A stretch of DNA of 60,411 nucleotides, filler included, from Squatina squatina (Eukaryota), in assembly GCA_031763465.1 (NCBI GenBank). It is 3 parts of 3 records of this genome, joined end to end, with 100 filler letters (N's around TTAATTAATTAA, not from the genome) between each part and the next. Parts side by side here need not be neighbours in the genome. Positions count along the whole stretch, not along the records: positions 1 to 19,783 come from JARFOE010000120.1; 2 more parts are not named here. One strand, given 5' to 3'. Under the pieces are notes generated by a model that was not told the origin of the DNA, searched no databases, and worked only from the letters and a program-made list of their open reading frames with translations. Numbering within the stretch: position 1 is the stretch's first letter; each line of letters opens with the position of its first letter. A program made the position numbers and the translations under genes. Shown here piece by piece: positions 1 to 60,411 of the stretch.

Positions 1-459
1 GATCGAGCACAGCCAGCAATCACAAGCGGAATTTATGTCAGTAAATATTTAACCTGAGGTAGATGTATAATTTTGTACAGTACTTTTGGATCAAAAATAT
101 TCACAAGCCTGTGACGCTCTCAAAACATTTTCAGCATTTTCCAACTATCTAAATAATCTTTGGGAAAGATGCAGAAATGTAATGTCTGTCGTCTAAATTG
201 CAGGGAAATTGCAGCGAACCCTACTGTACATGAAAGAAAGCTGTTTCTAGAAATATTTGCTGGGAAATGTAACTTGGTTGAGATAATTTGAAATGCTTAA
301 ATCTGTCTAATCCCGATTGCTTGTCCCAGCGGAGTTAGGGAACTGATCATCCTCTCACCACAAACCACATCTGTGCGTTTTCTCCCCATAGACTTGCATG
401 TGCTTAAAATTCACATTATGCACTGGGCACTCCTATTATTCTGAACTGTGTTTTCACAG

Positions 460-561
460 GAAGCTTTGGAAGATCGTTTAGAAAAGATCAATCGCGATCT
501 AGGATCGATCCGTATGACNNNNNNNNGGTTTCATGTTTTACGAACTTCTGCAAATTTGTAA
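460..561 (+). CDS. MPHOSPH9: M-phase phosphoprotein 9, terminal coding exon
   Basis: Acceptor ttttcacag, then EALEDRLEKINRDLGSIRMT-xx-RFHVLRTSANL* (8 N inside, frame preserved). Matches the recalled human C-terminus EALEDRLERINRELGSVRMTLKKFHVLRTSANL and lies upstream of PITPNM2 as in human. Confidence 0.92.
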   Translation, partial: EALEDRLEKINRDLGSIRMXXXXFHVLRTSANL

Positions 562-1040
562 ACTGTTTGCCATTCTTTATTTGACCAGATCATTACTTGC
601 ACTAAACTACATGTGTATGCACAATTATCACTGGCAGAAGGCGGGTTTAGTTTGGATCATCTCGGACTGAATGATGGCCTTAATATGTATATCTATATAT
701 TAGAGGTCACACTGTTGTATATGTAAAGCAAAACATTCTGTGCCTTTTTTAGGAAGTGTAGCCCATATCTCACAACTAGTTTTGTTATTAAAAATTGGAA
801 CCAAAACCCATACAAAATATATTTTAGTAATGTTTAGAGAGTGCACAATATCTGTACTTTTGTAAATGATATAGACCATATAGAAGTTAAAACGTGCATT
901 AAGATGTAAAATGTCTGTTACAATATATTTTGCAGACTTGGGATGTTTGTTTCTGAGAAATTTTTAATATTTTATATTTGAAGTTGAATACATTTTCTTG
1001 AACTAATTTTTTTAAAAAAATATATAAAAATGCAGTATTG

Positions 1041-1081
1041 AATAAACTGATAGGCCAGACTTGTTTAATTGTTACAATAAA
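1041..1081 (+). terminator. Candidate polyadenylation signals of MPHOSPH9 (AATAAA at 1041-1046 and 1076-1081)
   Basis: Two AATAAA hexamers at the end of a ~500-nt AT-rich stretch after the stop codon. Confidence 0.5.
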
Positions 1082-1704
1082 GTGTCTAAGTTCAGTGAGG
1101 ATATCTCTGAATGAAAAGCCACTTATTTACTTTTTTTTAGTAACTGCAACAAGTTTCAGATGGGAGCTATTAGCTAAATTAGCCAGTTAGCCGCAACATA
1201 ATGTCCCATCCAAGTACTTTGGCTAATCTCTCTCACCTGGAATCTGTTTATTGGTGGACAAGTAAAGCAAGAGATTGTTGCAACATGAACCTGTCTCTTA
1301 AAGAATAAATAAATAAATCAATAAGTATAAAGAGAAGGGGAGGGAAGTGTCAAAAAGAGTAGAATTAAGTAAAATGTGATGATTAAAAGAGACTGGAACA
1401 TTTAGCTGAAAGGAAGAAAATCTAACCAGACGTTTACTTCCCCCCCCCACTACCCCCCAACTTTCTCACCTCATGTACTGAAGGTGGTGAGTCATGCTAA
1501 GGTCATGGTGGCCACCAACAGCCCTCCTGTACCTGGCACAAGNNNNNNNNNNNNNNNNNNNNNNNNNNNNNNNNNNNNNNNNNNNNNNNNNNNNNNNNNN
1601 NNNNNNNNNNNNNNNNNNNNNNNNNNNNNNNNNNNNNNNNNNGTTGCAGGAGGGACCTGTTCTTGGTGTACACAAATGTCCTGGAACCACCCTCAATGTG
1701 AAAT

Positions 1705-1810
1705 TGCCTTGCATTACAACAGTGACTACATTTCAAAAGTACTTCATTGGCTGTAAAGCGCTTTGGGAAGTCCTGAGATTGTGAAAGGCACTGTATATTT
1801 GTTCTTTGTC
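1705..1810 (+). mobile_element. DeuSINE-type SINE, 3' fragment
   Basis: cattacaacagtgactacatttcaaaagtacttcattggctgtaaagcgctttggga...gaaaggcactgtat, the same tail as the copy at 16372-16771. Confidence 0.75.
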
Positions 1811-1914
1811 AGTTGAAGTCTCTCAATCTCACTTAACTGGCCGCATAATGCTTCTATGAATTCACCATTCTTCAAAATAATCATTAGAATTGTTTTTATA
1901 TATGTTGTCCACGT

Positions 1915-2040
1915 AAAGGAGAAATTTGCAGGGATGTGGTTAAAGAGCAGGAGAATGGGACAAATTTTCAAACAGCCGGCACAGCCACACTGGGCCAAAT
2001 GGCCTCCTTCTGTGCTGAAAGCTTCTGTGATTGATTCTAG
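1915..2040 (+). mobile_element. CR1 LINE 3' end fragment
   Basis: gggccaaatggcctccttctgtgctg 3'-terminal hairpin motif, shared with the longer CR1 copies in the window. Confidence 0.65.
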
Positions 2041-3424
2041 AATGAAAATGTACACCGGGAGAAGCGCATATTGATATTACTATAACAGCTTATGAACAAT
2101 GAAACTTAATTGCTATTGTAATATTTGACACTCAAATGCAACTTTAAACTAAACGAATATCTGACATTGCTCCTATGAAGCACCTTGGGACGTTTTAATA
2201 GGTTAAAGGCGCTATATAAATACAAGTCGTCATTGTCAGTCAGTAAAAACTGCACAAATTTCACCTTCCAAGTATTCTTGTTTAGCAATAGTTTTCAAAT
2301 TTAAAAAAATCAGGGCCGGCAGAGAATAGCTCAGATGTTTTGAATGAATCAACCCTCGCAGTGCCTTAATTCCCAGTATCTCCAGAATAAATGAAGAGAT
2401 CACTTTGTTGCATTTATCTTCTTTGACAAGAACAACTGTAGATCTCCGAGTTCATCCGCACGCATCACATGCAGTGCGTGTGTATATATACCAAATGACA
2501 CAATTAAACCAATTTACACATCAAAACGGTGGACAACCCATAATATCCAGAATTACCACTGTGCTTGCAGCTGTGCACCTGAGCCTCCTTACTGATTATT
2601 AATCCCAATCACCATAACAAGATCACGTCCTTCGTGACTTTTTGTCAGTTGATTGGTTGGAGCTTTGAACTATTTGGTGAGTCAGTTAATTGCTGATTGT
2701 TTGGGCGGTAGGAGGCTGCAACCGGTCAGGTTTGAATCCAGTCCTGTCGTTCTGTCTGATAACGCCCACATAATTATAGGTTCATTTAAACAAAGTGTCT
2801 GATTAATTTGCTAGGAAAGTGAATGTGGCAACCTCTGGTATATAGAGTAAACACATTCACTATATAGGGCTTAAGAGGCCATCAATAATTGTCCTTATTT
2901 TCACAAAACTAATGAAAATTCATCATAATATTTATGCTGTGTATACAAAGAGTGTTAACGGGCCTTTCCAAATACTCCTTGCCCTTTTATGAAAATGGCA
3001 ATTAGACATAGCTCTTAACAACTGCCAGTATGAATGATGTCAATAAAGTGTTGAAACAATAACAAGGCTGTGACCGACTTGGTATACTCACTTGGAACAT
3101 TCATCCTGAATTGAATTCTTTTCATGTACACTGGTTCCCGCTGCTAGTATCAAGTAACCGTCAAAGTTCACTGGGCAGAAGGAAGCCATTCGGCCCATCA
3201 TGTCTGTTCTGGGTCTTTGTTATAAGGACGGTTATTGGTGGCCTCTCAAATCCTGTATAGTAAATGTGTTTACACTTGGAGGTTGAACCTATAATTATGT
3301 GGCCGTTATCAGACAGAACGACAGNNNNNNNNNNNNNNNNNNNNNNNNNNNNNNNNNNNNNNNNNNNNNNNNNNNNNNNNNNNNNNNNNNNNNNNNNNNN
3401 NNNNNNNNNNNNNNNNNNNNNNNN

Positions 3425-4154
3425 CTTGGGACCTCCTCTTAGTGAGGACAGACAACCGCTTGAGGCAGAGAATGTTTGGAGAAAAAGACCTCAAACCCGG
3501 CACCAAGCTCATGGTCTACAGGGCAGCAGTGATAGCTGCCCTCCTGTACGCATCGGAGACATGGACAGTGTACAGCAGGCATCTCAAAGCACTGGAGAAA
3601 TACCACCAACGTTGCCTCCGCTTAATCCTGCAAATCAACTGGCAGGATAAATGCGTCAGCGTCCTCTCTCAGGCCAACACCCCCAGCATTGAGGCACTGG
3701 TCACGCTCAACCAACTGCGGTGGGCGGGTTACATCGTCGCATGCTTGATTCAAGACTCCCGAAACAAGCACTATATTCCGAGCTCCGTCATGGCAAGCGC
3801 CTTTGAGGAGGGCAGAGGAAACGCTACAAGGCCGTCCTCAAAGCCTCGCTGAAAAATTGCAACATCCCCACTGACTCATGAGAATCCCTGGCCCAAAACT
3901 GCCTGAACTGGAGGAGAAGCATCCGCGAAGGCGCCAACTGCTTCGAGCTTCTCCAGTGGGAGTACGTGGAGGCCAAGCGCAGGCAGTGGTAGGAGCGTGC
4001 GGAAACCCATCAAACACTCACCCCATCAAACACCACCTGCCCCACCTGTGGTCAAGTTTGCGGATCCAGTATGGGACTACTTAGTCACCTCAGAACCCAC
4101 AACTCGAGTGGAAACAAGTCATCCTCGACCCCGAGTGACTGTCTCAGAAGAAGA
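3425..4154 (+). mobile_element. RTE-clade LINE, frameshifted 3' part of ORF
   Basis: TKLMVYRAAVIAALLYASETWTVYSRHLKALEKYHQRCLRLILQINW and QLRWAGY motifs typical of the RTE post-RT region; C-terminal CPTC-x12-HLRTH at 4038-4100; short (GAA)n tail. Confidence 0.88.
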
Positions 4155-4159
4155 TGGCA

Positions 4160-4430
4160 GTTTGAGAACTTGAATTCAGTTTAAAAACAAAGTCTGCAAA
4201 TAAAAAGTTGGTTTCAGCTAAAGTGAGCTTTAAGTCCAACTAGTTCACTAATGCCCTTTAGGGAAGGAAACCTGTCGTCCTTTCCCGGTCTGGGCCTACA
4301 CGTGACTCCAGACCCACAGCAATGTGATTGGCTCTTAACTGCCCTCTGAAGTGGCCCAGCAAGACACTCCGTTGTAGCAATAGGGAGAGGCAATAATTGC
4401 CAGCCGTGCCAATTCTGAGAATGGATCATA
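4160..4430 (+). repeat. Unclassified interspersed retroelement fragment
   Basis: gggaaggaaacctgtcgtcc...gtgactccagacccacagcaatgtg resembles a common shark repeat as I recall it; family not assigned. Confidence 0.45.
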
Positions 4431-4444
4431 ATTTTTTAAAAATG

Positions 4445-4605
4445 AAAGCTTTCCTGCAGACTTAGTGGATAAATACTTGAAGGAAAAACATTTGCAGGCT
4501 ATGGGGAAGGAGCTGGGGAGTGGAATGAATTGGATACCTCTAACAAAGAGCCAGCACAGGCACAATCGGCCACCTTCTCTAGTACAACATTTGATGATTC
4601 TATAA
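4445..4605 (+). mobile_element. CR1 LINE 3' end fragment
   Basis: ggataaatacttgaaggaaaaacatttgcaggctatggggaaggagctggggagtgg (LDKYLK...GYGE..GEW end of ORF2); reverse-complement similarity to 57895-58170. Confidence 0.7.
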
Positions 4606-5283
4606 TTTGCACACTTCTGCCAGTTTTTCAAATTGTCTGTGCCAGTTGTTTACCTCAGTGTGGATGGAATTGGCAAGTCAGGCGTGTAACTGGAGAGAAT
4701 TTACAACTCTCATATACGATGAGCTGTAAATCCTCTTCATGGTTAACTTTCCCTTTGTGTGGGAGGAGTAGATTTGATACAGCACAACACAGACAGTCAA
4801 GCTACCAGTGGCCTCATTAAGTCTGATTGTTTTAATTTGTACAAAGGCTGTCTTAGTATAATGGGTCTGAGCATTGGGTGGGCAGTACTGAGAGATTTGG
4901 TTTCTCATTGCTTGAAGCTTTGCAAGCAGACTTGTTTAAATCCCTGGGTTTGAAATTTTTAATTAAATGTTGTAAGAGGAATATTTGGTGACTGTATTTC
5001 TACATCATGCAGCTGAGTGTAATGAATTCAAGCTGTCCATTACTGTGATATCAATCTGCATATTGAGGTTCGCAGAAATAGTTGGAAGCCTGATTACTGA
5101 TGTGATTATTAGTTTGGATATGGGAGATGGCTACTCCCCAATATAAAGGATTTATTTTACTGGGGAATTCAGAATTGTCTGTCAATGTTGCAAGTTTTTG
5201 GTGTGAAGAGGAACCTTGTCTAGTCGGATCTGTTTATTTATCGTGACGATATTACTCGCAAGTGATGAATGATGTGATTTGGT

Positions 5284-5405
5284 GAAATAAAAGCAGAAAA
5301 TGCTGGTAACACTCAGCAGTCGGGCAGCATCGGCCTGAAATGTTAACTCTTGTTTCTCTCTCCGCAGATGATCTGTTTCCAGCGTTTTCTGTTTTTATGT
5401 TCAGA
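5284..5405. mobile_element. Penelope-type terminal repeat, two partial copies in inverted arrangement
   Basis: aaataaaagcagaaaatgctgg... on the left and ...ccagcgttttctgtttttat on the right are reverse complements of the same repeat. Confidence 0.7.
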
Positions 5406-6484
5406 ACCGGTTTGATTTTCCAACAGCAAACGGAATAATTTGGAATTACTTACTAAGGAAGGGCATTCTCGCACACAGTGTAAATAGGTTTATATAGAGC
5501 AGAGGATATATAGGCACAAGATGCCCAAATTACTATCCAGTGGCTATTCTGGCAAGTGTACAGGGGTAAGCGTACAGCATTGGATAAGGACAGATCAGGG
5601 TCAATACAGCCAAACAGCCTGCTTACGTTCGCAGCCTTGAATACAAAAAAGAGCTAATGATCCATCTAGCCTGTTCCACATAGTTATGATGCCTCATGCA
5701 TCACAGTACACACACTCCACCCACCCGGAAAATGTACTCTCCCAGGAGAGGTTAAAAACCAAGGCCAATTAGGGTTTAAAAAAACATGGAAAACTCCTCT
5801 CCATTAATAACCTCTTAGACAATCGAAATACAGGAAATCACATTGACCCTGATTTAGATTACAGGTTAGCTACTACTTGTACAAGGTGATCTCTGTCCCA
5901 GCTAGAAACNNNNNNNNNNNNNNNNNNNNNNNNNNNNNNNNNNNNNNNNNNNNNNNNNNNNNNNNNNNNNNNNNNNNNNNNNNNNNNNNNNNNNNNNNNN
6001 NNNNNNNNNCAACCTGCCTGTAATTTGCGCAAACTGTCTATTAAGACTTCAGAATAACCAATGAAGCACCTTGGCAGGAGAAACAGATTCTGCAAGGTGG
6101 AAAGTTTTAAGAGAAATGACATGGCAGCAACTACAGCTCAACACTGACCGTTTTCAGCATGAGCGGTTATCCAAAATACAATGATTAGCTGTGTTAAACC
6201 AAGGACTAGTTCCCAGGGATTAGACGAATGGAGTGAGGTGGGCGCGAGTCAGACCCTGCTTTGTGAATTCTAGCCAATAGATCACAAAGGAAGTTAAGGT
6301 GGGTGGGTTGCAATGCAACCTATAGAATTAAGAACATTATAAATATTTACTTGGAATAGTGATTAACATGCTGCTGTTCCTTCCTTCTCCCTTCAGGTGT
6401 ACTTAATGAATCACAAGCTCTGAGGGTTTGCTGGCAGCCGTTGGATTATTTTTTAAATTGTGAGCGGACTTTCCACAAGACAAA

Positions 6485-6562
6485 ATGCTTATAAAGGAAT
6501 ACCACATCCCTCTTCCCATGAGTGTCGAGGAGTATCGTATCGCACAACTCTACATGATTCAG
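6485..6562 (+). CDS. PITPNM2: Membrane-associated phosphatidylinositol transfer protein 2, first coding exon (exon probably begins at 6397)
   Basis: MLIKEYHIPLPMSVEEYRIAQLYMIQ followed by GT donor; PITP-domain N-terminus; upstream acceptor ttccttctcccttcag. Confidence 0.93.
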
Positions 6563-7516
6563 GTATAATCTGTTGGTCAGAGATTGTAACTGGCTTAGAA
6601 TTAGACAAGTCCACTGATAGTTTAACCAGCTCCTCTTTCCTGATTGGGAGATGTTCAGCATTTCTAGTGACACAGAATTGGTTCTAGTGAGTGTGGCAAG
6701 GTGAATGTTTCCCAGCGTGACATTTACAAGAAAAGTGTTCCTTATCTCCAGACCTGTCACTGTGCAAGTCTTGTCCTGTACACTTTTTTGCATAACAGAA
6801 AACGACCGTTGAGATATGATCTAAACCGCATCTGCATGTTGTAAAAGAAGTCAATTCTCAGAATGTAAGCTTTGTAAAATAGCGCTGCATTTGAACCAGA
6901 AGTGACAGTTAAGCTGACTGCTGAAACAGATATTCTAAAGTAGTCAGACAGTCAGTGAAGCTGGTGTTCTGCTATAGATTGCGCTTGAAGATTAAAGGAC
7001 AAATATTTGCACAGGGCTATGAGTAAGCTAGGTTCCTATTTATACATCTTATGTTACCAAAGCCAAGGTGAGTGTTGCTTCTAATGTAAATTATTTTCAA
7101 ATATTCTGCATATAGATGACATACTGCATGATTTGCATAATTTATTAAAAATTTGACAATTTTTATTTAAAAAAAGTTATGTATTCATATCATTCTTGAA
7201 ATGTAATATCCTGATGGCAGCTTTTCTATGTTTGGCTTTCATTTGCTTAAAATCCAATAAACTTAGACACTGAATATCCTGTGTGCAGTGTTTGTGCACC
7301 AAGCTTAATTATACTCTCTCCCACATTTTTATTGAATATTATTGAAGTACAAGTTAAATCAGTTTCTCAAATGTCAGATATAATTACACCATATGGCTTT
7401 CTAGTCTTCAGATTAGNNNNNNNNNNNNNNNNNNNNNNNNNNNNNNNNNNNNNNNNNNNNNNNNNNNNNNNNNNNNNNNNNNNNNNNNNNNNNNNNNNNN
7501 NNNNNNNNNNNNNNNN

Positions 7517-7712
7517 TGTCCCATTCCCGCTCTCCTCTCTCTCTCCCTCCTGTCCCCTTCTCTCTCTCCTCCCTCCCACCTCTCACATTCACTATCTCCT
7601 ATCCCATTCACTATATCCTGTCCCACTCTCTCTCTCTCTCCTCTTTCTCTCCTGTCCCATTCTCTCTCTCCTCTTTTTCTCCTGTCCCATTCTCTCTCGC
7701 CTCTCTCACTTT
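7517..7712 (+). repeat. CT-rich imperfect tandem repeat (~30-nt unit ctcctgtcccattctctctctcctcttt)
   Basis: Repeated tgtcccat/tgtcccac + (ct)n units next to a gap. Confidence 0.85.
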
Positions 7713-8229
7713 TGACTTACCCTGTAGCTGCTGAGTGACGGAACCACATCCCTACAGTCTGAGGGGGTCACGGTATAGTGGCTCCTGGGGAACTATAGTC
7801 TTTCAGATCAGAAATGGACTCCTGTACATGTACATTTTGTTTAGACCAGACCACACCACATTGTGTAGAGACAGATGGCAGGGTGGGGATTGGGAAATGT
7901 GGGGGAACCAGAAACTGAGTAACCTGTTTTCAGTCCCACCTGTTTGTTGGGAGGACGGGGGTTGATGTTGGAGCCAAATTTTGAGGTAATTCTGTGAATA
8001 TTTTAATTGTTTATTAAATAATGCTTTTTATTTCTTTTTGAGGTACTCAGTGCAGAGGGTGAGGAAGTGTTTGCTGGATGTAACATGCAAATTCACTCGT
8101 GCTGGAATTGCGTAGAATTTTTTTGACAGGTGATGGAGATAAAATTCAAATTCGGGTATTTTACATGATATGATTGGTGGATAATAGAGAATAACCCATG
8201 AGAAAGGAGAAAATTAATGTCCTCTGAAG

Positions 8230-8500
8230 TGGACGTAAAGATCCCATGGCACTATTTTGAAGAACTAGAGGGGAGTTCTCCCCGGTGTCCTGGCCAATAT
8301 TTATCCCTGAACCATCAGCACTGAAAACAGAAGATCTGGTCAGAATCAAATTGCTGTTTGTAGGAGCTTGCTGTGCACCTATTGGTGCCACGTTTCCTAC
8401 ATTACAACCGTGACCACACTACAAAATAGTACTTCATTGGCTATAAAGCTCTTTGGGATGTCCTGAGGTCGTGAAAGGTGCTGTATAATTGCAAGTGTTT
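8230..8500 (+). mobile_element. DeuSINE-type SINE, core and tail (a second tail at ~8660-8730)
   Basis: gatcccatggcactattttgaagaactagaggggagttctccccggtgtcctggccaatatttatccct core plus the L2-like tail. Confidence 0.8.
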
Positions 8501-8984
8501 TTTTCACCTTTTTAAGTCCATTTGCAAGAAACACAAATCTGTTTATTCCTATGTCACTGGTCCAACATGAATTCAACTTCTGTCTGTCCCCTTTCCCTCA
8601 CCTAAATCCTTTGCATTCGCTCCACGATATCCCATATCTTGATATTTGGGAGGGAGCACAGCATTAATTGGCTGTAAAGCTCTTTGGGATGTCCTGAGGT
8701 TGTGAAAGGCGCTATACAAATGCAAGTCTGTCTATCCTCTGTTTTAATTTTTTTCTAAGGTGGGGCATGAAATATTTCTATTTTCGAAGACGGAAGCAGT
8801 TTCATTATTTTGAGTTTTGCGCGAATTATACCTTACAGAGCATGAGGAGAGCTCAGCTCTGGGCGCCATGGTTACCAGTGACGGCATGCAGTGTAATGTT
8901 GACAATGATTTGTGTGCAGTGTTGCTGTGTGACTGAGACTGGCCTGAGCTCAATGAACCAGAGATGGGTTGCTGATGTAGTCAC

Positions 8985-8998
8985 GTTGTCATAGCAAC
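8985..8998. promoter_or_regulatory. RFX X-box motif GTTGTCATAGCAAC
   Basis: Close match to the palindromic X-box GTTGCCATGGCAAC; second weaker site GGCGCCATGGTTAC at 8862-8875. Function not shown. Confidence 0.45.
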
Positions 8999-9635
8999 AG
9001 ATGCTGGTCCAGCAGTGTTCCTATATCTGTGATCGAGCTGCTTCCTATAAATAAGCATGCCAAACAACTGTCCTGAAATAGCAATTGAATGTTCTGATAT
9101 GCAAAACACATTTGATTGAATCAAAGATGAAATTAATTCCTTCTTAAAATGGTGAACCTAACATTTGATGGAGTAATCAATTCACAAATAGATTGAGAAA
9201 TTCAGAATTTATTGTTTTGACGTCAGCATTCCCTCGCATTCCCCACTCCAGCCATAAAAGGGTGTGCTGTCTGTCAGGTAAATGCTGCACTCTGCGCGCT
9301 ATCTTGCCTGGAATGCATTGATCATAAAAGGAAATGCTGGAAGGCAGAAGTGCTGAAAGCAGGCTACTAGTAATGAAATAGCTGTCAGAGCCAATAAAGG
9401 AATAGGATCGGTCACAGTCTGCAGGAGTGATTTGATCCGTGGAACAAGACCTCGAGTCAAGCATCATTCCTTCTCCTCACTGTGTAAAACAACCTGATTT
9501 TTTTAAGTGACTATCTTTCACTAATTTCCCCCGCTTCAGTAATTATAACCTTCAATAACTCCCCCCTGTCACTTCACACATGGGAAATAATTTTCTGATT
9601 TTATAAAAAAAAAAGGTAGGTGAGTTGCCTGTTTT

Positions 9636-9885
9636 GAAATAAAAACAGAAAATGCTGGAAATACTCGGCAGGTCAGGCAACGTCTGGAGGAACAGAGTTA
9701 ACGTTTCAGATCGATGACCCTTCGTCAGAACTGGAAAAGGTTAGAGATGTAACATGTTTTTAAGCAAGTGTAGGGTCAGGGAAAGTGGGGGAGGGGAGGA
9801 AAGAACAAAAGGGAAGGTCTTTGATAGGATGGCAGGCCGAGGAGACAAAAGATGCAAGGCAAAAGGAGATGGTAATGGGGGACAC
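9636..9885 (-). mobile_element. Penelope-like element terminal repeat, longest copy
   Basis: Same repeat as at 27796, 29661, 32460, 42385 and 45232, extended by a purine-rich segment. Assignment to Penelope-like elements is inferred from the hammerhead motif. Confidence 0.65.
9696..9732 (-). ncRNA. Minimal type I hammerhead ribozyme motif, intact core
   Basis: Minus strand AGUU-CUGACGA-AGGGUCAUCGAUCU-GAAAC-GUU-AACU: all core nucleotides present, stem I AGUU/AACU, stem II hairpin, palindromic loopless stem III, GUU cleavage triplet. Confidence 0.7.
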
Positions 9886-10489
9886 AATATTTTGCTTTTG
9901 CCTGTTTTGAAGCCTGATCTTGATATTCTGATTTGGCTGTTACAGGTTAACTCATCCACTTCTGTATCTCTCTCTTCCTCCCTCTGGGGAAGAGCATTGC
10001 CTGAGATTAGCTCTTCATTCAATTTACTCAGATGGCGTTCAGAATTCGCTGTGTGGAAGTCACAGGAGAGAACCTGCATTACAAAGATCACACATAACTA
10101 CAGATAAGGAAGACTATTAGCTAGTTGAATCTGCTCTAGAAACCTACCCAGCACCTAATGCTCTCGAATGGCTCAAATATTTTCCGCCACTCCCATTCCA
10201 GCGCGAATGTCCCAAGTGTCGACCACTCAGTTTGAAGTGCTTTCTGACATCAGTCCTGAACTCGCCGTTTACCACTTTATACCTCTGTCACCTTGTCCTG
10301 NNNNNNNNNNNNNNNNNNNNNNNNNNNNNNNNNNNNNNNNNNNNNNNNNNNNNNNNNNNNNNNNNNNNNNNNNNNNNNNNNNNNNNNNNNNNNNNNNNNN
10401 CAAGTTCCACCAACAAGCCTACACCATGTGAGGCAAAAGCAACAGTTTTGAGGCTGGCCTATTGTGCGAGCTTGCCAGCTGGAAGTTTG

Positions 10490-10610
10490 CTTATCGGTAT
10501 TTGCATTGTAAACAGTGACTACTCTTCAAAAGTAATTAATTGGTCATGAACTACTTTGAGTGCCCCAAGAATATTAAAAGGTGCTATAAATGCAAGTTGT
10601 TTCTTTCCTC
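10490..10610 (+). mobile_element. DeuSINE-type SINE tail
   Basis: aacagtgactactcttcaaaagtaattaattgg...aaaaggtgctataaatgcaagt. Confidence 0.7.
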
Positions 10611-11133
10611 TTTCTATTTAAATAGAAGAATTTGAATTTTCTTTGCTCCAGGGAACATTAACTGATGATGCAACTCCCTGAGAAAGTAACGTGAGAAATT
10701 TGAATAGCAGACTTAATTGCAATGCAAACGCAGGCAGGCAAGCCACCATACTTTGAGTTTTGGCAGTTAACCTCACCTGTTTCCAAATAAGGCAGGGAAC
10801 AGTTGCTCCACCCAAAAGGGCATACACCATCCATGTCTGGACTTATCCTTACAACCTCCATTTCATGCTTTTTCAGCCTAAGAATCACTGTTCACTCCTG
10901 GGTACTTGGCAAGCTTTACACAGCTAAAGACTCAGTTTTCTTCTGCTTAAACTTGCTAACATTTCAGACATACCTCCAAGGCTAAACAGCTTATCGGTAG
11001 TGTTTTGACTGGAATTAGTTTTACTCTTCAGGTTGAAGGTCTACTGCAACTCTTCAAATATGACTGACTTTTGCGCTGCATTAGAAATAAATAAGTCACC
11101 TAATGTACTTACTTTGTGCCTCTTGTGTACCAG

Positions 11134-11360
11134 ATCCCATTGATATTGTCAAAGACCCCATTCCTCCAAATGAGTACAAAACAGAAGAGGACCCAAAACA
11201 GTACAAGTCTATCAAGACAGGAAGGGGACCCCTATCTGATGACTGGATAGAGGAGTGCAGAAATAGGCCTGGGAAAATGCCAATTATGTGTGCGTACAAA
11301 CTCTGCAAAGTAGAGTTTCGATACTGGGGAATGCAGTCCAAGATAGAGCGATTCATCCAT
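11134..11360 (+). CDS. PITPNM2: PITPNM2 internal exon (PITP domain), 3' end lost in gap
   Basis: cag acceptor, then DPIDIVKDPIPPNEYKTEEDPK...RGPLSDDW...IMCAYKLCKVEFRYWGMQSKIERFIH. Confidence 0.95.
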
Positions 11361-11593
11361 NNNNNNNNNNNNNNNNNNNNNNNNNNNNNNNNNNNNNNNN
11401 NNNNNNNNNNNNNNNNNNNNNNNNNNNNNNNNNNNNNNNNNNNNNNNNNNNNNNNNNNNNTGTGCAATATAATCAAAGTCGACGTACAATGTAAAGTTTT
11501 GATTATATCGCCACTTTTTATCGGTTACTCTTTTAGCAACATACTAGAATTGATGGTTTTGTTTTCCTCTAACAACATTTCTTTGTTTCTCAG

Positions 11594-11689
11594 CAAGTCC
11601 TTCGCGTCACAATATAGCAGACTGGCGGATGCAGAGTATTGCTCGAGATTCTGATGACAGCTCGGATGATGAATTCTTCGATGCACAAG
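11594..11689 (+). CDS. PITPNM2: PITPNM2 exon containing the FFAT motif
   Basis: 96-nt AG/GT exon: SPSRHNIADWRMQSIARDSDDSSDDEFFDAQ. An acidic tract plus EFFDA is the canonical VAP-binding FFAT. Confidence 0.95.
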
Positions 11690-14415
11690 GTACAGAATAG
11701 CCAGTACCAAGGAAAAGGTCTGAAACCTTGATAACTCGCTCTGTGTAGTGATGGGTGGTGATGCAGGTATCCCAATTGCCAGTATAAACCTGCATTAGCA
11801 TCATGGTGGGGGTCAGAGGTACAGTGTCATCCTCCATTTTGGGCATACTTTCTGTATATTTTATCACTGACTGATTTGTGTTGCCTCAGTGTCAGGTCAA
11901 TAGTTTGTCAGGATCTACACCAACGGATATTGTTTGTAATTTCTGTACAGTAATTCTATGAAGGAGTGCTACATAATACTGGATTAGATAAATACCAGTG
12001 TACCTACCAATATTAGTCAGACATCGCTGATACCAAACTTGTATTCGTTTTACAGAAAAGAATGCAAAGCACGGTCTATAGATCGGTCATTGACCCGACC
12101 CCTCCATTACCTGGCTGGCGTGGTCACACAATTACCATCATTTCGTGTAACCGAGATTTAGAGTTACCGGAAACAGACCAGCCTCATTTTGGATATTACA
12201 CTTGTGTTACCAAAGCCCAGACTACATCAGCACATGGGGGAACTGGAGCAGTCTCCTTCAGTGATCTGATGCAGTATTGCGAAGGCTTGAGTATTTCTAA
12301 GCATTGCTAAGTGAAAATGTAGTTGCTGAGGTTCCATAGTCAGTATCATTTAATATTTAGCCCGAATGGTTAATTGAAAACTTGGATGAACTTTTTAACT
12401 ATGTACACCATTTAAAAAAAAAACGATTTCCTCACTCATTTGATTACACTTATCAACATGCTAAAATTTAAAGAATGTTATACAGCACATTGCCGATACA
12501 GTATCCTGTTATCAGCATGGGTATAATCAGTCCTAACTTGGCTATTGCACAGACAAATCCTGCACTTAATCCGACCTGTTGCTACCAATGGTTCTCANNN
12601 NNNNNNNNNNNNNNNNNNNNNNNNNNNNNNNNNNNNNNNNNNNNNNNNNNNNNNNNNNNNNNNNNNNNNNNNNNNNNNNNNNNNNNNNNNNNNNNNNAGG
12701 TTCCTTTCTCATTATTGTAGCACTAGCCTTTGTGTTACTTCTAGCTGAGAATAGTAACTTGACATTGGAAGAGAATAATGGGCCAAATGTTTATATTGTT
12801 CTTTCATTTAGTATCTATCCTGCCTTGTCTGGTTTTGCGCAACATCATATAGTTTCCTTCAACCAACAAGATGAGGCACAGAATTGCAAGCCAGTGAACA
12901 CCTCCGCATCCTACATTGCTGCTCCGCAATCAGTCATCACAGAAATGCTTCTCTCTTCCCCCAGAGTTAATTTGAACCGTCTCACCTCACAACCTGTCAA
13001 CAATTGACTAAACTAGTTGCAGTGTTAGCTGGTGATTGTATGTGTGAAACAAACCTGCTTATTTACCTCTTCATCCTTTACCTTCCCTGTCTTGCTATTT
13101 CATTAAAAGGATAGCCTTGTATATTAGAAGTTTGTTCTGTGATCATTTTCTGAGCAGTTGTTTTGAGTTTTATTACGACTTAAAGTAATAGTGCATCATG
13201 TTGCTCTCCTTATTCAATATAAGCTGACAACCTGACTTTAGAATTCTTATATACCCTATGTTAAGAGTAATGGCTTTTAAAATTTTTATATATATCCTTT
13301 AATCATTTCAGAGAAATTTACAGAGTACAATTTTATTTATGGCTAGACTTCAAAATATGACATAGAACCTAATCAAAAATCATTGTAATGAAATGTCTTT
13401 GATACATTAAACAGGAGCTTCCAGCATGAATGAAGTGTCCATTAAGCATGGGGTATGTAAATGTGTCGGCTTTTAATTGGTGTGTTTAGCTTGGCTTCTT
13501 GCACAATATAGTTTGTGGTGTGTTTCTGAGGAGGGTTTCTGAAGTTGTATGGTTGGGTACATTACCTTAACCATCTCGATTATATATCCTACAATTGTAG
13601 CATTGGAAAAGACTTCTGTTTCTGGTTCTTGTGTGTGGGTTATTGGAGTCTGATGTTAANNNNNNNNNNNNNNNNTGCAGCTTTAACCTACTGCTTTGAA
13701 ATTGTATGGTCTAAGGTGTGGATTTGTTCTGACAATTGTCAGAAAATCATGTTCAGATTTTTAGTATTTGTTTCACCAAAGCCCTCGTCACTCACCTAAA
13801 AGATATTAAAACTATTTAAGATTATTGGCACTGGATGAGCTGTTTCTCTATCGGACTGCTGTCTCTTGCTTTCAAATAATTTACGTCATCCACCAACTTG
13901 GATCATAATTTGTCAGTGTTACNNNNNNNNNNNNNNNNNNNNNNNNNNNNNNNNNNNNNNNNNNNNNNNNNNNNNNNNNNNNNNNNNNNNNNNNNNNNNN
14001 NNNNNNNNNNNNNNNNNNNNNNTGACAGTTTAAAATTAACATTCTTGTTGTAATGTTCCAGTAAGCAATTTTATTTATTTTCTATGTTCTTGCTGCTCCC
14101 TGTCTTTCTTGGAACTCCGCAGGGCTGCAGCTATATCAGGCAGCTGGACTGTCAGCTTCACATCAAAGGTGGGGGGTAGGTGGGGGAGGCGGTTCATTGG
14201 TTAGTTATTAGACACACGAGCTAATGGCTTCATCTCCCAAGCCCAAGAGTGCTGAAATCAATTGTAGCAATATTTCCTTCCTTGTACTGTAATCATTAGA
14301 CCTGATTTATCACAGTGGTGAGTATCTTAACCAAAGTGGTTTTCTCTGTACAAAATAATTTAGAGTGATCAGGAGAAAAAAAATCCTGTGATAATTTGTT
14401 GCATTTTTCTCTTAG

Positions 14416-14660
14416 GATGGAGCAGCACAACAAGCTTTTCAGTCTTGCAAGATTCACGTCCTCGTCCTCATACTGCATGGCGGCAACATTCTGGACCCTG
14501 GCAGTGGAGACCAAACCTCCAAGCAAGCTGATGTCAACACCATAACCTCTGTCTTTGACACAGTGATGAGAGTACACTTCCCTGCGGGACTTGGCCACAT
14601 CGCAGTCAAGCTGGTTCCGTGCCCAGCCATCTGCTCTGAAGCCTTTTCACTGGTATCGAA
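14416..14660 (+). CDS. PITPNM2: PITPNM2 internal exon
   Basis: 245-nt AG/GT exon: [81 protein letters not shown]. Confidence 0.93.
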
Positions 14661-15147
14661 GTGAGTTTTCCAGCTGGTGTGGTGCACAGGGATATAGTTA
14701 GTGGCCATGATAAATACACCACTTTTGTCTAATTTGTGCACCATCCTTGGCAGTTCACAAAAAGTTGCTAATACAGTATATGTAACCCACTTTACTAAAT
14801 GTGCTGAGATTTTACGTGTGTTTACATTGAAAAGGCACGGGCTATTTAAATGTTCCCCATTATTTAGAATCTGTCATTGCACAGAAAGCCTTTCTGTTGC
14901 ATTATTCATATTACTAACAAAATTATTGAGCGTGTTAAATTGTACGAAACAGAACAAACCACCATCCAGGACATTGTGAAATGCCATTTATTTTTATCAC
15001 AGTATCCTCATGTTTTTAAACAGTTAAAACTAGGAAAATGTGAAAGTTTTCCACGTGAGATTTATATTATCGCTGTTATACCTATATACCTGTTCATACA
15101 CTGTTATACCTAAACACACATACTTGTTCATACACTGCTGTATCCAA

Positions 15148-15781
15148 GAACATAAGAATCAGGAGCAGGAGCAGGAGCAGGAGTAGGCCATAAGGCCCTT
15201 CGTGCCTGCTCCGCCATTCAATGAGATCATAGCAGATCTACCTCAACTCCACTTTCCCGCCTGATCCCCATATCCCTTGATTCCCCTGGAGTCCAAAAAT
15301 CTATTTATCTCAGCCTTGAATATACTCAGAGACTCAGCATCCACAGCCCTCTTGGGCAGAGAATTCCAAAGATTCACAACCCTCTGAGTGAAGAAATTCC
15401 TGCTCATCTTGGTCTTAAATGGCCTACCACTTATGCTGAAACTGTGCCCCCTAGATCTAGACACTCTAGCCAGGGGAAACAGCCTCTCAGCATCGACCCT
15501 GTCAATCCCCTTCAGAGTCTTGTATGTTTCAACGAGGTCATCTCTCATTCTTCTAAACTCCATAGAGTATAGGTCCATTCTACACAAATCTCTCATCATA
15601 AGACAGCCCTCTCATCCCAGGAATCAAGCTAGTGAACCTTCGTTGCACCGATTCCAAGGCAAGAAGATCCTTTCTTAAATAAGGAGACCAAAACTGTGCA
15701 CAGTGCTCCAGGTGTGGTCTCACGAGACCCTGTACAATTGTAGCAAGACTTCCTTACTCTTATACTTCCAACCCTCTTGAA
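15148..15781 (-). mobile_element. CR1 LINE, 3' part of ORF2 and 3' UTR
   Basis: LYSMEFRRMRDDLVETYKTLKG...RNFFTQRVVNLWNSLP...GIKGYGDQAGKWS; terminal ttcttatgttctt repeat. Confidence 0.93.
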
Positions 15782-16371
15782 NNNNNNNNNNNNNNNNNNN
15801 NNNNNNNNNNNNNNNNNNNNNNNNNNNNNNNNNNNNNNNNNNNNNNNNNNNNNNNNNNNNNNNNNNNNNNNNNNNNNNNNNCAAAAACGAGAGGGAGAAG
15901 GGAGAAAGGAAGAGGTAGAGGGTGTTCCATTTGTGACTTGACCCTCCTGCCATTTCAGTTCAACTAAACAGGGAAACAAATACTAGCTTGTTTTTAAAAA
16001 CATTGAAGCGAGCGGATTGTTTGAGGTACCAGCATCTGCAACAGTCAACTGTGCAGATGTTTTAAATTCAAAAGTTTCCTATTTTGTTTTTTGCATGCTG
16101 GTAGATTGGTTCTTAAAGAAGTCAAATGCCTGCATTTCCCCTCATCACTCTCACACACACATTCAATTCCTTCACCTGGACCAGTCTTTCAAACATGAAA
16201 TGTTGATGTGTATGGTATACACTTCATTTTACTGTTCAGCACAGCATTTGCTTTTCGTTACTGAAATAACCATCCTGTCGTCTGCCCAGGGAGAATAAAA
16301 ATGTCCAGCACGATGTACAGAATCAGAGTTACCAGGCTCGAGGTACAAGCACATTCGCGACTTGTCCGTTA

Positions 16372-16771
16372 TCAGGTGTTAGCTGTGGTTCAGTGGGTGG
16401 CACTTTCGTCTGTGAGCCAGAAGGTTGTGGGTTCAAGTCCCACTCCAGGGACAAAATTTAAGATGACACTCCCAGTGCAGTACTGAGCGAGTGCTGCACT
16501 GTGTGAGGCACCTGTCTGCCTTCACAGGTGACTGTAAAAAAATCTCATAGCAATACTTTGAAGGGGAGCAGGGGAGTTCAGGACAATCAATGGTCCCTCA
16601 ACCAAAACCACTAAGAACAGATTATCTGGTCATCACCACATTGCTGGGAGGTTGCTGTGTGCAAATTGGCAGCTGTATTTCCTACAGGGACGACACTTCA
16701 AAAGTACTTAATTGGTTGTGAAGCACTTTGGGATGTCCTGAAAAAGTGAAATATAAATGCAAGTCTTTCTT
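16372..16771 (+). mobile_element. Near full-length tRNA-derived DeuSINE (SacSINE1-like)
   Basis: Pol III A box TGGTTCAGTGG (16386-16396), B box GGTTCAAGTCC (16430-16440), central core, L2-like tail ending atataaatgcaagtctttctt. Confidence 0.8.
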
Positions 16772-17244
16772 ATTTGTATAGACTTTGGATCCCCACAACC
16801 AGTGACTGCCTTATGATTTTTGTATTGTAGCTAATCTCCTGTGGTACTGCTCACAGATGGCCTGGGGTCTGAAGCACAATTGCCACCAACATGGCCACTC
16901 CCAAGACCATTGCTCATTTAGGTAAGCCCAAGTATTTGTAGCTTTCAGGGGTCTTTCAGTCATTATCCTATAGAGCATCTGCTACAGTCCTCCACTGTTG
17001 CAAGTAATGGATTCTCATGTGCAGTAGACCACTCTCCTAAAATTAACTAGTCTTGATGAAGACAACCAACCAGCTTTCAATGCATTCACTGAATTTACAA
17101 CAATTTGCATTTATATGGCACCTTTAACGTAGAAAGATTCAAAGGCATGAGAAAAATGGACATCACTAGATAATTATTAAAAATGCTTTGCTTTTACAGT
17201 TGTGTGCTTTTGCAGGTGCTAGAATTTGAAAATAATTTCTAAGA

Positions 17245-17795
17245 CACTAGTTAGGCCACAGCTAGAGTACTACATGCAGTTCTGATCACCACATTACAGG
17301 AAAGAAGTGATTGCACAAGAGGGGATACAGGGAAGATTTACAAGGATGTTTCCAGGACTGGAGAATTTTAGCTATGAGAAAAGGTTGGGTGGAGGCTTGT
17401 TTTCTTTGGAACAGAGGAAGAGATTTGATTGAGGTGTATAAAATTATGAGGGGCCGAGATAGAGTGGATAGGAAGGACCTATTCCCCTTAGCAGAGAGGT
17501 TAATAACCAGGGGGCCTTGATTTAAAGTCATTGGTAGAAGAATTGGAGGGGAGTTGAGAACGTTCTTTATCCAGAGGGTGGTGGGGGTCTGGAACTTACT
17601 GCCTGAAAGGGTGGTCAAGGCAGAAACCGTCATCACATTTAAAAAGTACTTGGATGTGCACTTGAAGTGCTGTAACCTACAGGACTATGGACCAAGAGCT
17701 GGAAAGTGGGATTAAGCTGGATAGCTCTTTTTCAGCCGGCACAGACACGCTGGGCTGAAAAGCCGCCTCCTGTGCCATAAATATCTATGATTCTA
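17245..17795 (+). mobile_element. CR1 LINE 3' fragment
   Basis: RDLIEVYKIMRGRDRVDRKDLFPL..., FFIQRVVGVWNLLP, and terminal ctatgattcta repeat. Confidence 0.92.
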
Positions 17796-18407
17796 ATAAT
17801 TTGAAAAGATAACAATCTGTACATTGTCACTGTATTGAAGGGTTTGATACTTCATTGCCTGTGAGAAGTACAAACAAAATTATTCTGCGCCGGAGTTTAT
17901 GTATTATGAATTGAAGTTTAAGGTCAGTTTGGTTCCCTGCTATTCTGTAATGTAAGGGTGCTGCACAGTGCTCATCTTCAGCATCAATGCATGTAACTGA
18001 TTGCAATACAGCGATCCTCACGTTTATTTTTTGCATTAGATTTTGTGCTTGATTCAAATCTTCAGGTTCGACCTGAGTTCACAGTACTTCTCCTGCCTCG
18101 TGTTTTGTCATGATCTGTGATTTCCTGTCATTCATTTCCACTCTCCGAGTAATTTGCTGCCATTTATTGGCCACACTGAGCCTCTGCACCACTGACACTT
18201 GGGGTAGGAGGTAGCATTCACTGAAACCTAGGACAGAATGGACCTTGCTTCCCAGCACCTCGGGTAGCGATCCCGTCTGTTGCTGTTTCCTACGGACATA
18301 CATTCCCTTTAATAGGTGCGCAGATTGGCAAGCTGAGGGTGTAATGTTGACAGGAAAATTAATTTAACAAAGAAGTGTAATATGAACACGTTTTTTTTTT
18401 CTTATAG

Positions 18408-18583
18408 TTTGCATTCTAGTGTTTTAAGGAATGATCCTGGCTCCAGGCGATCCAGCAGTTCCACCATGCTGGAAGGAGCAAGTCCCGGCAAGTTTGAATT
18501 TGAAGTGACCGACTTCTTTCTGTTTGGTTCCCCCTTGGGGCTGGTGCTGGCATTGAGGAAAACGGTTATCCCCAGCTTGGACG
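18408..18583 (+). CDS. PITPNM2: PITPNM2 exon, start of DDHD domain
   Basis: 176-nt exon: [58 protein letters not shown]; strong polyT acceptor, GT donor. Confidence 0.95.
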
Positions 18584-18750
18584 GTGGGTAGCTTGAGCGA
18601 TCCACTCCCTCTGTTTGTTACAGTGAAGCTGAAAGATCGCCCATTTCCTCAATAGTGTGTTACTTAGAATCATGAAAATCAAAGTTTACCTTAAGACATT
18701 TTGTCAAACCAAAGTCCATTAATTGTCACATCTATTCCATTCTTCACCAG

Positions 18751-18921
18751 TCTCCCAGTTGAGACCAGCGTGTCAGCAGGTTTACAATCTGTTCCACCCA
18801 GCGGATCCTTCGTCCTCCCGGTTGGAACCACTTCTGGAGAAGAAATTCCACCTGCTGCCGCCATTAAACATTCCCCGCTACCAGCGATTCCCACTGGGTG
18901 ACGGCAGCTCGGCTCTTCTGG
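18751..18921 (+). CDS. PITPNM2: PITPNM2 exon, DDHD domain
   Basis: 171-nt exon: [56 protein letters not shown]; phase matches the previous exon. Confidence 0.95.
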
Positions 18922-19338
18922 GTATGCACACTTTCAGTCAGCAACTCACAGCTACCAGTTAACATAGTTAGGTACCCTGTTCACATTGCAGTGTGTACAT
19001 GTTTACCAGTAACTATTCTGCCGGATGTTTTGCGAGTAAGTTATTAATAATTAGCCAATGTGATCGTAACTGTGACCATGCAACACGTGCTGTGTGTAGA
19101 AAGTGTTTCAATCAACTACAACATGCATGAGGAAATAAAACGTTCGGTGGTGTCCTGGTTCACAGACAGACAGACTTTAATTGTTCGGTGTTTTCTATGA
19201 AATGTTGAACGTTTCTGGGTCTACATAAAAGAACTCTGCAAGGCTGAAGTGATAGGAAATACCGGTCACTCAGTCTGCAGTGGGAAACAAAACGTTCATT
19301 CGACCATTCCTGTCTTAAATATGTAAATATTCCTCCAG

Positions 19339-19380
19339 TGGAGCAGCAGCAAGAAATGGGAGCTTGTCAGGAGAAGCTGT
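19339..19380 (+). CDS. Candidate 42-nt cassette exon of PITPNM2
   Basis: ttcctccag acceptor, perfect gtaagt donor, phase 1-1, open frame VEQQQEMGACQEKL. Confidence 0.4.
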
Positions 19381-19783
19381 GTAAGTGTTAATAAAAACTG
19401 CAGGGGGCCTTAACTCGATTCTCCATCATTATTATTAATGCAGGGGTCGCTAAGACACTGTGTACTCTGTTTTGTGTCTCAACAAGTTTGCATTTGTCTG
19501 CAGTTTTAAACGAATAAAGTTGACCCTTATGGTGTAGCACACCTAAAAGCAGTTAAGTTAAAATATATAAAGCTTAGTCTATGAACTATTTCAATAGCAT
19601 AAAGATTAATTATAAAATACAAAAAGCAAAGCTGTCGGTGTTCTCCACAAGCGGTTGACTGTGATGTTCATGGTACAGTTTGTAGTTGGATGTTTGTCCT
19701 TTTTGTTTTTTTCCCTGTATTTGTCTGACTGCCACTTTTACTTTTTACCTTGCTACCTATTGATTCTACCCTCATTTTACACC

Positions 19784-19883
19784 NNNNNNNNNNNNNNNNN
19801 NNNNNNNNNNNNNNNNNNNNNNNNNNNTTAATTAATTAANNNNNNNNNNNNNNNNNNNNNNNNNNNNNNNNNNNNNNNNNNNN
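19784..19883. other. Artificial scaffold-joining spacer (44N-TTAATTAATTAA-44N)
   Basis: 12-mer with stops in all six frames centred in exactly 100 nt; identical copy at 38244-38343. Confidence 0.97.
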
Positions 19884-19956
19884 ACCTGCTGAGTTTTTCC
19901 AGCAATTTTTGTTTGTATTCTAGATTCCAGCATCCGCAGTATTTCGCTTTTGTATT
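19884..19956 (+). mobile_element. Penelope-type terminal repeat fragment
   Basis: acctgctgagtttttccagcaatttttgtttgtatt, identical to part of 29661-29736. Confidence 0.7.
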
Positions 19957-20629
19957 AGTGTTAATCTTTGTTCAGCCTTATTATTGCTCTCTTGCAAGTA
20001 GAAAAACAGAAAGCCGAGAGAAACAGTTACTCTCACTTTATATCAACCATTAGTGATATGAATTGTTGCAATGAAAGGAGCTCACGGGTGTGGGTGTCAC
20101 ACTGTGTCAGAATATTGTCATTCTCCCTCTGGAGACTTTCAGAAGAACTAAAGATCCTCTTTCTCTATTATTGCCAGTTAAAGGTTACCAAAGTGAATTG
20201 AATGCTGACTATGAGTCATAGAACAAATCTTACTCTGAACCTGGCACTGTTTTCTGCAGTCTGTGCCTGACAAGCCACAGGATAAAGAATTTAAAGAATT
20301 GAAAGGTCACATCAATGTTGGGGTGTCAATATCAGCAACATGTTAGCTGTGAGATTGATGATCCACAAGACTGACATAGATTGCAAAGCCATTTAAACAT
20401 TATTGAGCTGTGTTTATTTTTCAAAGTGACATACAGGCTGGCCAGTTATACTGTTAAACCAAACACTTGCTGTGGTTCACTGATGGGAGTGAGGGTATTT
20501 TATTCCAAAACTGTGCATGGAGGTGCACTGGTGGCAGGATCACAGAATTACAACACACACATTCTGCACCTGATGCTAAAATGCTCAGAATTGCTGCCAA
20601 GAGCAAAAATCGTAATAAATCCATTGAAA

Positions 20630-20733
20630 CAGAAAGTGCGGAAAATGTAGCAGCATTGAAAGAGACAAGCAGGTTAAGATTTCTGGGAGGACCCTTCATC
20701 AGAATTGAATAAGGGTCTGTATCTGAAACATTG
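20630..20733. mobile_element. Degenerate inverted pair of hammerhead-bearing repeats
   Basis: Minus-strand CUGAUGA-AGGGUCCUCCCA-GAAAUCUU (20672-20706) abutting plus-strand aagggtctgtatctgaaacatt. Confidence 0.5.
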
Positions 20734-21032
20734 GCCCTGAAATTGCGATCAGAGGCTTCCTGCGTGTGGATGCCTNNNNNNNNNNNNNNNNNNNNNNNNN
20801 NNNNNNNNNNNNNNNNNNNNNNNNNNNNNNNNNNNNNNNNNNNNNNNNNNNNNNNNNNNNNNNNNNNNNNNNNNNAATTATAAATATTTTGTGAATGACA
20901 TGTTTTGAACCAAGATAATTAATTACGAGCTTTAACCAAAAGTGAAACGTCATAACTAATCATAGTCTAAGGCATGCATAAATAACTTAGCAAACATTTT
21001 TAAAAAAAACTGCTTTGAGTAACACTGCTCAC

Positions 21033-21272
21033 CTCTGTCTGTGTCATACAGGTAGACAAATCTCTCCCATTTGTAGTGGGTAAGAAGGCTTAAGAGTGCT
21101 CCTTGAAGCGGTGGCCTCAGTTGAATAACAAACTGAACTTCTCCTTCTGTAGGAAAGCTTGGAGTGATGAAGGACGTGTGTAGTGCTCCACAGAAAGATG
21201 TCAGCGTGTTCACAGATCTCTTATCATAGAACCCAAAAATGGCATAAACTCCTTTGGAATACTGGGAACAGA
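21033..21272 (-). CDS. GRIA3: AMPA glutamate receptor, amino-terminal-domain exon (coding exon 3)
   Basis: 240-nt exon, ttttcttccag / gtgagc: [79 protein letters not shown]. The family is certain; GRIA3 versus GRIA4 is less so. Confidence 0.8.
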
Positions 21273-22328
21273 CTGGAAGAAAAGATCCTTGTTAGTTTTT
21301 GTAAGCATTGCATTGACAGCAGAACTTTAACTATTGGCATTCCAAATGATCTGCCACCCCTTTTATTTTTGCAGAACAAAGCACACATATCAAACCAGCA
21401 ATAGTTGACCAAGAATTTTTTAAAAAACCTGACATTAAACTATCTATAAGCAATAGACAAACTAAACAGATGGCTGTAGCTTCTCAATTTTAAGGCAGTT
21501 TATCCTCTCCCTGTCGTGTGGTTGTATTTTATCTACTCCCTTAATCTTATTCTTTGTTCTCTCAATAAATCTTTTCTCGATACAATGCAAAATGTGTAAT
21601 AGCAAACAGTGTGTATGGATTTTGGAAAGTCATTTTGTTGCATTACCGGCTCTACTGTTACTTAATGTAATTTGCACATTGATTCAGTAGGTTATGTTCT
21701 ATAAACTTTCATTGATAGTGTCTGCTTGTTTGCATAGTAATATACTTTTTTCCCCTCCTCTTTAGCCTTGATGCAAGGCCAAGCAGAGAGTCCCCTTTAC
21801 CGATTCTCCTTGTCGGATGGCACTATAGTCACTGCACAAACCAAGACCAAACTTTTACGCAACCCAGCATCCAATGAGTCCCTCGGCTTTGGATCTACAC
21901 ATCTGCTACAAAGGTACACGAATGTGCTGAGATCTATAATTATTTGATAGAAAACAAATCTTTGTTTTGTTGCAATATCTTAGAAGTGCAGCTTTATATG
22001 AGCTGCCCATTAGCTATTCCATATATTCGAACAAGAGGTAGATTCACAAAGACACATTGTGTAATCAATTGTCTTTATTTATTTTTTCCTTCATTTTTCG
22101 TTTTGTTTTGCAGGAACAAATTCATACAATTGAATAACTTGTTTATACGAAATGCCAATCGTATGGTCGACCAAAGTAGATTGTAATTTTCGCACACTTC
22201 CAAGGAGCTGAAAAATATATTTGAGTTTNNNNNNNNNNNNNNNNNNNNNNNNNNNNNNNNNNNNNNNNNNNNNNNNNNNNNNNNNNNNNNNNNNNNNNNN
22301 NNNNNNNNNNNNNNNNNNNNNNNNNNNN

Positions 22329-22964
22329 GGCTGGGCTGTTAGAGCCATGCCCCGCGACTAGCACACTGGGCCGGCGCACCACCATTGACGATGTGATCAC
22401 CGTGCGCATCGACCCCTCACCGCTCTGCACCAACGCCTTCAGGCCCCGCGGGGGAAATTGCTCCATGGGAAGAGAGGTCGGTGGGCAGCGATGGCACTGC
22501 CAGCTTCACGGGACAAGGAGCTGGCATGCATTGGTGCCTGTGCCGCCCCTTACAGAAGAGGCCTTTTACGCCCCGGGCTGCCATCTTTTTCTGTCATTCG
22601 ACTCTTGCCAGCCCTTGTGTCGACCAGGCTGCCATCCTTTATGCCTTGCATGCCGGGTTGCTGGCCCAGTCGATCGCGTCCCTAATGGCCCAGTAGTGGC
22701 CAGCGGTGGGTGCTGCAGGGTCACAGCGGACCTCCCCTTTAACTGCAGGGGGGGGGTGTTACAGCACGTCAACACTCTGCGGAGCTCTGTGGAGCACTGG
22801 CATCTTCAGCACGGTGCTGCACCGCGCTACTTCTCCAAACTGCCCCAGAAATGAAGCGGAGTGCTGTCTCATTCCAGGGCGGTAAGGGCAATTTTACGTT
22901 GGAGGCGGGACTCCTGGGCTGGGTGCTAAAAGTCCCAAACGGGGTATGGTGCAATTTTGGCCCC
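22329..22964. mobile_element. GC-rich non-autonomous DNA transposon (Harbinger-type), one end visible
   Basis: Ends in gcaattttggcccc (reverse complement GGGGCCAAAATTGC), similar to the termini at 39240, 48303 and 51098. Confidence 0.55.
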
Positions 22965-25272
22965 TATATCTTTCTATTCTATTTGCTAGGTTATTAATAC
23001 CATTTATAATGTTGCAATGAGAATATTCATTGAAAAAATGCATCAAAAAATAATTTTCTATTGGAGACATTGATAGGTACAGGGCACTCCCTTTTAGACA
23101 TTTTAAGAATGCAAGGCCAGAGAATGCAGCTTTATTTACATGTTCATCGCTGCATGGAAGAGGCAATGTGATCAGAATTAGAGAATCACAGCTTCCCATA
23201 AGTGTTTGATGAGATAACAGCAGTAAATGAGGGGGAACATCAGAGAAAGATATCTAACTACAAACATGAAAAGAGTAGAAGGCCTGTTGTTGCATTAAAC
23301 TAGGATAACCAAAACCAAAGGCCAAATAAGTGTCAAGGTGAGTTCACTGAAATTCTACCCTGAGAAGCCTACTTCAATAGTGTTATGAATTTTTTTTGGA
23401 AAAAGAACATTTTGCTGTCACAATTTTTCTCATCAATGGCTTTGACAAATTTTAACTTCAGATTAATTAGATCCGACTCCCCTCCCCCCAAACCTACATT
23501 TGAAATGTAAATGCTTATCCATTTAGTATTCACTACACCTTTCTGCCTGGTATTGAAGTAGGTTAGACAGCAGATAAACAGGCTTCAGTTTCGTTTTGAG
23601 CACACAGGCTTCAAATCCCCCTTTGTGATATATTAGAGTAAGAACTCGCTCCATTATAGGATTGAACAAAGCGATTTCATACGAATGTGCTAAGTATTTG
23701 CATGTGAACATCACACAGGGGGAATTTCAAGGCCATAGTGAGATTTGCAGTATGACTCTGTCGAGCAAAGTTAGGACAGTCGAAAGTTTCACGTTGACTT
23801 GCTTCATCCTGATGCAGATCAGGATTGAGCAACTCTTTCCCAAGCTGCACTGCTGATTCAGCATGCCAGATCATTGCGTTAAACACATCTTTCAAGTGCC
23901 TGCTCTTGTGAAAGGTTGTAAGACAAGTTTTATTCTGCGTTTTCCCATTACATGATGTATTCTGCTGAAGGGACTGAGACTACTTCTCTACAAGGTCCCC
24001 AGTCACAAGAATAGAAACCTCATATTTTAATAATCTTTCATAAAGCTGGTTTAAGTTTCTAATTGAAACTCTGCATATTTTAAGAGCTACTGTTAACATT
24101 CTTCTCTACTTTAGGTCTAATTTTAACAGGTTGGGGAATGAGCTATGGATTGTGAAACTGAAGTGGGAAGGATGCTCCTGATACCAGTCTTCAATTTACT
24201 AATGTAGTTATCTATTTTTAATATTTAACAGCCCCACTGAGCCATGTAGCTAGAAACTTAAATGTGGTCCAGGCCAAATAACGATGGCTTTGTGGTTGTT
24301 CTTGTTCCAGATCATTGGGATCAATTTCCACTTCCATTTGCTCTGAAGGCAGACACAGACAACACAAATTATGAAAACATTGCCTGTGAGTTGTTGGTTT
24401 CCAAATCTTATTGGATAAATACCACACTGAATGACTAGAGATTTTGTTTTCAACTAATTTTAGCAAAAAAGGTAGATATATGTATGAAGCAGAAAACATT
24501 ATTAATTCTACTTTTCTAAATTAAGCTTAGTGATTGAAACAAGGTATTCGCCCTAAACGCTGACTATTCTCTAGGTTCTTGTTATGTTGATTAACTTGGG
24601 AGATCAGGCAGAAATTTCAGAATTTTATCCTTTACCTGAGGTTATTCAGCTCCCTGTGGATTGTAAATAAATTGGAAAGAGTCCATGACGGTGTAAATTA
24701 TACATGGGTTGCAGGAACAAGTGACTGATCAGCACTTTTTGGTACCATTTTTTCCTATTAGATCTGAGAAATTGTTCAAATGACCTTAATGGATTCCTTT
24801 CAAAATGGTTTACTAAACTAGATATTCTCTTGTGGGACTAGGTGCTAAAGGATAAAATTGCCATTTAGCATTTTCTATTTGAATTGCTAACAAATCAATG
24901 TCACCAATGGAGTAAAAACATTGAATCGTCAGTATGTATTCAATAGCATGATAGTATCAGTACCGATCACATGGACACATGAGCAACTGATATGCCCACA
25001 AAGTCAGGAGAGGTCTTGCTCTGCAGTGAAGGAACAGCATTATCATATTTCTGCATCACAAGAATGCAATGTTCATTTTCTGATGTGTAACAAAAAGACA
25101 ATTGGTTCATCATGTCATAAAAGTGTATTAAGTTGGTAGTCTTCTATTCGATGGGATTCATATATAGAACGGNNNNNNNNNNNNNNNNNNNNNNNNNNNN
25201 NNNNNNNNNNNNNNNNNNNNNNNNNNNNNNNNNNNNNNNNNNNNNNNNNNNNNNNNNNNNNNNNNNNNNNNN

Positions 25273-25591
25273 TTCTCGCTGCCGCGATCACCTGCCCCAC
25301 CCTCCCCCAACCCCTGTTCTTTGCCTCCCTCCCTTATTGACGTGCTCCCATCTCCCACCCCTGGTGTCTCCTACAGTCCACGGCTGTGGCCGTCTACCCC
25401 CGGCTTTCCCACTGGGCAGCCTGCCAGTCCCTCAACCTGGCCAGCTGGCAGGCGGGAAACGGAATGAAAAAATAATGAGGTCCTGCTGTTAAATTCGGCA
25501 GGACCTCTGCATTCCCAGGATTACCGGGTTCCCCCACCCCCAGCAACTGCGCTTCCCCACCTCCCCGTAAACATTGGGGCAATTGTAGCCC
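25273..25591. mobile_element. GC-rich MITE-like fragment
   Basis: GC-rich island in an AT-rich intron ending gcaattgtagccc. Confidence 0.45.
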
Positions 25592-27795
25592 TTCCAGGAA
25601 CTTGGTGATACAGCATCAGAACTGCATATACAACAGGAACCTCATCATTACAAACCTCATATTATAATGAAAAGTGGATACTTTCCAAACAATTCAAGGA
25701 TTCAAATCCCAATAAGCTTAGTTTTTACTCTTGGAAAAACTACTTTGGCAGCTCATGACTTTGAGTTAATAAGGTTCATGGCTATGTGCATCAGACCATA
25801 GATGAAATAAGCATGAAAGAGGGAGAATAAAAACTGCAATAGAAATAATTCACAAAGAAATAAGACTGAATGAGAATGCATACAAAATGGGGGGAAAAAG
25901 CAAAGATAATAGAAAACAAACAGACTCAGAAATCACGTGCATCCAATCATTATTGAATGAACACAACAAGAAATATTGTCAACTTAAAGACTAACTTACT
26001 TCTGTCACACACAAAGCCCCACCATTTATCAAACCCACAGCCAGCCAGCTTTGTGTGTGTTAACTAAGAGCTACCATACTCATAAAGATTTGATCGCAAA
26101 CTAAATGAGGATAATTTTCTGACTTTGCTCCCAGTGGGGAGCTTTGCCTGCCGAGAGCACACATCGTAAGTTCCAACAGACATTGTGCACAATTTTATGA
26201 CCTTTCAAAATAAGGGTTGGAAAATTATACACTACACAAGCCAGAATTTCCGATGTACACTCTCAGTTGTCAAGGCTCCCCGCTGGGGTGTAAAGTACAA
26301 AAATTACCTCCAACATCCCAAGATTATAATTCTCAGTCCAAGTCAAGTACTTCCACTNNNNNNNNNNNNNNNNNNNNNNNNNNNNNNNNNNNNNNNNNNN
26401 NNNNNNNNNNNNNNNNNNNNNNNNNNNNNNNNNNNNNNNNNNNNNNNNNNNNNNNNNAAAATATTATATTAATAATTAATAGAAGTAAAGCCATGATATT
26501 TTAAAGTAAAGTTCATGTAAATGACTGAAGACTATTTGCAATATGCTTTAAATAAAACAAATCCTGTGCTTTTGGACTTTTTGGTGCATCAAGATGACAG
26601 TCAACCTGAAAGGACTATTATGTAGAACACGCTCCTCGGTGACATTGCTTTGATTCGTTTAAAATTAATTGTTAATCTAATACTTTTCATTTCCCTCTTC
26701 ATTTTGTGCAGTGACAGTTGATTACCCTCTGAGTGATGAATATCCTTGTTGTAGAACGTGCTATTACCAACTATTGTTAATAATACTGTGTAGAATTATA
26801 ATGAAGGCCTTAGGAAGCGTTACCAGCGCAGTGCAAGGTATATTTTTCACATTAAGTAGCTTGTTTTACAGGGAATGATAAACTGTAATGCATAAAATAA
26901 ATGAGCATTCCTGCATTATAAATTATTTAAAACATGGTCCATGTGAACGTTGGATGAATTTGATTGCACAGATTTAGAAGAAGCAAAAATAAACACATTT
27001 CTTAAATATCAGTTTTATGGAGTCCATTACAGTTAACCAATCTGATGGACCAAAAGCTCAGCCATTACTGCATGACAAAGCGCTGTAGTTTTGGAATAAG
27101 CTTATATAAAATAGCAGAGTGAGCTCTTCAATGATTACTATTTCCTTGATTTTACCTTGTCTGTAAAACATAACATTCATGCACTTTAAATTCATAGATT
27201 TTCAAATGCAGCCACCCGATCTTGGATGGGCAGAGACATATTTCTGTTATTTTCTGTATCTGTTGACTTAATAGTACATTATTTTTGTTGTTCTATACCA
27301 ATAAAGAAATATTTTCAGCAATGATAGCACCATTTTGCTTTGGGTAGCTGACAGTATCTCTTGATTTTTAACACAGAAGTGTCACTATTTGCAGACCATC
27401 CCCGATAGAAGTTTTAAAACCACTACTTTCATCAACCTGAGATCTTCTGTTCAAGCAAAAGAATATATGGTGGGGGCGGGGGCGGGGGCTGCAGGGGGCA
27501 GGTGGGCAAGGGGGTAGACAAACCCAACCCGCCCAACATGAAACTGATGGGATCCAATTTGCCGCCCCATTTTACACTCTGCTTGATTTTGACTTCAGTG
27601 GAAAGTGAAATCGCGCNNNNNNNNNNGTAGGGTAGATAAAAATACTCGAGTAAATGACCACAAGGTGAAAGATTCTGCTCCTCTCTCTTAAGGAACTGCT
27701 ACCTCCTATTCCACTATAGCCTTAAACTATAAAACAAACAGCATGAAAACATACTGCAAGTAACATCTGCAGGGAACGGTAGCATACCATTTATG

Positions 27796-27878
27796 TTGGA
27801 AATACTCAGCAGGTCAGGCAGCATCTGTGGAGAGAGAAACAGAGTTAACGTTTCAGGTTGATGACTGTTCTAACGAAG
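27796..27878 (-). mobile_element. Penelope-type terminal repeat with truncated hammerhead; inverted copy begins at the gap edge
   Basis: ...agagttaacgtttcaggttgatgac followed by forward gttctaacgaag. Confidence 0.65.
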
Positions 27879-29660
27879 NNNNNNNNNNNNNNNNNNNNNN
27901 NNNNNNNNNNNNNNNNNNNNNNNNNNNNNNNNNNNNNNNNNNNNNNNNNNNNNNNNNNNNNNNNNNNNNNNNNNNNNNGTCTGCTCCTGACATCTACGTA
28001 AGTAGACTTTCTAACGTCTAGTAGCAATAAAGAGCAGGAATTCAGGCTGATATATTTTTATCTCCTCCCTACCCTGGAGACACCAAAGCCAACTGTAATG
28101 CCCTTCTGTTGTCCCTGTTGGGATTAGCAAAATAGTTCTTTCTCTTCTGTACTGCTTACTACTCCAACCAGACCTTGCACTTACCCACCGAGCCAGTGGG
28201 AATCTCCACTATGGCCTATTTGAATAAGCACCCACTAAGTTCTATAAAATATGTTTGTTATTAAAAATGTCATTTTGTGAAAATCTTATGTTATTTTTAT
28301 AAGTTATTGAAAAGATGAATTACAGCTTCAGAACAGACTGTTTACAATGATGTATTTTTCAATATCCTCATTTCCAAGAGTAAACCACAATCTGATAAGA
28401 AACCACTTTATCAAGATGGGTAAATAACTAATAAGATTTGAATTATTAAGGTTGGATTTTAGTTTTTAAGTACATTCAAGACTAAAATAGATTATTCCTA
28501 TTTGCACTATTTATGACAGGGCTAAATCTATGACAAGAGGTAAAACTTATGAATGATAAAATGTGATAAATTGCTTTGAAGCTATTGCGGGAACAAGCAC
28601 CTGTTCAAGCTTGGCTAGACAGCCAACCAGATGATGAATGGACAGAGAATATCAGAAGGTAAATTCACCCTACTTCAGAAAGGGAGTGGTAGAAGAGTAG
28701 GAGGAAGACTCCAAACTTACAAATCATGCAGCAGAAGCTAAGCAATCAGACTGAAATAATACAAGTGGAACTCATAATCTACTCGGAGCAGCTGATTCCC
28801 TGGCTGTTTACTCACACACCCACTCTGTTGAATTGGAATTGTTACAACACATGGTGGTTTTATGATTATAATTACTTTAAAACATTGAATTGATATGATT
28901 ATGGATAGATTAATGTNNNNNNNNNNNNNNNNNNNNNNNNNNNNNNNNNNNNNNNNNNNNNNNNNNNNNNNNNNNNNNNNNNNNNNNNNNNNNNNNNNNN
29001 NNNNNNNNNNNNNNNNNNNNNNNNNNNNNNNNNNNNNNNNNNNNNNNNNNNNNNNNNNNNNNNNNNNNNNNNNNNNNNNNNNNNNNNNNNNNNNNNNNNN
29101 NNNNNNNNNNNNNNNNNNNNNNNNNNNNNNNNNNNNNNNNNNNNNNNNNNNNNNNNNNNNNNNNNNNNNNNNNNNNNNNNNNNNNNNNNNNNNNNNNNNN
29201 NNNNNNNNNNNNNNNNNNNNNNNNNNNNNNNNNNNNNNNNNNNNNNNNNNNNNNNNNNNNNNNNNNNNNNNNNNNNNNNNNNNNNNNNNNNNNNNNNNNN
29301 NNNNNNNNNNNNNNNNNNNNNNNNNNNNNNNNNNNNNNNNNNNNNNNNNNNNNNNNNNNNNNNNNNNNNNNNNNNNNNNNNNNNNNNNNNNNNNNNNNNN
29401 NNNNNNNNNNNNNNNNNNNNNNNNNNNNNNNNNNNNNNNNNNNNNNNNNNNNNNNNNNNNNNNNNNNNNNNNNNNNNNNNNNNNNNNNNNNNNNNNNNNN
29501 NNNNNNNNNNNNNNNNNNNNNNNNNNNNNNNNNNNNNNNNNNNNNNNNNNNNNNNNNNNNNNNNNNNNNNNNNNNNNNNNNNNNNNNNNNNNNNNNNNNN
29601 NNNNNNNNNNNNNNNNNNNNNNNNNNNNNNNNNNNNNNNNNNNNNNNNNNNNNNNNNNNN

Positions 29661-29736
29661 GAAACGTTGACTCTGTTTTTCTCTCCACAGATGCTGCCTG
29701 ACCTGCTGAGTTTTTCCAGCAATTTTTGTTTGTATT
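29661..29736 (+). mobile_element. Penelope-type terminal repeat with 3' half of hammerhead (GAAACGUU)
   Basis: gaaacgttgactctgtttttctctccacagatgctgcctgacctgctgag directly after a long gap. Confidence 0.7.
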
Positions 29737-32532
29737 GGGAATACTAATATCAGTTCCGAAAATCCCCAAATTATTGGGGAAAGAAAGCACAACGCCAGCA
29801 CACCCTTTCATTATTATCTGAGTTCTCAAATTAATTGTATTTATGATAAAGAAATATCAAAACTGAAAGCTCAGTATGCTAAAAATGGAAGTTGTGGACT
29901 GAATTCTCCAACATACTCTGACATGCAAACCACTAGAAATTAGAATCAAATGATTTGCCCAGGAAGATATGCTGCAGAGATAACATATGTTGAGAATTAG
30001 TACCACTGGTTTGTGGCCTCACAAAAATGGATGGAATAACAAAAAGCCCCAGAATATCTGTAATAAAACCCTGGAGTTTGATTTATTTGTCATGGTAAAC
30101 CGAAAGGCCCCGGTAAGAATGCAACAACGTCAGGGTGTCAGCATCAGGGAAATGTTAGGAGTGAAATCTATTGAAAAAAGAGACCAAGTGCAAGCCTATT
30201 TAAGCACAGGGAGCTGCAATTGTTTTAAAGAGTGGGGTCTGTCAAAATTGGTGTCATTTTTAAACTAAAATGAGTAAGTCTCACTCCAGTGAGTGGGAGT
30301 TGATAGGTCTACAGGCGTTTTAGAGCAAGCACCGTTCTTAATATGCATATAGTGCAGACAGAAGAGATCAGTATTCTTTGCTATCACTCCCCATTCAGCC
30401 TCATCACATTGGTGGTGTCCTATAGCTGTCATACAATCGATTAGCTGTGCTTTTGGCCAGTTTGTGCTAAAGGGGAAATGTAATGATTGTCAAAACGTGA
30501 CCTACTACGCTCTACATAAGCAACTGAGGCAATGATTAGAAGCCCTAGCTTATACTGCAGTGATTGTCAAATGCAGTGTTTTCATTTCTGTTAATATCCG
30601 GAACTGGAATTTTCATCCTTTAGGCTTCTCTGATAGGGCGTGTTGGAATAGTGAAAAGATACGGCACGAATCTAATTAGCGCCAAAAGTAGGAAATTGCC
30701 AACTAAGCATTAATGATTTGATCCGCTATGTGAGTTTCAAATTGTAAATGAAGTATTGAATTATATTCCTAGCAGCATTGTATATTCTTGTTAAAAGGTC
30801 CGAGAGGAAATCGAAATTGGGAAATAGGTAATCATTTATACAATTTGATAAGAATTAAGAAATTATGTAGGAAATTTATCATAATATGTGAAGTAGGCAC
30901 CTTCATGAATGCTGCTCATTGTGTGAGGAGGCGGCGGAGAGTGTCGGTAGGCCTCCCGGCCGTAAATAGAAGAAACACGCTTCTCGCCATATAAATGCAT
31001 TTTGTTCTTTCTTTCTTCTTCCATACCTCCTCCTTTAGATTGGAGAACTAATTCTGCAACATAGTCTGAATTTCCCCCTTCATTCATGACCAACAAGAAT
31101 CGCATGTATGCAGACCCGCAAACCTTGTGCTTGTGAATATATGTTTCACTGATATCGCCAGGAGGTCCCACAGGCCAGCTATATGAAAATGGCACTTGCG
31201 GCTTGTACAGGTGGATGGACAATTTCATCAAAAGGGCTTTTCCCGACGTCAGTGCTACAATGTGAGTAGGGTATGAAATGCTTTCTACAAACACAACCTA
31301 AAATCAGAAGGACACACTCTGTACTTGTGCTGTTTATCATAGTCAAAATGGACATAGTACAAAAAATATTGCACACCCACCATAACACTCTACTGAAAAC
31401 TTCCCTGGTTGTAAATCCTGTGCCTGACAAGAAATTCTGTACTTTCTTTTTTCTCCTCTTCCCCCCCGCCACCCTTCCCCTCCCCCATTCCCTGCCCCTT
31501 CAATCCCTTCAACCATCGGCCAACTTTACAACTTAACAACCTGCAGACTGTGTCCCCGTGGCATCTGAAGGGGAAAAACAACACTACCCGGCAGACTGGA
31601 GACAGAGAGCAGCCTGAAGAAGTTAATGATTACTTCTGTCTGGCTTTATAATCAAATCATTTCTATTCCTGATCACACGGCTTTTCTTCCCTGACACACC
31701 ACAGAGGCACATTGTGAGGGTTGCAGCTTGTGATATAAATCACTCGCCGCCAGCATTTTCTTGGTGCATCTCCCACATCTTAAGTGTTTGTGTCCTGGAG
31801 GTTTTCATTTGCAAGTAAATTAGTCGTTGTCGCACCCCCCCCCCACCCACTCCACAACCTCACCCNNNNNNNNNNNNNNNNNNNNNNNNNNNNNNNNNNN
31901 NNNNNNNNNNNNNNNNNNNNNNNNNNNNNNNNNNNNNNTAGAAGATTGCATTATTAAATGCAATTTGACACACTTAACCCCCCACACAAACAAAAAGTCT
32001 GGAATAATGTTCTGCTGCAGTATTTATCTTTTATTGGTAACCTCCTGGTATTTTGCAATTCTGAAAAAAATATTTTCTGATGAGGCGCACAGAAAGCAGA
32101 TTTTGACCTCCGACAAGTTGATTTATTTTCAAACTGCTGAGCGCTCCCGGCGGTGATGGGTTGCCTTGTAGTCTCACCCCCTCCACACACACAGACAGCC
32201 ATATAGTATATCTGCCTCGTCAATAATAAAGTGACTACTTGCAAGGTTTGACTGAACGTAGTTGGAAAAGAAACGGAAAAACGCCCGCCGCTTTTCATCT
32301 TGATCCTTATTCCGATATTTTACAACTGGGCTCAGTGGACACCTCGCTGCTTGACGCTGACCTCAAATCGATCGGTGCACTATTTTTTTTTACTTGGGGC
32401 GGGGAGTGGCTTTGAACATCTTTTCAGGAGAGGGAGGTCGACACCGCTGCGGGCACTGGGAATCTGAAATGAAGACAGAGAGGCTGCAAGCACTCAGCAA
32501 CTCAGGCAGCCCCCGTGCAGAGAGGAAGGTAG

Positions 32533-32568
32533 AGTTCACTTTTCAGGTCGACGACCCTTCGTCAGAAC
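32533..32568 (-). ncRNA. Hammerhead motif, mutated (GAAAAGUG), in repeat copy ~32460-32568
   Basis: GUU-CUGACGA-AGGGUCGUCGACCU-GAAAA-GUG-AACU; G at position 17 is normally non-cleavable. Confidence 0.5.
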
Positions 32569-34769
32569 CAGGCGGCACCTCGGCCTTTGGAACGGACTCG
32601 GTCTTATCTGCAATGATTAAAGGCGACATTCGGCCACGTTTTTTGGGACCGAATGGAACTTTGCAAGGCGATTATTATCTCACAGCTTCACACGCTTGTC
32701 TTAAGTAGGGCGAACGCACTTCACACCTCATAATGCCTGGGTGCTTGCTAAGTGTTCAGAGATGTTGCGAACTCCACATTGACGCATTAAACAGCAACTT
32801 CGCCAATACTTTGTATAAAAAGCGAGAGCCGATTGTTCGCAGTTCACACATCAATTCTCCACTCCGTGGTACCGCTGGCTCAGATGTTCTAAGTTCTACC
32901 GCAGTGTACCACATCTCCTGTGCACTCTTCCGTGAATCTTTAATTACTGCATTCAAATGTGACTTTCTCGAGTGCATTGAGCAGCTATGGTCCCAGAAGG
33001 TAATTCGCCCAGAGCCCGTTCCTTAAATACAAGCCTCAGGAAGGCAAAAAGGGGGCGGCGGGAGGGCGAGTGATGGGGCGGCGGGGCAGAAATGAGAGAG
33101 GCCGGGGTGCGAGAAACCGAGAGAAAGAGAAAGATTTATGTTTTTAAGAGAGAGAAAAAAAAACTTTCAGGTCTGCAAACGGTGATCGGAGACTGTTGCG
33201 GTTCTTTGTCTGTCAGAGACTATCGGGCGTGTATGTGGCGCTCAATACACGGGGGTAGATCCAATTAAAACAGCAAAAGGTCACTTAAGGATTTCCATAT
33301 CCTAGAGCAGTCTCTGGAAATAAAGGAAATGTCAGGAAAATCCAGCGTCTCGAATTGGTGGGACACTTACAAGCGCCCGGTAGAAATGAATNNNNNNNNN
33401 NNNNNNNNNNNNNNNNNNNNNNNNNNNNNNNNNNNNNNNNNNNNNNNNNNNNNNNNNNNNNNNNNNNNNNNNNNNNNNNNNNNNNNNNNNNNNNNNNNNN
33501 NNNNNNNNNNNNNNNNNNNNNNNNNNNNNNNNNNNNNNNNNNNNNNNNNNNNNNNNNNNNNNNNNNNNNNNNNNNNNNNNNNNNNNNNNNNNNNNNNNNN
33601 NNNNNNNNNNNNNNNNNNNNNNNNNNNNNNNNNNNNNNNNNNNNNNNNNNNNNNNNNNNNNNNNNNNNNNNNNNNNNNNNNNNNNNNNNNNNNNNNNNNN
33701 NNNNNNNNNNNNNNNNNNNNNNNNNNNNNNNNNNNNNNNNNNNNNNNNNNNNNNNNNNNNNNNNNNNNNNNNNNNNNNNNNNNNNNNNNNNNNNNNNNNN
33801 NNNNNNNNNNNNNNNNNNNNNNNNNNNNNNNNNNNNNNNNNNNNNNNNNNNNNNNNNNNNNNNNNNNNNNNNNNNNNNNNNNNNNNNNNNNNNNNNNNNN
33901 NNNNNNNNNNNNNNNNNNNNNNNNNNNNNNNNNNNNNNNNNNNNNNNNNNNNNNNNNNNNNNNNNNNNNNNNNNNNNNNNNNNNNNNNNNNNNNNNNNNN
34001 NNNNNNNNNNNNNNNNNNACCTTTCCCCAGCAACAGTGTCACATTTAGACTGCAGTCACTATAGTTTTGGAAGACACCTTTACACATTTAAGTAGTCTCA
34101 AAAAAGCAAGAAATATGCATGTCAAACTCAGCTGTCAGTCAATAACAATGGAGCAGTTTTAATAACAGGCTGGTTTCTGAAACCCCAGCATGCTAAACAC
34201 TCTTCGATACAGCCACCTCTTTAATTTTCCCCATTCAAACATATGTCAAGTTGACAAAACCATGTATGGGGATAATGTGAATTAATTGTATTAAGTTGTG
34301 TAATGTTAATGATGCACTTGCCTAATTTGCTCTGCAGTCATGTTTGTTCCTTGCGTGCCACGAACTTCTCTGTGGGGGTTGTGCTTTGCTGCTAATTAAA
34401 GGATTAGCGCTGGTAGGGGACTGCTCAGACCACAGTGGACTTTTAGGGATACATAATGCCTGCCACCTGATTCTTCAACAAAGGACATGCATCAGTGCCA
34501 AGTCTCTGGTGTTGTAGTTGCTCTGGGCTGTATTTTTTGAGGCAGTGCCTACCCTGATTTGTGCAGCATAATGTGATGAAATAAAACAGGAGCAGAGATT
34601 AGGTTAACTTTCTTTTAAGATGACCGTAAACCCCCTCTAAACGGCAACAATTACAAATGACTTGATTTATTTTAACACATTTCAGACGCTACCCGTGATC
34701 TGGGTTGCTGGATCCCGGTGTGATGTTTATTACCATTAATGTACTAGACTTAACACAGGAGTTGCTTAC

Positions 34770-34860
34770 CTATTTGTACATTGCTGGGGAAAGCACCCAA
34801 GGCTACACCAAAAAGCACGTTGAGTAATAGGAAGACAGACTGCAGAAGGTTTTGTCCCAT
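34770..34860 (-). CDS. GRIA3: AMPA receptor first coding exon (signal peptide)
   Basis: ATG at 34860: MGQNLLQSVFLLLNVLFGVALGAFPSNVQI+G, then gtaagc donor. 91 nt, the same length as human GRIA3 from its MGQ methionine (recalled). Not in the ORF track. Confidence 0.85.
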
Positions 34861-35350
34861 TTTCTCCCTGATTTCAATTCCTTAAGACCGACCTGAAAAC
34901 GGCAAACCAGCCGCACTGGATGTAAATCCCACTCTTGCCCCCCTCCTTCGTCCTCCCTCTCTCTTCAAAGCGGTCCACTTGCGACCACTGAGCTCGACGA
35001 GGATAAAATATTCTGCCAGAGGAAAATAGGACTATTTCACACTGGCAAAGATGGTGGTGAAGTGAGGAGCGGATCTGAACATGCGCCTCCAATTGGAGCG
35101 GCGAGGGAAGANNNNNNNNNNNNNNNNNNNNNNNNNNNNNNNNNNNNNNNNNNNNNNNNNNNNNNNNNNNNNNNNNNNNNNNNNNNNNNNNNNNNNNNNN
35201 NNNNNNNNNNNAGGGAATATTGATCAAACTTGATCTGACGTTGAATTAAGCAGCATCTCTTAACATCGCTGCAACTGCAGAGCGGGCTGCAAAGCACAAG
35301 TACTGGACCGGCGTTTGTCAACAGCGCGATGTGCTGAATAAGAAAACACA
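34861..35350 (-). promoter_or_regulatory. Probable 5' UTR / proximal promoter of the GRIA gene (gap inside)
   Basis: CpG-containing, GA-rich sequence immediately upstream of the start codon. Confidence 0.45.
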
Positions 35351-35724
35351 ACTCTCACGTGTACTCAAAGCATTAAAGAGACATCGTCGCGTTTTTTTTA
35401 AATTACCTAAGATGCAAGCATTTCAAAGCTATCAGAAACCAAAACAGCACAGAATCATCGAGCACAGAAAGAGGCCATTCGGCAACGTTATTACGCATAG
35501 CGATAGGGGCTGCCTGCCTTGATTTTTGTTCTGAACTTTGAGTCTCAGGTCTATTTTCAGTTGAACGTGGAAATATACAGGACCGAAAAAAACAGCCCAT
35601 TTCGGCCCATCTAGCCAGAGTTCAAAAACTGAGGGAGGAATTGAATTCAATAATAATTCGCATTCTCTTGTAATAACATTTTATAAAAGCTCAGTTTTGG
35701 TATGTTGATTATTTTGACGATTCG

Positions 35725-35973
35725 ACAACTTGCATTTATCTCACGCCTTTAACATATTAAAACCTCCCAAGGTCCTTCACAGGAGCGTTATCAAACAAAA
35801 CTTCTCACCCAGCCACATAAGGAGATATTAGAACAAGAGGTCAGTTTTAAGGAGCATCTTAAAGTAAGAGAGGTAGAGAGGCAGAGAGGTTTAGGGAGGG
35901 AATTCCAGAGTTTAGCGCCCAGGCAGCTGAAGGCACAGCCATCAATGGTGGAGTGATTAAACCCGGGGATGCG
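35725..35973 (-). mobile_element. L2 LINE 3' end
   Basis: acaacttgcatttat...gcctttaacat tail complement, followed by ggagcatcttaaag...gagaggtttagggagggaattccagag (end of L2 ORF2). Confidence 0.75.
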
Positions 35974-37654
35974 NNNNNNNNNNNNNNNNNNNNNNNNNNN
36001 NNNNNNNNNNNNNNNNNNNNNNNNNNNNNNNNNNNNNNNNNNNNNNNNNNNNNNNNNNNNNNNNNNNNNNNNNAGCCATTTTATAATGTTCTATATGAGC
36101 GCACGTTCGTTACTGACATTAAAAGAAAAAAGAATGATTAAAAAAAAAATGTAGTATAAGGAAGTAAGAGCTGAATCTTAATCTGCAGGAGCGCTTGGGT
36201 TTGGTGTGGGTGGGGGTTAAAACCGGGAAAAGAGACAGCGCGTCGGGAAGCCGACCCTAACCCGCCGAATTCTGCATTTCACTTAACCCGGGAGAGGCGG
36301 GTTACCAATTAACCTATGTTAATCGCTCAATTACAGTGATATTGACACACTCTTTGACTTTAGCATTGGGTCCATGGGTTTCCTGGGCTTCCGGAAACTT
36401 GCCAGTGAAAGCAAGACAAGTACACTGGCAATTGAGGGGGCTGAATCAATCTCGCGGAAATACTCAGTACTCACAGTTGCTTTCCTACCTGCTAGTGGGA
36501 AAGGGATTGTTCACAGTACTTTTGCTGAGAGGTAACTTTGGAGGTTTGCTTTATCACATCAGGATGGGGGCCACTTATGCTGCCTAAGATTGGACCTTAG
36601 AAGAGGACCAAGGTGACCAGCAACAACAACTACAGCCTGCTGGCCACAGACCTGTAGCTGCACACCGGCAGAGTGGTGACCAGAAGAGAGGTGCAGCTCG
36701 TAAGAGGCANNNNNNNNNNNNNNNNNNNNNNNNNNNNNNNNNNNNNNNNNNNNNNNNNNNNNNNNNNNNNNNNNNNNNNNNNNNNNNNNNNNNNNNNNNN
36801 NNNNNNNNNGTGTGGCTGACCCCACGCTGCTGGCGTAACCCAGCAGTGAGGTGGCATGGGTTGGGTCAGCGCCGGGTCAGCGCTGTGGCAATGCTGATTT
36901 ATGTTGTCACGTTACGCTGTCCCGGAACTGTGACTAAGTCACCAAGGCTGCATCCCAGTGCCTCGCTGGTGGCACGGTGCACTTCTGTCTGTGGGGCCCC
37001 GAATGCTGTTGGCCATTTGGGTGCAGTTGAAATGGGGCTCCTAAATATTCCAATCCATTGGGGATAAAATTGTGCTATATGAAATACAGCACAAAAGCTC
37101 ATCATATCTATTCAAAAGAAACAAGTTAATATTGCAATTAAAATTATGGCCAAAGGAATTTCATATGAACATATTAAGCATCATATGCTAATGTTACATA
37201 GTGCAAGACCCAAGTGAGTCTAAATTTACTGCCAGCAGTAAGCAGAGAGATGCAATAGGATGTTTATTGAAATTATTTAAATGTACAACTCTAATAATTG
37301 AAACAAGGCAATCGACCTGGGCAAATGAATATGACATATGCCAAAGGGCTTAAAATTGTGACTAAACAGAAGGCACACAGAAAATTACATTACAGTGCAA
37401 CTGAACTGTGTGTTTTAATGAAGCAATTGTGTCAACTTTAAACCTGCTTTCTTGCCAGAATTGTAGCATTGCCATGAACAGAAGGCTGTCCAACATCCCA
37501 GGGAATTACTGGTAGAAATATCAACATTTGTAAAAATGTCTGAATTACGGAGGACTGTAGGAAATGGATTCACAATTTAAAATTGCACAATAAAAATGTT
37601 CTACGGCAGACAAATGAAGAACCGTTACCCCAAAAAGATCTTTATATGGCCAAG

Positions 37655-37905
37655 AAATTCCAGTTCTCAATCCTGCCTCTACTGAGTTAACTGATCTCAC
37701 AATGTATTTTTGCGCCTTTGAGTTAACTACGACATGGGTGGACGTTGGGTGAGGACAGGATAAAGACCAGCCAGATGCTCATCATAGCTAAATAATCTGA
37801 CTACATTTACTGGCAAGGTTCATACACGAATAATGATTATTTAGGTGTGGTTATCTGGGGAGGACACCTGCACTAACGGAACTGTAGTCTTCAGCAGAAG
37901 TGTGA
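37655..37905 (+). repeat. Old SINE-like interspersed repeat (other copies at ~5520-5640, 38350-38530, 41780-42030 and 28030-28200 minus)
   Basis: Shared blocks gagttaactgatctca, gggtgaggacaggat and ctcgcacatgaagaatgg across diverged copies. Confidence 0.5.
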
Positions 37906-38243
37906 AGGGGAATGATTATTAAAGTAATTTCTAAATTCTATTGAGCAAGAGAGGCAACACATTATTTGGAGTCGTCCAATTCCGTTAAGTGTTACATTTT
38001 AATTTTTAAATTGGCTCATAAATAAGTAATAATGGTCTCACCAATACTCAGCAATGTCTTGCAAAGCACATGTATCATATATTATATCTATAATCGTTTT
38101 ATGGGCTTGAACCTAGTAAATTAATTATTACCACACTGTATTCTGGAAGACTGTAATAATCTATAGTTCATGCAAAGGCCAAAGTCACTTAATGAAAGTA
38201 TTCTTTTATGTTTTCACAGATACTTCTTCCATATATACGGACA

Positions 38244-38343
38244 NNNNNNNNNNNNNNNNNNNNNNNNNNNNNNNNNNNNNNNNNNNNTTAATTAATTAAN
38301 NNNNNNNNNNNNNNNNNNNNNNNNNNNNNNNNNNNNNNNNNNN
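38244..38343. other. Artificial scaffold-joining spacer (44N-TTAATTAATTAA-44N)
   Basis: Identical to 19784-19883. Confidence 0.97.
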
Positions 38344-38978
38344 ATGCACAATCACAGATGTCAGGTAATGATCAAGCTTGCCTGCAATAACCCTCATTGT
38401 TAAATTGCCTGCTAACACTTAAGCTTGGGCTCGCACATGAAGAATGGCTACTTAAGTTAGATGCCAGCAGACAGCATGCACCATAGAAGCTTAATCCAGC
38501 GAGAGTCAGAACCTTCAGCAAAGGACAGAAAAATGCAAGAAATAGAAAAGGAACATGACAAAATTTAAATTGAATTTGCAAAGTGACTTTTCTTTAAAAA
38601 GTCATATCGTTGAGATGCTTCTTAATGAAGCACCTCCAATTTTCCACATCGTGCTGACCTTTTTGCTTTGTAGAAATATTATCAAAATGAACTGTTAAAA
38701 TACAATAACTCATTTCATAATGCCAAGGTAACAACAGGATTCTAGTTAATAAACAATGATTTTCATTAGGTTACATGAAATCATAATTAAATAATTTTTG
38801 AAAAATAATGCATCAATGTGACATTAGTTAAATATTTGTTATTAAGTCTGTGCATTGATCAGTCAAGTACTTGGCAATGTTAATAATTACATGTTTGAAC
38901 TGATGAAGCTTAATTTGGGGGAAAGTCCAGTGGTGGAAAGATAGAAATACTCCCCACAAGTGACAAATGCTTACTTAC

Positions 38979-39047
38979 AGTTTCTTCCACTGGTGCATTA
39001 GAATCTGCTTCTATCTTTATTGATGATATTGGCAGATATGCAGAAGT
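38979..39047 (-). CDS. AHI1: Probable AHI1 exon immediately before the SH3 domain
   Basis: 69 nt, ttttcttttctttag / gtaagt: TSAYLPISSIKIEADSNAPVEET. Ends phase 0 on Thr like the exon preceding VVALYDY; sequence similarity is weak. Confidence 0.55.
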
Positions 39048-39239
39048 CTAAAGAAAAGAAAAATATACATTAAAAAAGTTGAATGTACATTCTGAGACAT
39101 ATCAGAAAGGTAATAGCTGGTTATTCCAATAATATCTCATTCTTGTATTTTATAAAGGAGATTTTCTTCACTTTGAAGACTTTGGTAACTGTTTTAGTTA
39201 TTGCATGTGTTTCAATTAATATTTAGTCTTGGAAATAAT

Positions 39240-39873
39240 GGGGGTGAAATTCAGCTCTGTTTTCGCCCCATTAATGCAGGCAAAACTGCACAAAATGGCG
39301 CCGGAAGGCGGCCATCTCCCCTCCCAGGAAATTCCCCTGGGTGGCCCGGGGAATTCCAGGATGGGTCGGCGCGTAATGTCATTAAAATGTGCGCCGACCC
39401 TTACCGCGTGGCCCATTTGCATCCTGCGAGTGGAATTCACCCGCGGGGCGCGGCCTCAGTGCCGGTCAGTTGCGGTGAAACCCGTCGCTGCAACGGGAAT
39501 CTTAAAGGAGAGGGCTGATCGCAGCCCACGACCAGATCGGGCCACCATCCCCTCACCTGGCCCAGTCACCGGCGTCCCTAGTGGCCGTGGGGGTGCCGTC
39601 TGGATGGCCGGCGGCCTTCCCCTTTAAGGAAGGCCAAGCATGCTGCGTCTGATGTCAGTGTGCTGCAACGCAGATGCGGCGCACTGATGTTGCTAGCATG
39701 GCGCTAACGTCCATGGCCAGCCATCCCAGTTCCACCTGAGAGCAAGACTGAATTGCCGCCCCATGCTTCTGCCATGGAACAGCAAATTCCGCGGCCGGCA
39801 AAAGATTTTAGGAGCCGGTGGGAAAATTGCCAGCTCCCGCCGACTGCAAGCGCCTGGGCTGAATTGTTCGCCC
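39240..39873. mobile_element. Complete Harbinger-type MITE
   Basis: Imperfect TIRs GGGGGTGAAATTCAGCTC / GGGCTGAATTGTTCGCCC flanked by AAT on both sides (3-bp TSD). Confidence 0.7.
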
Positions 39874-42478
39874 AATATATCAGAGCATCTGATTATGCCA
39901 TTATATGTCACTCAACACTTCAACTTTGTATTTAATAACTTTAAAACAGCCCAGAACATCTTGTTTTATTTTACTCAATCACTGAATGAAAAGAGTCCCT
40001 CCTATTAACTTGGATGAAACTTACCATGATCTTCTACGAATACAAGATATTTAATCAGAATTCTCCCTCTCCAATTCAGAGCTATATACATTACCACTCC
40101 TCCTTTAGCCACTTAACCGCATCATTATGAACTTGGAGCATGCGGAACTGCAGACACCTCTACAATCCAATGTTACTTCCCAGTGAGAAAGTATTCTGAA
40201 AAGATGAAATAAGCTGAACTCCACTCTTTTGAACCCTGGGTTTTGATACGCCAACCAGACACAATGTAGAAACTGACAACATCCAAATACCAAGCAAGGC
40301 TTACTGCTCCAGGACTTTTAATGTTTGCTAATGGATAATAGAATTCCTGCAGCAATCTTCTGGGGTTAGATAGGAGAGCCAAAATAGAAATTGAGGCAGG
40401 GAATATTCAAAGAAATGCTATACAGGTAAAAAAAGGCAAAGCAATAGAATTTTTGCAACCACAAGGTTGTGGTGTCGAGGGGCAGATTTTATAGCTAGCA
40501 CTTTTAAACAAGTAGTGAGGTTCATCTGCTTTTTTTTTGTGGCATGTGTATATTCTAAGAGTTCACCTATCACAACTATGAGAGGCTGCCTACACTGGAG
40601 GAGACAGTTTCAAAGTTGCTGCTGTTTTCATATTTTCTGGTTCTTCCACTGGATACTAGTGTGAAGTAGGGATTTGCAGGCTGGTAGCAGTCCGATAGGC
40701 CGCAACATGAACACTCCTTCCAATAACAATGGCCATAACCATTTTTATACCAGCCAATAGGGTGGTTAGTCCTATTCGGAGGTGGGGAGGGGGGGGGCGG
40801 GTGAGGATTTTATGGGCTCCCACAACCCATACAATAGGGGGTAGGCACCNNNNNNNNNNNNNNNNNNNNNNNNNNNNNNNNNNNNNNNNNNNNNNNNNNN
40901 NNNNNNNNNNNNNNNNNNNNNNNNNNNNNNNNNNNNNNNNNNNNNNNNNGCAGGTCATGTTCAGTGTTGTATGCCTAATAACAAAAATGCTGAGCCACAA
41001 TATTCAATAGTGCAGCATATGGACAGGTATTTTCATCTCCAGGAAAGAGGGAAATTGCTGTAAATGTGCTTAAAACTGACTTACAATTGCATCATGTACC
41101 ATGTTCTCAGACTAGTGTGAGGCTGTGGCTCTATGAAGGGGTGGTGATTCGTTTACTCTTCTGTGCTGTGATAATTGGGTAGTAAGAGGTTTAATGTAAA
41201 AGACAGTGACTTATTCTGTATTTGGATTTGTAGGCATTTTAGGTCAAGGCACCCATTGATTTTTACCAAAGCAAATTGACATTCTTTATACTACAATTAT
41301 TCTTAATTCAAAACACAAGTCTCCATCTCTTGGGTGCATTAAATAATGCTACAAGGTGTACCACCCAAGTTATACTGGGAATGCACACTGGGTTCACTGG
41401 CTTCTTTTGAAACTCTGAACAACGCTGCAAAGATACACATCAATTAAGTTATGTGTTCAGTGTGACTTTCATATGTTCAGTGCTACTTGAAATTTAATAG
41501 GGAGTCAGAGTGCCCAAGAGTACAGCCAACATGGCCCGGTGGATGTACATTTTTTTTCGAACAATGGGCTATTGAATAAGTTACACTGATGCAGCAAGTA
41601 AGTATTGATTCATGAATATTGTTAGCTCTACATATTGTTAATTCTGGGTATTGTGTTGTATCTGGGTGTTGTACTGTACCCATAGAACATAAATCTATCA
41701 TGACGTCTTCGGTTAAACTAATTTCTGCTAACAGAATAAAGAATGGTGTTGCCGGAGACCCTCATTTGATAAAGGCAGTGTATGAACAATACAGACAGAG
41801 TTAAATCCCTGTTTGTGCAGAGTTAGTTGATACCAGCCAGTGTAGCGATAAGTGGTTTTGGGGTCTTTAGGATAAGCAGGTGAGTCAGGATTTATACTCC
41901 TGATCGCAGGTCTCTGCTCGAAAGTTTGTATAAATCATGGTGAGGGCATCAACAGGCTCAGTTGTGAAGGCTGCCACAGTCAAATAGCACGCTAACACTC
42001 ACATAACACAGCATTACGAGAAACGACCATGAAGTCCGCACCATCCGCCGATCATGTACAATTTGCCCACCACAGGTCCTGCATTTATTACCAGGCACAC
42101 AAACAACTGTCCAGAAAGATAGAGTGGGTTAAATGTTTCCCTGGCCCTGAAGGTAACTGACTGATATTAATCCAACCCCACAACCCACTCCATTCACCAC
42201 CGACCGTCTGTGGTTCGCAATTTACTCAGCTGATGTTACTGTAGCCGAGCGGGCGAACTCCCCCAGAAAATTCACCCTCAGTCAAGTTCAATAAAGCTCC
42301 TTTGGTCATCCTAAGGTTACTTCTCATTGTGAGTTCTGTACATGTGGTGATAGTTCTTAAAATGACGAGAATAAAATAATGCAAAAGCCAAATACTGTGG
42401 GTGCTGGAACCTGAAATAAAAACAGAAAATGCTGGAGACACTCAGCAGGTCGGGCAGCATCTGTGGAGAGAGAAACAG

Positions 42479-42515
42479 AGTTAATGTTTCAGGTCGATGA
42501 CCCCTCGTCAGAACA
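42479..42515 (-). ncRNA. Hammerhead motif with stem III mutation, in repeat copy ~42385-42515
   Basis: GUU-CUGACGA-GGGGUCAUCGACCU-GAAAC-AUU-AACU; a CpG-type G>A change breaks the ACGU palindrome. Confidence 0.55.
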
Positions 42516-44239
42516 AATTACTTTTGAAGTGCAGTTACTGTTTGCAAATTTATACACAACAATCCAACAAAGAGCAAATGAACTAAAGATGAAACAATCG
42601 GTTTCGGTACTCCGAATTGAGGACTGAAATGTTGGTTAGGGCACAAATAACTTCTTGGCTCTTCCCTGAATCAACCTTGATCAATCGCTGCATCCTGTGC
42701 TGATTTTAATTAGTACTACTTTTGTATGATGGGGAAAAGTTTATACTGGGATGTCGAGATTGGCCATCCATTTGATGGCCTCCTGAGATGCCTCGTAGAG
42801 AAATTAGGTGCATCCCGCAACAAATCATAATGGGCAGGTTGATGTGATGTGTTTGATGGTCTGGGACTCAGACTTGTGGAGCAAGTGGCCACATCGTCCA
42901 TACCCTATGTGAATTCAGTTGAGCGCTGTCCACTGTCTTTAAGGGAGATCAAAGCAAGGGACCTCTGGTGTTGGGTCACTGATAAAGTACTGGTTCTTTA
43001 TGTTGCATAGTTAGCTGTACCCGGATCAGTGGCTACAGTAGCGGCATATTGGTGGGTGCAATTAAGTTGCCTCTGGGACTATATCGTATCCTTTCTTGGT
43101 TCCTTTTTGTCTTCTTCCATTAAATTCACAGAGGGCTTTAGTGAAAGCAATCCTTGTAGCTTAAAAGTACGTGGCTCGAAAAAGAAATCAACTAGTACAA
43201 CTGTACTAGAGCAGTTTCTGATGTGAGAACTTGGCTAGCCTTTAACGACCATTAGAAATGGTCTGCACATGTAGGGTGTGAAAGCAGAAAATATGCAGCA
43301 TCCACCATCAAGCAGCATCGATAAGGAGATTTGCAGTAAAGATCTCGCACAGCACTGCTGGCAGGGAACCAAGGCCAGGATTTCACCTGCAACTGACAGA
43401 ATACAAGTGCACCGAAGAACATGTGATTTTGTGGCCTCGGCGTGCACAATGCCTGTTGGCATGACTTATGCAAATGAGAATGGCAAGGCTAAATTTTAAT
43501 ACTTAGATCACTATGCTGTGTGTCGTCAATCTAATATGCCTTTTAAAAAATACTGCATTTCTCTGGAACCAAACCCAGCTGAGCTGGCTACAAATTGACT
43601 GCCTTTCAGCCCCATTGCTATGTGATAAGAAAGGCCGTTTGTGATTTTCAAACTTCCTGAAGTGAAAAGGAAATGGGCAAACAACCTTAAAAGTGTGCAT
43701 GGAGGACGTGAGATATGAACTAGAGTCTTTGATTATATCAGATAAATAATGCCAGAAATGTTTTGTGGATTAAGAAATTGCAACAGAACAAGGGAAGCCA
43801 GTTTAAGTAATTAGGCAAAACTCTTTTAGCAACTCACTCAGCCTAAGCAGCATCTACATAGTGATGTTTAAACATAAACCACAGTGGTTGAATGAGGTCA
43901 AAAATATTAAGGCCCAGTAGAAATATTGGGCTGGATTTTCCTCTGCTATACTGCCTGAAATAGCAGGGTGAAATCAAAGAAAATAAGGTGGGGAAGTCTA
44001 CTGCTGCATTCCTGCCCTGATCTGGATTTCCTTCCTCCTGCCCCCTAGCAAGGTAGTCTGCTGGCTACCCATTCGCTATCCCATCATATGCAAAATAGGG
44101 CAGAGAGGAAGGACCGAGAAACCCAGTTGATTTCATGATNNNNNNNNNNNNNNNNNNNNNNNNNNNNNNNNNNNNNNNNNNNNNNNNNNNNNNNNNNNNN
44201 NNNNNNNNNNNNNNNNNNNNNNNNNNNNNNNNNNNNNNN

Positions 44240-44575
44240 AGGTGGAAATAGGCGGTTTTAGTTATGCCGTGGATGTGAAGTCGGAAGCTCATTTTAGGGT
44301 CAAATGTGACACCAAGGTTGCGAACAGTGTGGTTCAGCCTCAGACAGATGCCAGGGAGAGGGATGGAGTTGGTGGCTAGGGAACGGAGTTTGTGACGGGG
44401 ACCAAAGACAATGGCTTTGGTCTTCACAATATTTAGTTGGATGAAATTTATACTCATCCAATACTGGATGTTGGACAAATAGTCTGGCAATTTAGAGACA
44501 GTGGAGGGATCAAACGAGGTGGTGGTCGTGTCGGGCTGGGTGTCATCAGCTTGCATGTGGAAACTGATGCTGTGT
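44240..44575 (-). mobile_element. L2 LINE reverse-transcriptase fragment
   Basis: SFHMQADDTQ (decayed YADD), WMSINFIQLNIVKTKAIVFG, VRNLGVTFDPKMSF. Confidence 0.9.
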
Positions 44576-45231
44576 TTTATAATAAAGCTTACAAAATACA
44601 GGAAAAGTAACCACAATTTTGTAAATTCACTCAAATAGTGTGAATTGCATCAAAACAATCTTTTTGTCTGAGTACATGCCTTGATATAGGCTACATTTTT
44701 AATATGTGGGGTTTATACAATTTTACACAAGTAGGAGAACATTCCAAACTGTAACCTGAGACTGTAAGTCAAATACTTAGCATAATACCTTAGCTTGAGT
44801 ACTAATTAACTAAGAGTGTTGGAATACCGAAGTTCAAATATATAATCACACCTGTGGTCCACAACTATGGAAGACCTATATGTATGACAGTTGTTTCCAC
44901 AAGTGAATAAACATCCAACTTTACTGGCAATATTTTTTACTCTACACTGTGGGAGGCTGTGCATTAATATATTTTGGATCATGCTATACAGAGAAAACCA
45001 AACTGCGCTAATAAATTGTAGCTCGTGGGATTTTTTTTCTTTACTGGAGTGAAAATAAAAATTGCATTCTTAAACTGCTGGGATTATTACCACTACATGG
45101 AATAAACCATTTACATATTTTCTGTGTTTCAAGGCAGCAAAATCAAGCTTCAAACAACAAAGGAAACTATTTTTAGACCTGAAATGTGACTAAACAAGAT
45201 GCAGTCTTGAATTGAGCTTTTTCCAATATAC

Positions 45232-45310
45232 ACACAAAAAATGCTGGAAAAACTCAGCAGGTCAGGCAGCATCTGTGGAGAGAAAAACAGAGTCAACGTT
45301 TTGGGTCGAT
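45232..45310 (-). mobile_element. Penelope-type terminal repeat with partial, mutated hammerhead (AAAAC for GAAAC)
   Basis: Near-identical reverse complement of 29661-29736; truncated by a gap. Confidence 0.7.
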
Positions 45311-45410
45311 NNNNNNNNNNNNNNNNNNNNNNNNNNNNNNNNNNNNNNNNNNNNNNNNNNNNNNNNNNNNNNNNNNNNNNNNNNNNNNNNNNNNNNNNNN
45401 NNNNNNNNNN

Positions 45411-45505
45411 CCCCTCAGGATTTTGAACACCTCTATCAAATCTCCTCTCAACCTTCTCTGCTCAAAGGAGAACCACCCCAGCTTCTCCAGTCTATCCACA
45501 TAAAT
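45411..45505 (-). mobile_element. CR1 LINE fragment
   Basis: DRLEKLGWFSFEQRRLRGDLIEVFKILR. Confidence 0.85.
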
Positions 45506-46406
45506 GAAGTTTGTACTTCACACTGTCATGCTGAGAGTGGCTGCAGGAAAGAGTGAAAATTATATTTTGAAATACAATTAGGTACACAAAGGAGTTAAAA
45601 ATCTCAAAGCAACATTTTGGCATGAAATCCCCACTTTTGCAGCACAATAAATATATTGTTGTCCATTTTATTTTCCCAAGTTCAACTCACATTAAAACAA
45701 TGGTTCTGTAAATATAAATTTCTAACAATCTTAAGTGTTCAATGTACTCGAGGTGACAATATTCCAAGACCACATCTGCTTGCATAAACCTTAATGACCC
45801 CTGTCAATTGACACCTCCTCCCCCAACACACACAACAGGTGCAGCATCCACAGATATTTCTGTTAACAGCACCAGCACACACTGTAATTCTCTATCTTGT
45901 TGCCCCCCAACCTTGTTAACAATTGCTTCTATTGAAAATGTAATGCTAATTTTTAAAAAAATGTAAAGTAGCTTGGCAGGATTCCCTCGATTACACCCAC
46001 AGGGTAAATGCACCTCAGCAAAGACTTCACTAATCAGGAACACCTGGCTTTCATGAGCTTCAANNNNNNNNNNTATTAATGTCAGTGCTGAATAATTAAC
46101 CAATCCTGCTTACTGCATAACAGTGCTTCTGGTGAAATAATTAACCAAACAGCTGAAGGGCACACAGGTTTTAGCACATTACAAATTAATCCAAAAAATG
46201 TCTTTTTAAAAGCGGATGTTCCAATTCTTTTCCTGAATCCAGTTATGCTCATTTTCCTACAACTGTTATCACCTTTTATCACTTCCAACTTTTCTTGCTC
46301 ACTAACNNNNNNNNNNNNNNNNNNNNNNNNNNNNNNNNNNNNNNNNNNNNNNNNNNNNNNNNNNNNNNNNNNNNNNNNNNNNNNNNNNNNNNNNNNNNNN
46401 NNNNNN

Positions 46407-46610
46407 TCGATAAGGTGCCACATAAAAGGTTGTTGCGCAAGGTAAAGGCTCATGGGATGGAGGTAATACATTAGCATGGATAGATGATTGGTTAATGGAC
46501 AGAAAGTAGGGATAAACGGGTCATTTTCAGGTTGGCAGTCCGCAAGCATCAGTGCTTGGGCCTCAGCCATTTACAATCTATATTGATGGCTTATATGAAG
46601 GGACTGAGTT
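46407..46610 (+). mobile_element. CR1 LINE RT fragment
   Basis: FDKVPHKRLLRKVKAHG ... SVLGPQPFTIYI motifs. Confidence 0.8.
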
Positions 46611-46640
46611 TTTTTTTTAAAAAAGGGTTTAATAACTTAC

Positions 46641-46759
46641 ACTCTTAGGTCCATCACTCTCAAAGTGCTGTCTCTGGCATGGATTAGTAGACGTCTGCCA
46701 TTTGGGTGAACTTCCAGGTGATTTATAGGAACACCTTTTAGGTCATTCTGTACTATGTT
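46641..46759 (-). CDS. AHI1: Jouberin WD40-region exon
   Basis: 119-nt exon, tttttgcag / gtaagt: [39 protein letters not shown] (recalled human [32 protein letters not shown]). Confidence 0.92.
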
Positions 46760-47052
46760 CTGCAAAAATTTTGAATATTGTTTTTAATGTACGGTAACTG
46801 TCCGAACTTAATTTTTTAAAAATTCATTTATATTTAGGAAAAGTACAATCAAAATCTATAACACTTTTCCAATCTGTGCATCTCATCTGTGTGTTGACAC
46901 TGTATAAGATTGCTAACAACATTCTAATAACAGTTGGCTTTTATATTGTACCNNNNNNNNNNNNNNNNNNNNNNNNNNNNNNNNNNNNNNNNNNNNNNNN
47001 NNNNNNNNNNNNNNNNNNNNNNNNNNNNNNNNNNNNNNNNNNNNNNNNNNNN

Positions 47053-47130
47053 CTTCCTTAGTGAAGACAGAACCAAAGTAGTTATTCAATTGGTCTGCCA
47101 TGTCCTTGTTCCCCATGATCAATTCACCAT
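47053..47130 (-). mobile_element. CR1 LINE ORF2 fragment
   Basis: GELIMGNKDMADQLNNYFGSVFTKE. Confidence 0.8.
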
Positions 47131-47302
47131 AATCAACATAATCAATACATAATTGATCAAAGTTTCTAAATGCACTGGGGATAATTTTGACTTTGGGTGA
47201 TAGTGTAAAATGGGCAATAGAAAAGCGGCAGCCCATTTTACATCTCTCCCGATTTTTTAATTTCCATTGTAATCACAGCATTGGCTAAGCAAACTTCTTT
47301 AC

Positions 47303-47458
47303 CTGCCCAGGTAGTCTGGTCCATTTCAAAAGTTCCAACTTCTGGGAATCTAGATTTGATGTAGCACCTTTGTGTGTCACCTCAGATTGAAGCTCAGTGT
47401 ATGAAATAGTGCCTTGTTCTTGTTGAGTAGCCATCATGGAACGTACAGAAGGATTCAC
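47303..47458 (-). CDS. AHI1: Jouberin exon preceding the WD40 repeats
   Basis: 156-nt exon: VNPSVRSMMATQQEQG...LLKWTRLPGQ (recalled human IKPSYRSMMALQEEKG...VIKWKRLPGQ). Confidence 0.92.
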
Positions 47459-47484
47459 CTATTCAAGAGGAACAACACTTAAAG

Positions 47485-47590
47485 AACAACTTCTTGCTTT
47501 TTTATATAGCGCCTTTCAGGACATCCCGAAGCGTTTCACAGCCAATGTAGTGCTTCTGAAGTGTAGTCATTGTCGTAATTTAGGAAACTT
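47485..47590 (-). mobile_element. DeuSINE-type SINE tail
   Basis: Reverse complement of the shared tail (tatatagcgcctttcaggacatcccgaagcgtttcacagccaatg). Confidence 0.75.
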
Positions 47591-47767
47591 ATTGAACACT
47601 TTTTTTTGTGTTGCCTATTATGTACCATTTACAGCATGTGGCTTGTGAGAAGAGATAGTGAGCTTTGCACAAAAACACACTGTAACTGCAGCTGCTGTTA
47701 AGATGGTACATAAATAACAGCTGCTGTTAATTTCATCAGCATTCTGGAGTTTGAGAATCTGGTGGTG

Positions 47768-48432
47768 GGGGGGGGGGGCAATTCGAGTGGCCCGAAACGG
47801 GCCCCACCATTCACCACTCCACAGCCGGAGATGCGCCGCGCTGGCAGCGAAACACTGTGATGCGGCCTTGGTGACTTAGTCACCTTTCCGGGTCAGCGTA
47901 ACGTAGCAACGCTAAACCGGCGTTACCACGGCGGTGACCCAGCCCGTGCTGCTTCACTGCCGGGTTGCGCCCTGCCCCCTGACTTGACACACCTTCACAA
48001 CCACAGGGAAAACCCGCTGTTGCCAGCGGCGTCGCAGGTCAGCTGGCCTCCAATTTCAGAAGGGGTGTCGCAGGCGGGCGGAGAGGGGTCGTCGCGCGAT
48101 ATTATGACGTCGCGTGTCTGACCCCGGCGCCAACACCGTCCCCTGGCAGCAAGGCCTACACACCACCGGGGCACCAGGCGCAATACTACATTTTATAATT
48201 TTTTTGACTCTACGCAGCTTTCACACACAGGTGGCGCCGAACGGCCTGTTTCTGTACCATATGTCCTAGGTACCCAAATTTTTATTTTCCTGTGGCTGTT
48301 AAGGGGTCAAAATTCCAGCTTTTTTCGCCCCGTTAGTGCCTCGGAGGGCTAACAGGGCAACAAAAGCATTTTTGCCAGGGCGGGGCAGCGATCTCGCCTC
48401 TCGGGAAATTCCCCGGGAGGTTGGGGAGGCTC
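47768..48432. mobile_element. Cluster of GC-rich Harbinger-type MITE fragments, with a CR1 tail at ~48200-48265
   Basis: Terminus GGGGTCAAAATTCCAGCTTTTTTCGCCCC at 48303 resembles 39240; CpG-rich block 47768-48181. Confidence 0.55.
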
Positions 48433-48656
48433 NNNNNNNNNNNNNNNNNNNNNNNNNNNNNNNNNNNNNNNNNNNNNNNNNNNNNNNNNNNNNNNNNNNN
48501 NNNNNNNNNNNNNNNNNNNNNNNNNNNNNNNNAAACATTCGAAAATGTCAGTTTGCTCATCCAAAACCTACTATACTATTCACCGAGGTCTAATCATCAT
48601 ATAAAAGCATATAGTACAGAATTAGTGTGTCAATATCCAACCCAAATGTTTGATAC

Positions 48657-48849
48657 CTCAAAAAACAGAATGGTATAAGGCGAATCCTTGAATTCGTGAA
48701 GAAAATGACCAAATCGTTCATTGAAGATAATCTGTTCCTCCCATGATGGAATCGTCGACTTGTTTTTTCTAAAATCGTATGGCTGTGTCATGATGGGAAG
48801 GATGTGCTCCACGTGCTCTTGCTCATAATATGAAGTGACATGTCGCTTG
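48657..48849 (-). CDS. AHI1: Jouberin exon (C2-like region)
   Basis: 193-nt exon: [64 protein letters not shown] (recalled human [29 protein letters not shown]). Confidence 0.95.
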
Positions 48850-49309
48850 CTATTAACGTGAAAGAATTAGAATGACAAAAATGGAGGAAATGTTCCTAAG
48901 TTTCAAATCTCTAAGAGCTTTTTATTCCAGCAAAGGTTTGGATAATAAATTCAATTTCTTTCTTACAAATGGGGCATATCAGCTTCAAACACTCAAAACA
49001 AGGCACAAGGGTAACATTTTATATTGATTAAACAATATTAGGTCTTTGCCTCCACTGATTGCATTTGTTCAAACCAGACTACATTTTATATTGGTAAAAG
49101 TGGTTATCTTCTTCAAAAATAAGTACAGTAATGTTTCAAGCTAGGACACAGTGGATCTCAGATTTTCAGCATCACTGAGGTCTCAAAATCAATAGGTTTC
49201 AAGACATGTAGCTTTTGTTCTACTTTTCAATTTGTAAAAATCAATCTAACTGAATTAACCAGTTCCATTATGAAATTATCAGAGCTAAACATAAAAAAAG
49301 TTAATTTAA

Positions 49310-49531
49310 AGTTAGGATATGAATGCTGAGGGAAGTGAGAGAGGAAGTATCAGAGATTCTGACCACAATCTTTCAAGCATCCTTAGAAATATGGAAGTTA
49401 TGCTCGAGGACTGGAAGGATCGTAAAATGTAATACATCTGTTCAGAAAAACGAGAAAGGGATAAACCCCAGGTAACTATAGACAAATCAGCTCATCAGTA
49501 GTGGGCAAGCTTTTAGAAGCCAGAATACAGG
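49310..49531 (+). mobile_element. CR1 LINE RT N-terminal fragment, decayed
   Basis: MLREVREEVSEILTTIFQASL...EDWK...GNYR motifs with frameshifts. Confidence 0.75.
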
Positions 49532-50839
49532 NNNNNNNNNNNNNNNNNNNNNNNNNNNNNNNNNNNNNNNNNNNNNNNNNNNNNNNNNNNNNNNNNNNNN
49601 NNNNNNNNNNNNNNNNNNNNNNNNNNNNNNNTAAGTTTTTTTTCTAACTGTTCCTTCCTGCCTCTTTTCTCTCTTTCTCTCCCTCTTAATCCAATCTTTC
49701 TTTCCCTCTCTTTATTTATCTTTCTGTACCTGATTTGACTCTAATTCAGCCTATTTTCTTCTCTGTCGTTACTCTGCTTCTTTCTCAATCCTTAAATCTC
49801 ATTGGTTAAGAAGATACGCCATTGGTCCCATTGTTCACCAAGGTTGCAGATGACCCGTTGGCCTCACCTCATCGCTATCAGCTCGCACTTCCAGCAACTT
49901 GTAGCGCAAAAAAATTTGCACTGAAGAGCGAGGGAGTAAGTCTAACTAATGGGATGCCCAGCTCCAGCAAAATTCTGAGCCAATATATTGCTGAGATTTA
50001 GATTTGTTTTCAGGTTCTGTTGTTTTGGCTGTAAGATTACTCTGCTAACTATAGTACAAAAGCTGGAATTACTGAAGTGTAGATTTGTTTTTCTCTCATT
50101 TGTTTTCACTGAAGATCACATTTTGATAACTCCGCAGCTGCAGCGGGAAACGTTGTCAGTTTCAGATCTCTAAATACACCACTGCATAGATACCTCGTAA
50201 ACAGTTCAAAAAACTGATCAGATCATTGGCATCCCTCAAGTGACCCAAAACACCAATTGCCTTACCGACATTTCTTACATTCTTGGAGCTGTTGTTCAAA
50301 CACACACTCATACAAAAACTGCCTTACCGTAAGCAGGCATCTCATAATGTTTTGTGTTTTTTGCTGGCTGGAGCATATACTTACAGCCTGAATAATTCAG
50401 ATTTAAGTTGTATTTATTAAAGAAAGAAAAGATTTGGCATAGGCAAGAAGTAAGCTTATATCGCTCCTCTGATCTGCACTGGTTGTATGTTTTCAATTAC
50501 CAAACTAATGGAAAAGATAATTGCGTAGCAAGTGTGTTACAGTAAAATGCTTTGGTGTTCTTTGATCTCACTGATGGTAATTCTTTTGTGATCTTTCTAA
50601 ATGTAGCTTCCTTCCATAAAATAAACAGCAAAATGGCAAATTTGATCTCTTTAATTCAGAATCCAACATTCAGAACTAAGATTCAAACATTTGTATCTCG
50701 GAGAGGAACAAAAGAGTAAATTATTCAGAAATGAACCTTNNNNNNNNNNNNNNNNNNNNNNNNNNNNNNNNNNNNNNNNNNNNNNNNNNNNNNNNNNNNN
50801 NNNNNNNNNNNNNNNNNNNNNNNNNNNNNNNNNNNNNNN

Positions 50840-51098
50840 TGTTCCGATCTGTAAAAAATTCTGTCCGACTACTTACCTCTGACTTGCCTGAGCTGCAGCA
50901 TCTGCAAAGATAGGTTTGCGCCGGGCCTCTGGGACCCGCGGGGACCCTAACCTACCTGTGCCTAAAGTGGCCGCTTTCCCACTGATGATCTTGCCTCCGG
51001 TAAAAAAATCCCGAAATTTACAATGTTGTTGCACCCCCAAATGCCCTGAAAACTTTAAGCGTTAGGCCTCCGTGGAGGCGCCAGGGAATTTCACCCCC
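50840..51098. mobile_element. Harbinger-type MITE end
   Basis: Ends gaatttcaccccc, the exact reverse complement of GGGGGTGAAATTC at 39240. Confidence 0.65.
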
Positions 51099-51741
51099 AG
51101 TATATGGAAAATTGAAGGGAAATTTGTTTTCATTACATTTATATTTGGAGGCTTTTACTTCACAAATGCTGTTTGATTTAATGTCACTGTGAGAAATTTC
51201 ATTTGACAAGTCTAATCTGAGAGAGATTTAGCAAAAGATGCCTGGAAGCGAATATCTCAAAATGAAATAGAAAGTAGACTTCTAATTAATTTGCATACAT
51301 TCATTAGTGCCAATAAGTTTTTGCTCAGGTCATTAGTTTCCTTTCATAATGTTTTCAGTATTGAATATTTTTATTCTGACTGTATCTCGCAATCTTCAAA
51401 TAAAAAGGGGATTTGAACCAGCCACACTCGAATTGGATGTTATTCATTTAGGGTAAGCGTGAGGATTTTGAGATAGTCCCTGGTGCAGCAGACAAAATTA
51501 TGAAAGATCACAAGTTCTGCAAACCAGCTGCAAGGTTTCTGTCACACAGATTCAGCAAACTGTCCTTTGTAACCACAAATGTGGCCACAAAGTAACCCGA
51601 ATGACGCAAATAGTTATCTGAAAGTGGCAACTGTTTCCTGCACCAAACTTAAAAGTTCCATGTTATAAAATTGTTGTTGCATAAACCTTTAACGTATAAA
51701 GGACATAAGCAAAGCATGAGCAGTAAAAGCCCAGAGTCTGC

Positions 51742-51742
51742 A

Positions 51743-51780
<38 letters not shown>
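51742..51780. repeat. (AT)n microsatellite with one interruption
   Basis: Direct reading. Confidence 0.95.
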
Positions 51781-52217
51781 AAATGGCGCTGCGAAGGTCT
51801 AATTTTCATGGAGTTTACAGACTATGATTAAATTTCCATAGAAGTTTGGCTGATCGAGTCTGTGCCAGCACTTCGCTATCTGCCCACAGCCTTGTTATTT
51901 TTTCACTTTTTTTATCCACTTTTCCTTTAAAAAATGCAATGNNNNNNNNNNAACTAAATTCTTCTAGCTTCTGTCCTCACTCTCCCACAGATTTCCCTGT
52001 CAGAGGAAATAGTCCTTGGGGGCGATTGCCGGCAGCACGTTCAGGCGCTAACAATCATCTGAGGTGGCTAAGATGGAGCCTTGAGCTGCAATGCCGCTTT
52101 AGCCCGCATTTAGCACAAGATGCCATCTTGATAAAGTAGTTGAAGCCAATGCTAGGAACGGCTGCCCGGAGGCTCGTTAAACAGCTGATTGCCACTTAAA
52201 ATGCCTGCTAGTGCTCA

Positions 52218-52735
52218 GGGTATGGAATGGTTGTCTTATGAGGAAAGATTGAGCTGGTTGGGCCTATACTCACTGGAGTTTAGAAGAATGAAAGGTGGTC
52301 TTGTTGAAACATTAAGATTCTGAGGGGGCGTGATAGGGTAAATGCCGAGAGGATGTTTCCCCTCATGNNNNNNNNNNNNNNNNNNNNNNNNNNNNNNNNN
52401 NNNNNNNNNNNNNNNNNNNNNNNNNNNNNNNNNNNNNNNNNNNNNNNNNNNNNNNNNNNNNNNNNNNCAGATCTCAGATCCTAACCACTTGCTGCATAAA
52501 GTTTTCTCTTGTGTTGCCTTTGGTTCCTCTGCCAATCACCTTAAATCTGTGTCCTCTGGCTCTCGACCCTTCTGCCAATGGGAACAGTTTCTCTCTCTCC
52601 ACTCTGTCCAGACCCCTCATGGTTTTGAACATCTCTATCAAATCTCCTCTCAATTCTCTCTGCTCTAAGGAGAACAACTCCAGCTTCTCCAGTCTATCCA
52701 AGTAACTGAAGTCCCTCATCCCTGGAATCATGGTT
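52218..52735. mobile_element. Two CR1 LINE fragments (52218-52367 plus; 52468-52735 minus) separated by a gap
   Basis: LSYEERLSWLGLYSLEFRRMKGGL on plus; MIPGMRDFSYLDRLEKLELFSLEQRELRGDLIEMFK on minus. Confidence 0.9.
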
Positions 52736-55668
52736 TCTGAATGAAGTTTTTAAAGGGACAGGTATGTCCTTTTTGCTTCATTCTTTAGGCTACCTGATTC
52801 AGCGTATGTATGGGAGTTGTACATTAATCTGAAAAATAATGATNNNNNNNNNNTAACATTTTAAAAGTAAATGCAGTATAATCCTAAAATAGCTTGTCCT
52901 GTAATATCTATAGTTTGTAGTTTTAATGGGAGTGATCACTTTGCCTATATATAAGGTCGTGATTGATCTAGCCATCTCGCACTGACTTGGGGATCAAAGC
53001 CGGTGCATTCAACAGTTCCTTGTATGGTTTGTTAAATCATTTAGATGACCTCACACTGGTTTCAGTTTCAGCAGAGGTTGTTAGATTCTCTGGGAATGAG
53101 GTAACTGCATTGACAATGATTTCTAAACTCAACATGTCATAACTTGATTTATTACACTTGCACAGTACAAACTGCTGAGTCTGATTTGATTTGTGTACTT
53201 ACCAGTACGATTTCAAGTTCTGTACTTTCTTCTCCAAGTATGGTATTCAACTTTATTGATCATCTTTTCTGAGCTCTGGTAACTGTGCACGCTCCCAGTT
53301 ATGTGGGTTCAAATTGCTCCAAGAATGACAGTCTCAAAGATCATTAACATTTTTGCCAGGAAAGGGTAATATATGTAAAAGAACAAGTGCCTTAAATGAT
53401 TTGAATTCATTAATCGAATTCAATTTTTGAAGGGTTAATTATAATTTTTCTTTCTTTAAGTAACAGAAGCTTTATTCCTTTCCATGGGTCATTGTTAATG
53501 ATTTCAGCAGTCAATTGGCAGCAGTACTGAGAGCTGAATAAGTATCAATGTCTGGTTGCCATGGATTTTTAAATCTTGTATTAAGTTATGTAGAGAGCTA
53601 TGACAAAATCTGTAGTGCATTAAATTTAATATTATTCAGTTCACATATTGAATCACATTTTGAAAGATCTAAAGAGCATTTCATGTGGGAAAAATAAGAG
53701 TGATGGATTAGAAGTAATGAATGATTACCATGTTTTAATTTGCTCTTAATTCATTTTCTTGTCCTTTTTTGAGTTAGTGCACAGTTCATATCATAAAATG
53801 TTCATCTTGTTATTCCTACCAACTGTTGAAAAATAATTCCATAACACTAAAAATTAATGATGTACAATCCAAGTAGCAGAGCACTGGACAGGTATCGCTA
53901 TTCTCTGAGGAGTTCTGTTTGCAATTCTGCTTTTTATTCTTCATTGCTGTTAGACAAATAGAGCTAACAGATTGTAAACTCTATGGAAATGCTACGTGCT
54001 TCCAGCAATATTACTTTTATTTAACTCAACAATGTATTCTAGACATTAAAGAGATTTGACCCTTTTTTTAAGACTGTTCTCTCAAGGCTGTGTACAGAGG
54101 TATAAAAATCAAATCCACTGATCATACCTTATCAATTATTCTTGTCTTATCCAATAGTTCTTTACAGATTCTGTTTGAAATTTAACAAAGTATTTTGGAC
54201 CAGCAGGGGGGCAAAAGCCAACCAACTTTAAATTGCATTCCATGTGCGTTTTGCTTTATAAATTCAATATAAGACCACTGGAGTATAAATTTATATGCAC
54301 ACAGGTAAATCAGAAAAGAACAAAGGCTGTCCATCACATTGTGAGGATGAGAAATTCCCTGTGCAAATAGTGGGGGAAGGGGAAGTCTCTCCCAGTCCTA
54401 ATGCGGGTAGAAATTGCAGGAATTTGTCAACAGATAAGACGGCTCAGAATGAACATACAAAGGAGAGATGTATAATGTATGCATCCTTTTAACTCATTCT
54501 TTATGTTGTACTTCACTTCTTATGAACACACTGTTCACCAGCTATTCCTTCCAGAATTCTAGTGAAGGATTAGGGCTGTATTTTTCTCTTTTGCCTCTAT
54601 GTTGTAGAATTTAATAAACCCCAATCAAAATGACAGATGCACATCATTTTGGTTCATATGATGCTGCATGTTTGAATTCACGAGTGAGTATGAAAAAGAA
54701 CTCACCAAGCACAATGCATCTGCCATTGTGCTCCTTTCATGCCTTTGCCTACAGTTGTGGAACGTGCAAAACTTGAAAAATGGCATCATAAAAATGTAAG
54801 AAAGTCGGTGTCACTGACAGTGACCTGGAAGTCCCAATAGTTAGCATTTTCGAAAAACTTGCTGAACTTTCCGGGTGAGGGGAGCAGCCTTGACAGACTG
54901 GGATAACTCTGGGCTGATTAACTGTACTACTGTGCTTATTAGACTTGACTTCTACAAATTGTACAAAAAAGCACTCAAATTACAACTATATGATTTAATC
55001 TGTATAATTAAGCCTCCAGGAGATGTGGGCATTTTGAATTCAGCTTCAAAAATGCTCAGCTGCTAAGAATTTCCTGAGAATGCTCTGGGGTGATTTTAAT
55101 GAAAAAAGCACAAAGAACTGTTAAATGTATTCCCGGCGGTAAGTCCATCGGACAGGGAAATAAAAGGTGTAATTGTACAAAACTGTACAAAGAAGCTGTA
55201 TGTGTCAATGACATTGAAACACAGCTGAAGGTATTAGAGCACATTTTATGAATTCATTCTCCCAGTGCAGAAGTTCACGCACCAGGTGTGGGTATTGAGA
55301 ATTTGGGTATGGATTTCAGCAGGCCTCTCAGGATTTTCTGACCACTGAAATGTCACTGATTTGTATGCCTGAGTATCTCAGTTGGCGCCATATGGAAATA
55401 AAAATTGGGAGAGATTTAAAAAGGGCTGCCAGTTAGCTATCACCCATTTCGCGCAGTCAAACTCTATCCATGGATCCTCTGCCTTGTCATTAATCGCCCA
55501 TTTTATCTGTTTACTGTTCACTGTGATGAATATGAGTGAGGAGATTGGGAGGGCTCGTGCTCAGCCAGNNNNNNNNNNNNNNNNNNNNNNNNNNNNNNNN
55601 NNNNNNNNNNNNNNNNNNNNNNNNNNNNNNNNNNNNNNNNNNNNNNNNNNNNNNNNNNNNNNNNNNNN

Positions 55669-56375
55669 GCGAACATCCCCACTTCTGACCTTATGATGGA
55701 GGGAAGGTCATTGATGAAGCAGCAGAAGATAGTTGGGCCTCACAAACTGTTCTGAGGAACTCCTGCAGCAATGTCCTGGGGCTGAGATTGGCCTCCAACA
55801 ACCACAATCATTGTTACCTCTAAGTTGTCACTGTTGTGAGCGGCCTGTTTATTTCACTGTGTGGTTCCTTTAAATTTCTGCGCATGCGAAGTATTTCAAC
55901 TGGAGAAGCTTGTGAGCTGCCTGTGCAGTGCTTTGCAGATTATTGCGTGGCCATGCATGTGCGCAGTTTCGTGGGAATATTGACCACAATCATCATCCTT
56001 TTGTACTGGGTATGACACCAGCTTGCGGAGAGTTTTCCCCCTGAATGATTGCCATTGACTTCAATTTTACTCGGGCTCCTTGATGTCAGACTCGGTCAAA
56101 GGCTGCTTTGAAGTCAAGGGCAGTCACTCTTGCCTCTCCTCTCAAATTCAGCTCTTTTGTCCATGTGTGGACCAAGGCTGTAATGAGGTGTGGAGACGAG
56201 TGGTCCAGGCGGAAACCAAACTGAGCATCGAGCAGGTTATTGGTGACTCAATGCTGTTTAATAGCACTGTTGACGACACCTACCATCACTTTGCTGCTGA
56301 TTGAGGTTAGATTTGTCCTGCTTTTTGTGGACAAGACGTACCTGGGCAATTTTCCGCTTTGTCGGGTAGATATAG
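55669..56375 (-). mobile_element. CR1/L2-group LINE RT fragment, interrupted by a MITE
   Basis: SKVMVGVVNSAIKQH, AQFGFR, ALDFKAAFDRV, AGVPQNSL.GPTIFCCFINDLPSII motifs. Confidence 0.85.
55809..55982. mobile_element. 174-bp hAT-type MITE
   Basis: 8-bp TSD ACCACAAT (55801-55808 and 55983-55990); imperfect TIRs CATTGTTACCTCTAAGTTG / CAGTTTCGTGGGAATATTG. Confidence 0.85.
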
Positions 56376-57894
56376 TTTGCCACAAGTGAAATGCGTAGAG
56401 GCTGAAAGAAATCTCAGTGTGGATTCTAATAACAGGAAGAGAGGTTGACCAAGGTTCACTTGGCAATGCAGATGGAAAAACACCTTAAAGGAAACAGATC
56501 TGGTCATGGAGGATGGAAAAAGAAATTACAGACACTGTTAGAAATAGAAACTCAGTCCTAACTTCTCTGCCTTAAGACAGAGACATTTGCATTTACGTAA
56601 CTGGATTCCATTCGTTGAATGATAAATCTTATTAAATTACAACATTCATATCACTCAACTGGTTTTACAAGCTTTCACAGCACTATTAAGAATGCAGACT
56701 ACAGCTAAATACAGCAACATTTAGTCTTAATGCAATCAATAGCAGGTTATAATTCATGATTACTTTGAAAAATCTGTCAGTTCTTTAACCTTAGGCATCC
56801 CGCTGGCTCAGTTTTATTGCAGGTTAGAGGATTAAAATACAGAGTAAACAATCCATTTATAAAGTACAGCACATTGTGTCAGCACTGTCAAATTGCTAGA
56901 AAGTACTTTGTGTAATTCTCTACTGAAATCCGGCAGTACTATGGAACCTGAGGAGACATTTCAAATGATGTTCAACAGCAGAGTAACCTTTTCCATCAGT
57001 CATTGGACTACCCTTTGCAACATTAATAATTAAATGGACTTTGTGTGAATAGAGATTTCTACTGCAGCCACACTGCGATTTCTGATCATATTGCCTGCTG
57101 CTACAGCTAGCTACCGACTGTCCATTGCACCACAATTATCAACACACGTAGCTAAACAAATTGAAACAGGCATTATCACACCTTTCCTCATGTCTGCTGG
57201 AGGCCTAGCACCAAGGAAACATTGCGCACTGTAACATTTCCCGAATGCTATTATTAATTTCTCAGCCAGCTGGGGAGCTTTCTTTTTAAGGTCACCCAGT
57301 GGAGGGGAAATCAGTTGGTTTTCTGGAAGATGCCATCTGTGTCTTATTTTTCGGAAAACTTTATTAAGCAAACTTGCAGGAGCCCGGTGACACTGACCTG
57401 CCTGTCCTCAATCCCCCGAGACGCAGGGAGCAACAGCAAACAGCATTTCCAACCCAGCACTTCTTGGACCTGCTCCCTAATATTTTCACAGGAAGATCCC
57501 CGGGGGGGTTTGTGATGTTGCTGTTGTTTTGTTTGACTGCACATTGTAAGCAGAGTGTATACCCAGAGAAACAATCTCATCAGCTATTATTGACAAAAAG
57601 CTGCCTTTCAGCAAGCAATGATTTGGACATTTTGCGCATTTCTACTATCTTATTTCCACTCATTGGAACTCCAACCTGTCGAAAGAGCTAGCACACTACA
57701 GCTTAGTGCTGCAGTTTGCACTGTCTAAAGCATTGTCACAAATCAGAAATGACTAGGAGAAGAAGCTATGCTTGTGCAATCACCAAACTATCACATGCAC
57801 TTTAATAGATCAGAAACTGACTTGTTAAATTTCATCCATCTTTAGCTTTCAAAAGTTTCTTGTTAATGAATGAATGAATTAGTTAAATAAATAA

Positions 57895-58170
57895 TAGAGA
57901 ATGATACAGCACAGGAGGAGGCCATTCGACCCATTGTATCTGTGCCGTCTCGTTGAAAGAGCTATCCAATTAGTCCCACTGTCCTGCTCTTTCCCCATAG
58001 CCCTGCAAATTTCTCTTTTTTTAGTATATATCCAATTGAGTTTTGAAAGTTACTATTGAATCTGCTTCCACCACCCTTTCAGGCAGTGACTTCCGGAATG
58101 TAACAACTCGTTGCGTAAATAAAATTCTCCTCATCTCCCATCTGCTTATTTTTGCCAATTATCTTAAATA
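57895..58170 (-). mobile_element. CR1 LINE 3' end
   Basis: acagcacaggaggaggccattcgacccat hairpin complement and the end of ORF2. Confidence 0.85.
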
Positions 58171-58479
58171 TGGCAATTACCTTAATATTTTTTGATAAGC
58201 TGTGTATTAGTAATGATCCCCAACAGTAGATAAAGACTTATAAAGCGCTCTGACAGATGCTCATGTCAAGATCAGTCACTCTATTTTGATTGAGCTATGT
58301 CTCTTGTTGGCAGGGTAAGCATTGAATTTAGCCNNNNNNNNNNNNNNNNNNNNNNNNNNNNNNNNNNNNNNNNNNNNNNNNNNNNNNNNNNNNNNNNNNN
58401 NNNNNNNNNNNNNNNNNNNNNNNNNNNNNNNNNAGTACAAAAGCAGTGACAGAGTTGAGCTATCTACTCAAATATGACA

Positions 58480-59790
58480 TGTAGGCCTCCACCATGGGGA
58501 CAACATTACTAGTGGCAGTTAAGATCACCATATCCTTGAATCTTTATGCCCAGGCACATTCTAAGTTACCACAGGAGGCGTCATCCACAGTGCAGAGTTA
58601 CATCAAGGAGATCACTGATGGATTGCTAAACATGGCAAACAATTTTATAATTTCCACCAGAAATCTAGCAGTGGAATGAGAGACTTGCATTTTTTTCACA
58701 TTGTGGGATTTTCCCAAAGTCCAAGGCATTATAGACAATGCCTATGTAGTTATCCAGGCATCTCCACACAATCTCATGCTCTTTATGAAATACAAGGATT
58801 TCCACTCCATCAATATGAGCTAGTTTGTGACGATCTGCACAGGATCATGCAGGTTGCTACGGAATTCCCCAGTTGCTGCCATGATGCCTTGAACTTACAC
58901 CAGTCCCTATTGCTTAACTTTGGAAGGTGTAAGGTTGGTTTCTTGGAGTACAAGGCTACTACTACAGGCTTGTCTTTTGAGACCAGTGAGCCATCCACAT
59001 GTACCAGTAGAACAGAGGTACAACAGAGCAACAGAGATTCATGGTTCGACAAGAGCTTGAAATACTCCTTTACCGGCCCTATGCCTGTAATTTAAAACTG
59101 CAGACGACAAGGGCACCTGGCTCAAACTGGCGAGGTTCTCTTTACATATGCGGATCGTGCTCCGATGACATCATCAGCTATTTTAACAGGAGGCCTGAGC
59201 AGGGGAACAGTGGTGGCATCCCCGCCAGGCCAAACCTAGATCGCGGGCCAGAGGTGGCCCAATAAGGAAGTTTCAATTTATTTTTTTAGGTTTCTTTGTG
59301 GGCAAGGAGGGGCATTGTGTCTGGACTCCCTTTCCTCACCACTTACTTGATTGCTTGGGACTGTTCCCGTGGGTCTTCAGCAGCGGCCTCCTCCCACTCA
59401 ATTTCCTGCTCCCACCATGTAGTGACATTTGCCAGTTTCGGCTGGGAGTCGAGGCCTGAATATTGAAATAAGGCCTTGGAGTTAAAATCCCTCGGGGAAT
59501 TGACATGTAAACTTGTTGCTCACTGTGGCCTCTCGCACGGAACAATTCCAGCCCATGATAAAATCGAGGCCAATGCTTCCAAGGCCTTGACAGGTCCTCC
59601 GGTACTGAGAATGTCAGGCATCATCATAGTTTGCTGCATTGTGCACAACATTGCTGTTCAACGAGGCCTTCACAAGGAGTTGCCCAGATGAGGAAGACAA
59701 ACACAACATTGAGGATACTGAGGAGGTTGCTAATGAATAACAGTTGCCAATCGTCAGAGACATTTGGCAAGATTTGATTAATGAGTAGTT
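58480..59790 (+). pseudogene. Decayed PIF/Harbinger (DDE_Tnp_4, HARBI1-like) transposase with nested insertion
   Basis: Ordered motifs across frameshifts: LVAVKITISLNLYA, YIKEITDGL, FPKVQGIID, FHSINM, LVCD, FPSCCHDA, GWFLG..GY, EQRYN, FQGLDRS, IIIVCCIVHNIA. Confidence 0.88.
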
Positions 59791-60411
59791 TATATAATGA
59801 CTCCTCCATCCTTCCTGTGTTAACAATCCTGCCAAACATCTTCTCCAGTCCCTGCAAATAGGCACCACAAGCAACAACTAGTTCATAATTGCTGAATAGA
59901 CTATTTATCTCACCTCAAATTCCAATCTACAAAGCCATTACAGCAACTCTGGATGTAATGTAAATGGTGTCAACTTATTTTGTTGCCCTGCTATTATTTT
60001 CCACCCAAATGTTGGCTCATTGCATTTTACGTATCACGTGCAGGGTGGAGCTGCAATGACTGAGGCAACACAGCAATTAAAACAACTCTCTGTATTGAGT
60101 AGCAAACTCTCCAGCACTAGACTAAGACTATGTCTAGACTGGGAACTATATACAAGCTTTACATCGATTAGCCCTGCTCTGAGCTCCAGGCAGGAACCCC
60201 CAGCTCAGGTGAGCACTCAGAGTCACTGGAGAAAAAGAGGCGGGCTCACAGAAATCACCTGACTTTATGCTCCACCATTGGAGTTGCTGTAGTTGTACAA
60301 AGCAAAGTCAAAACCTTATTCCTAATACATAACCTCCCTCCCCCTTTACTTGAGGCATGTCTTACGCAAAACAGTTTTGAATTTACAATTGCCGTAACAA
60401 CATATGTACAT

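Follow-up and report, generated by a model that had tools for sequence, protein, structure and literature searches.

A minimal hammerhead motif, very probably part of the end repeat of a Penelope-like retrotransposon, in a lone truncated and likely inert insertion antisense to a host gene of Squatina squatina

A minimal type I hammerhead motif in the genome of Squatina squatina very probably belongs to the end repeat of a Penelope-like element (PLE), and the copy described here lies in a lone, truncated and likely inert insertion on the strand opposite a host gene. The motif was read on the minus strand from 9732 to 9696 of the window, i.e. of the whole stretch of DNA analysed (60,411 nucleotides with filler, three joined parts of assembly GCA_031763465.1), and falls into its first part, stretch 1 (1-19783; the beginning of its contig, JARFOE010000120.1). 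A loose hammerhead core pattern matched the window once, at 9700-9728, while 0.02 matches were expected from 100 shuffles. The parts of the motif are as follows.

9696..9732, minus strand: minimal type I hammerhead motif (letters and pattern match; register after PMC4209133)
9732-9729 with 9699-9696, minus strand: stem I (AGUU/AACU, 4 bp)
9728-9722, minus strand: core box CUGACGA
9721, minus strand: extra unpaired A (register after PMC4209133)
9720-9716 with 9712-9708, minus strand: stem II (GGGUC/GAUCU, 5 bp, two G-U pairs)
9710..9710, minus strand: C-to-U change that turns a stem II G-C pair into G-U in the window copy (comparison with sister copies)
9707-9704, minus strand: GAAA
9704-9701, minus strand: ACGU, loopless palindromic stem III
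9700, minus strand: H17
9699..9700, minus strand: predicted cleavage site after GUU (hammerhead numbering applied to the motif letters)

Both core boxes (CUGANGA and GAAA) and an NUH triplet are present in the window copy, and all 11 core positions and both stems are able to form. The preliminary description had read the same minus-strand letters, conserved core, 4-bp stem I and GUU triplet, with a stem III consisting of the loopless ACGU, and these readings were confirmed. It had also described a stem II hairpin, which is present, but A9721 lies outside it as the unpaired base, leaving 5 bp of which two are G-U. Its term 'intact' holds for the core only: at position 9710 the window copy has U, whereas 120 of 147 copies form a G-C pair there, and a deletion of about 6 nt lies just 3' of stem I. 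The pair 10.1-11.1 is G-U in the window copy, as in 102 of the 147 copies, and G-C in 30. These 147 distinct copies, which served for all comparisons of variants, were partly chosen by their core. The energy of stem II was -1.5 kcal/mol in the window copy compared with -4.1 and -5.8 kcal/mol in two sister forms; in-context folding gave the hammerhead stems a near-zero probability in the window copy and likewise in a sister copy whose stem II is better, and thus does not separate the two.

The Rfam search suggested in the preliminary description returned no hammerhead match, neither for the whole window (E<=5) nor for 9600-9900 (E<=10), presumably because the Rfam models need a closed stem III. 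An Rfam match to the CPEB3 ribozyme at 40665-40748 (minus strand; E 3.4, far below its cut-off) was ascribed to chance. Motifs of this kind are already published. The minimal hammerheads described from PLEs share with the window motif the CUGANGA box followed by an extra base, G at 10.1, GAAA, a loopless palindromic 15.2-16.2, a 4-bp stem I and a U-rich 5' flank, and the published list includes GUU sites and G-U at 10.1-11.1 (PMC4209133). One hallmark of these hammerheads given there is a base left unpaired between positions 9 and 10.1, and their location in pseudo-LTRs (pLTRs), mostly as single dispersed copies, is that of the shark family. In comparison with this published set, stem II has 5 bp and a 3-nt loop in the window copy, and the present analysis measured the spread of 5' ends. 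The searched part of its supplement contains no shark entry (PMC4209133), and no shark report of PLE hammerheads was found in the literature searched, which excluded Repbase, Dfam and most subscription papers.

The preliminary description had called the repeat abundant, which was borne out: a 32-nt motif of its tail had 6,686 exact genome matches (reversed control: none), so the family has at least that many copies. The genome-wide descriptor search it had proposed gave 826 matches to a generic core pattern compared with 22 for the reversed control; 826 is an undercount, as the last letter class of the pattern does not admit the form seen most often, to which the window copy belongs. From the exact matches and a decay of about 7% per site, the family probably comprises tens of thousands of copies. 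Identity to the window copy is 82-89% for the 39 best other copies. For an estimate of decay, 170 loci were chosen without regard to the ribozyme, 31 of which span it. The whole core was kept in 14 of the 31 (one of these 14 without stem II), and core mismatches (24/341 sites) compare with 39/526 in the 3' flank. By these counts the core decays neutrally, like its flank, and the window copy is ordinary rather than special, intact cores being common.

Among the 147 copies, the unpaired base between 9 and 10.1 is A in 144, and the C-G pair of the ACGU palindrome is present in 131. Variants reaching 10% within the motif are found at N7, in loop 2, at 11.1 (U/C opposite G) and at 1.1 (A/G opposite U). 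The common variants preserve the fold and are all one-sided (G-C/G-U, U-A/U-G), and some of them may stem from CpG decay. Two-sided changes occur in 11/147, each in a single copy, and several of these are flank artefacts. Core and stems are kept in the family, but covariation thus lends little support, and it is the architecture and the position of the motif that carry the case for a hammerhead.

Extension of the repeat towards a linked ORF for reverse transcriptase (RT) and GIY-YIG nuclease, also suggested in the preliminary description, was successful. Upstream, longer copies continue into the last part of a GIY-YIG nuclease, a CX4CxxC linker with a CCHH motif, and RT motifs. One contig (L084) carries thumb, linker, nuclease, stop, a 241-nt UTR and the ribozyme, and a chain of DNA overlaps of 77-90% identity leads from the window through L303 (repeat, 5' UTR and ORF start), L278, L263, L065 (RT motifs) and L084 back to the window. 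The element was reconstructed from these overlaps, and no single contig holds the whole of it. A 236-aa RT piece had 225 relatives, the best of them from sharks and rays (60-65%), many with RVT_1 (PF00078) and some also with GIY-YIG (PF01541); a Pfam scan of seven decayed ORF pieces gave only GIY-YIG, at E 0.035 and below the cut-off. In a set of 52 contigs with the ORF start (from 54 matches), the ribozyme region precedes the 5' UTR in six (L303, L317, L327 and others). Since this region thus stands both after the nuclease stop and before the start of the ORF, the repeat qualifies as a true pseudo-LTR, present at both ends of the unit. The overlaps therefore indicate that the motif's repeat is the pLTR of a PLE that encodes RT followed by a C-terminal GIY-YIG domain, as one of the two origins considered in the preliminary description had it.

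The element likely belongs to the Neptune clade, because linker and CCHH motif fit Neptune or Nematis and the vertebrates sampled show only Neptune and Poseidon (10.64898/2026.07.22.740005). RT with C-terminal GIY-YIG, a CX2-5CxxC linker and a CCHH motif are common to Neptune and Nematis, for which partial tandems, inverted 5' pieces and an optional tail of about 30 nt are likewise described (PMC8557442); the shark element also shows partial tandems, inverted pieces and an optional tail. No sign of the microsatellite preference described for these elements (PMC8557442) was noticed on reading through the junctions here. Poseidon elements, as far as described, have no linker motif, in contrast to the shark element. 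In PAc, a Poseidon element of the green anole, two preferred 3' ends bracket the tail, as here, but its ORF starts inside the ribozyme (PMC11167929), whereas the ATG of the shark element lies about 168 nt behind the core. An ATG in the tail was considered as ORF start and rejected, as about 135 nt more separate the tail from the stretch first taken to follow it. In L327 and L303, the ATG of the element directly follows a pyrimidine tract and CAG that lie about 150-170 nt behind the core and resemble the 5' UTR introns of Penelope and Chlamys. Three predicted shark or ray proteins (P0003, P0004, P0006) derive wholly or partly from the element ORF; two of them are named after host genes (chitinase domain protein, divergent kinase domain 1C) and are either annotation chimeras or exonised pieces. 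L263 and L266 share the element plus 680 nt of flank at 92%, reflecting a duplication or two haplotypes.

In the window, the motif's repeat forms a 259-bp 5'-truncated insertion at 9639-9897 between identical 14-bp target duplications. The insertion and its surroundings comprise the following features.

9625..9638: target-site duplication, copy 1, 14 bp
9639..9695, minus strand: 3' part of the pseudo-LTR, which ends at the first of the two 3' ends common in the family
9733..9880, minus strand: 5'-truncated 3' UTR of the element, including a U-rich tract and, at the front edge of the ribozyme, a YCAGTT box
9885..9900, plus strand: short stretch of the element's tail extension in inverted orientation, located at the 5' junction (15/16 letters)
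9898..9911: second copy of the target-site duplication, 14 bp, identical to the first
5283..5410: closest further piece of the family in stretch 1, two tail fragments inverted relative to each other that lack the 5' half of the core
6485..6562, plus strand: first coding exon of a PITPNM-like gene (IP_trans 1-26), GT donor at 6563
11134..11360, plus strand: later exon of the PITPNM-like gene (IP_trans 139-208)

Among 141 plus-strand frames scanned, two gave IP_trans and two DDHD, with IP_trans profile positions 1-26 at 6464-6565 and 139-208 at 11091-11360. From the order of its domains we take the host gene to be PITPNM-like. Splice signals fit for the exons 6485-6562 and 11134-11360; exons for IP_trans positions 27-138 were not found in stretch 1 and probably sit in assembly gaps. 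Further exons were seen at 14416-14661 and 18337-18959 (plus strand; DDHD among the exon domains), and an FFAT-like EFFDA stretch near 11670-11690. The insertion falls between the two IP_trans exons, so that the 'intronic' of the preliminary description was correct, but it had left unmentioned that the insertion is on the strand opposite the host gene. Hence, the host pre-mRNA carries the complement and not the ribozyme.

Eight further family pieces lie within the window, among them those at 42412-42514 and 32465-32568, which start 3 nt before the core, at 27793-27865, with an inverted arm also ending at the ribozyme edge, and at 29661-29736, 45228-45310, 19884-19967 and 5283-5410. No same-strand partner core was found in stretch 1, where assembly gaps could hide one. 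Three contig-only sequencing runs cover the repeat but not its unique flanks, and neither ends nor strand can be read from them. Elsewhere in stretch 1, at 3427-4181 (plus strand), a different retroelement has left its 3' end, which is decayed and includes a C2H2 zinc finger. The window copy is a lone, truncated and likely inert insertion.

To describe where copies begin, positions were counted from C3 (9728) as 0, with stem I starting at -4 and the predicted cut between +28 and +29. A first set took the first 90 of the 100 tail matches listed; 47 end in assembly gaps and 43 have a readable 5' junction. Seventeen of these 43 ends fall at -5..0, which corresponds to 0.090 per base at risk compared with 0.003-0.013 elsewhere. 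Because this zone was picked post hoc, a second set was drawn with another anchor (90 of the 100 matches listed, 12 repeats of the first set dropped, 46 readable ends), and 12/46 ends fell at -5..0 (0.051 per base versus 0.014 at +1..+20, p 0.001). The peak was broader in this set, about -9..+2, and the pile-up is wider than one base. Copies starting at the edge include both tail types (9 and 9) and have mutually unrelated flanks, with target duplications in several, and many copies are only 100-135 nt long and begin at the ribozyme edge. At six inverted joints (L451, L463, L468, L490, L497, L500) the microhomology is the 4-nt AGUU/AACU complement of stem I. An end cluster at -165..-185 was left unused, as it partly reflects the limit of the references. 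No literature on truncation points of PLE copies was found.

Many sister copies begin at the front edge of the motif and were therefore likely reverse-transcribed from uncut RNA. Ends in the cut-site zone were few (2/43 in set one at +24..+29). Genome-wide, 78 raw matches start at +29 compared with 11 at +30; 50 of the 78 were inspected and comprised 20 with unique flank, 18 internal deletions, 11 inverted arms and one that was too short. From this, the numbers were estimated at 26-28 for +29 and 6-8 for +30; with a null ratio of 1.9, p was about 0.03-0.26 across the values tried. A cleavage footprint was therefore not accepted as established, and any excess at the cut site does not go beyond 1-2% of the roughly 3,900 copies that can be compared.

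The pile-up at the edge can be read in several ways. The YCAGTT box at the front edge matches an initiator as well as a splice acceptor. It is conceivable, and we hold it tentatively, that the 5' end of the RNA lies at the first base of stem I, on this initiator-like box. Together with such a start, RT priming inside the tail would yield the 100-135-nt insertions of ribozyme plus tail in both subfamilies, and the hammerhead would mainly act as a structure that begins the RNA and stays uncut, with cleavage in no more than 1-2% of the copied templates; this combination is offered equally tentatively. None of the six ORF-linked repeats starts at the ribozyme front edge, which together with a peak more than one base wide speaks against a simple start site. 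Trimming of ends up to a protected structure is a rather unlikely cause, and a stop of the RT, or microhomology, at the U tract is unlikely. A splice-related origin appears distinctly improbable. In fly Penelope, an intron is described as ending at the ribozyme front edge. Spliced RNA as the source of the edge copies was rejected here, since 35 junction flanks matched the upstream UTR of the element no better than shuffles did, and no joined first exon was found upstream of the edge copies in these flanks. By eye, about 12 of the 52 ORF-start contigs (L278, L281, L283, L285, L289, L298, L304, L309-L311, L314, L323) start no more than about 22 nt from a second acceptor-like site, which lies some 35 codons inside the ORF and may mark a further preferred 5' end.

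A chance resemblance of the repeat to a hammerhead would agree with the lack of an Rfam match and with the rarity of two-sided compensatory changes, yet the excess of core-pattern matches over the reversed control, the presence of every published hallmark where it is expected, and the confinement of common variants to tolerated positions make it a negligible prospect; as far as sequence allows, it seems already refuted. The preliminary description had also considered a retrozyme-like unit, i.e. a non-autonomous element whose short tandem units excise themselves, circularise and re-insert. The many 100-135-nt copies would suit such a unit, and pLTR-derived retrozymes are reported from one chondrichthyan (10.64898/2026.07.22.740005). 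Non-LTR retrozymes and newt satellite hammerheads are likewise type I, dimer-dependent and related to pLTRs, but they are tandem and non-coding (10.64898/2026.07.22.740005; PMC6155905), whereas the shark family consists of dispersed copies linked to an ORF. None of 90 copies had another core on the same strand within 1.5 kb (same-strand tail bits in 2/90, an inverted piece in 14/90), though in an assembly of 1.15 million pieces tandem arrays would be collapsed and short contigs may hide them. Moreover, unit ends do not coincide with the cut site, the window copy continues into the 3' UTR of the element and longer copies continue into the nuclease. A retrozyme is hence very improbable, and this suggestion was not upheld.

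Equally remote is the idea of an active or co-opted ribozyme in the window copy, cutting RNA of the host locus in cis or in trans with RNA of the family. The complete core with two formable stems would allow it, and the presumed tens of thousands of copies could supply partners, but the motif lies on the strand opposite the host gene, intact cores are common in the family, stem II is weakened and the shared ACGU duplex contributes only about -1.7 kcal/mol. Minimal hammerhead dimers show low activity (PMC4209133), and 1/9 frog dimers cut (10.64898/2026.07.22.740005). The preliminary description had suggested competence in a dimer; as the copy is antisense, has no partner in stretch 1 and is weak in stem II, dimer competence is unlikely to matter at its locus. 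A domesticated intronic hammerhead of the RECK type was also rejected, given the antisense position, the at least 6,686 copies and the neutral decay of the family.

For the preferred reading, an insertion of a PLE pLTR, a course of events can be proposed. The element's nuclease would nick the target site, and the RT would prime inside the RNA at the tail and stop after about 245 nt; a second, short priming on the other strand would leave the inverted tail piece, and the inserted copy would then decay neutrally. The PAc nuclease cuts AT-rich DNA, and its RT primes at two RNA-internal tail sites on either strand (PMC11167929), which fits the two common 3' ends and the inverted piece at 9885..9900, as well as the inverted pieces of the family; insertions carry an uncut ribozyme in both systems. 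In a pLTR-ORF-pLTR parent, a single RNA would carry one hammerhead on each side of the ORF, and the ACGU palindromes of the two would pair into a stem III, probably aided by the element's protein. PLE hammerhead cleavage is protein-assisted and dispensable for insertion in vitro (PMC11167929). Since the motif is uncut in most copies, most insertions would do without cleavage, which would also be slow.

By itself, the copy at 9696..9732 matters little. The function of PLE hammerheads has been called unclear (PMC8557442), and the family provides a count-based handle on what they do: its thousands of junctions record the ends of template RNAs, and these point to the front edge of the motif rather than to the cut site.
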